Positions 1 through 64,000 of a DNA stretch of 64,000 bases are shown here, piece by piece. Made by a program: the position numbers and the translations under genes. Under the pieces are notes generated by a model. The model was not told the DNA's origin and did not search any database. It saw nothing but the letters and a program-made list of their open reading frames with translations. Where the stretch lies: assembly GCF_032444005.1 (NCBI RefSeq), contig NC_091288.1, positions 215,078,001 to 215,142,000 on the forward strand, given 5' to 3'. The stretch is from Ranitomeya imitator. Taxonomy: Eukaryota. Within the stretch, counting starts at the first letter, position 1; every line of letters starts with the position of its first letter.

Positions 1-2195
1 GGTGCCGTCCCCAGCGTCCTATGATGTTATCGGTGCCGTCCCCCGCGTCCTGTGATGTGATGTTATCGGTGCCGTCCCCCGCCTCCTGTGATGTGATGTG
101 ATCGGTTCCGTCCCCCGTGTCCTGTGATGTGATGTGATCGGTTCCGTCCCCCGTGTCCTGTGATGTGATGTGATCGGTGCCGTCCCCCGCCTCCTGTGAT
201 GTGATGTGATCGGTGCCTTCACCCGCGTCCTGTGATGTTATCGGTGCCGTCCCCCGCCTCCTGTGATGTGATGTGTGCCGTCCCTCGCCTCCTGTGATGT
301 GATGTGATCGGTTCCGTCCCCCGTGTCCTGTGATGTGATCGGTGCCGTCCCCCGCGTCCTGTGATGTGATCGGTGCCGTCCCCCGCGTCCTGTGATGTGA
401 TCGGTGCCGTCCCCCGTGTCCTGTGCTGTGATTGGTGCCGTCCCCCGCGTCCTGTGATGTGATCGGTGCCGCCCCGTGTCCTGTGATGTGATGTGATCGG
501 TGCCGTCCCCCGCGTCCTGTGATGTGATCGCTGCCGTCCCCCGCCTCCTGTGATGTGATGTGATCGGTTCCGTCCCCCGTGTCCTGTGATGTGATGTGAT
601 CGGTTCCGTCTCCCGTGTCCTGTGATGTGATCGGTGCCGTCCCCCGCCTCCTGTGATGTGATGTGATCGGTGCCTTCACCCGCATCCTGTGATGTTATCG
701 GTGCCGTCCCCCGCCTCCTGTGATGTGATTGGTGCCGTCCCCCGCCTCCTGTGATGTGATCGGTGCCGTCCCCCGCCTCCTGTGATGTGATTGGTGCCGT
801 CCCCCGCCTCCTGTGATGTGATCGGTGCCGTCCCCCGCCTCCTGTGATGTGATTGGTGCCGTCCCCCGCATCCTGTGATGTGATTGGTGCCGTCCCCCAC
901 GTCCTGTGATGTGATTGGTGCCGTCCCCCACGTCCTGTGATGTGATTGGTGCCGTCCCCCACGTCCTGTGATGTGATTGGTGCCGTCCCCCGCGTCCTGT
1001 GATGTGATTGGTTCCGTCCCCCGCCTCCTGTGATGTGATCGGTGCCGTCCCCCGTGTCCTGTGCTGTGATTGGTGCCGTCCCCCGCGTCCTGTGATGTGA
1101 TTGGTGCCGTCCCCCGCCTCCTGTGATGTGATCGGTGCCGTCCCCCGCCTCCTGTGATGTGATTGGTGCCGTCCCCCGCGTCCTGTGATGTGATTGGTGC
1201 CGTCCCCCGCCTCCTGTGATGTGATCGGTGCCGTCCCCCGTGTCCTGTGCTGTGATTGGTGCCGTCCCCCGCGTCCTGTGATGTGATTGGTGCCGTCCCC
1301 CGCCTCCTGTGATGTGATCGGTGCCGTCCCCCGCCTCCTGTGATGTGATTGGTGCCGTCCCCCGCCTCCTGTGATGTGATTGGTGCCGTCCCCCGCCTCC
1401 TGTGATGTGATCGGTGCCATCCCCCGTGTCCTGTGATGTGATGTTATCGGTGCCGTCCCCCGCCTCCTGTGATGTGATGTGATCGGTTCCGTCCCCCGTG
1501 TCCTGTGATGTGATCGGTTCTGTCCCCCGTGTCCTGTGATGTGATCGGTTCCGTCCCCCGTGTCCTGTGCTGTGATTGGTGCCGTCCCCCGCGTCCTGTG
1601 ATGTGATTGGTGCCGTCCCCCGCGTCCTGTGATGTGATTGGTGCCGTCCCCCGCCTCCTGTGATGTGATCGGTGCCGTCCCCCGTGTCCTGTGCTGTGAT
1701 TGGTGCCGTCCCCCGCGTCCTGTGATGTGATTGGTGCCGTCCCCCGCCTCCTGTGATGTGATCGGTGCCGTCCCCCGCCTCCTGTGATGTGATTGGTGCC
1801 GTCCCCCGCCTCCTGTGATGTGATTGGTGCCTTCCCCCGCGTCCTGTGATGTGATTGGTGCCGTCCCCCGCCTCCTGTGATGTGATCGGTGCCGTCCCCC
1901 GCCTCCTGTGATGTGATTGGTGCCGTCCCCCGCCTCCTGTGATGTGATTGGTGCCTTCCCCCGCGTCCTGTGATGTGATTGGTGCCGTCCCCCGCCTCCT
2001 GTGATGTGATCGGTGCCGTCCCCCGTGTCCTGTGCTGTGATTGGTGCCGTCCCCCGCGTCCTGTGATGTGATTGGTGCCGTCCCCCGCCTCCTGTGATGT
2101 GATCGGTGCCGTCCCCCGCCTCCTGTGATGTGATTGGTGCCGTCCCCCGCGTCCTGTGATGTGATTGGTGCCGTCCCCCGCCTCCTGTGATGTGA
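1..2195. repeat. 31-bp (variant 36-bp) GC-rich minisatellite filling the intron upstream of the first visible ANTKMT exon
   Basis: Tandem unit GTGATGTGATCGGTGCCGTCCCCCGC(C/G)TCCT, sometimes with an extra GTGAT. Runs from the window start to about 45 nt before the acceptor at 2237-2238. Confidence 0.95.
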
Positions 2196-2238
2196 TTTGC
2201 TGGCTGCGGCTCATGGCGTCTCCTCTTCTCGTGCCCAG

Positions 2239-3028
2239 GTGCCCTACGTGCCGGCCAGTGCCAGACAAGTGGAGAACGTGATGACGCTGCTGAAGGGACG
2301 CGCAGGAAAGATGGCGGACCTGGGCTCCGGGGACGGCAGGATTGTGAGGCGCAGTCACATTGCGCTGTACCGCTACGCCCGCTGACGCCATACTCACTGA
2401 CTGTCTCCTTCCCGCAGGTCCTGGAGGCTGCCAGGAGGGGATTCCACCCGGCCGTGGGGTACGAGCTGAACCCGTGGCTGGTGCGCCTGTCCTATTTCCA
2501 CGCCTGGAGGTCCGGATATCAGCGGAGAGTCACTTACTTACGCGAGGACCTGTGGAAGGTGCGTCTGGCGGTCTCTAACCAGTATGGTCGTGTTATGTTA
2601 ACCCTTCCCTGGCCCCTCTGCCATGGCGGTCCATCGGCCTTGCTCTCTGCTGTCACTGAATGGAAACCCTAATACTTCCGCCATGCACCCATGTAATACC
2701 GCCATGTCGTCTGTGCGCAGGTGCGGCTGCACGACTGTGACAACGTCTCCGTGTTCCTGGCACCCAGCGTGGTAAGTGGCTGCTGTTTGCTGATCCGGAT
2801 CAGGACTGTGCCGGCCGTAACGGTATTTACTGCTCACAGCTCGCGCTGCTGGAGGACAAGTTGCTGGCGGAGCTGCCTGCCGACGCCCGGGTGGTGACCG
2901 GACGCTTCCCGCTGCCCACCTGGCTGCCCAGTGACGTCATCGGAGAGGGCACAGACAGAGCCTGGGCCTACGATATCAGGACTGTACGCCAGGCGGGCAC
3001 CACCCCAGAGCCTGGCACCGCGGTGTGA
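2239..3028 (+). CDS. ANTKMT: Adenine nucleotide translocase lysine methyltransferase (FAM173A); 5' exon(s) lie outside the window
   Basis: GT-AG exons 2239-2343, 2418-2558, 2721-2771, 2840-3028 (TGA 3026-3028), all phase 0. They splice to [56 protein letters not shown]...[30 protein letters not shown]...RFPLPTW...RAWAYD. The class I SAM motif DLGSGDG and the GYELNPWL motif are recognised as FAM173; tail-to-tail position with CCDC78 points to FAM173A rather than FAM173B. Confidence 0.93.
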
Positions 3029-3091
3029 CCAGAGCCCGGACAGTCATATCGCCCTACTCTGCGGGTGTGCTGACCGTCATCACTGGAAACA

Positions 3092-3215
3092 ATCAGCAAG
3101 CCCGTAATACCAGTCAGCAACCCCGTAATGCTAGTCACCAAGCCTGTAATGCCAGTCAGCAAGCCCGTAATGCCAGTCAGCAAGCCCGTAATGCCAGTCA
3201 GCAAGCCCGTAATGC
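3092..3215. repeat. 21-bp minisatellite in the ANTKMT 3' UTR
   Basis: About 6 copies of GCCAGTCAGCAAGCCCGTAAT starting about 60 nt after the stop codon. Confidence 0.85.
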
Positions 3216-3571
3216 AGGTCCCGAGTGCAGCCTGTACAGGGCCCGGCCGTGCAGTCAGCAATGAGCAGACACAGGACAAGCAGGGGATGCCAGGAGCTTT
3301 CTGCTCTGAAGCCTGCAGAGTTATGAATGCAGCTCTGGAGTGTAGCACACACTGTGATGTGTTTTATGACTGTGACGTGACATCGCTCCTTTAACAACAT
3401 TTTATTGCTATTTATATTGATTTTCAGCCTTTTATTGTAACATTTATGCCAAGTAAAAAAAATGTGAAAATTTTGGTAAATTTATAATTAAAAATTATTT
3501 AATTTTGATTAGAATTTTTTTCAGGCCCTGAATTGTGTTACTAGGAAGAAGCTTTATATATTGTCGGTTTC

Positions 3572-4090
3572 CAGGCTCCTCCCCTTATTGTGCCCCGCCC
3601 ACTTACTGAGGCCCTTCTTATTGTGCCCTTCCTTTACTAAAGCTCCTCCTACTTACTGAGTCTCCTACACTTATTTTGTCCCTCTCCTTCCTAAGGCCCT
3701 TCCCACTTACTGAGTCTCCTCCCCTTATTGTGCCCCTCTCCTTCCTAAGGCTCCTCCCACTTACTGAGGCTCCTCCCCTTATTGTGTCCCTCCCCTTACT
3801 AAGGCCCTCCCACGTACTGAGGCTCCTCCCCTTACTGAGGCTCCTCCCACTTACTGAGTTACTGAAACCCCTCCCCTTATTGTGTCCCTCCCCTTACTAA
3901 GGCCCCTCCCACTTACTGAGTCTCCTCCCCTTATTGTGCCCCTCTCCTTCCTAAGGCTCCTCCCACTTACTGAGTCCCCTACCCTTATTGTGTCCCTCTC
4001 CTTCCTAAGGCTCCTCCCCTTATTGTGTCCTCCCCTTACTAAGGCCCCTCCCACTTACTGAGGCTCCTCCCCTTATTAAGGCTCCTCCCG
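3572..4090. repeat. Pyrimidine-rich degenerate minisatellite between the ANTKMT and CCDC78 stop codons
   Basis: Alternating CTCCTCCCACTTACTGAG and CTCCTCCCCTTATTGTG(C/T)CC units. Confidence 0.85.
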
Positions 4091-4581
4091 TCAGTCCTGG
4101 TAATGGCCTTTTCTCTCTCAGGGTTGAGGATCTTCTTTCCTAGCATGGAGATCAGCTGACCCAGCAACCAATAAAGCAGAGCTGCAGTGTAAAGCATGGC
4201 GGACAGGATTCGAAGCCTTTGATGAGCGTCTGCATCTACTGACTTCCTGTAGAGTTTGCAGTCAGATGTAGTGTAAAGCATGGAGGCCACAAGACTGGGG
4301 GCTTCGATGAGAAAAGAGGGGGATTTCAGACCACCGTAGACTCCCACAGACAATGCACCTGAGCTATCCGGAGTTACAATTTATAGCCCTGATGTATCAG
4401 GACAAGAAGCCGACACTGAACACAATAAATAGGATGTCCGTCTGTAAGAGATGTGTAAAAATAAATATTACTTTAATAATAAGATAACGATTGAGGAGAA
4501 GCCCGAGCCCAGATCTGAGGCCTCACAGCTTCTCCGCTGAGGAGTCTGCCGTGCAGAGCCGATCACAGCCACCGGAGGGCG

Positions 4582-7500
4582 TCACATCTCATGGCTGCTT
4601 CTCCTTGTAGCACGAAACAGCAGTGAGTGGGGAGCGTCAGCACTGAAGGCTCTGTGCCCCTCACTGCCCATAAGTGTCCGCAGGCGCATTATTTCCTGCT
4701 TATACCTGGGGAGAGATAGAATACAGCGCAGGAGAAGTAATGTGTGTACAGTGCGTGCACCAGCAGAATAGTGAGCGCAGCTCTGGGGTATAATACAGGA
4801 TGTAACTCAGGATCAGTAATGTAATGTATGTACACAGTGACTGCACCAGCAGAATAGTGAGTGCAGCTCTGGAGTATAATACAGGAGGTAACTCAGGATC
4901 AGTAATGTATGTACACAGTGACTGCACCAGCAGAATAGTGAGTGCAGCTCTGGAGTATAATACAGGATGTAACTCAGGATCAGTAATGTATGTACACAGT
5001 GACTGCACCAGCAGAATAGTGAGTGCAGCTCTGGGGTATAATACAGGATGTAACTCAGGATCAGTAATGTAATGTATGTACACAGTGACTGCACCAGCAG
5101 AATAGTGAGTGCAGCTCTGGAGTATAATACAGGATGTAACTCAGGATCAGTAATGTAATGTATGTACACAGTGACTGCACCAGCAGAATAGTGAGTGCAG
5201 CTCTGGGGTATAATACAGGAGGTAACTCAGGATCAGTAATGTAATGTATGTACACAGTGACTGCACCAGCAGAATAGTGAGTGCAGCTCTGGGGTATAAT
5301 ACAGGAGGTAACTCAGGATCAGTAATGTATGTGCACAGTGACTGCACCAGCAGAATAGTGAGCGCAGCTCTGGGGTATAATACAGGAGGTAACTCAGGAT
5401 CAGTAATGTATGTGCACAGTGACTGCACCAGCAGAATAGTGAGCGCAGCTCTGGGGTATAATACAGGAGGTAACTCAGGATCAGTAATGTAATGTATGTA
5501 CACAGTGACTGCACCAGCAGAATAGTGAGTGCAGCTCTGGGGTATAATACAGGATGTAACTCAGGATCAGTAATGTAATGTATGTACACAGTGACTGCAC
5601 CAGCAGAATAGTGAGTGCAGCTCTGGGGTATAATACAGGAGGTAACTCAGGATCAGTAATGTAATGTATGTACACAGTGACTGCACCAGCAGAATAGTGA
5701 GTGCAGCTCTGGGGTATAATACAGGATGTAACTCAGGATCAGTAATGTAATGTATGTACACAGTGACTGCACCAGCAGAATAGTGAGTGCAGCTCTGGGG
5801 TATAATACAGGATGTAACTCAGGATCAGTAATGTATGTACACAGTGACTGCACCAGCAGAATAGTGAGTGCAGCTCTGGGGTTTAATACAGGACGTAACT
5901 CAGGATCAGTAATGTAATGTATGTACACAGTGACTGCAACTGCAGAATAGTGAGTGCAGCTCTGGGGTATAATACAGGATGTAACTCAGGATCAGTAATG
6001 TATGTACACAGTGACTGCACCAGCAGAATAGTGAGTGCAGCTCTGGAGTTTAATACAGGATGTAACTCAGAATCAGTAATGTAATGTATGTACACAGTGA
6101 CTGCACCAGCAGAATAGTGAGTGCAGCTCTGGGGTTTAATACAGCACGTAACTCAGGATCAGTAATGTAATGTATGTACACAGTGACTGCACCAGCAGAA
6201 TAGTGAGTGCAGCTCTGGGGTTTAATACAGGACGTAACTCAGGATCAGTAATGTAATGTATGTACACAGTGACTGCACCAGCAGAATAGTGAGTGCAGCT
6301 CTGAAGTTTAATACAGGATGTAACTCAGAATCAGTAATGTAATGTATGTACACAGTGACTGCACCAGCAGAATAGTGAGTGCAGCTCTGGGGTATAATAC
6401 AGGATGTAACTCAGGATCAGTAATGTATGTACACAGTGACTACACCAGCAGAATAGTGAGTGCAGCTCTGGGGTATAATACAGGATGTAACTCAGAATCA
6501 GTAATGTATGTACACAGTGACTGCACCAGCAGAATAGTGAGTGCAGCTCTGGGGTATAATACAGGAGGTAACTCAGGATCAGTAATGTAATGTATGTACA
6601 CAGTGACTGCACCAGCAGAATAGTGAGTGCGGCTCTGGAGTATAATACAGGATGTAACTCAGGATCAGTAATGTAATGTATGCACACAGTGACTGCACCA
6701 GCAGAATACTGAGTGCAGCTCTGGAGTATAATACAGGATGTAACTCAGGATCAGTAATGTAATGTATGTACACAGTGACTGCACCAGCAGAATACTGAGT
6801 GCAGCTCTGGAGTATAATACAGGAGGTATCTGGATGAATACAGTGATGTCCTCACCTTCCCAGGTGTTTATCCACATATTCCTGCAGCTCTGCCACCTGC
6901 TCCTCTGCTACCACCGCTCTCGCCAGCAGCTGACTTCTCTCCTTCTCCAGATCTTCCTAATTGACCCAAACAATAAGAATGCCTTGTGTGAACGGTGACA
7001 ACCCGTGCGATATTCAGTAATGTAATAAAGCAGATATACTGCAGAGCGTGTAAGATGCCATCACACCAGTAGGGGGCAGTAGTGGCGTTCAGTACAGGGC
7101 ACCCCTATACCTGGGTGTTGTGGGTGAACTCTCTCAGCTGCTTCCTGATCTCGGCCCAGTTCTCCTCGCTCAGGTGGCTGCGCTGTCTGCATATTAAAGG
7201 GACACACGGTCACTGACCTCACCAGGACAAATAACAGGCCCAAATGTTATCAATTGCATCTCTTACAGAAAACATGGCTACTTTATGCTCACAAATATAA
7301 ATACTGTATCTTAAAAGGATAATTCATTATTTTTTTTATATGGAGGGAAAAAAGACACCCAAGACAACAGGCATGGACAAGCCCTTTAAGTCACACTCAC
7401 TATGATTTTCACTCTTGCCCTTCCCCCTTACTCACTGTTGATTGGACATCGCATTGTCATTTATTCTTCTCTGCAATGTAAGAGGGAGAACAATTAGTAA

Positions 7501-10500
7501 TTAGCATAATGAACAGATAACTCCGCCCACAATCCAACATTTACATAATCCACCAACCTTCTCCTTCAGGTCCTGGACCTGTGACTCCAGCCGGGCCTTG
7601 TCCTCCCGTAGACGGTTCACCTCCAGGGACGACTGGGACTGTAGATCGGGGTCAGTGATGGAGAAGTGATGCTCAGGGGGGCCGGGGTCCACGTCATGGC
7701 TTCCCAGAGCCATGATCTGCTCCCTCTGCATGCTGGAAGTGGATGGAAACCATCATCACACTGGGAGCTCTGGGGTGGGACAACAACTCCCAGTATGCCA
7801 TGGATAGCCAGGCAACCACGGAGTTAGGAAAGAGGAGACATCCTGGTGATGGTCTCGACAGGAACTGACTGGGACATGGACACTGGTGTCAGGCTCAGTG
7901 CCGTAGTGGGGCCCCCACTATGATCCTGCCCAGGGCCACAGCATTGTCACGCCTGGGTCTGACATTACCGATACGCAATCATCAGGCTTTCATGTTTCTT
8001 GATGAGGTTCTGCATCCTCTTCTTGTACTGCCGCGTCGCTGTCGCCAGCTGTTCCTCACGAGACCTGTGCGAAGCTTTCATGTCGCTGAGCATGCTGTCC
8101 ACGTACTGTTTCATACGAGTGGCCTCCATCTTACCACCTGTACCATTTCTCAGATTCCCATCCACGTAATCCTACAAGGGAGAAAAGGGTTAATCATCCT
8201 ACATCCGATCATCATCCACAATCCCATGATCTTCCATATCCCACCATGATCCTGCATCTCAACCATCATATTATAACCCATCATCATCCTACACCCCACC
8301 GTCATTCAACATCCCACCATCATGCCACATCACACCGTCATCCTACATCCCACCATCATCCTGCATCCCAGCATCATCCTATATCCCAGTATCGTCCTAC
8401 ATCCCACCATCTTCCTATATCCCACCATTATTCTACATCCCATCATCTTCCTACATCCCGCTGTCATCCTACATCCCACCATCTTCCTACATCCCACCAT
8501 CTTCCTACATCCCACCATCTTCCTACCTCCCAACATCTTCCTATATCCCACCCTTATCCTACATCCCACCGTCATCCTACATCTCACCATCTTCCTACAT
8601 CCCACCATCTTCCTACCTCCCACCATCTTCCTATATCCCACCCTTATCCTACATCCCACCGTCATCCTACACCCCACCGTCATCCAACATCCCACCATCA
8701 TGCCACATCACGCCATCATCCTACTTTCCACCATCATCCTACATTCCACCATCTTCCTACACCATCATCCTACATCCCACCATCATCCTACATTCCACCG
8801 TCATCCCACATCACACCGTCATCTTACTTCCCCCCATCATCCTACACTCCACCATCATCCTACATCATTATCCTACATCCCACCCTCATCCTACATACCA
8901 CATTCACCCTCCTTCCTGTCAGCCTTCTTCCTGTCATCCTACAACCAACCATCATCCTACATCCAACCATTGTCCTACATATCGCTATCGTCCTACATCC
9001 CACTGTCATCCTACATCCCACAATGTTCCTACATCTCACCATCTTCCTGTATCCCACCATTTTCCTATATCCCACCCTTATTCTACATCCCACCACCATC
9101 CTACATCCCACCATCATCCTACATCCCAGCATCATTCTATACCCCACCACCTTCCTATATCCCACCCTTGTTCTACATCCCACCACCATCCTACATCCCA
9201 CTGTCATCCTACATTTTACAGTCCTCCTACATCCCACCCTCATTCTACATCCCACCATCATCCTACATCTCCTCTGTCATCCCGCTATCCTCTCACCCCC
9301 GTCACTCCTACATTTAGGAGTAGCCATATTTTAGGACTCTCACCGCCAAGTCCTGGATGTAGCGGTTGAGTCTGGAGCGATACTCCTCATTGAGCTCCTT
9401 CAGCTGCATCTGAAGACGTGAGTTTTCAGCCTCAACCTCCTTCAGCTGACTCTGCGATGTCAAGAGAACCTGAAGAAGAGACAGACAAGTATCCTAAGAT
9501 GTCTCCACCATGGATGAGGGTGAAGAACCATAGACACAACAGGTTATAATAATGGTGCCTCAGCCCCGTTCCTCACCGCGGACTTCTCAGCCATCTTGTG
9601 CTGAGTGTTGCGGATGGCTCTTTTCGCCTCTTGTAGCTCCTTACCCATGGCGATCCTGTGATTACACGTAACATATGAGACTGACGAGTGTTTTCTTATA
9701 GAGTTTTTCTAGATCTTGGAGGGACCTGGGTGCTACTTACACTCGCTCCTCTAACTTCTGCTGCTGGGTGTCATGGATCTTCTTCATGCTCTCAATCTCT
9801 TCCTTGATTTCATTCTGATTTCCGAAAAGCTTCAAAGATGCAAAGGTCCAAAGATTGCTCATGTATCTGCCATCTTATCAATATCATGAACAAGCGGGAA
9901 ATCACAACTTACGTTTCTTTCCAGTTTTTTCCGCTCATGCTCTGAAGCCACCAGCTCTTCAGGCTGAAAAACCCAACATTTTTGTAAATACTTAATCTTT
10001 TCCTTCTACCAACCCTGTCTTAAAAGGAATTTCCACCTGAACGTATCATCAAGTATGTTCTAGAGACATATACGTATATGGTTATATATGGTGAGTGCTT
10101 CGCGAGGAATTTTTGGTATTTTGAGGAGACCTCATAGATGTCATTTCTGAAAAACCCTTTTATTTCTAGGCTGAGATATATTGTGTTAAAGTTTGTAGGC
10201 CCGAAGCCTGAGCAGAGTATCTGATGACAGCTTGTCTCCTCCTCATTCCTGTCAGGTGCAGTGTTGTCATGGACAGTGGTTGTCCCGATTAACCAGAGGA
10301 AGTCTCCATAAAAAAATGTACACCTGATACATGGAAAGCCCCTTTAAGCCAGACACATCTCTTACATTACAGGCAGTAATGTGGATCTGACCGAGTACCT
10401 TGATCTTACGAGCTGACAGACGGTTGACCATGGCTCGCACCCTGTCCAATTCTGCCGTGGCCTCGTTGACCAGAGCTCGAGACTGTGCATAGGTGTCGTC

Positions 10501-12977
10501 TTTCTCTCGGTTGACCAGGTTGAGTAGCTCCATGCTCAGCTCATCATTCTTACTCACCTGTAAGGAAAAAATAGAGAGGGCCGAAGACATTAGCTGAAAA
10601 ATGTCAAGGATGCTATGCGCCCTTATACATAGATGTGGCCAGCGGGGCAGGGCGAAAATGACTAAACTTCTTAAAGGCAAAGTCGTCACCTCGTGCTCAT
10701 GTTCTTTGCTCAATGCCAAGTAATTGCTCTTCAAAACGATGTACTCGTCAGCCAGCTCCTTACGGTTGATCTCCACCGACCGGAGACGATCCTTCAAAGC
10801 CTCGTGCTCCCCTGTCAGCTTCTCCTTATGAAGCTCCACAGTCATCAGCCGGTTCTCCAAAGTCAAGATCTACAAGTCAGAAGGAGCATACAGATTTTTC
10901 TGATACTGCTGCCCATCCCCTATGCTTTTTACTGCAGCCCGGCTTGTTCAGATTGGCTACTGAGTAGGCGCAAAAACTCATTATGAAGTCTGCTCATGGA
11001 GAGATGATTCCCATTACAGCAGCCATTAAGCCCTTCGGTACAACATACCGTATTCTTGAGTTCAAATGTTTCTGCCTCGTAGTGCTCCCTGATCTTATTG
11101 GTTTCAATCTGAAGTTCGATTAACTCCTTAGAAATCTGTGAAGGATGATATAGGGGTCACTACATCGGAAATTAGGGGTAAATTAAAAACTAAAATTCTG
11201 ATTTATCAGTGATCAAAGGGTTTCCTCTAGGTCACATCAAATAACTCTTCGTATCTCAACTTTCTAACCCCCGATGAAGGATGGTACACAGAGAGTGGGC
11301 CCAAATCTATGACATTTACTGCAGGGTTGGAGAATAGAGCCAGCGAGTTCTACATAACAGGAGTCTAAAACGTACAGCAGAGTTCTAGAGCATACAACTT
11401 CAACCATTGAGTTCTAGAACATACAACCATAATCATCTAAATCTAGAACATGCAACCTAATCCATCTTCAACATGCAACCTTAGCCAACTAGATCTGGAA
11501 CCTTAATCATCTAGAACACAGAATCTTAACCATCTGTATATAAAATATACATCCTTAACCATGTGGATCTAGAATATACCACCTTAGCCATCTAGATCTA
11601 GAACATACAACCATAACCATCTATATATAAAATACACAACCTTAACCATGTGTATCTAGAATATACAACCGTAACCATCTAGATCTAGAACATACAACTT
11701 TACCATTTAGATCTCGAACATTCAACCTTTACCATCTAGAACATACAACCTCTAGTTCTAAGGCATACAATATAAATCATCTAGTTCTAGAACATTCAAC
11801 CTTGATAATCTAGAACATGCAATCTCTATATCTAAGGTACAATATAAACTGTCTAGTTTTTGAACATACAACCTTGATAATCTAGAACATACAAACTTGA
11901 TAATCTAGAACATACAAACTTGATAATCTAGAACATACAACCTTAACCATCTAGACCTAGAACATACTACTTGAATCATATCATTCCACAAAATACAATC
12001 TTAACCATCTAGATATAGAGCATACAACCTTAACAATCTAGTTTTAGAATATACAACTTTAACCATCTAGTTCTATAACATGCAACCTCAACCATCTAGT
12101 TCTAGAATATACTTTAACCATATAGTTCTAGAACATACAACCTTAACCATCTAGACCTAGAAGATACAACTTGAACCATGTAATTCCACAACCCAAAGAA
12201 CATGTTAAAGATCTGTGATACCTTCAGCTTCTCCTCCTCACTGAGCACCAGTCTTGATGACAGATCCGTCTTGGACCCTGCAAGTTTCCCCATCTTGTTC
12301 TGCAGGTCGGTCAGCTTGGCGTACAATCTCTCATTGCGATCTTGCAGCTGAATCTGAGAGGGAGAAGAATCAGACCCAGGTCAACAGCATCCAACGTAGA
12401 AGAGTATCCCAACTATGGTGGTCCTTGTTTGTCCATGTCAGGTCGGGTGAGAGATCCCCTTATCAGGACACACTTACTGTCTGGACACCCATGGATGGAG
12501 TGATCCGGGGGTAAATACCGTCCCAACCAGACCTGATGAATGGTCTTGGTGTGGCCCCCATTAGGCTCCACAGAAGACCTATATGTTTCTTGATCATAGA
12601 GATCAGACATAACTAGTCGATCCTGCACAATGTGGACACAGCACACGCGTTTCGCAGTCCATGCTGACACTTCACAGGCTTTTCTACATGTTTATAGGGA
12701 ACCCTGAATATGTGCCCTCTGGAGACGTAACATATGGAAGCAAAGGTCCCCTGCGCACCGTGTGCCAAGTATCTATGGCAGAGATGGGCATTTCCTCTGC
12801 ATGAATACCCCTGATCCCGACCATACAGGACCCACCTGACTAATCGATCCCCAGGGTCATATCCCCTCTCGTCCGCCATGTTTAGCTGGAGATTATTTAT
12901 GATGGACTCACATTCTCGTTGCTCAGCTGTCGGACCTGTTCCTTCAGAGACGTGTCGCTGTCTACAGAGGAGTCCAT
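4582..12977 (-). CDS. CCDC78: Coiled-coil domain-containing protein 78 (deuterosome/centriole amplification), complete 15-exon CDS, 560 aa
   Basis: Minus-strand GT-AG exons: 12977-12912 (MDSSVDSDTSLKEQVRQLSNEN), 12353-12222, 11135-11049, 10869-10690, 10557-10399, 9963-9913, 9829-9741, 9655-9577, 9469-9344, 8171-7969, 7732-7558, 7470-7436, 7186-7111, 6956-6856, 4705-4582 (TGA). All phases are compatible; total 1683 nt = 561 codons. C-terminal WAEIRKQLREFTHNTQEDLEKERSQLLARAVVAEEQVAELQEYVDKHLGRYKQEIMRLR matches the CCDC78 family, and the gene is convergent with ANTKMT as in mammals. Confidence 0.93.
4740..6835. repeat. 81/86-bp minisatellite occupying nearly the whole last intron of CCDC78
   Basis: About 25 units of CAGTAATGT(AATGT)ATGTACACAGTGACTGCACCAGCAGAATAGTGAGTGCAGCTCTGG(G/A)GTATAATACAGGATGTAACTCAGGAT. 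Confidence 0.95.
8190..9312. repeat. Degenerate ~18-bp low-complexity repeat in CCDC78 intron 9
   Basis: Units like CATCCTACATCCCACCAT; no G-rich sequence on the + strand. Source of the His/Pro/Ile-rich ORFs in the track. Confidence 0.9.
11380..12180. repeat. AT-rich ~29-bp minisatellite in CCDC78 intron 2
   Basis: Units like TCTAGAACATACAACCTTAACCATCTAGA. Confidence 0.85.
12635..12685 (-). mobile_element. Degenerate Penelope-type minimal hammerhead motif in CCDC78 intron 1
   Basis: Minus strand reads CCTGTGAAG-tgtcagcatggact-GCGAAACGCGTG, resembling the CUGAUGA...GAAACGCGU motif of Penelope-like elements. The core lacks one A and the cleavage triplet would be GUG. Confidence 0.45.
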
Positions 12978-13368
12978 GATTGTCACACAGCACAGAGACG
13001 GAACAATGCACCCGGGGCTGGATATGTTTACAGCAGGGAGAGGGGTTACTACGGAGACCTGGCCAGCAGATAGTCAGTGACTCCCCAGTGATGGGGAGGA
13101 GAATCACAAGGATTACAGCAACGGAGGGGACCGACTAAATAAAGGCACGGCGACGTCACCTGAACTAAGTGTAATTATACTACAGGGAAGAAAAAAGACA
13201 GACAGTGACCTGGTGCAGAACTACAACTCCCAGCATGCCCTGACAGGTTTCTGTTGGGTTGGTGACAAAAATAGCACTCGATGTAACCTCAAGAGAAAGA
13301 GTCTGACATATATGGAGGACGATATACAATATACAAGAAGAGTCATAGTGTGCCGCCGTAGCTTTATG

Positions 13369-13574
13369 GTAACTAAGCAACGATGACTTCCTGTAATAAC
13401 CAGAAACAGGAAGTGGATTGCGTTCCACACACAATTCTGCCGGGTTACCTAGGAAACACAATCACATGCTTCTAGGAACAGTCAGGAGTCCTTGGGCGGG
13501 GCTTTGTTGCTTAGCAACTAGCAGATTATTTAAAGTGACAGCACTGACATAAATCTATGCATGTAACGGGAAAC
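13369..13574. promoter_or_regulatory. Putative CCDC78 promoter with clustered RFX X-boxes and a GC box
   Basis: GTTACCTAGGAAAC 13444-13457, palindromic GTTGCTTAGCAAC 13506-13518, GTAACTAAGCAAC 13369-13381, GTAACGGGAAAC 13563-13574 and GGGCGGGG 13494-13501, located 390-600 bp 5' of the ATG of a ciliogenesis gene. Confidence 0.7.
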
Positions 13575-13724
13575 CTGACACGTAACAGGATTTGCTAGGG
13601 TTTGTAGAGACCCAATTATCAGCCATTACAGAGGGAGGCGACTGGAGACTGCAATCTATTACTCCCTGTTATCAGCCATTACTGGGGAGGGACTGTAGGA
13701 CAGGAGACTACAATTTATTACTAG

Positions 13725-15464
13725 ACCTATCAACCATGCATAAAACAAGGCGGGAGTGGAGGCACGGGCCCTCCTACTGGTGTCTTGCGGCCGAGCCGTA
13801 TAGCAGGGTGGCGGTCCTTTTTAAAATCGCAGCGGTTGAATGCAGACGATTTATCAAATTAGAATTTGGGAGATGCTTAATCCTAGTTGTCTCCATGGGG
13901 GGACAGGAGCTTCGGCTCATTAACATCTACGGTCCCCACTCCAAGTGTCTCTTCATGAAGATCAAACCTTTCTTATTTTCGAGTCGGCAGGTGGTCTTTG
14001 GAGGGGATTTCAACAACGTCACGAGACCCTGTGATAGAGGAGGTTCCGGAGACCGGCTGGCTTATGATTGCGTCGTGCTAAATAGGATAGTAAGTGGGGC
14101 ACGCCTGGTGGATGTCCACATCCGGCACAACACAGGCCACGCGGGGTTCACCTTTTTTAGAGGTAATCAGTGCAGGTCTAGGATAGACAGGTTTTATTTG
14201 AAGGAGGAGGCCGTTTCCTCGCCGTTGTCGGTTGTGGAGGTGGAGTTCTCCGATCACTGTTTGATTATGTTTTCTCTGAGCGTTACAGAGACTCCTCGGA
14301 TGGGAAGAGGTTATTGGAAGCTGAATTCGTCACACCTTGAGGAAAAAGCTGTAAGACGGTCCTTTGAGGAATTTCTTCAAATCCAGGCACCCTTGCTCGG
14401 CCTAAGTAACACTAAGTCAGAGTGGTGGGAAATGTTCAAACATCGGGTGGTGAGATTCTTCCGGCAACTCTCGAACCTCAGAAGCCTGAAGAGGGATCGC
14501 CTGTATCAGAGCCTGAGGAGGAAACTCGAGCATCTTGTCTTGACTGAAGGTAGCCGTGAGATCTCCAGTGTAAAGTTCTTACTGAAGAGGTGTCAGTATG
14601 ATAGGCACGCATCTTTGTTTTTTAGAGGGACTACCGGCAGTACTACTCGCCCGACCCTTACAGAAGCTGCAAGATGTCAGTGAATAATAAGATAGTGACA
14701 GGGCTGATGGACAGTATGGGATCCCTGAGAAGGTCCAGATCAGGGATCTTGGAGGTCGTCAGTTCATACTACTCGTACCTCTTGGGAAGGAGAGGACTGG
14801 ATGATGATAGGATGTCGGCTTTCCCGGTTGAAGCTGTTTCTGAGCCAGGGGCTGACCTCTCGCTGGGCGGTTTGGCAGAAGCAATCAAAGAGGAAGTGAG
14901 ACTGGTGATCGACGGGCTAAGGCCCAAAAAACAAATCGCCAGATCCGGATGGCTTAATATCTGAGTTGTTTAGGACCTTTAGGGACTCCTTGGTCCCCTT
15001 CTTGACTTAGGTATTTAACGACCGTCTCTCCTCAGGCACTCTGCCGAGATCATTAAGGAGGTCACTTTTGATCATTTTTTCAAAGGGTAAGGATCCGTCA
15101 CGCATTGAGAATCGGCATCCCAGATCACTTCTCAATGTGGACAGGAAGGTTTTGCCTAAGATACTTTTCTACCGGCTGGTGAAGTTTGTATCACGGCTCC
15201 TTTCGGAGGCTCAGCATTGTTGCGTTCCTGGCTGTAGCACTTTCACTGCTGTTCTAGGTGTCCGAGAGGCCGTGGAGCAAGGCAGGGTGAGCCTTTAGAA
15301 GTCGTTCTTGCTGACCCTGGGTCAGGCAAAAGCATTTGATTGGGTTGACCACGAGTACCTCTGGTCCACTCTTTTGAGGTATGGTCTGCCTGGAGGGTTT
15401 GTGAACTGGCTTAAGACCTTGTATGCAGGGGCTGAAACTTTCTCTCTGGTAAACGGGTGGATTA
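13725..15464 (+). mobile_element. 5'-truncated, decayed L1/Tx1-clade non-LTR retrotransposon ORF2 (APE endonuclease plus partial RT)
   Basis: APE motifs LINIYGP, GGDFNN, SRIDRFY, FSDHC followed by GYWKLN. Frameshifted RT motifs SLLNVDRKVLPKIL and AKAFDWVDHEYLW. Ends abruptly at a Tc1 fragment. Confidence 0.9.
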
Positions 15465-17842
15465 CCACACTGTCAAAAGTACCAATACCTGGTTTACAAA
15501 CAACAGTATCACTGGGCTTGATTGGCAGCAAACTCGCCTGACCGTAACCAGGGCTGTATTTAGAGTTTCTGCTGCCCTAGGCACTTTTAGTGCTGCCCCC
15601 CTCTCCCCCCCCCCCCCTTTGATGAGTATGACACTATCGGCAGTGACTTTGGCAAGAATCGCTGATGTGAAAGTCGCCTTTTGCAGCAGATCGGGCAGCT
15701 TTTCTGCATCTGCTGCGTAACAGATCACTTACGGCAACACTGCGTTCGGCCTCATTCATTCCCTATGGGATTTGTGGCACTTGCCGTGATCTGGCAAATG
15801 CGGTACCATACCTCCCAACTTTTGAAGGGAAAGAGGTATAAAGTTTGCGGCGCGCGTAGTGCACCGTGGCAAATTTTAGGCGACGCCTCTGACCACACCC
15901 ATTCATAATTAGTCACACCCATATCCATGTTCCAACCACAGCCATTTAGCATTGCTGATCGCACTGTTTCATATACAATAATTATAAACAAAAAAATATG
16001 GCCACACAGTGCTCCATACTGTATAGTGGCCACACATGATGCTCCATACTGTATAATGGCCACACATGATGCTCCATACTGTATAATGGCCACACATGAT
16101 GCTCCTTACTGTATAATGGCCACACATGATGCTTCATACTGAATAATGGCCCCACATGATGCTCAATACTGTATAATGGCCACACATGATGCTCCATACT
16201 GTATAATGGCAACACACAGTTCTCCATTCTGTATAATGATCCCACATGATGCTCAATACTGTACAATGGCCACACGTGATGCTCCATAGTGTATAATGGC
16301 CACACATGATGCTCCATACTGTATAATGGCCATACATGATACTCCATACTGTATAATGGCCACACATGATACTCCATACTGTATAATGGCCACACATGAT
16401 GCTCCATACTGTATAATGGCCACACATGATGCTCCATACTGTATAATGGCCACACATGATGCTCCATACTGTATAATGGCCACACATGATGCTCCATACT
16501 GTATAATGTCCCCACATGATGCTCAATACTGTATAGTGTCCCCCTCCCATCTTGTATACATGGCTCATCTCCCCCCCTCCTGTATGCATGACTCATATCC
16601 CCCCCCTCCTGTATGCATGGCTCATATTGCCCTCCACCCCCCTCCTGTATGCATGGCTCATATACCCCCTCCTCCTGTATGCATGGCTCATATCCTCCCC
16701 TCCTGTATGCATGGCTCATATCCCCCCTCTCCTGTATGCATGGCTCATATCCCCCCCTCCTCCTTTATGCATGGCTCATATTCCCCCTCCCCCTCCTGTA
16801 TGCATGGCTCATATTCCCCCCCCCCTATGCATGGCTCATCTCTCAACCCCCCGCTCCCGCTCCCATCTTGCATGGCTCGGCTTACCGTCCTCCTTCATCA
16901 CCCCCGTCCCCTGTCCCCCCGTCCCTCATACTCACCTTTCCCACACCGTGCGGCCGTGCCGAACATCCCTCTAGCTCTGTACCGACTCCTGGCGCAGCAC
17001 CTTCTTCCTGCGTGAGCGGTCATGTGGTACCGCTCATTAAGGTAATGAATATGCCCATATTCATGACCTTAATGAGCGGTACCACGTGACCGCTCACTCA
17101 GGACGAGCTGCAGATGCTGAGACTAGGCATCGCTGGAGCAGGGTGAGTATGACGTCTTCAAGGAGGGTGGCTGGGAGGCGAGTGGGCATGACGTCTTCAA
17201 GGAGGGTGGGTGGGTGTTAGGCGGGTGGGCAGCTGGGGGGCAGTCGGTCGGGAGGTGACCCAGGACTTAAATACATTAAAAATTAAAAAAAACCTTGCTC
17301 AGATGCTACCCCCGCATCGTCCCGCCCTAGGCACGTGCCCTCAAGTGGGCAAATTCGGCCCTGACCGTAACCCCACAGAGAATCTATGGGCTATTGTCAA
17401 GAGGAAGATGAGAGACACCAGACCCAACAATGCAGATGAGCTGAAGGCTGCTATCAAAGCAACCTGGGCTTCCATAACCTCTCAGCAGTGCCACAGGCTG
17501 ATCACCTCCATGCCACGCCGCATTGATGCAGAAATTGATGCAAAAGGATCCCCGACCAAGTATTGAGTGCATTTACTGAACATACATTTCAGTAGGGAAC
17601 ATTTCAGATTTTACAATCATTTTTCCAGCCGGTGTTATAAAGTATTCTAATATACTGAGATAATGTCTTTTGGGTTCTCATTGGCTGTAAGCCATAATCA
17701 TCAACATTAACAGAAATAATCACGTGAAATAGATCACTCTGTGTGTAATGTCTCTATAGAATATATGAGGTTCACTTTTTGAATTGAAGAACTGAAATAA
17801 ATTCACTTCTTGATGATATTCTAATTATGTGAAAAACACCTG
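15465..17842 (+). mobile_element. 3' remnant of a Tc1/mariner transposon, split by a hAT insertion
   Basis: Removing 15549-17371 joins HTVKSTNTWFTNNSIT..W..NSPD to (R)NPTENLWAIVKRKMRDTRPNNADELKAAIKATWASITSQQCHRLITSMPRRIDAEIDAKGSPTKY* (stop at 17566). The right end CACCTG (about 17837-17842) is followed by a TG/TA run. Confidence 0.85.
15549..17363. mobile_element. Non-autonomous hAT element with internal minisatellites
   Basis: Termini CAGGGCTG...CGGCCCTG; perfect 8-bp TSD ACCGTAAC at 15541-15548 and 17364-17371. Internal tandem arrays ATGGCCACACATGATGCTCCATACTGTATA (about 16000-16540) and CCTGTATGCATGGCTCATATCCCCC (about 16550-16830). Confidence 0.88.
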
Positions 17843-17869
17843 TGTGTGTGTATATATATATATATATAT

Positions 17870-18382
17870 TGTTTTGCATTTAGGTTTGTTGTAGGGTGAA
17901 TGTGGTGGTGTAAGGGGGTGGCTGTAAGGTGAGGCAGTGGGACCAGTAGGGTTTTGCTGTGTTTGGGGTGTTGTATAATATTCAGTTTAGTGTAATGTGT
18001 TAATATTGTATATAATATTGTATATAGGACGGTGTGAATGTAGTTTGGGGTTGTATATAGTAGTGTGAATGAAGCTGGGCCTGGGGTCTTACATTATTTT
18101 ATACGATTTATTATTTATTATTTTAGGGGGTATATTCATGTATTTATGGTTATTTTATATCTTCTCTTTTTAGTCTATATTTTATTTTTTTATTTGTTTT
18201 CTTTAATTTTATTTTAATTTTTCTTTTTTTTTCCCGTTTAGTAGGTCGAGAACTTTCCTCCATTTTTGTTTCCATTTCTGGTTTATTTCTTTGTGATTTG
18301 TGTCTGATTGGAGCTTTGTTCTTATGTTTTGTTCTGTTGTGTTTTATCCTGTAAGGTATGGTAGTGTGTTTCTATATAATAA
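17870..18382 (+). mobile_element. Probable 3' UTR/tail of the same Tx1/L1 element
   Basis: TG- and T-rich tract ending TATATAATAA. It is immediately followed by GAGACCTACAATCTATTACTCCTTGTTATCAGCCAT, a motif also present just 5' of the element (about 13645-13720). Confidence 0.4.
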
Positions 18383-19039
18383 GAGACCTACAATCTATTA
18401 CTCCTTGTTATCAGCCATGTCCTTTGGCTTTTTTGTCTTTACCCCCATGACTCGGTGGGGTGTGACGCTCTGTGTGTTTCTTCTCCCTCGGTGCAGACGG
18501 TGATACTTTCCTCGAGGTCCTCGCTCCCCGGGATATGGCCGCGGGTCCGGTCGTCCTAGAACATCGTGTTCCATCGAAATCCTGGAAATGTCCGGTGTCG
18601 TCTGCTCTTATCTGACCCCGACCTGATGTGTAAACAGCGACAAGAATCCGTTATCTGTGTCCTGAACACCCGGCCGATGGCACGGACCATCAGACCATTA
18701 CCCTCATCCCTGTATCTAAGCCTATCAGATGTGGTACTGTCCGCTGTATCAAATCCTATCAGTAGGTGCAGAGTCACCTGCCTGATGTACCCCAGTGAGG
18801 TGGGCCCTCCCATACAGCAGGTCCCATTAACCCTTTGTTATGCTCCTCCGAATGTATACCCCGTCCCCTTCTGTTGTGACGAGCGTCCAGCTCTCAGGGC
18901 AGTGACCGCGGGGCCATCACCGCACCCGGGAGGGACCGAGACACCGGCAACCACTGATCAAACAAGACCTGACCTGACGGACAGAAGGAACACGGCCAGA
19001 AAGAGCCCACCTGACCCGCAAGCTACCTTCACTCTGCAT

Positions 19040-22000
19040 CTAAGCCTATCCTGTGTGATACTGACTGCTGAGCCGTGTATCTAATCCTCTCCTGTGTGAT
19101 ACTGTCTGCTGAGCCGTGTATCTAATCCTATCCTTGTGATACTGACTGCTGAGCCGTGTATCTAATCCTATCCTGTGTGATACTGACTGCTGAACTGTGT
19201 ATCTAATCCTCTCCTGTGTGATACTGTCTGCTGAGCTGTGTATCTAATCCTATCCTGTGTGATACTGTCTGCTGAGCCATGTATCTAATCCTATCCTGTG
19301 TGATACTGTCTGCTGAGCCATGTATCTAATCCTATCCTGTGTGATACTGACTGCTGAGCTGTGTATCTAATCCTATCCTGTGTGATACTGTCTGCTGAGC
19401 CATGTATCTAATCCTATCCTGTGTGATACTGTCTGCTGAGCCATGTATCTAATCCTATCCTGTGTGATACTGTCTGCTGAGCCGTGTATCTAATCCTCTC
19501 CTGTGTGATACTGACTGCTGAGCCATGTATCTAATCCTATCCTGTGTGATACTGTCTGCTGAGCCGTGTATCTAATTCTCTCCTGTGTGATACTGTCTGC
19601 TGAGCCATGTATCTAATCCTATCCTGTGTGATACTGACTGCTGAGCCGTGTATCTAATCCTCTCCTGTGTGATACTGACTGCTGAGCCGTGTATCTAATC
19701 CTATCCTGTGTGATACTGACTGCTGAGCCGTGTATCTAATCCTATCCTGTGTGATACTGACTGCTGAGCCGTGTATCTAATCCTCTCCTGTGTGATACTG
19801 ACTGCTGAGCCGTGTATCTAATCCTATCCTGTGTGATACTGACTGCTGAGCCGTGTATCTAATCCTCTCCTGTGTGATACTGACTGCTGAGCCGTGTATC
19901 TAATCCTATCCTTGTGATACTGACTGCTGAGCCGTGTATCTAATCCTATCCTGTGTGATACTGACTGCTGAGCCGTGTATCTAATCCTCTCCTGTGATAC
20001 TGACTGCTGAGCCGTGTATCTAATCCTCTCCTGTGTGATACTGTCTGCTGAGCCGTGTATCTATTCCTATCCCGTGTGATACTGTCTGCTGAGCCGTGTA
20101 TCTAATCCTCTCCTGTGTGATACTGTCTGCTGAGCCGTGTATCTATTCCTATCCCGTGTGATACTGTCTGCTGAGCCGTGTATCTAATCCTCTCCTGTGT
20201 GATACTGACTGCTGAGCTGTGTATCTAATCCTATCCTTGTGATACTGACTGCTGAGCCGTGTATCTAATCCTATCCTGTGTGATACTGACTGCTGAACTG
20301 TGTATCTAATCCTCTCCTGTGTGATACTGTCTGCTGAGCCGTGTATCTAATCCTCTCCTGTGTGATACTGACTGCTGAGCCGTGTATCTAATCCTATCCT
20401 TGTGATACTGACTGCTGAGCCGTGTATCTAATCCTATCCTGTGTGATACTGACTGCTGAGCCGTGTATCTAATCCTCTCCTGTGATACTGACTGCTGAGC
20501 CGTGTATCTAATCCTCTCCTGTGTGATACTGTCTGCTGAGCCGTGTATCTATTCCTATCCCGTGTGATACTGTCTGCTGAGCCGTGTATCTAATCCTCTC
20601 CTGTGTGATACTGACTGCTGAGCTGTGTATCTAATCCTATCCTTGTGATACTGACTGCTGAGCCGTGTATCTAATCCTATCCTGTGTGATACTGACTGCT
20701 GAACTGTGTATCTAATCCTCTCCTGTGTGATACTGACTGCTGAGCCGTGTATCTAATCCTATCCTGTGTGATACTGACTGCTGAACTGTGTATCTAATCC
20801 TCTCCTGTGTGATACTGGCTGCTGAGCTGTGTATCTAATCCTATCCTGTGTGATACTGACTGCTGAACTGTGTATCTAATCCTCTCCTGTGTGATACTGT
20901 CTGCTGAGCTGTGTATCTAATCCTATCCTGTGTGATACTGTCTGCTGATCTGTGTATCTAATCCTCTCCTGTGTGATACTAACTGCTGAGCCGTGTATCT
21001 AATCCTATCCTGTGTGATACTGTCTGCTGATCTGTGTATCTAATCCTCTCCTGTGTGATACTGACTGCTGAGCCGTGTATCTAATCCTATCCTGTGTGAT
21101 ACTGTCTGCTGAGCCATGTATCTAATCCTCTCCTGTGTGATACTGACTGCTGAGCCGTGTATCTAATCCTATCCTATGTGATACTGACTGCTGAGCCGTG
21201 TATCTAATCCTCTCCCGTGTGATACTGACTGCTGAGCTGTGTATCTAATCCTATCCAGTGTGATACTGACTGCTGAGCCGTGTATCTAATCCTCTCCTGT
21301 GTGATACTGACTGCTGAGCTGTGTATCTATTCCTATCCCGTGTGATACTGTCTGCTGAGCCGTGTATCTAATCCTATCCTGTGTGATACTGTCTGCTGAG
21401 CCGTGTATCTATTCCTATCCCGTGTGATACTGTCTGCTGAGCCGTGTATCTAATCCTATCCTGTGTGATACTGACTGCTGAGCCGTGTATCTAATCCTAT
21501 CCTGTGTGATACTGTCTACTGAGCCATGTATCTAATCCTATCCTGTGTGATACTATCTGCAGAGCCGTGTATCTAATCCTATCCTGTGTGATACTGACTG
21601 CTGAGCCGTGTATCTAATCCTATCCTGTGTGATACTGTCTACTGAGCCATGTATCTAATCCTATCCTGTGTGATACTATCTGCAGAGCCGTGTATCTATT
21701 CCTATCCTGTGTGATACTGACTGCTGAGCCGTGTATCTAATCCTATCCTGTCTGATACTGTCTACTGAGCCGTGTATCTAATCCTATCCTGTGTGATACT
21801 GACTGCTGAGCAGTGTATCTAATCCTCTCCTGTGTGATACTATCTGCAGAGCCGTGTATCTAATCCTATCCCGTGTGATACTGTCTGCTGAGCCGTGTAT
21901 CTAATCCTCTCCTGTGTGATACTGACTGCTGAGCCGTGTATCTAATCCTCTCCTGTGTGATACTGTCAGCTGAGCCGTGTATCTAATCCTATCCCGTGTG

Positions 22001-24200
22001 ATACTGTCTGCTGAGCCGTGTATCTAATCCTCTCCTGTGTGATACTGACTGCTGAGCTGTGTATCTAATCCTGTCCTGTGTGATACTGACTGCTGAGCCG
22101 TGTATCTAATCCTCTCCTGTGTGATACTGTCAGCTGAGCCGTGTATCTAATCCTCTCCTGTGTGATACTGTCTGCTGAGCCGTGTATCTAATCCTATCCT
22201 GTGTGATACTGACTCCTGAGCCGTGTATCTAATCCTCTCCTGTGTGATACTGTCAGCTGGGCCGTGTATCTAATCCTATCCCGTGTGATACTGTCTGCTG
22301 AGCCATGTATCTAATCCTCTCCTGTGTGATACTGACTGCTGAGCCGTGTATCTAATCCTATCCTGTGTGATACTGACTGCTGAGCCATGTATCTAATCCT
22401 CTCCCGTGTGATACTGTCTGCTGAGCTGTGTATCTAATCCTATCCTGTGTGATACTGTCTACTGAGCCGTGTATCTAATCCTCTCCTGTGTGATACTGTC
22501 TGCTGAGCCGTGTATCTAATCCTCTCCTGTGTGATACTGTCTGCTGAGCTGTGTATCTAATCCTATCCTGTGTGATACTGTCTACTGAGCCATGTATCTA
22601 ATCCTCTCCTGTGTGATAGTGTCTGCTGAGCCATGTATCTAATCCTCTCCTGTGTGATACTGACTGCTGAGCCATGTATCTAATCCTCTCCTGTGTGATA
22701 CTGACTGCTGAGCCATGTATCTAATCCTCTCCTGTGTGATACTGTCTGCTGAGCTGTGTATCTAATCCCATCCTGTGTGATACTGTTTGCTGAGCCGTGT
22801 ATCTAATCCTCTCCTGTGTGATAGTGACTGCTGAGCCGTGTATCTAATCCTCTGCTGTGTGATACTGACTGCTGAGCCATGTATCTAATCCTATCCTGTG
22901 TGATACTGACTGCTGAGCCGTGTATCTAATCCTATCCTGTGTGATACTGTCTACTGAGCCATGTATCTAATCTTATCCCGTGTGACACTGTCTACTGAGC
23001 CGTGCATCTAATCCTATCCCGTGTGATACTGTCTGCTGAGCCGTGCATCTAATCCTATCCTGTGTGATACTGTCTGCTGAGCCGTGTATCTAATCCTATC
23101 CTGTGTGATACTGTCTGCTGAGCCGTGTATCTAATCCTATCCTGTGTGATACTGTCTGCTGAGCCGTGTATCTAATCCTATCCTGTGTGATACTGACTGC
23201 TGAGCCATGATTCTAATCCCATCTTGTGTGATACTGACTGCTGAGCCGTGTATCTAATCCCATCCTGTGTGATACTGTCTGCTGAGCAGTGTATCTAATC
23301 CTATCCTGTGTGATACTGTCTGCTGAGCCGTGTATCTAATCCTATCCTGTGTGATACTGTCTGCTGAGCCGTGTATCTAATCCTATCCTGTGTGATACTG
23401 TCTGCTGAGCCGTGTATCTAATCCTATCCTGTGTGATACTGACTGCTGAGCCGTGTATCTAATCCTATCCTGTGTGATACTGACTGCTGAGCCACGTATC
23501 TAATCCTATTCTGTGTGATACTGTCTGCTGAGCCGTGTATCTAATCCTATCCTGTGTGATACTGACTGCTGAGCCGTGTATCTAATCCCATCCTGTGTGA
23601 TACTGACTGCTGAGCCGTGTATCTAATCCCATCCTGTGTGATACTGTCTGCTGAGCCGTGTATCTAATCCTCTCCTGTGTGATACTGTCTGCTGAGCAGT
23701 GTATCTAATCCTCTCCTGTGTGATACTGTCTGCTGAGCAGTGTATCTAATCCCATCCTGTGTGATACTGACTGCTGAGCCGTGTATCTAATCCTATCCTG
23801 TGTGATACTGTCTGCTGAGCAGTGTATCTAATGCCATCCTGTGTGATACTGTCTGCTGAGCCGTGTATCTAATCCTATCCTGTGTGATACTGTCTGCTGA
23901 GCAGTGTATCTAATCCTATCCTGTGTGATACTGTCTGCTGAGCCGTGTATCTCATCCTATCCTGTGTGATACTGACTGCTGAGCCGTGTATCTAATCCCA
24001 TCCTGTGTGATACTGTCTGCTGAGCCGTGTATCTAATCCTACCCTGTGTGATACTGTCTGCTGAGCTGTGTATCTAATCCTATCCTGTGTGATACTGTCT
24101 GCTGAGCCGTGTATCTAATCCCATCCTGTGTGATACTGACTGCTGAGCCGTGTATCTAAGCCTTTCATGTGTGATACTGTCTGCTGAGCTATGTATCTAA
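19040..24200. repeat. 41-bp satellite array (about 125 copies), resuming at 25509-25790 after a transposon insertion
   Basis: Unit CTGTGTGATACTG(A/T)CTGCTGAGCCGTGTATCTAATCCT(A/C)TC. Confidence 0.97.
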
Positions 24201-24219
24201 TCTCATCATGTATCATACT

Positions 24220-25508
24220 CAGGGCCTCAGTACTTACAATACTTATACGTTCCTCCCGCTGCAGCGTCTTCTGACTCTGTGACATTTCAGGTGAGAGGGC
24301 GCGATGATGTGACCAGTGTGCGCCCACTGCTCTGATCACATTGCCTAGAGCCAGAACACTGCAATGTCGAGGAGTCTGGAGTAGAGCAGCGGCCAATGAG
24401 AAGTGAGTGTTTCATTTTTTTATGTTTGGAGCAATATATAGAGCTGATTATACTGTATGGCGCATTATATGGGGCCCATTATACTGTATGGAGCAATATA
24501 TGGGGCCCATTATACTGTATGGAGCAATATATGAGGCTCAATACACTGTACGGAGCAATACATGGGGCTCAATATACTGTATAGAGCAATATATGGGGCT
24601 CATTACACTGTACGGAGCAATATATGGGGCTCATTATACTGTTTGGAGCAATATATGAGGCTCAATATACTGTATGGAGCAATATATGGGGCTCATTATA
24701 CTGTATGGAGGAATATATGGGGCTCATTATACTGTATGGAGGAATATATGGGGCTCATTATACTGTATGGAGCAATATATGGGGCTCATTATACTGTATG
24801 GAGCAATATATGGGGCTCATTATACTGTACAGAGCAATATATGGGGCTCATTATACTGTATGGAGCAATATATGGGGCTCATTATACTGTACAGAGCAAT
24901 ATATGGGGCTTGTTATTCCGTATGGAGCAATATGTGGGGCTCATAATTCTGTATGCAACAATATATCGGATCCATTATACTGTATAAGAAAAGTAGTCTC
25001 CAGCGACCACAGGAGATATGATTCTTGAAACTTGACGTTTATTTATCATTATATTAAAAAGCACAGACATGCAGATATGAGCAATCCCAGTGCAGGGAAT
25101 GAATCCTACATGTTTCAACCAACACGGTCTTAATCATGGAACTATACTGTATGGAAGGCAAAGTGGGGCTCACTATACTATATAGAGAGCTATATGAGGC
25201 TCATTTTACTGTATAGAAGGCAATGTGGGGCCCATTATACTGAATGGAATATTATATGGGGCCCATTATACTGTATGGAGCAATATATGGGGCTCATTAT
25301 ACTGTATGGAGGACTATACTGTCCCGTTTCTGAGTTATTATAGAATTTAGAATAGATATCATTCATGTAATGTAAGATATGAAATCTTTGGCATCGTACT
25401 ATACCTATATATCTCTGCTGTATCTGTGTATCATGAATTGTGGTTTGTGTTAAAGGGGCCACTGAGAGTCTTTTGCCCGGGGCCCACGAAAACTTGGAGC
25501 CGGCCATG
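24220..25508. mobile_element. Non-autonomous hAT-like element with an internal 33-bp tandem repeat, inserted into the 41-bp satellite
   Basis: Ends CAGGGCC...GCCGGCCATG; degenerate flanking repeat ATCATACT/GCGATACT. Internal ATATATGGGGCTCATTATACTGTATGGAGCA units. Homologous in inverted orientation to 30795-34908. Confidence 0.7.
24986..25142 (-). mobile_element. 157-bp Penelope-type fragment carrying a degenerate minimal hammerhead
   Basis: Flanked by TATACTGTAT direct repeats (24976-24985, 25143-25152). Minus strand 25142-25101 reads GTTCC-ATGATTA-AGACC-gtgtt-GGTT-GAAA-CATG-TA-GGATTC. Confidence 0.5.
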
Positions 25509-27324
25509 GCGATACTGTCTGCTGAGCCGTGTATCTAATCCTATCCTGTGTGATACTAACTGCTGAGCCTTGTATCTAATCCTATCCTGTGTGATACTGT
25601 CTGCTGAGACGTGTATCTAATCCTCTCCTGTGTGATACTGTCTGCTGAGCCGTGTATCTAATCCTGTCCTGTGTGATACTGACTGCTGAGCCATGTATCT
25701 AATCCTCTCCTGTGTGATACTGACTGCTGAGCTGTGTATCTAATCCTCTCCTGTGTGATACTGTCTGCTGAGCCGTGTATCTAATCCCATCATGTCTGAT
25801 GAGCTGCCCCCGCTGGCAGTCCTTGGTAACAGCAGGCTTCTACCCTATTACTGAGTGTAGTCTGATAATGGCGGTTATTATTACGGGCAGCCGCTCCTGC
25901 CTCCGCTCCTGCCCCCGCTGGCCGAGGTCCTGTGTACACATAACGGTTAATATTAATCAAACCAGACCCCTCTCTCCCCCTCCATTTATTTGTTTTTGTC
26001 TGTTATTGTATTTGAGTCACCAGTTTGTATGTTACTTCATGGAAACCGTCAGCAAGCAGGTTAGCTGCAGTGGTTATAACCTGCTCAGATCCACGCACCA
26101 TTCTTATCATAGCCTAATATAATTATACATAGGCACATGATAAGAAATAGATCCGTGAACAGCAGCCTGCTGACGGTTTCCAAGTCATTCCTTAAAAGTC
26201 TGGCATCCATTCTGTGAACGGATCCATAAAGTGAAGTTACAATTCGCCCCCTTTTCCCTCTTCCCTCCTCCCTTCTATTTCGCAGGTGGTGAATAGGTTA
26301 ACAATGCGAAGTCTTTCCAGGACGCATCCCTTTAATTCCCCAGTCTATGATATCATGGGCTATGAATAGGCAGCCACCTAGTAACCAATGTGTTAACCCT
26401 GGCGGTGAGAGGGTTAACGAGGCGAGCGCTTTCCAGGACCCAGCCTATCTGGAGCGGGCCAGGATCGCTGGCTGTTATCACCCCGCTCAGTGCTCGCAGT
26501 GACCCCGCAGCCGCAGTGTCCACTCTGCTATGTGCCAGTATGGGACCTACAAGCGCAGGTAGGTGGCCTGAAGAAGTCCAGGATGCGCCCCAGTAGCCAC
26601 ATCTAGGGGCTGCGGGAAGTAGGAGACCTGGCGACATCATAGCCGCCCCCAAACCCCCGATGCTACCAGTGCCAGGGCTACCTGCTGATGTTCTCCCATC
26701 CAGGGTGAGGCTTACAAGGTGCCCACCATGTCCGCTGCCAACTCGCTCACTCGCTGGACTACTTGTTGGATGCAGTAAAGGCATCAGAACCCGATAGTTC
26801 CTAAACTAATTTTAGGTGGTCCCCAATTTCCAGAAATCTGTTTGGTCGAGTACCCCTCCCCCCCTGACTTTAAGAATTGTGCCACCACAATTCCATTGTG
26901 CCACCACTATGGACACATGAAGGGGGGTGGGGTGTACATTTCGGGGTCTTCTTTACAGAAAGCACCACCTACTTGCTGACGAGCTCCAGCCATAGATGAT
27001 ATTTTGCAGTCATTGGTACCTCCAATCTCAGTGTGAAAACTTCAGCTGCAGAATTAAGAGTCGATCGCGATGGGTTAATAAAAGCCCACATTACTGCCCC
27101 CCCCCCCCCAATATTCCCTCCCGCGGGCTCACATGACATGCTGAGTCAGGAACAGGCGGCGTGATGCCAGCGGTTTTTGACACCTTCCCAAAATTCAGGA
27201 GTGAATAGCGAATATTGTCCTATAATGTAATAAATATGTTCCGTACGCTGGCCGCATATATATATATATATATCGCCAGACCGTGAGACGGCGCCTTATA
27301 CGAAGCCGCCAAATCTGTCCCAAA

Positions 27325-27349
27325 ATGCAGCGGCACTGGGGGGGGGAAG
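27325..27349 (+). CDS. IGFALS: Candidate short first coding exon of IGFALS (MQRHWGGE + 1 nt)
   Basis: ATG at 27325 and donor G|GTAAAT at 27349/27350 give phase 1, matching the acceptor at 27723/27724; IGFALS has a short phase-1 first exon in mammals. The exon crosses a 9-G homopolymer and other phase-1 candidates exist. Confidence 0.3.
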
Positions 27350-27412
27350 GTAAATGATGGATCTGCCAGCCAGGGGTTTGGGAAAGCGGCCATGTTAGTT
27401 GAGATCCAGCTT

Positions 27413-27421
27413 TTCCGGGAA
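27413..27421. promoter_or_regulatory. Perfect STAT (GAS) site TTCCGGGAA near the IGFALS 5' end
   Basis: Matches TTCNNNGAA about 300 bp before the main exon; IGFALS is a known growth hormone/STAT5b target. Confidence 0.5.
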
Positions 27422-27723
27422 CAGATAGGATATTAGACAAGGACAACTTAGGGAAACTTTTTGGACTTTTGACTTTTTGGCCACGGTCATCAATACCATC
27501 TTTGCCAAGTTTAAAGCTCCTCCTCTTCATTGAGGCCCCTCCCCTCTGGCTATAGGTATTTTCCTGATTGTACGTTATACCCTGTATCAGCCCCGTGTAC
27601 TGACTTTCTTCTGGGTTTCAGCCTACGAACATCATCCAAGCTGTAGGAGTAGAGCTGTAGTGTCCAGAACGGGGGAGAGTCCACTCTTTTGTCTTACTCC
27701 ATTTCCCATTTTCTTCCCCACAG

Positions 27724-29540
27724 AGGTTGCAGCCTTGATCCTTCTCTACAGTTTTGTGACAAGTACCTGTGTGGCCTCGGAGTCTCGAACTACTGAAGGA
27801 GACGGAGCTTTATTATCTGCGGAGACTAAATGTCCCAAATTTTGTGTCTGCAGTTACGACTACAATGAAGACTACAACGTCTTTTGCAGCTCGCGGAACC
27901 TCTCCCGTGTGCCAGACCTTCTGCCCACAAATGTCCGAGCTTTATGGCTGGATGGCAATAATCTTACCACCGTGCCTACAGAAGCTTTCAAAAACTTATC
28001 CCAGCTGGACTTTCTTAACCTGCAAAGTAGCCAACTGACTAATCTAGAGACACACGCCCTCCATGGCCTCAAGGGTTTGGCCCATTTGCATTTAGAAAGA
28101 AACACCTTGAGGTTCTTGGCCCCTAACACCTTCCTTCACACCCAAAACTTGGTCTCCTTGAGCCTCAACAACAATTTCTTCACAAAGATCGAAGATGGCT
28201 TATTCGCAGGTCTTTCACACCTCTGGTACCTAAACTTGGGCTGGAACTCATTGGTGGCCTTTCCGGACACAGTGTTTCATGATCTACCTAACCTTAGAGA
28301 GCTCATTTTGGCTGGAAACCATCTGGCCTACGTTCATTCTCCGTTGTTTGTGAGTTTGGTGGAACTAAAGGAGCTCGACCTCAGTGGGAATATGTTACGA
28401 GGGTTGAAAGCTCACATTTTTATCAAATTACATAAGCTTCAGAAATTGTATCTCAACCACAATATCATCTCCACCATTGCTTTTCGAGCCTTTTTCGGCA
28501 TGAAGTCTCTCCGATGGTTGGATATGTCACAAAATCGTCTGTCTTCCCTTTCTGAAGACACCTTTACAGGTTTACTAAGTCTCCATGTCCTTAGGTTGTC
28601 CAACAATTCTCTTATTAGCTTACGCCCAAGGGTCTTCAAGGATCTCCAGTTTTTAGAAGAGCTAAACTTGAGCTACAACAAGCTCAGGACTCTAGTTGAA
28701 CGAGTGTTTGATGGTCTTGGACAACTTGAATTCTTGTCTTTGAATAACAATAACATTCAGGAGATCCGTCCAGGAGCATTCACAGGACTCTTCAATGTGG
28801 CAGTGATGAACTTGTCGGGGAACTGCCTCAAGACACTTTACGAACATTCGTTCCGAGGACTCGGAAAGCTTCATAGCTTGCACGTGGAGAACAGTTGTAT
28901 CAGCAGGATAAAGCCTCACATGTTCTTGGGCCTCTCAAATCTTCGGAGGCTCTTTCTCCAGCGTAATGACATCTCAGTCATCGATGACAACAGCTTCTCT
29001 GACCTTCAAGATCTACTAGAACTTGACCTTCGGTTCAATAAGTTGACTCAACTCTCAGCTAAATCCTTCATGGGACTCAAAGATCTCTCCTATCTTCTTC
29101 TGGCCAACAACCAACTGCAGACTCTTTCTTCGGAGACCTTCAGTTCATTTCAGAAGCTACAATGGCTTGATCTTTCGGAGAACCTCTTGAATGTTGTGAC
29201 TACTGACACCTTTCTGCCGTTTTCTCGTCTTCGGTATCTCGGTCTTCAAAGGAACCCACTGAAAACCATCTCGATTAGCTCCTTGTTCATGAGTTCTCCA
29301 ATCCAACAGTTTTGGTTACACGGGAACCATTGGGATTGTGGCTGTTCCCTAAAGGACCTAAGAGACTTCTGCCTAAGAAATGTCACCGTTGTCCCCAGAG
29401 TTGTACAATCCGTGTCAGAGGGTTATGATACCAGTCCTCCTAGCTACATCTACAACAACATCACCTGCGCTGGCCCTCCAATGGTTGTTGGACAGGACTT
29501 ACGGGATTTGAGTGATGAACATTTTTCCCAATGTCCTTGA
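27724..29540 (+). CDS. IGFALS: IGF-binding protein complex acid-labile subunit, main coding exon (signal peptide, LRR N-cap, about 20 LRRs, LRR C-cap)
   Basis: Acceptor TTTTCTTCCCCACAG at 27723, then an uninterrupted ORF. N-cap [28 protein letters not shown], regular LRRs, C-cap [19 protein letters not shown]...[26 protein letters not shown] as in IGFALS. The track's start at 27660 is a GTG in the intron. Confidence 0.93.
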
Positions 29541-29969
29541 TTGGAGGGCAACAAACTTGGGGTGATTTACTCCCATTACACAACGTCAAAGTAATGACAC
29601 CCCTGTAGGACACCAGACTTCTCCTTTCAGGAACTGTATCGTTCAAATACCATCTACCAATGGACCGACTGATTATTCAGCCTCTGCTCGATGGTAGCCA
29701 TCATTTTCTGCATTAGTTGGTCTGTGGAGTGTTCCTAGTGGACTGATAAACCCATATACAATGCATGCATGCTTCCTCTATAGTGGACAGACCTTTAGTG
29801 AACGATATAAAACAAGGAATATTCCAATGTCTTGTGGAAATGTTTTCTCATTGGCTTTTTCTACGCGTCCATCTTAAACATGGAATAGAAATGGGAAATA
29901 TCTTATGTAGCAGTCAAATCTCCGTCTTTTCGATACAGAGCTCCCAAAATTCCTCAAAGCTCTACCAGT

Positions 29970-30400
29970 TAAAGAGTTACCATCGTTGTTTCCATTACTG
30001 AGATAGGAGATGACAGTTAGTGCTTATAAATTCCATGGAGAGGGAAGGAGCTAGAGACAGATTCTGCTTCAAGTTCTCCATAAAACTTTCTGAGCACCAT
30101 TCGTCATCTCTCATCTCAGTAATGAGAAAGTCTGTATTCACGTAAGGATAGATTTTTACCTGCGAACTGAGAATTTTGAGAATAAAAGATTAGTCCTGGT
30201 GGAGAAAGGAGCAGATGTCTCTGATAAGATATATTACAAATTTTCCTATTTTCCCATGTATTAATTTTTTATGAAAAATAATACACTTTAAATACCATTA
30301 GCATGGCCTTCAGCCACCACTAGGGGGAGCGTAATGTTTAATTCAATGTATAAATTGTATGCAGTGTGCGCCCCCTAGTGGTGGCATCAGGAGTATAGGA
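29970..30400. repeat. Dispersed MITE-like repeat, second copy near 36370-36650
   Basis: Shared blocks GAGATAGGAGATGACA...GTCATCTC...GTAATG(A/G)GA...TCTGT(A/G)TTCAC with internal inverted repeats. Boundaries are approximate. Confidence 0.45.
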
Positions 30401-31578
30401 TTTAACTATATGGATGGATATGCTGGAGATTTGGAGCTCTGTATCAGAGAAAATATTGAATAAAATTCGGAGGTGTAAAATTTTGGAGCTATTCAGTGAA
30501 CGACATTCTCGACTAAATAAAAATGGATAAAAGTGAACAGAAGAAAAACTGTCATTTTCTTCCGGGAGATGAGGGAAGACGTGGGCTAAAACTCCAGCAC
30601 GTCCCCTCAAGACCAGAGAGGAAAATTGCCAGTCTTGATAAATCGGGGCTTTAGTTTCAATAGAGCAGTGGGGTTTGTTTGCTGTCAAGAACCATGGAGA
30701 CACGGAGGTTCGCACTGGAGCTGCATACTAAAAACGGTATGATATTTTAGTGAAGCTTAGATGGAAAGTATATGCTTTTTTCTACACTGTAGTGTTCGCG
30801 GGCCCCGGGCAAAAGACTCTCAGTTGGCCCCTTTAACATACACCACAATTCATGATGCACCGATACAGCAGAGATATATAGGTATAGTACAATGCCAAAG
30901 ATTTCACTTCTTACATTACATGAGTGATATCCATTGTAAATTCGACGAAAGCTCAGAAACCGGACAGTATAGCCCTCCATACAGTATTATGGGCCCCACA
31001 TAGCCCTCCATACAGTATTGTAGGCACCACATAGCCCTCCATACAGTATTGTAGGCACCACATAGTCCTCCATACAGTATTATGGGCCCCACATAGTCCT
31101 TCATACAGTATTATGGGCCCCACATAGTCCACCATACAGTATTATGGGCACCATATAGTCCTCCATACAGTATTATCGACACCACATAGTGCTCCATACA
31201 GTATTTTGGGCCCCACATAGTCCTTCATACAGTATTATGGGCACCATATAGTCCTCCATACAGTATTATGGGCACCACATAGACCTCCATACAGTATTAT
31301 GGGCCCCACATAGTCCTTCATACAGTATTATAGGCACCACATAGTCCTTCATACAGTATTATGGGCACCATATAGTCCTCCATACAGTATTATGGGCCCC
31401 ACATAGTCCTTCATACAGTATTATAGGCACCACATAGTCCTTCATACAGTATTATAGGCACCACATAGTCCTTCATACAGTATTATGGGCACCATATAGT
31501 CCTCCATACAGTATTATGGGCCCCACATAGTCCTTCATACAGTATTATGGGCACCACATAGTCCTCCATACAGTATTA

Positions 31579-31890
31579 GGCTTGGTTCACATTGCGCTAT
31601 GGCTCAACATTTAACGGACTACGTTACACCGTGGCGGAACGCGGTGTAACGTAGTCCGTTAACGCCGCCATAGACTGCAATGTCGGACGCATCGCTAGTG
31701 ATGTGCCGTCATTTGAGTGACGGACCCGAGACGTGGGCTTCAGCGTTTCCAGGTCCGTCACTGCTAGCACAGATGGAGCTAGCAGAAGCTCCATCTGCGC
31801 TAGCGCTGTGCAAGCGCCGGCACTTGCGTTAGTGCAGTCCGTTTAACGGATATGTTGAACGGACTGCACTAACGTAGTGTGAACCTAGCC
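31579..31890. mobile_element. PIF/Harbinger-type palindromic MITE (312 bp)
   Basis: TIRs GGCTTGGTTCACATTGCG / CGTAGTGTGAACCTAGCC; 3-bp TSD TTA at 31576-31578 and 31891-31893, interrupting one repeat unit of the host. Confidence 0.88.
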
Positions 31891-32956
31891 TTATGGGCAC
31901 CACATAGTCCTCCATACAGTATTATGGGCACCACATAGTCCTCCATACAGTATTATGGGCACCACATAGTCCTCCATACAGTATTATGGGCACCACATAG
32001 CCCTCTATACAGTATTATGGGCACCACATAGTGCTCCATACAGTATAATGAGCCTCGTATATTGCTCCGTACAGTATTATGGGCACGACGTAGTCCTCTA
32101 TACAGTATTATGGGCACCGCATAGTGTTCCATACAGTATACTGAGCATCATATATTGCTCCATACAGTATTATGGGCACCACATAGTCCTCTATACAGTA
32201 TTATGGGCACCACATAGTGCTCCATACAGTATAATGAGCCTCATATAGTGCTCCATAGAGTACTATGGGCGCCACATAGTCCTACATACAGTATTATGGG
32301 CACCACACAGTGCTCCATACAGTATAATGAGCCTCATATAGTGCTCCATAGAGTATTATGGGCACCACATAGCCCTCTATACAGTATTATGGGCACCACA
32401 TAGTGCTCCATACAGTATAATGAGCCTTGTATATTGCTCCATACAGTATTATGGGCACCACATAGTCCTCTATACAGTATTATGGGCACCACATAGTGCT
32501 CCATACAGTATACTGAGCCTCATATATTGCTCCATACAGTATTATGGGCACCACATAGTCCTACATACAGTATTATGGGCACCACATAGTGCTCCATACA
32601 GTATAATGAGTCTCATATAGTGCTCCATAAGGTATTATTGGCACCACATAGTCCTCCATACAGTATTATGGGCACCACATAGTCCTATATACAGTATTAT
32701 GGGCACCACATAGTGTTCCATACAGCATAATGAGCCTCATATATTGCTCCATACAGTATTATGGGCACCACATAGTCCACTATACAGTATTATGGGCATC
32801 ACAGTCATCTATACAGTATAATGAGCCCCATATATTACTCCATACAATATATTAAGCCCCATATATTGCACCATACAGTATTATGGACACCACATAGTGC
32901 TTTATATAGTATAATGAGCCCCATATATTGCTCCATACAATAGAATGAGTCCCATA

Positions 32957-34457
32957 TAGTGGGGGAAATAAGTATTTGATCCTTTGCTGATTTTGTACGT
33001 TTGCCCACTGACAAAGACATGAAGAGTCTATAATTTTAAGGGTAGGTCAATTTTAACATTGAGAGATAGAATATCAAAAAATCACATTGTATAAATCTTA
33101 TAAATTTATTTGCATTTTGCAGTGAGAAATAAGTATTTCATCCCTCTGGCAAACCAGACTTAATACTTGGTGGCAAAAACCCTTGTTGGCAAGCACAGCA
33201 GTCGGACGTTCCTTGTAGTTGATGATGAGGTTTGCGCACATGTCAGGAGGAATTTTGGTCCACTCCTCTTTGCAGATCATCTCTAAATCATTAAAATTTT
33301 GAGGCTGTCGCTTGGCAACTCGGAGCTTCAACTCCCTCCATAAGTTTTCTATGGGATTAAGGTCTAGAGACTGGCTAGGACACTCCATTACCTTAATGTG
33401 CTTCTTTTTGAGCCACTCCTTTGTTGCCTTGGCTGTATGTTTTGGGTTATTGTTTTGCTGGAAGATCAAGCCACAACCCATTTTTATCGTCCTGGCAGAG
33501 GGAAAGAGGTTGTCACTCAGGATTTTACGGTACGTGGCTCCATCCATTCTCACATTGATGAGGTGAAGTAGTCCGGTGCCCTTAGCAGAGAAACACCCAC
33601 AAAACATAATGTTCCCACCTCCATGCTTGACAGTGGGGATGGTGTTCTTTATATCATAGGAAGCATTTCTCTTCCTCCAAACATGGTGAGTTGAGTTAAT
33701 GCCAAAGACCTCAATGTTTGTCTCATCTGACCACAGCATCTTATACCAATCACTCACAGAATCATCCAGGTGTTCATTGGGATACTTCAGACGGCCTGCC
33801 CATGTGCCTTTTAGAGCCTTACCTTACCTTACAGGCATTGCAGGATTTTAAACCTTTATAGCGTAATGTGTTGCCAATGGTTTTCTTGGTGACTGTGGTC
33901 CCAGCTGCCTTGAGATCATTAACAAGTCCCCCCCCCCCCCCCGTGTAGTTTTAGGCTGATCTATCACCTTCCTCATGATCAAGGATACCCCACGAGGTGA
34001 GATTTTGCATGGTGCCCCAGATCAATGTCGACTGACAGTCATTTTGTATTTCTTCCATTTTCTTACCATTGCACCAACAGTTGCCTCTTTCTCACCCAGC
34101 ATCTTACTTATGGTTTTGTAGCCAATTCCAGCTTTGTGCAGGTCTATGATCTTGTCTCTGACATCCTTAGAAGGCTCTTTGGTCTTGCCCATGTTGTAGA
34201 GGTTAAAGTCTGACTGATTAATTGAGTCTGTGAACAGGAGACTTTTATACAGGTGACTATGTAAGACAGCTGTCTTTAATGCAGGTAACGAGTTGATTAG
34301 GAGCTTCTAAATGGTCTGTTGGAGCCCGAACTCTTAATGGTTGGTAGGGGATCAAATACTTATTTCTCACTGCAAAATGCAACATTTATATAATTTATTT
34401 AATGCGATTTTCTGGATTTTATTTTTGAGATTCTATCTCTCAACATTAAAATTAACC
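32957..34457 (-). mobile_element. Tc1/mariner (IR/DR type) transposon with a pseudogenised transposase
   Basis: TIR (T)AGTGGGGGAAATAAGTATTTGATC after TA at the left end; inverted copy at 34349-34457 is truncated. Transposase ATG at 34192 (MGKTKE...); motifs [28 protein letters not shown] (catalytic D replaced by N), [11 protein letters not shown]. Stops and frameshifts present, including one just before ...TKY*. Confidence 0.92.
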
Positions 34458-35687
34458 GCCCCATATAGTATAATGAGCCCCATATATAGTATTGCTCCAT
34501 ATAGTATAATGAGCCCCATATATTGCTCCAAACAGAATATTCCCCATAAAATGCTCCATATATAATGGGCCCCATATGTGATGCGCCAGTGTATGATGGT
34601 CCCCATACATAATGCTCCAAAAAAAATTAAATACTAACCTCTCGTCGCTGGCCACTGCTCTGCTCCAGACTCCGCTGTGTCAGCTTTTTCCGGCTCTTTG
34701 CACCATGACTGTTCATTCAGAGGGTGCACAGACTTGACGTCATCGCGCCCTCTGACCTGAACGTCACAGACAAAAGATGCGGAAGATGCCGCCGCATGGA
34801 GTGGTAAGTATCGCATAGTGCGCCGGTGTCCATGACGGCAAGTGGCCCCACCGCCTGCTCAGGGCCCCGACACTTGCCTGGGTGCGCCGAGTGCTGACGC
34901 CGGCCCTGTGTAGATGCATTGGAGGAATGCAGAAATGGTGCAGAAGGATACACAACTCTCTCGTGCTCGGGATGATCAAGGAGCACCACAGAGCCGCTCG
35001 ATGATGGAGGTTTACGTCACAAGTCATCACCATCTTATAGTGACAGACGTAATGTTCACTCTCTGGTTTTGATTGCTTGCCAAGACCGAGCCATTTTCTA
35101 TGTCTCGAGCTCCTTGCTCAGATCGGAGACCGACAGAGACATTTGAACTTCCCGTCTGGAGATCTCACTGCGCATTTTCTGCTCTACAACCAAACGATCC
35201 CTCAGGTTTACAAGCAGATGGACAATGTTCTTTGCAGCAATCAATGGCCGCTCTTTCTTCAGGAAAAGCTGTATTATTTCAGGGGCCTCTTATCATCGAA
35301 AGAGAGTGATTAACTGACATAGGGGTGGCAAGATGTTGCCGACACATGAAGGCATCACTCAAGGAAAGATTTCATGGTCGGTACAAGGGTCACCCAAGAA
35401 AGAAGGAAGATCTAGGTCTTCTCCTGAGAGAACAACTCAGCTGCACTAACTAGGGGAAGGATTAGTGAGCTCCCCGCGCGGCGGCCATGTTTTTTAGTCC
35501 CGGTCCGACCATGTGTGAAACTATGCGTCATACTGTTAGTTTACAGATCAGAAAACATGGCTGCCACACAGAATGTGGATTGGTCCCAATACTGCGGATG
35601 GCTCGCAGATGTTTCTAGAATCTATCGAACGCGTTAGTACGAAATATGAATTATTTTATTGTGTGAGGCACATAAATGTACAACAAT

Positions 35688-35827
35688 TAGTGATGAACGT
35701 GCTCAGGTCAGGTCCTATCCGGGCGCTAACAGAGTGTATTCGGTGTGATCGATAACTATGCTCCAGTCCCCGCGGCTGCTCGACATGCTCGGATAGGACC
35801 TTATCTCAGAACGTTCACTCATCACCA
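35688..35827. mobile_element. 140-bp hAT-type MITE
   Basis: Ends TAGTGATGAACG...CTCATCACCA, inner inverted repeat GGTCCTATCCG/CGGATAGGACC, near-TSD ACAACAAT/GTAACAAT. Confidence 0.65.
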
Positions 35828-37800
35828 GTAACAATTCAACGACTCAAACGTTATATTGGATTGTAATAATAATTATCGATCGTCCACACTTTGCAGCCAA
35901 ATCTCACAGAGTCGAGGCAGAAAATTCTCAAGTATGGGTTCAGGGCCGCAGACTTCACCACTTGGGGTCCTTCAGAGGCCATGAGGGTGTGAATGTTGGT
36001 GAGGGCACCTACTATGAAGAGCATATTTGGGCGCTCTAGCCATAGTGTCCCTGGTGATAGCCGCTCCCTCCGCCGCCTACTGTAGCCCAAGAGACAACAA
36101 CGTCAAAAAGCAGAGCAAAGACTCCGCTGCCACCTGCAGGCAGAATATGGCGCATATATATATATATAATACACTATACGGTATTATTAACCGCCTCCAG
36201 AGCCTGAACCCTGCAGCACTAGGTTTAGAGAGTGACCGTCGTTTTAATTTAACATCAATAATAAAAATGTTAAAATAAGCAACTTTACAATATATCTTCT
36301 CAAAGACATCTGATTCTTTCTGTTCCTGGACCGATCTCGTTCTCACAATTTGTGGGTAAAATCTCTAACATCAGAAGTCAGTGAAGACAGAGGTTCCCAG
36401 TACTGAGATAGGAGATGACAATCGGTGCTTTTACATTATCTATGGAGACATTCTCCTGCAAGTTCTCCTGAGATGTCAGTTCTAGTTCTCCATAGAACTT
36501 TATAAGCACTAACCGTCATCTCTTATCTAAGTAATGGGAGAATCTGTGTTCACTGGAAGCACATTTTACCCTAGAATTGAGAATGAATTATCAGAAGGAG
36601 GAAGAAGATTTCTCTGATATGACGTGTTACGAAGTTTCTTATTTTCTATTGATTTATGGGGGGGGGGGGGGGGAAACGAGTCACTGGTTAAGGTCAGTTG
36701 TAAAAAAAAAATGGTTGCAAGGAAACCAACCGTTTAGTGCATATTTTACATATTAGTGATCATTATATTTGTCATGTCTCCTCTCCTGCGCCAGCATCTT
36801 TCAGGCATTGTGGTACTAAACGTCCCAACATGTCTTTCTGAAACCTTCCTAGAAATACTCATTTCACAATAATCGGCCAGTAGAAACAGGCTACCAGCCA
36901 TCCAACGAAAGAACCAAATGTGAAATTACTTTTAAGATGGCTTAAAAATCATCACTCTCGGCAGCACATTGTCCTATGTAAGTAGGACATGTGCTGCCGA
37001 GAACAAAGGTTGTCTATGCACACAGACCGGTCTTGTTAACGATCGTTCTGTGCCCATGGAAGTCTAGTTGGCCGTGTTTAAACAGACTATTCAACCATCA
37101 CAAATTGGCTTCTACATAGCCGATCAGCCGTTGTTTAGGGGTCATGGGGGGCGGACCACCCTAAATGCACCATAGGTTAGTGATAGACTGGGCAGAGGGA
37201 GGTAAGACCATCCCAAGGTTCACCATATACAACGGAAGGGGAAAGCAGACAACAAGTGAGCGTAGAAGATGCTACATGGTGGTGTAAAGTCAGCAGGGTG
37301 ATTTTAAGTTATACACATGGTTTTTAGGTTTTCTTTGAAGAGTTCAGGATCTAGGAAATCTTGGAAAAATATGTGTGAGGAACCAACTAGAGGAGAGCAA
37401 AGAAGGAGGTCTTGTGAGGATCAGAGGTTATATGTGGTGAGTTATCAGGAGATTATTGAGGAGACGGGATATCCATACCGTGTTACCAAAGGCTATGAGG
37501 CATCTCCATCTTGTCCTCTCCCTACACATTTTACCATAATCCCACCCAGAGATCTGAATCATCAGAATGTTGTCTTGGATCAAGAGGTCTTCTAGTTTGG
37601 ATGAAAAAAAAGGAACAACAAGAAACATAACAGGTTCTTCAGGGGGTCAAAAGTACAGGCCGGCCGCAATGTAGGAGTGTCGTCACACGTGAACACACCC
37701 TCAGTAACAGTGCCAGAGGCCGCACATACCTGTGGTAAATATTTGCACTTTTCGTGGATCTTAAATGGCAGCTACCTGAGAACAACAGCCAGATTTAAGA

Positions 37801-39372
37801 TTAGTTAACGATTCTGAGGCAAGAGTCTGGGAATAGATAAAAGGCGAGGTGCAGTGGCTCGGAGAAGGAGGCGGTGAAGGTGTGCAAGTGTCTGATGGGA
37901 TCACACACCTGAACGAAGGACAAACGCCCGGCCTCATAATCCAGATAGATCCCCACAACCCGCACCTGAGGGTCAGAGACCAGCTGTTTAGGAGTATTGT
38001 TATGACGTGCCGTAAAAAAGTAATTTGAACATAATGCCCAAGACTTGTCGTTATACCCAAGGAATGATTCGTTACCCACCACCTTCCTCTCCAGACTTTG
38101 CCCGGCCAATCCTATGAGCCATCTCTCCGCCTGACTAACATCCACCTCCCAGTAATGTCTCCCGGAGGAGACGCTGCAGGAACTAAAGACTTGACGGGAC
38201 TTGAACCTCTTGGGCCCGTTGAGTCTGTTCTGTGATGTAGCAGAATAAGAAGCAGATCTGAGATCTTGTGATATAATAATGTTATTATGGGCCGTATCTA
38301 TATCCAGTAATATGTCCGACTTCTCCATCACTGAGAACTGTCTCTTTATCCTCATAAACATGTCGTCCGAAAAGCGTGCAAGTCCCTGGTGTAAGACCTG
38401 TGAGACTGACATGTGGTTCTGAGTCCCAATGTTCTTCACCTCACCGATGACATCGGGGGTCCTGTGACTGATCCCATCACTTCTGTTCAGCTCCGTCAGG
38501 AAGACGAGAGGGTCGTGGACCTTACACAACTCCTCAGCCTGATGGATCTTAATTGCGAGCTCGTATCTTTGCTTCTCGAGTTCTTGGATTAAGTTGCTGA
38601 TTGGCAACAAGACTTGATTTTCCTGCCTGGAGATCTCACAAAGGACTTTTCTCTCTAATGCGCTCAGTTGATTCCTGAGGTCTTTGAACAAGTAGTGGAC
38701 TCTCTTAGCGATCTCGGTGGACCTCATCTTCTCATCTTTCCTATGATCCTGTAGGTTGTGGACTCTCGTCTCAATGTCCTCCTGCTCAGATGTCAGTTTC
38801 TCCATGATGTTCTCCAATTTCTCCTTCTCTTTCTGAAAGGCCATGTCCAATAGCGCCGCATCATGTCCCTTATGGTCTCCGACCACGCAGCAGGACACAC
38901 ACAGACAGGTAGCGTCTATAGGACAGTAGTATTTCAGCATCTCCTTGTGTGTGGAGCATTTTCTTTCCTCCAGGGTATCAGTGGGGTCAACTAAGGTATG
39001 TTCTGGAGACTTACTGTGTCTGCTTAGGTGTTTTTCACAAAAAGACGCCTCACACTGTAGACATGTTCTTACAGCCGGGGCAGGAGAATCACAGTAAGTA
39101 CAGAAGATCCTGGTCTCCTCCATATCAGGCTGAGTAGATGAGAAACGCTCCACTATGTTCTCAAGCTTCCGGTTCTTCTCCAGGGCCGGACGCTCCGGAT
39201 ATTCTGCTCTGCAGTCAGGACAGGAATACCCTCCAGCCGCCTCCTGTGCATCCAGCACACTCACAATACACGAGCGGCAGAAGTTGTGTCCACATCTCAG
39301 GGATACGGGATCTGTATAGAGGCTCAGGCAGATGGAGCAGTTCAGCTCGTCCCTCAGCTCCGCAGACGCCAT
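37801..39372 (-). CDS. Intronless TRIM E3 ligase (RING, B-box1, B-box2, coiled coil, PRY/SPRY), 523 aa; here TRIM-A
   Basis: C3HC4 RING CSICLSLYTDPVSLRCGHNFCRSC...CPDC, two B-boxes, and B30.2 motifs LDIDTAHNNIIIS, GRHYWEVDV, VGIYLDYEAGRLSF. Single open frame. TRIM25/TRIM16-like architecture; no 1:1 symbol assignable. Confidence 0.95.
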   Translation of the reverse strand: MASAELRDELNCSICLSLYTDPVSLRCGHNFCRSCIVSVLDAQEAAGGYSCPDCRAEYPERPALEKNRKLENIVERFSSTQPDMEETRIFCTYCDSPAPAVRTCLQCEASFCEKHLSRHSKSPEHTLVDPTDTLEERKCSTHKEMLKYYCPIDATCLCVSCCVVGDHKGHDAALLDMAFQKEKEKLENIMEKLTSEQEDIETRVHNLQDHRKDEKMRSTEIAKRVHYLFKDLRNQLSALERKVLCEISRQENQVLLPISNLIQELEKQRYELAIKIHQAEELCKVHDPLVFLTELNRSDGISHRTPDVIGEVKNIGTQNHMSVSQVLHQGLARFSDDMFMRIKRQFSVMEKSDILLDIDTAHNNIIISQDLRSASYSATSQNRLNGPKRFKSRQVFSSCSVSSGRHYWEVDVSQAERWLIGLAGQSLERKVVGNESFLGYNDKSWALCSNYFFTARHNNTPKQLVSDPQVRVVGIYLDYEAGRLSFVQVCDPIRHLHTFTASFSEPLHLAFYLFPDSCLRIVN

Positions 39373-39504
39373 TGTGGTGGGAAAGAGCAGGAAGTGGAAA
39401 AGTTTCTTCCTATAAGAAGGGCGGAGAGTTTCTCCAGAGAAATTAACCCCTACAATAAACCAAAAATGTTGAAGATTATCCCATTTAGATCAGAAAACCC
39501 ATAA

Positions 39505-40325
39505 CGATTCAGGAGTGTTAGCCAAAGTAAGTAAAAAAAAATAATTCCTTATTGAACAACTCACGAGACAAATTTTTCTAAAAAAATATATATATAAAAA
39601 GGGAAAATGTCAAACAAAGGGATAAATCACACAGGGAGCCTCCAAAATAAACCAAAGAACAAGGTACTAATTGGCTAAACTGGGTTTTGCAGCATCCACA
39701 GGAGCATGACTAAACACAGCAAATGCTGAGAGAAATTCCCAAAGGTAACCATTAATAAAAAAAGAGGCAATATATTCACAAATAGAAAGGAAAAAGTGCC
39801 CTGTGTAGAAATTGATGAATGCTGTGTAGCTGGAAAAAGATTGTAGAAATAGACGAAAGTTAGTATAAGGAGGTAAAAAAAAAACCCTGTGTGGCAGCCA
39901 ACAAGGCACCTCTGATGTGCGTTTCGCCTACAGCTTCCTCTGGGGGTCTTAACACTCTCAGCATTTGTTTAGGGCTTTTTACCCCTGGTCTGTACATTTA
40001 TCATACTGTCACTGCATTCAGCTGTGAATCAGTGGTCTCCCTCCTGTGAATGCTGCACACCCAATTTAACCCATTAGAACCTTTCTCTTTGACACTATGT
40101 CACTACTAAGCTATCTGTCTTTTTGCATTTTCGCTATTTGTGAGGTTCTTATACCTTATTATTTGCCATTAGGAATATTTATTATCACTTTATTAGTAGG
40201 ATTTATCCAACAATGTATTTATGATAGTGAGATTGATCCATACCTTTTGATATTGACTATTGAATATATTTTCAATCAATAAAAAATATTTTTTTTACTT
40301 ACTCTGCCTAAAATTCCTGAATCCT
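39505..40325. mobile_element. Insertion with ~50-bp terminal inverted repeats and a degenerate Penelope-type hammerhead motif, just upstream of TRIM-A
   Basis: ATTCAGGAGTGTTAGCCAAAGTAAGTAAAAAAAAATA (from 39508) is inversely similar to TATTTTTTTTACTTACTCTGCCTAAAATTCCTGAAT (to 40322). Minus strand near 39915-39945 reads CAGAGGAAG-ctgtagg-CGAAACGCAC. Confidence 0.45.
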
Positions 40326-40399
40326 TTATTCATCCCATTGTGGGGCTCATAATTTTACTATACATGCAAATGTACGTCACACATCAATGTACACACCCG

Positions 40400-40760
40400 A
40401 TGTTCTGCAGAACCTCATTATACACATCTCAGCTGCTGCAGAACCTCACTATACACATCTCAGCTGCTGCAGAACTTCATAATACAGACCTTTGCTGCTG
40501 CAAAACCTCATAATAGAGACCTCAGCTGTTGCAGAACCTCATAACTCACCTGAGCTGCTGCAGAACCTCATAATACACCTCAGCTGCTGCAGAACCTCAT
40601 AATATAGATCTTTGCTGTTGCAGAACCTCATAATACAGACCTCAGCTGTTGCAGAACCTCATAATATAGATCTTTGCTGCTGCAGAACCTCACAATACAC
40701 CTCAGTTGCTACAGAAACTCATAATATACAGTACACCAAAGCTGCTGCAGAACCTCATAA
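40400..40760. repeat. ~30-bp minisatellite upstream of TRIM-A
   Basis: Units CAGCTGCTGCAGAACCTCATAATACAGACCT. Confidence 0.85.
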
Positions 40761-40982
40761 TGAACAGAATGAGAAAGTCTCATATTAAATCACTAGATTA
40801 AGCAATACTTCTCCCCCTACACAGTGACTTATTTTGGCCACGACGATTTCCCATTGCTTTCTCTCCTGGCAGGAGGAGTTGTCAGAGGGGCGCTGGCAGT
40901 GAGGGACATTCAGCAGATACCTGAGACTGCAGGGCGTAGACCTAAATCCGGGACTGTCCGCTGTATCCGGGACACTTGGGAC

Positions 40983-41129
40983 TAGAGATCAGCTGATGGA
41001 TTCACGGGACCCTGGTACAGATGAGTGGGACCGGGCGGCTGGACGGGAGGCCGTGAATCTCTAACCTTCCGGCGTCCCGGGTGGCATTTGATCCCCCAGG
41101 GCCGGAGCGACGTCATCTGCTCATCTCTA
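40983..41129. mobile_element. 147-bp hAT-type MITE
   Basis: Ends TAGAGATCAGC...GCTCATCTCTA; near-perfect 8-bp TSD CTTGGGAC/GTTGGGAC. Confidence 0.75.
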
Positions 41130-41814
41130 GTTGGGACCTAGGGATTATTTCTTGTTCCTTCATTCACAGTCGGAGCCGCCAGAACTTTCCATCTTACTGC
41201 TGCTCTCTGCCATTGAGAAGACAGAGTCCAACAGACTCCTCCACTGATTCTGCTCCCAGCCTCTCCTCCCACGGCTCCTCAGTTTCCCAGCTCTCCATCC
41301 ATGGCTCCACCACTCCTTTATGTCTTCCTACAACTCCCTAGCTTCCTGCCTCTTCTCTCACTAAACATTTTGTGAGACAAGACACAGACACTTCCTGGGA
41401 GAGCTTTCCTCAAGATTAAAAAAATGACTATTATTTATTTTTTAAAATCCCAACTAGCGATGAGCGAGCCACTATCCGATACTCCATGGAGCGTCGGGGT
41501 GCTCGGGTTCGCTCGTTACTTGATCAAGTATTGCAGGTACTCGAGTCCCCGCCCCACATATTTCGTGGCTGTTAGGGTACGTTCCCACTGTCAGTGTTTG
41601 TTCAGGTTTCACTCAGCTGAATTTACGCATGAATTCCAAACCTCGGCTCACTTGTGTCCTTGCCGCATGTGTTTTTGTTTCTGTTTCGTATGTTAGATTA
41701 GATGTGCAAAGATATAGATAGTCCGCGGCGGGTTAGACACCTCCATTACTAACCCCAGGGCTTGATGCCCGCTGTGATGCACCAATTTTGGGGAAACTTC
41801 CTTCTGAGAATATA

Positions 41815-44470
41815 AGCCCGCAGCTGTCTGCTTCACCTGTGCTGATAATATAAGATTGCAGCTGTCTGCTTTACCTGGGCTGGTAATATAAGATTGCAGC
41901 TGTCTGCTTTACCTGGGCTGATAATATAAGATTGCAGCTGTCTGCTTTACCTGGGCTGATAATATAAGATTGCAGCTGTCTGCTGTACCTGGGCTGATAA
42001 TATAAGATTGCAGCTGTCTGCTTTACCTGGGCTGATAATATAAGATTGCAGCTGTCTGCTTTACCTGGGCTGATAATATAAGATTGCAGCTGTCTGCTGT
42101 ACCTGGGCTGATAATATAAGATTGCAGCTGTCTGCTGTACCTGGGCTGATAATATAAGATTGCAGCTGTCTGCTTTACCTGGGCTGATAATATAAGATTG
42201 CAGCTGTCTGCTTTACCTGGGCTGATAATATAAGATTGCAGCTGTCTGCTTTACCTGGGCTGATAATATAAGATTGCAGCTGTCTGCTTTACCTGGGCTG
42301 ATAATATAAGATTGCAGCTGTCTGCTGTACCTGGGCTGATAATATAAGATTGCAGCTGTCTGCTTTACCTGGGCTGATAATATAAGATTGCAGCTGTCTG
42401 CTTTACCTGGGCTGATAATATAAGATTGCAGCTGTCAACTTTACCATTGCTGGTTATCTAAAATGGGGGGACCCCAAGTTGATCTACTGTCAATGCACCA
42501 ATTTTGGGGCAACTGCCTTCTGAGAATATAAGCCCGCAGCTGTCTGCTTTACCTGGGATGATAATATAAGATTGCAGATGTCTGCTTTACCTGGGCTGAT
42601 AATATAAGATTGCAGCTGTCAACTTTACCATTGCTGGTTATCTAAAATGGGGGGACCCCAAGTTGATCTACTGTCAATGCACCAATTTTGGGGCAACTGC
42701 CTTCTGAGAATATAAGCCCACAGCTGTCTGCTTTACCTGGGATGATAATATAAGATTGCAGCTGTCTGATTTACCTGGGCTGATAATATAAGATTGCAGC
42801 TGTCTGCTATACCTGGGCTGATAATATAAGATTGCAGCTGTCTGCTGTACCTGGGCTGATAATATAAGATTGCAGCTGTCTGCTTTACCTGGGCTGATAA
42901 TATAAGATTGCAGCTGTCTGCTGTACCTGGGCTGATAATATAAGATTGCAGCTGTCTGCTTTACCTGGGCTGATAATATAAGATTGCAGCTGTCTGCTTT
43001 ACCTGGGCTGATAATATAAGATTGCAGCTGTCTGCTTTACCTGGGCTGATAATATAAGATTGCAGCTGTCTGCTTTACCTGGGCTGATAATATAAGATTG
43101 CAGATGTCTGCTTTACCTGGGCTGATAATATAAGTTTGCAGCTGTCTGCTTTACCTGGGCTGATAATATAAGTTTGCAGATGTCTGCTTTACCTGGGCTG
43201 ATAATATAAGTTTGCAGATGTCTGCTTTACCTGGGCTGATAATATAAGTTTGCAGCTGTCAACTTTACCATTGCTGGTTATCTAAAATGGGGGGACCCCA
43301 AGTTGATCTACTGTCAATGCACCAATTTTGGGGCAACTGCCTTCTGAGAATATAAGCCCGCAGCTGTCTGCTTTACCTGGGATGATAATATAAGATTGCA
43401 GATGTCTGCTTTACCTGGGCTGATAATATAAGATTGCAGCGGTCTGCTTTACCTGGGCTGATAATATAAGATTGCAGCTGTCAACTTTACCATTGCTGGT
43501 TATCTAAAATGGGGGGACCCCAAGTTGATCTACTGTCAATGCACCAATTTTGGGGCAACTGCCTTCTGAGAATATAAGCCCACAGCTGTCTGCTTTACCT
43601 GGGATGATAATATAAGATTGCAGCTGTCTGATTTACCTGGGCTGATAATATAAGATTGCAGCTGTCTGCTATACCTGGGCTGATAATATAAGATTGCAGC
43701 TGTCTGCTGTACCTGGGCTGATAATATAAGATTGCAGCTATCTGCTTTACCTGGGCTGATAATATAAGATTGCAGCTGTCTGCTTTACCTGGGCTGATAA
43801 TATAAGATTGCAGCTGTCTGCTGTACCTGGGCTGATAATATAAGATTGCAGCTATCTGCTTTACCTGGGCTGATAATATAAGATTGCAGCTGTCTGCTTT
43901 ACCTGGGCTGATAATATAAGATTGCAGCTGTCTGCTTTACCTGGGCTGATAATATAAGATTACAGCTGTCTGCTTTACCTAGGCTGATAATATAAGATTG
44001 CAGCTGTCTGCTTTACCTGGGCTGATAATATAAGATTGCAGCTGTCTGCTGTACCTGGGCTGATAATATAAGATTGCAGCTGTCTGCTTTACCTGGGCTG
44101 ATAATATAAGATTGCAGCTGTCTGCTGTACCTGGGCTGATAATATAAGATTGCAGCTGTCTGCTTTACCTGGGCTGATAATATAAGATTACAGCGGTCTG
44201 CTTTACCTGGGCTGATAATATAAGATTGCAGGTGTCAACTTTACCATTGCTGGTTATCTAAAATGGGGGGACCCCAAGTTGATCTACTGTCAATGCACCA
44301 ATTTTGGGGCGACTGCCTTCTGAGAATATAAGCCCGCAGCTGTCTGCTTTACCTGGGCTGATAATATAAGATTGCAGCTGTCTGATTTACCTGGGCTGAT
44401 AATATAAGATTGCAGCTGTCTGCTATACCTGGGCTGATAATATAAGATTGCAGCGGTCTGCTTTACCATT
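41815..44470. repeat. 38-bp minisatellite with higher-order interruptions inside a hAT-like element starting at 41455; duplicated at 48583-51238
   Basis: Unit CAGCTGTCTGCTTTACCTGGGCTGATAATATAAGATTG, interrupted five times by a ~100-bp block (TCAACTTTACCATTGCTGG...GAGAATATAAGCCC). The host begins TAGCGATGAGCG; its right end was not found. Confidence 0.92.
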
Positions 44471-45429
44471 ACTGGTTATCAAAAATGGGGGGCCCCAAGT
44501 TGTTTTTTTTTTTTTTCAATTATTTATTAAACAAGTACATTAAATCACACACATAAGAAACTAATTAAATATCTTACGGATATCTATCTATAAATTTGCA
44601 CATCTAATACTTAAACCTATTTTGCATTTTATTCTGGTACGTGTCACACGGATGGCACAGAGATGTCACACCTTGTGTCATCCATGTATGGGACGTGTTG
44701 ACATTCATGCTGCCGGAAAAAATAGACATGAGCGCAGGGTACGTGTGCCAACAGGGGAGTGTTTTCCAGAGATGATGTAATTAGCACAAACAAAAAAGTA
44801 TTTCTATGAAGTTGGACTGTAGTAAAGGACTATCTGACCACTACAGTGGGGACAGTGACTGTAAAGGCAGTGATGAGGTGGCTGAGCCAATGAGGAGGGG
44901 CAGCTGCTGTCACATGGGTCTTCTTGTGATCCCTCCCACAATCCTATTCACTACAACATGGAGACACAAGCGAACCAGAGAACATGGAAAAAAAGTGTTT
45001 ATTATTCAAGTTATTCACTTTAAACATTTTTGTGAACATTTATATCTGTTTAGAAGCTTTTAACAGCAAAGTGTGTTATCGCACAACCCCTTTAGAGCAT
45101 AACAATGGTCGTGGCAGAGGTACGACCACGGTCAGGCCCGGGCAGAAGGGGGTGCGCCGATGCCAGTGTCACCTGGATGTGCATCCTCAGACGTACTGTC
45201 AGGTGAAATGTATTGTGGCACAGAGACATGCTGGCTCCCTGCACTGGAATGCACGCCGCCGGCCAATCAGAGCCAGCAGCAGACGTTTGTCAGTGAAACA
45301 TGGCACATGGCAGTGATGCCATGCGCTGCCCGTAATGGCATGTTGAAGTCAGCTGCCAGCTCCGCTCGGTGTGGGAGAGGAGAAGGTGAGTAGAATCGTT
45401 TGTTTCTTCTTAAAATATCAAGAACAAGA

Positions 45430-46560
45430 ACGGAAGGTGGACCAACATTATACCAGAATTGGGGATATTATACCAGGATGGTGACATTATACCAGGATGG
45501 TGGATATTATACCAGGATGGGGACATTATACCAGGATTGGGGATATTATACCAGGATTGGGGATATTATACCAGGATGGGGACATTATACCAGGATGGGT
45601 GACATTATACCAGGATTGGGGATATTATACCAGGATTGGGACATTATACCAGGATGGGTGACATTATACCAGGATGGTGGATATTATACCAGGATGGCGG
45701 ACCTTATACCAGAATTGGGGACATTATACCAGAATTGGGAATATTATACCAGGATGGGGACATTATACCAGAATTGGGGATATTATACCAGGATGGGGTC
45801 ATTATACCAGGATTGGGGATATTATACCAGGATTGGGACATTATACCAGGATGGGTGACATTATACCAGAATTGGGGATATTATACCAGGATTGGGACAT
45901 TATACCAGGATGGGTGACATTATACCAGAATTGGGGATATTATACCAGGATGGGGACATTATACCAGGATGGTGGATATTATACCAGGATAGGGGACCTT
46001 ATACCAGAATTGGGTAAATTACAATAGCATTAATTGGGGACATTATACCAGAATTGGGAATATTATACCAGGATGGGGACATTATACCAGAATTGGGGAT
46101 ATTATACCAGGATGGGGACATTATACCAGAATTGGGGATATTATACCAGGATGGTGACATTATACCAGAATTTGGGATATCATACCAGGCTGGTGGACAT
46201 TATACCAAAATTGGGGATATTATACCACGATGGGGGACATTATATCAAAAGTGGGGATATTATACCATGATGGGGACATTATTCCAGAATTGGGGATATT
46301 ATACCAGGATGGGGGACATTATGCCAAAATTGGGGATATTATACCAGGATGGGGGACATTATACCAGAATCGGGACTATTATAGCAGCATTGGAGCATTA
46401 TACCAGGATGGGGGACATTATACAAGCACTGGGGACATTATACCAGAATGGGGGATCTTATTCCAGGATGGGGGACATTATACCAGAATTTGGGACATTA
46501 TACCAGAATTGGGGATATTATATCAGCATGGGGGACACTATACCACTATGGGGGGCATCA
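45430..46560. repeat. Degenerate ~19-20-bp minisatellite inside a probable MITE (about 45100-46790); duplicated at 52198-53328
   Basis: GGGGA(C/T)ATTATACCAG(G/A)AT units. The host ends ...TTAGGCCACTG; no TSD found. Confidence 0.85.
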
Positions 46561-47119
46561 TACCAGGAAGGGGCCCTTGATGGGGAAAAAATGTTATAGC
46601 ATTGGGCCAAGGATGGGGGAGATTACTACAAAAAAAGAGTCAGGACAGGGGACATAATTATGGGGAGCAAACGCATGTCTTTATAGGATCTAGACTGCTA
46701 GAAGGGCCCAGACATCTGACCAATGTGCAGGTGGTGGACCAGGTCCAAATTTTACACGAAGGATCACCAGACTATAATTAGGCCACTGAATACGTAGACA
46801 GAGGTGAAAATTACTGGAAACAATAAGGGGATGGAACTTGCAGCTAAATCAAATCTTATGAGGTCGGGGACTAAATATACATTTTTGTATTTCTCTAAAA
46901 ATGTTTTAACTTTATTTTTTTGTTTTGTTTATTTCCAGTAGAGACCATGGAAGCGCAATTCCCTTATTACTGAAATAACGACACGCAAAACTTTGCCTGC
47001 GATTGTGTAACGCTGAGTTGCAGCCCATCGGGCCCAGCCTGCGGTCAGGACAGAATGTTAGATCTAAAAGGGTAAATGATAGAAGATTCACTTTACTGCT
47101 GCAATAATTATCATTCTAA

Positions 47120-48136
47120 TTATTTTATGATTTTCATGACACAATTATCATACAGATGTAAAGCGGCATAGAGCGGCTCGGAGAAGGAGGCGGTGAAGGT
47201 GTGTAAGTGTCTGATGGAGTCACATACACGATAGAAGGACAGACGCCCGGCCTCGTAATCCAGATAGATCCCCACAACCTGCACAGGAGAATCTAATAAC
47301 ATCTGATTATGGATATTGTTATGACTTGCGAAAAGGTTTTTCTCACAAATGATGGCCCACGACTTCTCATTGAAGCCAATAAAAGTTACGTTTTCATTCG
47401 CCTTCCTCTCCAGACTTTCCCCGGCCACCCCTATCATCCAACTACTCGCCTGACTCGCGTCCACCTCCCAGTAATGTCTCCCAGAGGAGAAACTACGGGA
47501 ACCTAGCACTTGACGAGATTTGAACCTTTTGGGCCCATCGGGTCTGTTCTGTGACGTAGCGGTATGAGAAGCAGATCTGAGATCCTGAGATATAATAATG
47601 TTATTCTGAGCCGTGTCTACATCCAGTAATATTTCAGATTTCTCCATCACTGGAAACTCTCTCTTCTTTAGATCCATCAGATTATCGGCAAAGTTCCCCA
47701 GTCCTCCGTGTAATATCTGTGAGACTAGGCCTTCATCCACACACGGAGGACCTCTTACATCACCGATGACCTCACAGCTCCCAGAACTGATGTCACCATG
47801 GCTTAACTCTTCTTGCAGAAAGGTCAGTGGATAAGTGATATTACATAGTCCCTCAAGACTATTCATTTTCTTGGCCAGTTTGTCCACATGAAGCTCTACC
47901 GGTTTGACCAGTTCAGTGACTGATAGTAACACCTGATTCCTCTGTCTGCAAATTTCTCCCTGGATTCTCTTTTCGAGATCATCCAGCTTCTTCCTGAGAT
48001 TTGTAAATAGGAGAGCGACTCTGTCGGTGACTCTGGAAGATTTCTTTCTCTGTTTTGTCCCATGATCCTTTAGATTCTGGATTCTTTTTTCAGCTTCTTC
48101 TCTCCCTAGCTTCCTGCCTCTTCTCTCACTAAACAT
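47120..48136 (-). pseudogene. 5'-truncated duplicate of TRIM-B (partial coiled coil plus complete PRY/SPRY) with a junction-derived in-frame ATG; 338-aa ORF
   Basis: 47120-48103 equals TRIM-B 53888-54871 except one synonymous change seen. The frame stays open across the junction to ATG at 48136-48134 (MFSERRGRKLG|REEAEKRIQ). The track's start at 48181 is TTG. Confidence 0.85.
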
Positions 48137-51100
48137 TTTGTGAGACAAGACACAGACACTTCCTGGGAGAGCTTTCCTCAAGATTAAAAAAATGACTATT
48201 ATTTATTTTTTAAAATCCCAACTAGCGATGAGCGAGCCACTATCCGATACTCCATGGAGCGTCGGGGTGCTCGGGTTCGCTCGTTACTTGATCAAGTATT
48301 GCAGGTACTCGAGTCCCCGCCCCACATATTTCGTGGCTGTTAGGGTACGTTCCCACTGTCAGTGTTTGTTCAGGTTTCACTCAGCTGAATTTACGCATGA
48401 ATTCCAAACCTCGGCTCACTTGTGTCCTTGCCGCATGTGTTTTTGTTTCTGTTTCGTATGTTAGATTAGATGTGCAAAGATATAGATAGTCCGCGGCGGG
48501 TTAGACACCTCCATTACTAACCCCAGGGCTTGATGCCCGCTGTGATGCACCAATTTTGGGGAAACTTCCTTCTGAGAATATAAGCCCGCAGCTGTCTGCT
48601 TCACCTGTGCTGATAATATAAGATTGCAGCTGTCTGCTTTACCTGGGCTGGTAATATAAGATTGCAGCTGTCTGCTTTACCTGGGCTGATAATATAAGAT
48701 TGCAGCTGTCTGCTTTACCTGGGCTGATAATATAAGATTGCAGCTGTCTGCTGTACCTGGGCTGATAATATAAGATTGCAGCTGTCTGCTTTACCTGGGC
48801 TGATAATATAAGATTGCAGCTGTCTGCTTTACCTGGGCTGATAATATAAGATTGCAGCTGTCTGCTGTACCTGGGCTGATAATATAAGATTGCAGCTGTC
48901 TGCTGTACCTGGGCTGATAATATAAGATTGCAGCTGTCTGCTTTACCTGGGCTGATAATATAAGATTGCAGCTGTCTGCTTTACCTGGGCTGATAATATA
49001 AGATTGCAGCTGTCTGCTTTACCTGGGCTGATAATATAAGATTGCAGCTGTCTGCTTTACCTGGGCTGATAATATAAGATTGCAGCTGTCTGCTGTACCT
49101 GGGCTGATAATATAAGATTGCAGCTGTCTGCTTTACCTGGGCTGATAATATAAGATTGCAGCTGTCTGCTTTACCTGGGCTGATAATATAAGATTGCAGC
49201 TGTCAACTTTACCATTGCTGGTTATCTAAAATGGGGGGACCCCAAGTTGATCTACTGTCAATGCACCAATTTTGGGGCAACTGCCTTCTGAGAATATAAG
49301 CCCGCAGCTGTCTGCTTTACCTGGGATGATAATATAAGATTGCAGATGTCTGCTTTACCTGGGCTGATAATATAAGATTGCAGCTGTCAACTTTACCATT
49401 GCTGGTTATCTAAAATGGGGGGACCCCAAGTTGATCTACTGTCAATGCACCAATTTTGGGGCAACTGCCTTCTGAGAATATAAGCCCACAGCTGTCTGCT
49501 TTACCTGGGATGATAATATAAGATTGCAGCTGTCTGATTTACCTGGGCTGATAATATAAGATTGCAGCTGTCTGCTATACCTGGGCTGATAATATAAGAT
49601 TGCAGCTGTCTGCTGTACCTGGGCTGATAATATAAGATTGCAGCTGTCTGCTTTACCTGGGCTGATAATATAAGATTGCAGCTGTCTGCTGTACCTGGGC
49701 TGATAATATAAGATTGCAGCTGTCTGCTTTACCTGGGCTGATAATATAAGATTGCAGCTGTCTGCTTTACCTGGGCTGATAATATAAGATTGCAGCTGTC
49801 TGCTTTACCTGGGCTGATAATATAAGATTGCAGCTGTCTGCTTTACCTGGGCTGATAATATAAGATTGCAGATGTCTGCTTTACCTGGGCTGATAATATA
49901 AGTTTGCAGCTGTCTGCTTTACCTGGGCTGATAATATAAGTTTGCAGATGTCTGCTTTACCTGGGCTGATAATATAAGTTTGCAGATGTCTGCTTTACCT
50001 GGGCTGATAATATAAGTTTGCAGCTGTCAACTTTACCATTGCTGGTTATCTAAAATGGGGGGACCCCAAGTTGATCTACTGTCAATGCACCAATTTTGGG
50101 GCAACTGCCTTCTGAGAATATAAGCCCGCAGCTGTCTGCTTTACCTGGGATGATAATATAAGATTGCAGATGTCTGCTTTACCTGGGCTGATAATATAAG
50201 ATTGCAGCGGTCTGCTTTACCTGGGCTGATAATATAAGATTGCAGCTGTCAACTTTACCATTGCTGGTTATCTAAAATGGGGGGACCCCAAGTTGATCTA
50301 CTGTCAATGCACCAATTTTGGGGCAACTGCCTTCTGAGAATATAAGCCCACAGCTGTCTGCTTTACCTGGGATGATAATATAAGATTGCAGCTGTCTGAT
50401 TTACCTGGGCTGATAATATAAGATTGCAGCTGTCTGCTATACCTGGGCTGATAATATAAGATTGCAGCTGTCTGCTGTACCTGGGCTGATAATATAAGAT
50501 TGCAGCTATCTGCTTTACCTGGGCTGATAATATAAGATTGCAGCTGTCTGCTTTACCTGGGCTGATAATATAAGATTGCAGCTGTCTGCTGTACCTGGGC
50601 TGATAATATAAGATTGCAGCTATCTGCTTTACCTGGGCTGATAATATAAGATTGCAGCTGTCTGCTTTACCTGGGCTGATAATATAAGATTGCAGCTGTC
50701 TGCTTTACCTGGGCTGATAATATAAGATTACAGCTGTCTGCTTTACCTAGGCTGATAATATAAGATTGCAGCTGTCTGCTTTACCTGGGCTGATAATATA
50801 AGATTGCAGCTGTCTGCTGTACCTGGGCTGATAATATAAGATTGCAGCTGTCTGCTTTACCTGGGCTGATAATATAAGATTGCAGCTGTCTGCTGTACCT
50901 GGGCTGATAATATAAGATTGCAGCTGTCTGCTTTACCTGGGCTGATAATATAAGATTACAGCGGTCTGCTTTACCTGGGCTGATAATATAAGATTGCAGG
51001 TGTCAACTTTACCATTGCTGGTTATCTAAAATGGGGGGACCCCAAGTTGATCTACTGTCAATGCACCAATTTTGGGGCGACTGCCTTCTGAGAATATAAG

Positions 51101-53887
51101 CCCGCAGCTGTCTGCTTTACCTGGGCTGATAATATAAGATTGCAGCTGTCTGATTTACCTGGGCTGATAATATAAGATTGCAGCTGTCTGCTATACCTGG
51201 GCTGATAATATAAGATTGCAGCGGTCTGCTTTACCATTACTGGTTATCAAAAATGGGGGGCCCCAAGTTGTTTTTTTTTTTTTTCAATTATTTATTAAAC
51301 AAGTACATTAAATCACACACATAAGAAACTAATTAAATATCTTACGGATATCTATCTATAAATTTGCACATCTAATACTTAAACCTATTTTGCATTTTAT
51401 TCTGGTACGTGTCACACGGATGGCACAGAGATGTCACACCTTGTGTCATCCATGTATGGGACGTGTTGACATTCATGCTGCCGGAAAAAATAGACATGAG
51501 CGCAGGGTACGTGTGCCAACAGGGGAGTGTTTTCCAGAGATGATGTAATTAGCACAAACAAAAAAGTATTTCTATGAAGTTGGACTGTAGTAAAGGACTA
51601 TCTGACCACTACAGTGGGGACAGTGACTGTAAAGGCAGTGATGAGGTGGCTGAGCCAATGAGGAGGGGCAGCTGCTGTCACATGGGTCTTCTTGTGATCC
51701 CTCCCACAATCCTATTCACTACAACATGGAGACACAAGCGAACCAGAGAACATGGAAAAAAAGTGTTTATTATTCAAGTTATTCACTTTAAACATTTTTG
51801 TGAACATTTATATCTGTTTAGAAGCTTTTAACAGCAAAGTGTGTTATCGCACAACCCCTTTAGAGCATAACAATGGTCGTGGCAGAGGTACGACCACGGT
51901 CAGGCCCGGGCAGAAGGGGGTGCGCCGATGCCAGTGTCACCTGGATGTGCATCCTCAGACGTACTGTCAGGTGAAATGTATTGTGGCACAGAGACATGCT
52001 GGCTCCCTGCACTGGAATGCACGCCGCCGGCCAATCAGAGCCAGCAGCAGACGTTTGTCAGTGAAACATGGCACATGGCAGTGATGCCATGCGCTGCCCG
52101 TAATGGCATGTTGAAGTCAGCTGCCAGCTCCGCTCGGTGTGGGAGAGGAGAAGGTGAGTAGAATCGTTTGTTTCTTCTTAAAATATCAAGAACAAGAACG
52201 GAAGGTGGACCAACATTATACCAGAATTGGGGATATTATACCAGGATGGTGACATTATACCAGGATGGTGGATATTATACCAGGATGGGGACATTATACC
52301 AGGATTGGGGATATTATACCAGGATTGGGGATATTATACCAGGATGGGGACATTATACCAGGATGGGTGACATTATACCAGGATTGGGGATATTATACCA
52401 GGATTGGGACATTATACCAGGATGGGTGACATTATACCAGGATGGTGGATATTATACCAGGATGGCGGACCTTATACCAGAATTGGGGACATTATACCAG
52501 AATTGGGAATATTATACCAGGATGGGGACATTATACCAGAATTGGGGATATTATACCAGGATGGGGTCATTATACCAGGATTGGGGATATTATACCAGGA
52601 TTGGGACATTATACCAGGATGGGTGACATTATACCAGAATTGGGGATATTATACCAGGATTGGGACATTATACCAGGATGGGTGACATTATACCAGAATT
52701 GGGGATATTATACCAGGATGGGGACATTATACCAGGATGGTGGATATTATACCAGGATAGGGGACCTTATACCAGAATTGGGTAAATTACAATAGCATTA
52801 ATTGGGGACATTATACCAGAATTGGGAATATTATACCAGGATGGGGACATTATACCAGAATTGGGGATATTATACCAGGATGGGGACATTATACCAGAAT
52901 TGGGGATATTATACCAGGATGGTGACATTATACCAGAATTTGGGATATCATACCAGGCTGGTGGACATTATACCAAAATTGGGGATATTATACCACGATG
53001 GGGGACATTATATCAAAAGTGGGGATATTATACCATGATGGGGACATTATTCCAGAATTGGGGATATTATACCAGGATGGGGGACATTATGCCAAAATTG
53101 GGGATATTATACCAGGATGGGGGACATTATACCAGAATCGGGACTATTATAGCAGCATTGGAGCATTATACCAGGATGGGGGACATTATACAAGCACTGG
53201 GGACATTATACCAGAATGGGGGATCTTATTCCAGGATGGGGGACATTATACCAGAATTTGGGACATTATACCAGAATTGGGGATATTATATCAGCATGGG
53301 GGACACTATACCACTATGGGGGGCATCATACCAGGAAGGGGCCCTTGATGGGGAAAAAATGTTATAGCATTGGGCCAAGGATGGGGGAGATTACTACAAA
53401 AAAAGAGTCAGGACAGGGGACATAATTATGGGGAGCAAACGCATGTCTTTATAGGATCTAGACTGCTAGAAGGGCCCAGACATCTGACCAATGTGCAGGT
53501 GGTGGACCAGGTCCAAATTTTACACGAAGGATCACCAGACTATAATTAGGCCACTGAATACGTAGACAGAGGTGAAAATTACTGGAAACAATAAGGGGAT
53601 GGAACTTGCAGCTAAATCAAATCTTATGAGGTCGGGGACTAAATATACATTTTTGTATTTCTCTAAAAATGTTTTAACTTTATTTTTTTGTTTTGTTTAT
53701 TTCCAGTAGAGACCATGGAAGCGCAATTCCCTTATTACTGAAATAACGACACGCAAAACTTTGCCTGCGATTGTGTAACGCTGAGTTGCAGCCCATCGGG
53801 CCCAGCCTGCGGTCAGGACAGAATGTTAGATCTAAAAGGGTAAATGATAGAAGATTCACTTTACTGCTGCAATAATTATCATTCTAA

Positions 53888-55459
53888 TTATTTTATGATT
53901 TTCATGACACAATTATCATACAGATGTAAAGCGGCATAGAGCGGCTCGGAGAAGGAGGCGGTGAAGGTGTGTAAGTGTCTGATGGAGTCACATACACGAT
54001 AGAAGGACAGACGCCCGGCCTCGTAATCCAGATAGATCCCCACAACCTGCACAGGAGAATCTAATAACATCTGATTATGGATATTGTTATGACTTGCGAA
54101 AAGGTTTTTCTCACAAATGATGGCCCACGACTTCTCATTGAAGCCAATAAAAGTTACGTTTTCATTCGCCTTCCTCTCCAGACTTTCCCCGGCCACCCCT
54201 ATCATCCAACTACTCGCCTGACTCGCGTCCACCTCCCAGTAATGTCTCCCAGAGGAGAAACTACGGGAACCTAGCACTTGACGAGATTTGAACCTTTTGG
54301 GCCCATCGGGTCTGTTCTGTGACGTAGCGGTATGAGAAGCAGATCTGAGATCCTGAGATATAATAATGTTATTCTGAGCCGTGTCTACATCCAGTAATAT
54401 TTCAGATTTCTCCATCACTGGAAACTCTCTCTTCTTTAGATCCATCAGATTATCGGCAAAGTTCCCCAGTCCTCCGTGTAATATCTGTGAGACTAGGCCT
54501 TCATCCACACACGGAGGACCTCTTACATCACCGATGACCTCACAGCTCCCAGAACTGATGTCACCATGGCTTAACTCTTCTTGCAGAAAGGTCAGTGGAT
54601 AAGTGATATTACATAGTCCCTCAAGACTATTCATTTTCTTGGCCAGTTTGTCCACATGAAGCTCTACCGGTTTGACCAGTTCGGTGACTGATAGTAACAC
54701 CTGATTCCTCTGTCTGCAAATTTCTCCCTGGATTCTCTTTTCGAGATCATCCAGCTTCTTCCTGAGATTTGTAAATAGGAGAGCGACTCTGTCGGTGACT
54801 CTGGAAGATTTCTTTCTCTGTTTTGTCCCATGATCCTTTAGATTCTGGATTCTTTTTTCAGCTTCTTCTCTGTTGGATTTAATTTCCTCCAAGACAAATT
54901 GTATTTTCTCCTTCTTCTTCTCAGAGGCCACATCCAGTAGCTCCACATCATGTCCCTTGTGGTCTCCGGCCACCCAGCAGGACACACAGATACAGGCGAC
55001 GTCTATAGGACAGTAGTATTTCAGCATCTCCTTGTGTGTGGAGCATTTTCTTTCCTCCAGGGTATCAGTGGGGTCAACTAAGGTATGTTCTGGTGACTTA
55101 CTGTGTCTGCTTAGGTGTTTTTCACAAAAAGACGCCTCACACTGTAGACATGTTCTTACAGCCGGGGCAGGAGAATCACAGTAAGTACAGAAGATTCTGG
55201 TCTCCTCCATATCAGGCTGAGTAGATGAGAAATGCTCCACTATGTTCCTCAGCTTCCGGTTCTTCTCCAGGGCCGGACGCTCCGGATATTCTGCTCTGCA
55301 GTCAGGACAGGAATACCCTCCAGCCGCCTCCTGTGCATCCAGCACACTCACAATACACGAGCGGCAGAAGTTGTGTCCACATCTCAGGGATACGGGATCT
55401 GTATAGAGGCTCAGGCAGATGGAGCAGTTCAGCTCGTCCCTCAGCTCTGCAGACGCCAT
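53888..55459 (-). CDS. Intronless TRIM E3 ligase (RBBCC-PRY/SPRY), 523 aa; here TRIM-B
   Basis: Start MASAEL at 55459, in the same CCACCACAATG context as the paralogues; the track's upstream extension is probably UTR. All domains intact. Confidence 0.95.
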   Translation of the reverse strand: MASAELRDELNCSICLSLYTDPVSLRCGHNFCRSCIVSVLDAQEAAGGYSCPDCRAEYPERPALEKNRKLRNIVEHFSSTQPDMEETRIFCTYCDSPAPAVRTCLQCEASFCEKHLSRHSKSPEHTLVDPTDTLEERKCSTHKEMLKYYCPIDVACICVSCWVAGDHKGHDVELLDVASEKKKEKIQFVLEEIKSNREEAEKRIQNLKDHGTKQRKKSSRVTDRVALLFTNLRKKLDDLEKRIQGEICRQRNQVLLSVTELVKPVELHVDKLAKKMNSLEGLCNITYPLTFLQEELSHGDISSGSCEVIGDVRGPPCVDEGLVSQILHGGLGNFADNLMDLKKREFPVMEKSEILLDVDTAQNNIIISQDLRSASHTATSQNRPDGPKRFKSRQVLGSRSFSSGRHYWEVDASQASSWMIGVAGESLERKANENVTFIGFNEKSWAIICEKNLFASHNNIHNQMLLDSPVQVVGIYLDYEAGRLSFYRVCDSIRHLHTFTASFSEPLYAALHLYDNCVMKIIK

Positions 55460-55829
55460 TGTGGTGGGAAAGAGCGGGAACCTAAACCTGAAAAGTTTCT
55501 TCACACAAGGGAGGAGGAGGGTTTTTCCATTGCAATTAACCCCTGTAGCTCTGGAAGCAATAGGCACGCACTATATTGTAAATATAGTGGAATGTCTCAG
55601 ATGCCGCAGAACCTCACAATGGAGAACATCCGCTGCTGCGGCTACAGTTAATAGTATGACTAATAAGGCTTCCTAGTGAAGTATGAGAATATTACAAGTC
55701 TCCAACTACGATCTGTACGGATAAGCTCAGCTTGTAAACCTGTACTTTTATGTGATCATGGATCTGATCTGTTTGATGACTTATAATATATTGGAGGGAA
55801 GATGGCTTCACCAGCGAGGATAACAACAT

Positions 55830-57076
55830 CATACACACGACATGACCAAACCGCTGCACGACCAGCTCTACCCTCGCCTACTGTATCCTCACCCATCCCT
55901 TGTAGATTGTGAGCCCTCGCGGGCAGGGTCCTCTCTCCTCCTGTATCCTCACCCATCCCTTGTAGATTGTGAGCCTTCGCGGGCAGGGTCCTCTCTCCTC
56001 CTGTATCCTCACCCATCCCTTGTAGATTGTGAGCCCTCGCGGGCAGGGTCCTCTCTCCTCCTGTATCCTCATCCATCCCTTGTAGATTGTGAGCCCTCGC
56101 GGGCAGGGTCCTCTCTCCACCTGTATCCTCATCCATCCCTTGTAGATTGTGAGCCCACGCGGGCAGGGTCCTCTCTCCACCTGTATCCTCACCCATCCCT
56201 TGTAGATTGTGAGCCCTCGCGGGCAGGGTCCTCTCTCCTCCTGTATCCTCACCCATCCCTTGTAGATTGTGAGCCCTCGCGGGCAGGGTCCTCTCCACCT
56301 GTATCCTCACCCATCCCTTGTAGATTGTGAGCCCTCGCGGGCAGGGTCCTCTCTCCACCTGTATCCTCACCCATCCCTTGTAGATTGTGAGCCCTCGCGG
56401 GCAGGGTCCTCTCTCCACCTGTATCCTCACCCATCCCTTGTAGATTGTGAGCCCTCGCGGGCAGGGTCCTCTCTCCTCCTGTATCCTCACCCATCCCTTG
56501 TAGATTGTGAGCCCTCGCGGGCAGGGTCCTCTCTCCACCTGTATCCTCACCCATCCCTAGTAGATTGTGAGCCCTCGCGGGCAGGGTCCTCTCTCCTCCT
56601 GTATCCTCACCCATCCCTTGTAGATTGTGAGCCCTCACGGGCAGGGTCCTCTCCACCTGTATCCTCACCCATCCCTTGTAGATTGTGAGCCCTCGCGGGC
56701 AGGGTCCTCTCTCCACCTGTATCCTCACCCATCCCTTGTAGATTGTGAGCCCTCGCGGGCAGGGTCCTCTCTCCACCTGTATCCTCACCCATCCCTTGTA
56801 GATTGTGAGCCCTCGCGGGCAGGGTCCTCTCTCCTCCTGTATCCTCACCCATCCCTTGTAGATTGTGAGCCCTCGCGGGCAGGGTCCTCTCTCCACCTGT
56901 ATCCTCACCCATCGCTTGCAGACTGTGAGCCCTCGCGGGCAGGGTCCTCTCTCCTCCTGTACCAGTTATGACTTATATTGTTTAAGATTATTGTACTTGT
57001 TTTTATTATGTATACCCCTCCTCACATGTAAAGCGTCATGGAATAAATGGCGCTATAACAATAAATAATAATAATA
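55830..57076 (+). mobile_element. L2/CR1-type LINE 3' end with an internally amplified 60-bp unit (about 18 copies, 55881-56960)
   Basis: Unit CTGTATCCTCACCCATCCCTTGTAGATTGTGAGCCCTCGCGGGCAGGGTCCTCTCTCC(T/A)C. It is followed by the tail TGTAAAGCGTCATGGAATAAATGGCGCTATAACAATAAATAATAATAATA, typical of amphibian L2 3' ends. Confidence 0.75.
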
Positions 57077-57414
57077 CAGGGAACTCGTCACACCAATTTT
57101 TTCAATAACTTTCTCCCTAGAGACAGTTTCAGTATGGTCGTAATTTACCAAAGACTTGAGGGCAACACCGTGTCAATATGGAGGCAGAGTCTACGTTGTG
57201 CCTATTCTTTAGCACATTTTCCCTAGAATATGAAGAATTCCTCCTAAAAGTACAAATCCTTTTCAGTTTTTTTCCTGGAAAATATGACATTGTGTCAACC
57301 CTAAAAATCAAATACTGGAAGGTAAGAGATTCGCGGCCTCCCGTCTCGATGGCAGCTAGCACTGACCTGGACGCTGGACCACAGTCCCGCAAATCGATCC
57401 TCATCTCTAGTAAT

Positions 57415-60341
57415 ACCTTTGGAATACTTCCGATCTCAGTGATTCTTTTCTGATTTTTTCATGGCACGTTGTACTTTATGGTAGTAATAAATTTTAATCA
57501 ATGTTTTAATTTTATTCATTCTGATGTTCAACTACATGACATAACAAATTCAAGTGATATGTTATAAACAAACATTCTCTTTCTTACACAAAATCCTTTT
57601 TTTTTTTTCGGGGCAGATGTCATACTGATAAGCAGGATCCTTTTTATACCCCTCTTGGTACACTCTGCACAATTTTTTCTCTTTTTTTCCTACTTTACAG
57701 TTTGGGGAACTTCACCTGGGAAATGTGGCAATGTGATGATTGCATGTGGCCGCGCTTTCAGAAGTCCTTGTCTTCCACCCCTACTCGGTCTTGATAACCA
57801 TGTCTTGATGCATCGTGGATAGGACAGTCCAATCATGGAGTTCTTTGACTCATATACTGTATACAAAATTTATGGGTGTACCTGGATGCAGTGTAACACA
57901 GTTTGTATAACTTTACGTCATACCTTGCTGTTATTTGGTGGAATTGAAAGCTCCCAAGATGAACAGAGGGCGCGTGAGTCCAAATGTTTTGCTCAATAGT
58001 AAATGCCTCAACAGGTTTAGTACTGACGGGCCAATGTATGTATCCTAAGAACACTGAACTCACAATTGAATCCATAAACTCTGGATGACACCAAAAGCCT
58101 AGACCATGAGCTGTTAGGAGGGTCGTAAAATCTGTGAGTCAGGAAGACAATTGTGTGTCCTGTAGTATATAGCCTTTTGTTCTGTTGATAAGAGAAAATA
58201 ATGCACCAACATGGGAGACATCTTGGAAGGCACATAACCTCTGTGGTGTTTGGATTACAAACCATTGTTCTTGAGGGACATCTTGCATCCATCCTAAACG
58301 GAATTTGAACCTGTCCTCAGGGCCTTTTGGCTATATACAAGGACGCCATCTTCAGGAAAATGAAGGGCCACTGCAATCATGCTTGACTCTTGACCCTCTA
58401 CTCTACTCTGGACCTAAGAGTGCCACCTTCAGGAAAGCATGGACCTCAGCAGCCATGTGCATGATTCTGGAGAACTCTAAAGACTGACCTGATTGGGTGG
58501 TGCTATTATGTGGAGGTGTTACAGGGATGGGCAAAGTATGGGCTATGTCTGACTGTGTGACGTGTATATATAAAGGTAGCACACCAAGCTAGTTAGGTAT
58601 CTTCCAACTTCCCACCTTACACCACCCTCTCCTTTTTCCCTTTCATTGTGCCCTTGCCCTTTAGGTTTCCGTTATGTATGTTATTGTAAATATCCTACTT
58701 GTAATAAATCCACTGAGTCCTTGTCATGGATTGTATGATAAACCCACAATCAGGTATGTACATATGCAAAGTTCCCTCAAAGTTCCTCATCTCCGCTGCA
58801 TTAATAGGTGTCAATCTGTGATGCTTGGCAAATACAAATGTATGGCTTTGGGATAGAAATGTACTCCACATAGATATTTGCCTGGATTCCCATTAATTTC
58901 ATTAGAGAAATAAACCTCTCCCCCCCACGATGAAAGGACTGCAGTTATTAACATTCCCTTCATCACCGTCATTGTGGTTTCATCTATTTACAGGGTTTGT
59001 TACGTGGCCACTACTTCCTTTTCTAGCCCTGTCGTTCACCCAAACAGTAGTTTTCCCCCATATATTAGGAATCGGCGTACTCAAGAGAAATTGCACAACA
59101 CATTGTTTGGTCCATTTCTCCCGTTACTCTTGTGAAAATAAAAAAATTGGGGCTAAAACAAAATTTTTGTTGTGAAAATGTGATTTTTTTATTTCCACGG
59201 CTCAGCGTTATAAAATTCTGTGAAGCTCCTGGGGCTTCGAAGTGCTCACTACACATCTAGATAAATTCCTTGAGGGGGTCTAGTTTCCAAAATGGGTCCC
59301 TTGTGGGGGGTTTCCACTATTTAGGCACCTCAGGGACTCTCCAAACGCAACATTGTGTCCTCTATCAGTTCCAGCCAATTTTACATTCAAAAAGTCAAAT
59401 GGCGCTCCTTCCCTTCAGAGCCCTGCCATGCGCCAAAACAGTAGTTTGGCTAAAGTAATATTTTTATAAAACTTTAATTTTTTTCCTTACACATTGCTTT
59501 AGCTCCTGTGATGCACCCGAAAGGTTAATAAACTTTGTGAATGTGGTTTTGAGCAGTTTGAAAGGTGCAGTTTTTAGAATGGTGTCACTTCTGAGTATTT
59601 TCTGTAATGTAGACCCCTCAAAGTGACTTAAAATGTGATGTGGTCCCTAAAAAAATTATTTTTAAAACTTTGCGGGAAACTGAGAAATTGCTCACTAAGG
59701 CTACGTTCAGATTAGCGGCGACGCACGCGTCATGCGCCCCTATGTTTAACATGGGGGACGCATGCGTTTTTCTTGTTGCGTTTTCCGACACGTGCGTCGT
59801 TTTTGACGCTAGCGTCGGACGCAAGAAAATGCAACAAGTTGCATTTTTCTTGCGTCTGATTTTCGTTGCAAAACGCAGCGTTTTTGCGTGCGTTTGCACG
59901 CGTTTTTTCGTGCGTCGTGCGTTGCGTCGCCGACGCAGCGGCGCGCAACGCTAATCTGAACGTAGCCTAACTTTTAATCCTTCTGACAAAAAAAATTTAT
60001 ATATATTTCAAAAATTGTGCTAATGTAAAGTAGACATTGTCAGAAAAGTTATTTATTAACTATTTTGTATTACATAACGCTCTGGTTTTAGGGCATAAAA
60101 ATGAAAAGTTTGACATTTTCTAAATTTTTGCCAAATATCCAATATTTTCAGAAATAAACACAAGTCATATCAAACAAATGTAACCACTATCATGAAGTAC
60201 AATATGTCACATAAAATAATCTCAGAATCACTGGTATATGTTGAATCGTTCTAGAGTCATTACCTCATAAAGGGACACTGGTCAGAATTGAAAAAAATTG
60301 TTCTGGTCACGAAGGTGAAAACAGGATCTGGAGTGAAAGGG
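57415..60341 (-). mobile_element. Decayed piggyBac element with PGBD4-like transposase remnants
   Basis: Minus-strand remnants EQNI...ARYDVKLYKLCYTASRYTHKFC (57833-58075) and frameshifted C-terminal HFPGEVPQT...CRV...YQYDICP (about 57590-57730). One end is AAAGGG|TTAA at 60341/60342; the other end was not found. Confidence 0.8.
59699..59967. mobile_element. PIF/Harbinger-type palindromic MITE (269 bp) nested in the piggyBac
   Basis: Perfect 19-bp TIR GGCTACGTTCAGATTAGCG; 3-bp TSD TAA at 59696-59698 and 59968-59970. Confidence 0.92.
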
Positions 60342-60844
60342 TTAAAGCCCATTTCCACCTTCACAGCAACATTTGCGAAAAAAAATTACAACAGGTCTTG
60401 AATCTTGATTAAAAAAATTCTTTTTTTTTTGTATACAGCTCAAATGCAAACCTAAACATCTCCATGACAACAGACAATAAATCCTGTGTAGACATTATGT
60501 GGTAAAGTTAGGTAGGATTCAATACATACATATAGATGAAAATTATTAAGGGGGAGTAACTCGCAGCTAAATAATATCTTATCATGGGGACTAAAATGTT
60601 TGTTTTTATTTACCTAAAAAAAATTTGTAATTTTTATCATTTTTCCTTTAGTCCCAGCAGGTACCATGGAAGTGCGATCCTCTGATTACTGAAATTAAAG
60701 ACATGGCAAACATTGCCTGCGAGTGTAACGCTGATCTGCAGGCCATCAGGCCCAGCCTGCGATCACGACAGTGTTAGACCTAAAAGTGTGAATGATAGAA
60801 GGTGAAGATTCACTTTACGCTTTATTGTCACCATTTTGTTGTAA

Positions 60845-62422
60845 TTATTTTATGATTCTGATCGTGCAATTATTATATAGATAGAAAGCGGCATAGAGCG
60901 GCTCGGAGAAGGAGGCAGTGAAGGTGTGTAAGTGTCTGATGGGGTCACACACCTGATAGAAGGACAGACGCCCGGCCTCGTAATCCAGACAGATGCCCAC
61001 AACCTGCACAGGAGAATCTAAAACTAACTTTTTGTGAATATCGTTATGACTTGCATAGCGTTGTTGTTTCTCAGTAATTATGGCCCACGATTTCTCATTA
61101 AAGCCAATAAAAGTTACGTTTTCATTCGCCTTCCTCTCCACACTTTCCCCGGCCACCCCTATCATCCAACTACTCGCCTGACTCACGTCCACCTCCCAGT
61201 AATGTCTCCCGGAGGAGAAGCTGCAAGAATTTAACACTTGACGAGATTTGAACCTCTTGGGCCCATCGGGTCTGTTTTGTGACGTAGCGGAATAATAAGC
61301 AGATCTGAGATCCTGAGATATAATAATGTTATTATGGGCCGTGTCTATATCCAGTAATACTTCCGATTTCTCCATCACTGAGAACTGTCTCTTCAGCTTC
61401 ATATCAATCAGATCATCAGCAAAGTTCCCCAGTCCTCTGTGTAATATCTGTGAGACTAGGCCTTCATCCACACACGGAGGATCTCCTACATCACCGATGA
61501 CCTCACAGCTCCCGTCACTGATGTCACCGGCGTTTACGTCTTGTAGAAAGGTCAGTGGATCAGTGATATTACATAATCCTTCGAGATGATTCATGTCCTT
61601 GGTCAGTTTGTCCACTTGAAGCTCTACCTGTTTGACCAGGTCACAGACTGAACGTAAGACCTGATCCTTCTGTCTGGAAATCTCTCCCTGGATTCTGTTT
61701 TCTAGATCATCCAGCTTCTTCCTGAGATCAGTAAACAGGAGAGCGACTCTGTCACCGAGTCCGGCTGATTTATAACCCTGTTGTGTCCTGTAATACTTCA
61801 GATTCTGGACTCTTATTTCAGTTTCTTCTCTCTTGGACTTTAGTTTCTCCATAACAGGTCTCAGTTTCTCTTTCTTCTTCTCAGAGGCGACATTCAGTGG
61901 CTCAACTTCATGTGCCTTATGGGCTCCGGCCACCCAGCAGGTCACACAGATACAGGCGGCATCTATAGGACAATAATATTTCAGGATCTCATTGTGTGTG
62001 GAGCATTTTCGATCCATAAATGACACCGTAGGTTCAGTTAGATTGTGATTCACCGACTTGTTATGGGCTGCGAGATGTTCCTCACACATGGAGGTCTCAC
62101 AATGAACACAGGATTTCACAGCCGGGACAGGAGACTTTGTACAGTAAGTACAGAAGATCCTGGTCTCCTCCATATCAGGCTGAGTAGATGAGAAACGCTC
62201 CACTATGTTCCTCAGCTTTCGGTTCTTCTCCAGGGCCGGACGCTCCGGATATTCTGCTCTGCAGTCAGGACAGGAATACCCTCCAGCCGCCTCCTGTGCA
62301 TCCAGCACACTCACAATACACGACCGGCAGAAGTTGTGTCCACATCTCAGGGATACGGGGTCTGTATAGAGGCTCAGGCAGATGGAGCAGTTCAGCTCGT
62401 CCCTCAGCTCCGCAGACGCCAT
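60845..62422 (-). CDS. Intronless TRIM E3 ligase (RBBCC-PRY/SPRY), 525 aa; here TRIM-C
   Basis: Start MASAEL at 62422; RING, two B-boxes, coiled coil and B30.2 all intact in one frame. Confidence 0.95.
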   Translation of the reverse strand: MASAELRDELNCSICLSLYTDPVSLRCGHNFCRSCIVSVLDAQEAAGGYSCPDCRAEYPERPALEKNRKLRNIVERFSSTQPDMEETRIFCTYCTKSPVPAVKSCVHCETSMCEEHLAAHNKSVNHNLTEPTVSFMDRKCSTHNEILKYYCPIDAACICVTCWVAGAHKAHEVEPLNVASEKKKEKLRPVMEKLKSKREETEIRVQNLKYYRTQQGYKSAGLGDRVALLFTDLRKKLDDLENRIQGEISRQKDQVLRSVCDLVKQVELQVDKLTKDMNHLEGLCNITDPLTFLQDVNAGDISDGSCEVIGDVGDPPCVDEGLVSQILHRGLGNFADDLIDMKLKRQFSVMEKSEVLLDIDTAHNNIIISQDLRSAYYSATSQNRPDGPKRFKSRQVLNSCSFSSGRHYWEVDVSQASSWMIGVAGESVERKANENVTFIGFNEKSWAIITEKQQRYASHNDIHKKLVLDSPVQVVGICLDYEAGRLSFYQVCDPIRHLHTFTASFSEPLYAAFYLYNNCTIRIIK

Positions 62423-62522
62423 TGTGGTGGGAAATGCAATGTGTGACAGAATAGAAACCAAAAGATAAAAGTTATTTCATACAGGAAGGGTGGAGACTTT
62501 CTGAAGTCAGATTAACCCCTAC

Positions 62523-63746
62523 CAGAGGCGTAGCTAGGGCTTTGGTTCAGGGGGGGTGAAGCTTCTGAGTGGGCCACTAATCAGGTAACCTTCATTACAA
62601 CTCGGTGACGCACCCTAATACTGGAGGAGAACCTCAGCAGATGACTGCACTATTACTGAAGATAATCTCTATATAAAGACCAATATGGCAGCCCCCCTAT
62701 AGGCAGATCCTGAAGTATAAGGCAGCCCCACCATAGGCAGATCCTGAAGTATAAGGCAGCCCTCCTATAGGCAGATCCTGAAGTATAAGGCAGCCCCCTA
62801 TAGGCAGATTCTGAAGTATAATGCAGCCCCCCCTATAGGCTAATAATGAAGTATAAGGCAGCCCCCTATAGGCAGATTCTGAAGTATAATGCAGCCCCCC
62901 CTATAGGCTAATAATGAAGTATAAGGCAGCCCCCCTATAGGCAGATAATGAAGTATAAGGCAGCCCCACCATAGGCATATCCTGAAGTATAAGGCAGCCC
63001 TCCTATAGGCAGATCCTGAAGTATAAGGCAGCCCCCTATAGGCAGATTCTGAAGTATAATGCAGCCCCCCCTATAGGCAGATAATGAAGTATAAGGCAGC
63101 CCCACCATAGGCAGATCCTGAAGTATAAGGCAGCCCTCCTATAGGCAGATCCTGAAGTATAAGGCAGCCCCCTATAGGCAGATCCTGAAGTATAAGGCAG
63201 CCCCCTATAGGCAGATCCTGAAGTATAATGCAGCCCCCCTATAGGCTAATAATGAAGTATAAGGCAGCCCCCCTATAGGCAGATCCTGAAGTATAATGCA
63301 GCCCCCCTATAGGAAGATCCTGAAGTATAAGGCAGCCCCCCTATAGGCAGATCCTGAAGTATAAGGCAGCCCCCCTATAGGCAGATCCTGAAGTTTAAGG
63401 CAGACCCATAAGAAACAATAAATAAATACTCACCTCTCTTCCTCCTTGTTCCAGCGGTGCTCCAACCTCCCGTTCATCTTATGACAGCGGGTGTTGGGTG
63501 GTGACATAATCGTCCCCACTGTCGGCGTCGGTGATGCCAGACACTGACAGGGGGCTGATGGGAGAAGGAGCGCAGCACAGTGCTCCTTCCCTCATCAGTG
63601 CAGTGACGGTCGAGGGGCCCACTACTGGCACTGGGCCCCTCCCTGCGGGTGCCGATAGTTACAGTAGCATAGCTACGGGTGGGCCCCCTCTGAGCATCGG
63701 GCCCGGGGCGATGGCCCCCTCTGCCACCCCGGTAGCTACGCTACTG
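62523..63746. mobile_element. Non-autonomous hAT element (1,224 bp) with an internal ~31-bp minisatellite, 100 bp upstream of the TRIM-C ATG
   Basis: TIRs CAGAGGCGTAGCTA / GTAGCTACGCTACTG; perfect 8-bp TSD ACCCCTAC at 62515-62522 and 63747-63754. Internal ATAGGCAGATCCTGAAGTATAAGGCAGCCCCC array at 62690-63410. Confidence 0.92.
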
Positions 63747-64000
63747 ACCCCTACACTTCTGGAAGTGACAGTCACACTATACAGAGAACCTCACAATGTA
63801 GAACTGCTGCATGAAGTAAAACTAATAAGGCATCCTAGTAAATTATGAGAATATTACAAGTCACCGAGCAGGTCTATGGCCAGTGTGGAGGAGCTCAGCC
63901 TGCAGCCTTGTACTTTTATATCATCATGGAGCCTCTTGGTGACCTATAATATTCTTTTCATTTATATTCGGGGGAAAGTGGCTTCGCTAGCTGGGTCAAT

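What the first reader, a model, noticed from the sequence alone, without database searches (positions are those of the whole stretch)
47120..48136. Duplication junction creates a new RING-less TRIM ORF (possible decoy or dominant-negative paralogue)
Seen: the junction fuses 11 codons from formerly non-coding sequence (ATG in ACAAAATG context, A at -3) in frame to the TRIM-B coiled coil and an intact PRY/SPRY. The 338-aa ORF has no RING or B-boxes. A possible acceptor (TGTGTCTTGTCTCACAAAATGTTTAG, AG at 48130-48129) also overlaps the new start. Known: TRIM coiled coils mediate dimerisation, PRY/SPRY binds targets, and RING-less TRIM isoforms can inhibit full-length ones. Inference: if transcribed, by read-through from TRIM-B 6.8 kb upstream or from the hAT end about 90 bp upstream, this is a newborn regulator of an immune E3 ligase. 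Part of the coiled coil is missing, so dimerisation is uncertain.
Basis: partly seen in the sequence, partly recalled or inferred. Interest (0 to 1): 0.75.

Follow-up and report, generated by a model that had tools for sequence, protein, structure and literature searches.

The report
Promoter-less TRIM fragment from young duplication
A near-perfect 6.8-kb tandem duplication in the mimic poison frog assembly copied the back half of an immune-type TRIM gene and left an open 338-codon frame, but the copy has no promoter, was not seen in other frogs' DNA or RNA, and is best read as a very recent gene fragment, not a new regulator.

Summary
In this Ranitomeya imitator window (VGP assembly aRanImi1), 41334-48103 and 48102-54871 are tandem copies with one mismatch in 6,770 bases and a 2-bp microhomology junction. 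The right breakpoint cuts the single-exon gene TRIM-B between codons 196 and 197. The left copy therefore holds codons 197-523, preceded by 11 in-frame codons from former non-coding DNA.

The 338-aa ORF lacks the RING and both B-boxes. It keeps about 80% of the first coiled-coil helix, the hairpin helices and an intact PRY/SPRY. It is already a predicted NCBI/UniRef protein.

The regulator reading is not supported:
- The copy lacks the roughly 90-nt upstream module shared by the three full TRIM genes.
- The only difference between the copies is synonymous.
- In DNA contigs of another frog, sequence reads straight through both parental breakpoints and nothing bridges the junction.
- Contigs of two RNA-like runs reach 48103 and continue into TRIM-B's own upstream codons.
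- No RNA-like run covers 48104-48560, and every run carries the parental G at 47915.

My odds:
- Real, very young, unfixed, silent fragment: about 0.65.
- Assembly artefact: about 0.17.
- Expressed decoy or dominant negative: about 0.08.

The scan had already noted the duplication itself (s1-295077).

The parts
47120..48136 (-). 338-aa ORF (predicted protein P0055): 11 new codons, then TRIM-B codons 197-523, then the stop
   Evidence: Pfam PRY, SPRY and a sub-threshold TRIM_CC match, no RING or B-box
48104..48136 (-). the 11 new N-terminal codons (MFSERRGRKLG), recruited from former non-coding flank; the twin is at 41336-41368
48102..48103 (.). duplication junction with 2-bp microhomology (CT on +, AG on -)
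41334..48101 (.). left copy of the 6,768-bp tandem unit; it holds the truncated TRIM, a 38-bp satellite (41804-44467) and a 20/39/59-bp satellite (45445-46573)
48102..54871 (.). right copy of the unit; it holds the 3' 984 nt of TRIM-B and about 5.8 kb of its downstream flank with the same satellites
53888..55459 (-). parent gene TRIM-B, a single coding exon of 523 aa (P0121): RING, B-box1-like, B-box2, coiled coil, PRY/SPRY
47915..47915 (.). the only difference between the copies (A here, G at 54683); synonymous Thr codon; G in all four public runs laid
55460..55555 (-). conserved module directly upstream of the TRIM-B ATG, shared with TRIM-A and TRIM-C, not duplicated and absent upstream of the truncated ORF
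46916..46938 (-). two AATAAA signals about 190-205 nt after the stop; their twins follow the TRIM-B stop and would have to be ignored for read-through

Best explanation
The ORF is an accidental by-product of a real and very recent 6,768-bp tandem duplication joined by microhomology. The duplication's right breakpoint lies inside the single coding exon of TRIM-B. The left copy received only codons 197-523, without the gene's promoter, 5' leader, RING or B-boxes. An ATG that happened to lie 33 nt upstream in the same frame keeps the frame open.

The duplication is not fixed in the species. The copy has had no time to diverge, nothing shows that it is transcribed, and it most likely does nothing at present. 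It is a nascent pseudogene or gene fragment that an automatic annotation pipeline has called as a protein.

Shown here: the anatomy, the domain content, the lack of the family's upstream module, and the absence of the junction from other individuals' DNA and RNA-like contigs. Inferred: that the junction is real in the sequenced animal, that the copy is silent in carriers, and its age. One change in 6,768 nt gives tens of thousands of years at an assumed 1-2.5e-9 per site per year, with a Poisson range from about a thousand to a few hundred thousand years.
For: - The copies are head to tail with one mismatch in 6,770 nt and a sharp 2-bp microhomology junction in unique sequence.
- Residues 12-338 equal TRIM-B 197-523 exactly, and the one DNA difference is synonymous.
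- TRIM-A, TRIM-B and TRIM-C share motifs directly upstream of the ATG. The truncated copy's upstream sequence does not align to them.
- In the DNA run X1, a 478-nt contig runs from 47756 through 48103 and on for 127 nt of other sequence. A 566-nt contig runs from 48485 through 48102 and on for 174 nt. These two contigs account for all the depth in the junction bin, so there is no branch to the junction.
- Contigs of X3 and X7 end at 48103 and continue with the reverse complement of QFVLEEIKSN, which is TRIM-B's own upstream codons. None of X3, X7 or X11 covers 48104-48560. All four runs show G at 47915.
- The exact 338-aa protein is on record only on the assembly's own chromosome, and its 90% cluster holds only it and TRIM-B.
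- The assembly is a VGP product, a pipeline built to limit false duplications (PMC9516828, title and abstract listed).
Against: - I could not see the reads the assembly was made from, so the junction has no support independent of the assembly.
- The RNA-like runs probably come from non-carriers and cover even TRIM-B thinly (contig depth 3-5). They cannot show silence in a carrier.
- NCBI's pipeline did call a gene here, although reads from TRIM-B map equally well to the identical copy.
- An A/T-rich stretch lies roughly 60-80 nt upstream of the ATG, so a cryptic promoter cannot be excluded.
- The start context has A at -3, and the frame is fully open.
Confidence: 0.65

Rival explanations
1. 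Assembly artefact: the animal has one copy of the 6.8-kb unit, and the assembler placed it twice in tandem. The A/G difference at 47915 would then be a heterozygous site or a consensus error, and the ORF would not exist in any frog.
For: The copies are 99.985% identical. No junction was found in another individual's DNA contigs or in any other run. The unit carries 2.7 kb and 1.1 kb of satellite arrays, which are hard to assemble. False duplications are a documented error class (PMC9516828, listed).
Against: The junction lies in unique sequence, is sharp and has 2-bp microhomology, as real tandem duplications do. A false haplotype duplication should differ at the roughly 0.3-0.9% level seen between this haplotype and X1 (2 to 3 differences per 350-600 nt), not at 0.015%. 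From my own knowledge: the unit is shorter than typical HiFi reads, so a false junction would need several chimeric reads with the same breakpoint.
Confidence: 0.17
2. One reading: the copy is transcribed, either from a cryptic start near 48170-48230 or by read-through from TRIM-B. It is translated from the new ATG, and the RING-less, B-box-less protein pairs with TRIM-B through the remaining coiled coil or soaks up its PRY/SPRY ligands. It would then act as a dominant negative or decoy.
For: - The ORF is intact, with A at -3.
- 87 of the 109 residues of H1, plus H2, H3 and the whole PRY/SPRY, are kept.
- A coiled-coil plus B30.2 fragment of TRIM20 is a dimer on its own (PMC4455283).
- TRIML2 is a fixed paralogue lacking the RING and B-box that is described as a negative regulator (PMC6993854).
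- The pipeline annotated the ORF.
Against: - No promoter module is present.
- Read-through would have to pass two AATAAA signals and 3.8 kb of satellites, and would carry five upstream ATGs in the last 380 nt.
- No RNA-like contig lies on 48104-48560 or bridges the junction, and only G is seen at 47915.
- The duplication is not fixed, so no selection can be read.
- The lost 22 residues include the N-terminal part of H1. In TRIM20 the residues near that end form the terminal two-helix contact.
Confidence: 0.08
3. The copy is real and weakly transcribed as noise (read-through or pervasive transcription) but has no effect on TRIM-B. The RNA or protein would be unstable or too scarce to matter.
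For: The X3 contig over 46600-47062 passes both AATAAA signals. If X3 is RNA, transcripts from this locus can run on beyond them.
Against: There is no depth at all over 48118-48560 in X3, X7 or X11. Whether X3 is RNA or DNA is not on record.
Confidence: 0.1

Closest known systems
Partial (5'-truncated) gene copies made by microhomology-mediated tandem duplication within fast-turnover class IV TRIM clusters
   Same: Head-to-tail copies, a 2-bp microhomology junction, one breakpoint inside a gene, and a promoter-less 3' fragment sitting in a tandem array of three full single-exon RING/B-box/CC/PRY-SPRY genes.
   Different: It is caught almost at birth, with one substitution. The frame happens to stay open through a recruited ATG, so it is annotated as a protein and not as a pseudogene.
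TRIML2 (eutherian TRIM-like protein lacking RING and B-box)
   Same: The architecture is coiled coil plus PRY/SPRY only, and it derives from a RING-bearing TRIM by duplication. It is proposed to act as a negative regulator and not as a ligase (PMC6993854).
   Different: TRIML2 is fixed across eutherians, expressed in placenta and testis, and shows selection signatures. The frog ORF is unfixed, identical to its parent and has no expression evidence.
TRIM20/pyrin coiled-coil plus B30.2 fragment (PDB 4CG4)
   Same: The same domain content. The fragment dimerises antiparallel through helix 1 and the hairpin helices (PMC4455283). The pyrin B30.2 is among the best sequence matches in the PDB.
   Different: The crystallised fragment starts at the first residue of helix 1. 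The frog ORF lacks the first 22 residues of that helix and carries 11 unrelated residues in their place.
RING-less TRIM-like proteins annotated in other frogs (about 438-442 aa with B-box, PRY and SPRY, for example in Engystomops and Bufo)
   Same: They are N-terminally shortened members of the same anuran TRIM expansion that appear in automatic annotation (P0094, P0101, P0109, P0115).
   Different: They keep the B-box and are 60-65% identical to TRIM-B, so they are independent and older. I did not examine them further.

Membership tests
Class IV (C-IV) TRIM / RBCC-B30.2 E3 ligases | N-terminal RING finger | tested here: not met
   Pfam finds several RING models in TRIM-B (residues 12-58) and none in the 338-aa ORF. 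The ORF starts at parent residue 197.
Class IV (C-IV) TRIM / RBCC-B30.2 E3 ligases | B-box zinc finger(s) | tested here: not met
   zf-B_box matches at 136-174 and a B-box1-like match at 91-124 in the parent. There is none in the ORF.
Class IV (C-IV) TRIM / RBCC-B30.2 E3 ligases | Coiled-coil hairpin (H1, H2, H3) | tested here: inconclusive
   TRIM_CC scores 24.3 bits, below the cut-off of 30, and covers profile positions 2-98. The AF2 model of the parent has H1 at 175-283, H2 at 288-298 and H3 at 320-345. The ORF keeps 197-283 of H1 and all of H2 and H3. Dimerisation was not testable.
Class IV (C-IV) TRIM / RBCC-B30.2 E3 ligases | C-terminal PRY/SPRY (B30.2) | tested here: met
   PRY 5e-12 and SPRY 1e-17, both above the cut-offs. 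PDB matches to B30.2 domains of BTN3A, pyrin, TRIM14, TRIM11, TRIM7 and TRIM21 at 1e-21 to 4e-29.
Established RING-less TRIM-like regulators (TRIML2 type) | Fixed and conserved in the lineage | tested here: not met
   Contigs of another individual's DNA read through both parental breakpoints with no junction. No second protein carrying the junction is in the 15-billion-protein collection.
Established RING-less TRIM-like regulators (TRIML2 type) | Expressed as its own transcript | tested here: inconclusive
   There is no junction contig and no coverage of 48104-48560 in three RNA-like runs. These samples probably lack the duplication, and their kind is only guessed.
Dominant-negative TRIM isoforms | Pairs with the full-length protein through the coiled coil | not testable with these tools
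   Only monomer prediction is available. 80% of H1 is retained.
Microhomology-mediated tandem segmental duplication | Two head-to-tail copies with a sharp junction and short microhomology | tested here: met
   41334-48103 = 48102-54871, with a 2-bp overlap and identity ending exactly at both ends.
Microhomology-mediated tandem segmental duplication | Junction supported by reads independent of the assembly | tested here: not met
   It is absent from X1 DNA contigs and from X3, X7 and X11. The reference animal's own reads were not available, so this shows the duplication is not fixed. It does not show that the junction is false.

The most novel reading that the evidence does not exclude
The duplication is a real structural variant segregating in Ranitomeya imitator. 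In carriers the fragment is transcribed from a cryptic start just upstream and makes a coiled-coil plus PRY/SPRY protein that pairs with TRIM-B or competes for its ligands. That would be a dominant-negative or decoy TRIM caught at the moment of birth, with carriers and non-carriers available for comparison.
Probability: 0.07. Interest if true: 0.6.

Novelty: new member of a known kind. Interest (0 to 1): 0.2.

Why it matters
As it stands this matters mainly as a caution. An automatically annotated 338-aa 'TRIM-like' protein in the reference annotation of a model poison frog is most likely a promoter-less fragment from a private or low-frequency duplication, or possibly an assembly error. It should not be counted as a gene in TRIM family censuses.

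If the junction proves real and expressed in carriers, it would be a rare natural case in which the first step of making a RING-less TRIM paralogue (as happened for TRIML2) can be studied within one species.

Tried and rejected
- hAT-driven transcription. The upstream 435 nt has no other copy in the window and no terminal inverted repeat. It sits at single-copy depth in X1 up to about 48447. I found no support and dropped it as a mechanism.
- Inherited promoter. The three full genes here share a GAAGAAACTTTTC-type motif and two other blocks, but none matches a strict GAAANNGAAA core within 160 nt of the ATG. The truncated copy has none of the blocks.
- Exact-protein look-ups for transcript-derived copies. 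P0055 and P0121 occur only on the assembly chromosome. This says little, because one amino-acid polymorphism hides a match.
- Papers on the assembly. I found no dedicated description, only its use as a VGP/RefSeq reference.
- A second word search with the 338-aa protein was not run. The first search and the cluster look-up already cover proteins of that length and identity.
- The big representative search was not needed, and structure search was not needed for the verdict.
- The bacterial promoter/terminator scanner does not apply to a frog.
- Splice-site strength of the proposed acceptor was judged by eye only.

Full report
**Where this is.** The exact 338-aa protein and the parent protein are both called on chromosome record CM064365.1 of GCA_032444005.1, at about 215.12-215.14 Mb. 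The closest relatives are dendrobatid and other hyloid frog TRIM proteins. A 2026 preprint (10.64898/2026.07.13.737953) names GCF_032444005.1 as the annotated Ranitomeya imitator genome aRanImi1 and cites the VGP paper for it. The window has no N runs.

**The observation.**
- Self-BLAST of the window finds 41334-48103 = 48102-54871, 6,770 nt at 99.985% identity. Identity ends exactly at both ends. The two copies overlap by two bases (CT on +, AG on -), and the only mismatch is A at 47915 against G at 54683.
- The parent, TRIM-B, is a single open frame at 53888-55459 (-) of 523 aa. It has a RING, a B-box1-like match, B-box2, a coiled coil, PRY and SPRY.
- The right breakpoint falls between its codons 196 and 197. 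The left copy therefore holds codons 197-523, preceded on the minus strand by the start of the right copy. That sequence is the twin of the non-coding flank at 41336 onwards.
- An ATG at 48136 lies in frame 33 nt upstream. This gives 11 new residues followed by 327 residues identical to TRIM-B 197-523. The one DNA difference is a synonymous third position (ACT against ACC, Thr).
- Pfam finds PRY (5e-12), SPRY (1e-17) and a sub-threshold TRIM_CC match in the ORF, and no RING or B-box.

**How much coiled coil is left.** An AlphaFold2 model of TRIM-B was built with 48 homologues. Its mean pLDDT is 76, and about 70-89 along the long helix. It places H1 at 175-283, H2 at 288-298, H3 at 320-345 and the PRY/SPRY from about 355.
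- The ORF loses H1 residues 175-196, which is 22 of 109 (20%). It keeps the rest of H1 and all of H2 and H3.
- In the TRIM20 coiled-coil/B30.2 crystal structure the fragment is a dimer in solution. The dimer is antiparallel along helix 1, with a central four-helix bundle. Terminal two-helix contacts join residues near the start of helix 1 to residues near the end of the partner's helix 1 (PMC4455283).
- By analogy, which is inference, the frog fragment would keep the central bundle and lose one terminal contact per truncated chain. Pairing with TRIM-B is plausible but untested.

**Can it be transcribed?**
- The three full genes are TRIM-A (60845-62422), TRIM-B and TRIM-C (37801-39372), all on the minus strand. 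They share sequence blocks directly upstream of the ATG: GGGGTTAAT, a GAAGAAACTTTTC-type block and CCCACCACA.
- The truncated copy's upstream sequence has none of these blocks and gives no BLAST match to the TRIM-B upstream region. The fragment therefore inherited no promoter or leader.
- Read-through from TRIM-B would have to pass two AATAAA signals about 190-205 nt after its stop (twins of 46933 and 46916). It would also have to cross a 1.1-kb and a 2.7-kb satellite array.
- Such a leader would carry upstream ATGs at 48514, 48436, 48398, 48327 and 48255.
- An A/T-rich stretch lies roughly 60-80 nt upstream of the ATG. A cryptic start cannot be ruled out from sequence alone.
- The hAT idea found no support. 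The upstream 435 nt has only its twin in the window and no terminal inverted repeat. In another frog's DNA it lies at depth 7.8-10.7, against 4.8-6.5 over neighbouring unique sequence, up to about 48447. Beyond that a high-copy repeat begins, at depth 600-3,400.

**Public reads.** A search with 47900-48310 found no run on record as RNA. It found two DNA-like runs of one sample holding 80% of the words, and smaller runs of the same species holding 25-36%. I laid 46600-48560 on X1 (DNA-like) and on X3, X7 and X11 (small contig sets, RNA-like by guess), which come from four studies. All are contigs, so they show presence and not level.
- X1, right breakpoint: a 478-nt contig covers 47756-48103 and runs on for 127 letters that do not fit the window.
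- X1, left breakpoint: a 566-nt contig covers 48485-48102 and runs on for 174 letters that do not fit.
- X1, junction bin: the depth of 5.7 in bin 48052-48117 is what these two contigs alone give. Nothing bridges 48103/48104, and the assembly graph had no branch there.
- X1 also differs from the window at 46914, 47025, 47819 and 47833 and by an 8-bp insertion after 48236. It is therefore another haplotype or individual.
- X3 and X7: contigs of 393 and 340 nt reach 48103 and continue with letters whose reverse complement reads QFVLEEIKSN, which is TRIM-B residues 187-196. They are full-length TRIM-B sequence.
- X3, X7 and X11 have no depth anywhere in 48118-48560.
- All four runs show G at 47915, the allele of the parent copy. 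A is therefore the derived state, private to the truncated copy.
- What this shows: the duplication is not fixed in the species, and nothing in public data shows the junction as DNA or RNA.
- What it does not show: that the junction is false, or that a carrier would keep the copy silent. These samples probably lack the duplication, and they cover even TRIM-B thinly (contig depth 3-5).

**Annotation status.** The 338-aa sequence is already in NCBI and UniRef as a predicted protein. It is the representative of a 90% cluster whose only other member is TRIM-B. It is called as a gene between TRIM-B and TRIM-C. Because the copy is identical to TRIM-B over 984 nt, RNA reads and protein alignments from TRIM-B support a model here equally well. 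That is inference, and it means the annotation is not independent evidence of expression.

**Real or artefact.**
- For a real variant:
  - The junction is sharp, carries microhomology and lies in unique sequence.
  - The two copies differ far less (0.015%) than this haplotype differs from X1 (roughly 0.3-0.9% over the pieces laid). That argues against two haplotypes having been placed in tandem.
  - The assembly comes from a pipeline designed to limit false duplications.
- For an artefact: the near-identity of the copies, the satellites inside the unit, and the lack of any independent junction read.
- I put a real variant at about 0.8 and an artefact at about 0.17-0.2.

**What it most likely is.** It is a very young, unfixed, promoter-less partial duplicate of TRIM-B. 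Its frame is open by chance, and no selection can yet be read from it. With one change in 6,768 nt and an assumed neutral rate of 1-2.5e-9 per site per year, the age is tens of thousands of years. The Poisson range runs from about a thousand to a few hundred thousand years (inference).

[quoted passage not shown] Here it lacks every piece of evidence that would lift it above possibility.

**Comparison and novelty.**
[quoted passage not shown] It meets the B30.2 feature and keeps most of the coiled coil.
- It is a TRIM-derived fragment, not a TRIM.
- It is a new member of a known kind: partial tandem duplicates in fast-turnover immune gene clusters.
- Interest is low, about 0.2. It is somewhat higher if the junction is confirmed as a segregating variant and found expressed.

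**Earlier notes of this scan.** The duplication itself had been noted (s1-295077), and I confirmed it. A note on ISRE-like elements upstream of other TRIM genes (s1-279752) prompted the upstream comparison.

Noticed in passing
window 62423-62520, 55460-55555, 39373-39470 (minus strand): The three full TRIM genes share conserved blocks directly upstream of the ATG (GGGGTTAAT, a GAAGAAACTTTTC-type block, CCCACCACA) while the sequence further upstream is unrelated. This is a candidate shared core promoter or leader, possibly interferon-responsive. No strict GAAANNGAAA core lies within 160 nt of the ATG.
   Followed up: partly
window 48236: The DNA run X1 carries an 8-bp insertion (CGAGCTCA) after 48236 relative to the window, plus SNPs at 46914, 47025, 47751, 47819 and 47833. 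X3 and X7 share some of these. Both window copies carry the same alternative alleles, so the duplication arose on, or was assembled from, one haplotype.
   Followed up: partly
window 41804-44467 (= 48572-51235), 45445-46573 (= 52213-53341), 55873-56961, 19031-24219: There are four large satellite arrays. A 38-bp unit repeats about 71 times. A 20/39/59-bp unit spans 1.1 kb. A 60-bp unit (358-bp higher order) at 96-97% identity lies just upstream of TRIM-B. An array with a period of about 41 bp spans 5.2 kb. The start of the 38-bp array is very high copy in X1 (depth 600-3,400).
   Followed up: no
window 47175-47224: Contig depth in all four runs jumps to 90-1,100 over the SPRY stretch that encodes the conserved LDYEAGRLSFY-type motif. 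Many paralogues share this stretch at 95% identity or more, which would confound any short-read expression estimate for single TRIM genes.
   Followed up: no
window 46600-47062: A contig of X3 covers the region downstream of the stop and passes both AATAAA signals (46933, 46916). Either the TRIM-B 3' UTR is longer than these signals suggest, or X3 holds genomic DNA or pre-mRNA.
   Followed up: no
window 33098-33739 (-), 28392-29540 (+): There is a Tc1/mariner-like transposase fragment ORF ([13 protein letters not shown]...) and a 382-aa ORF that looks like a leucine-rich repeat protein. Neither was examined.
   Followed up: no
one search hits P0094, P0101, P0109 (Engystomops), P0115 (Bufo): Other frogs have annotated RING-less members of this TRIM expansion (about 440 aa, with B-box, PRY and SPRY). 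N-terminal truncation recurs in this family or in its annotation.
   Followed up: no
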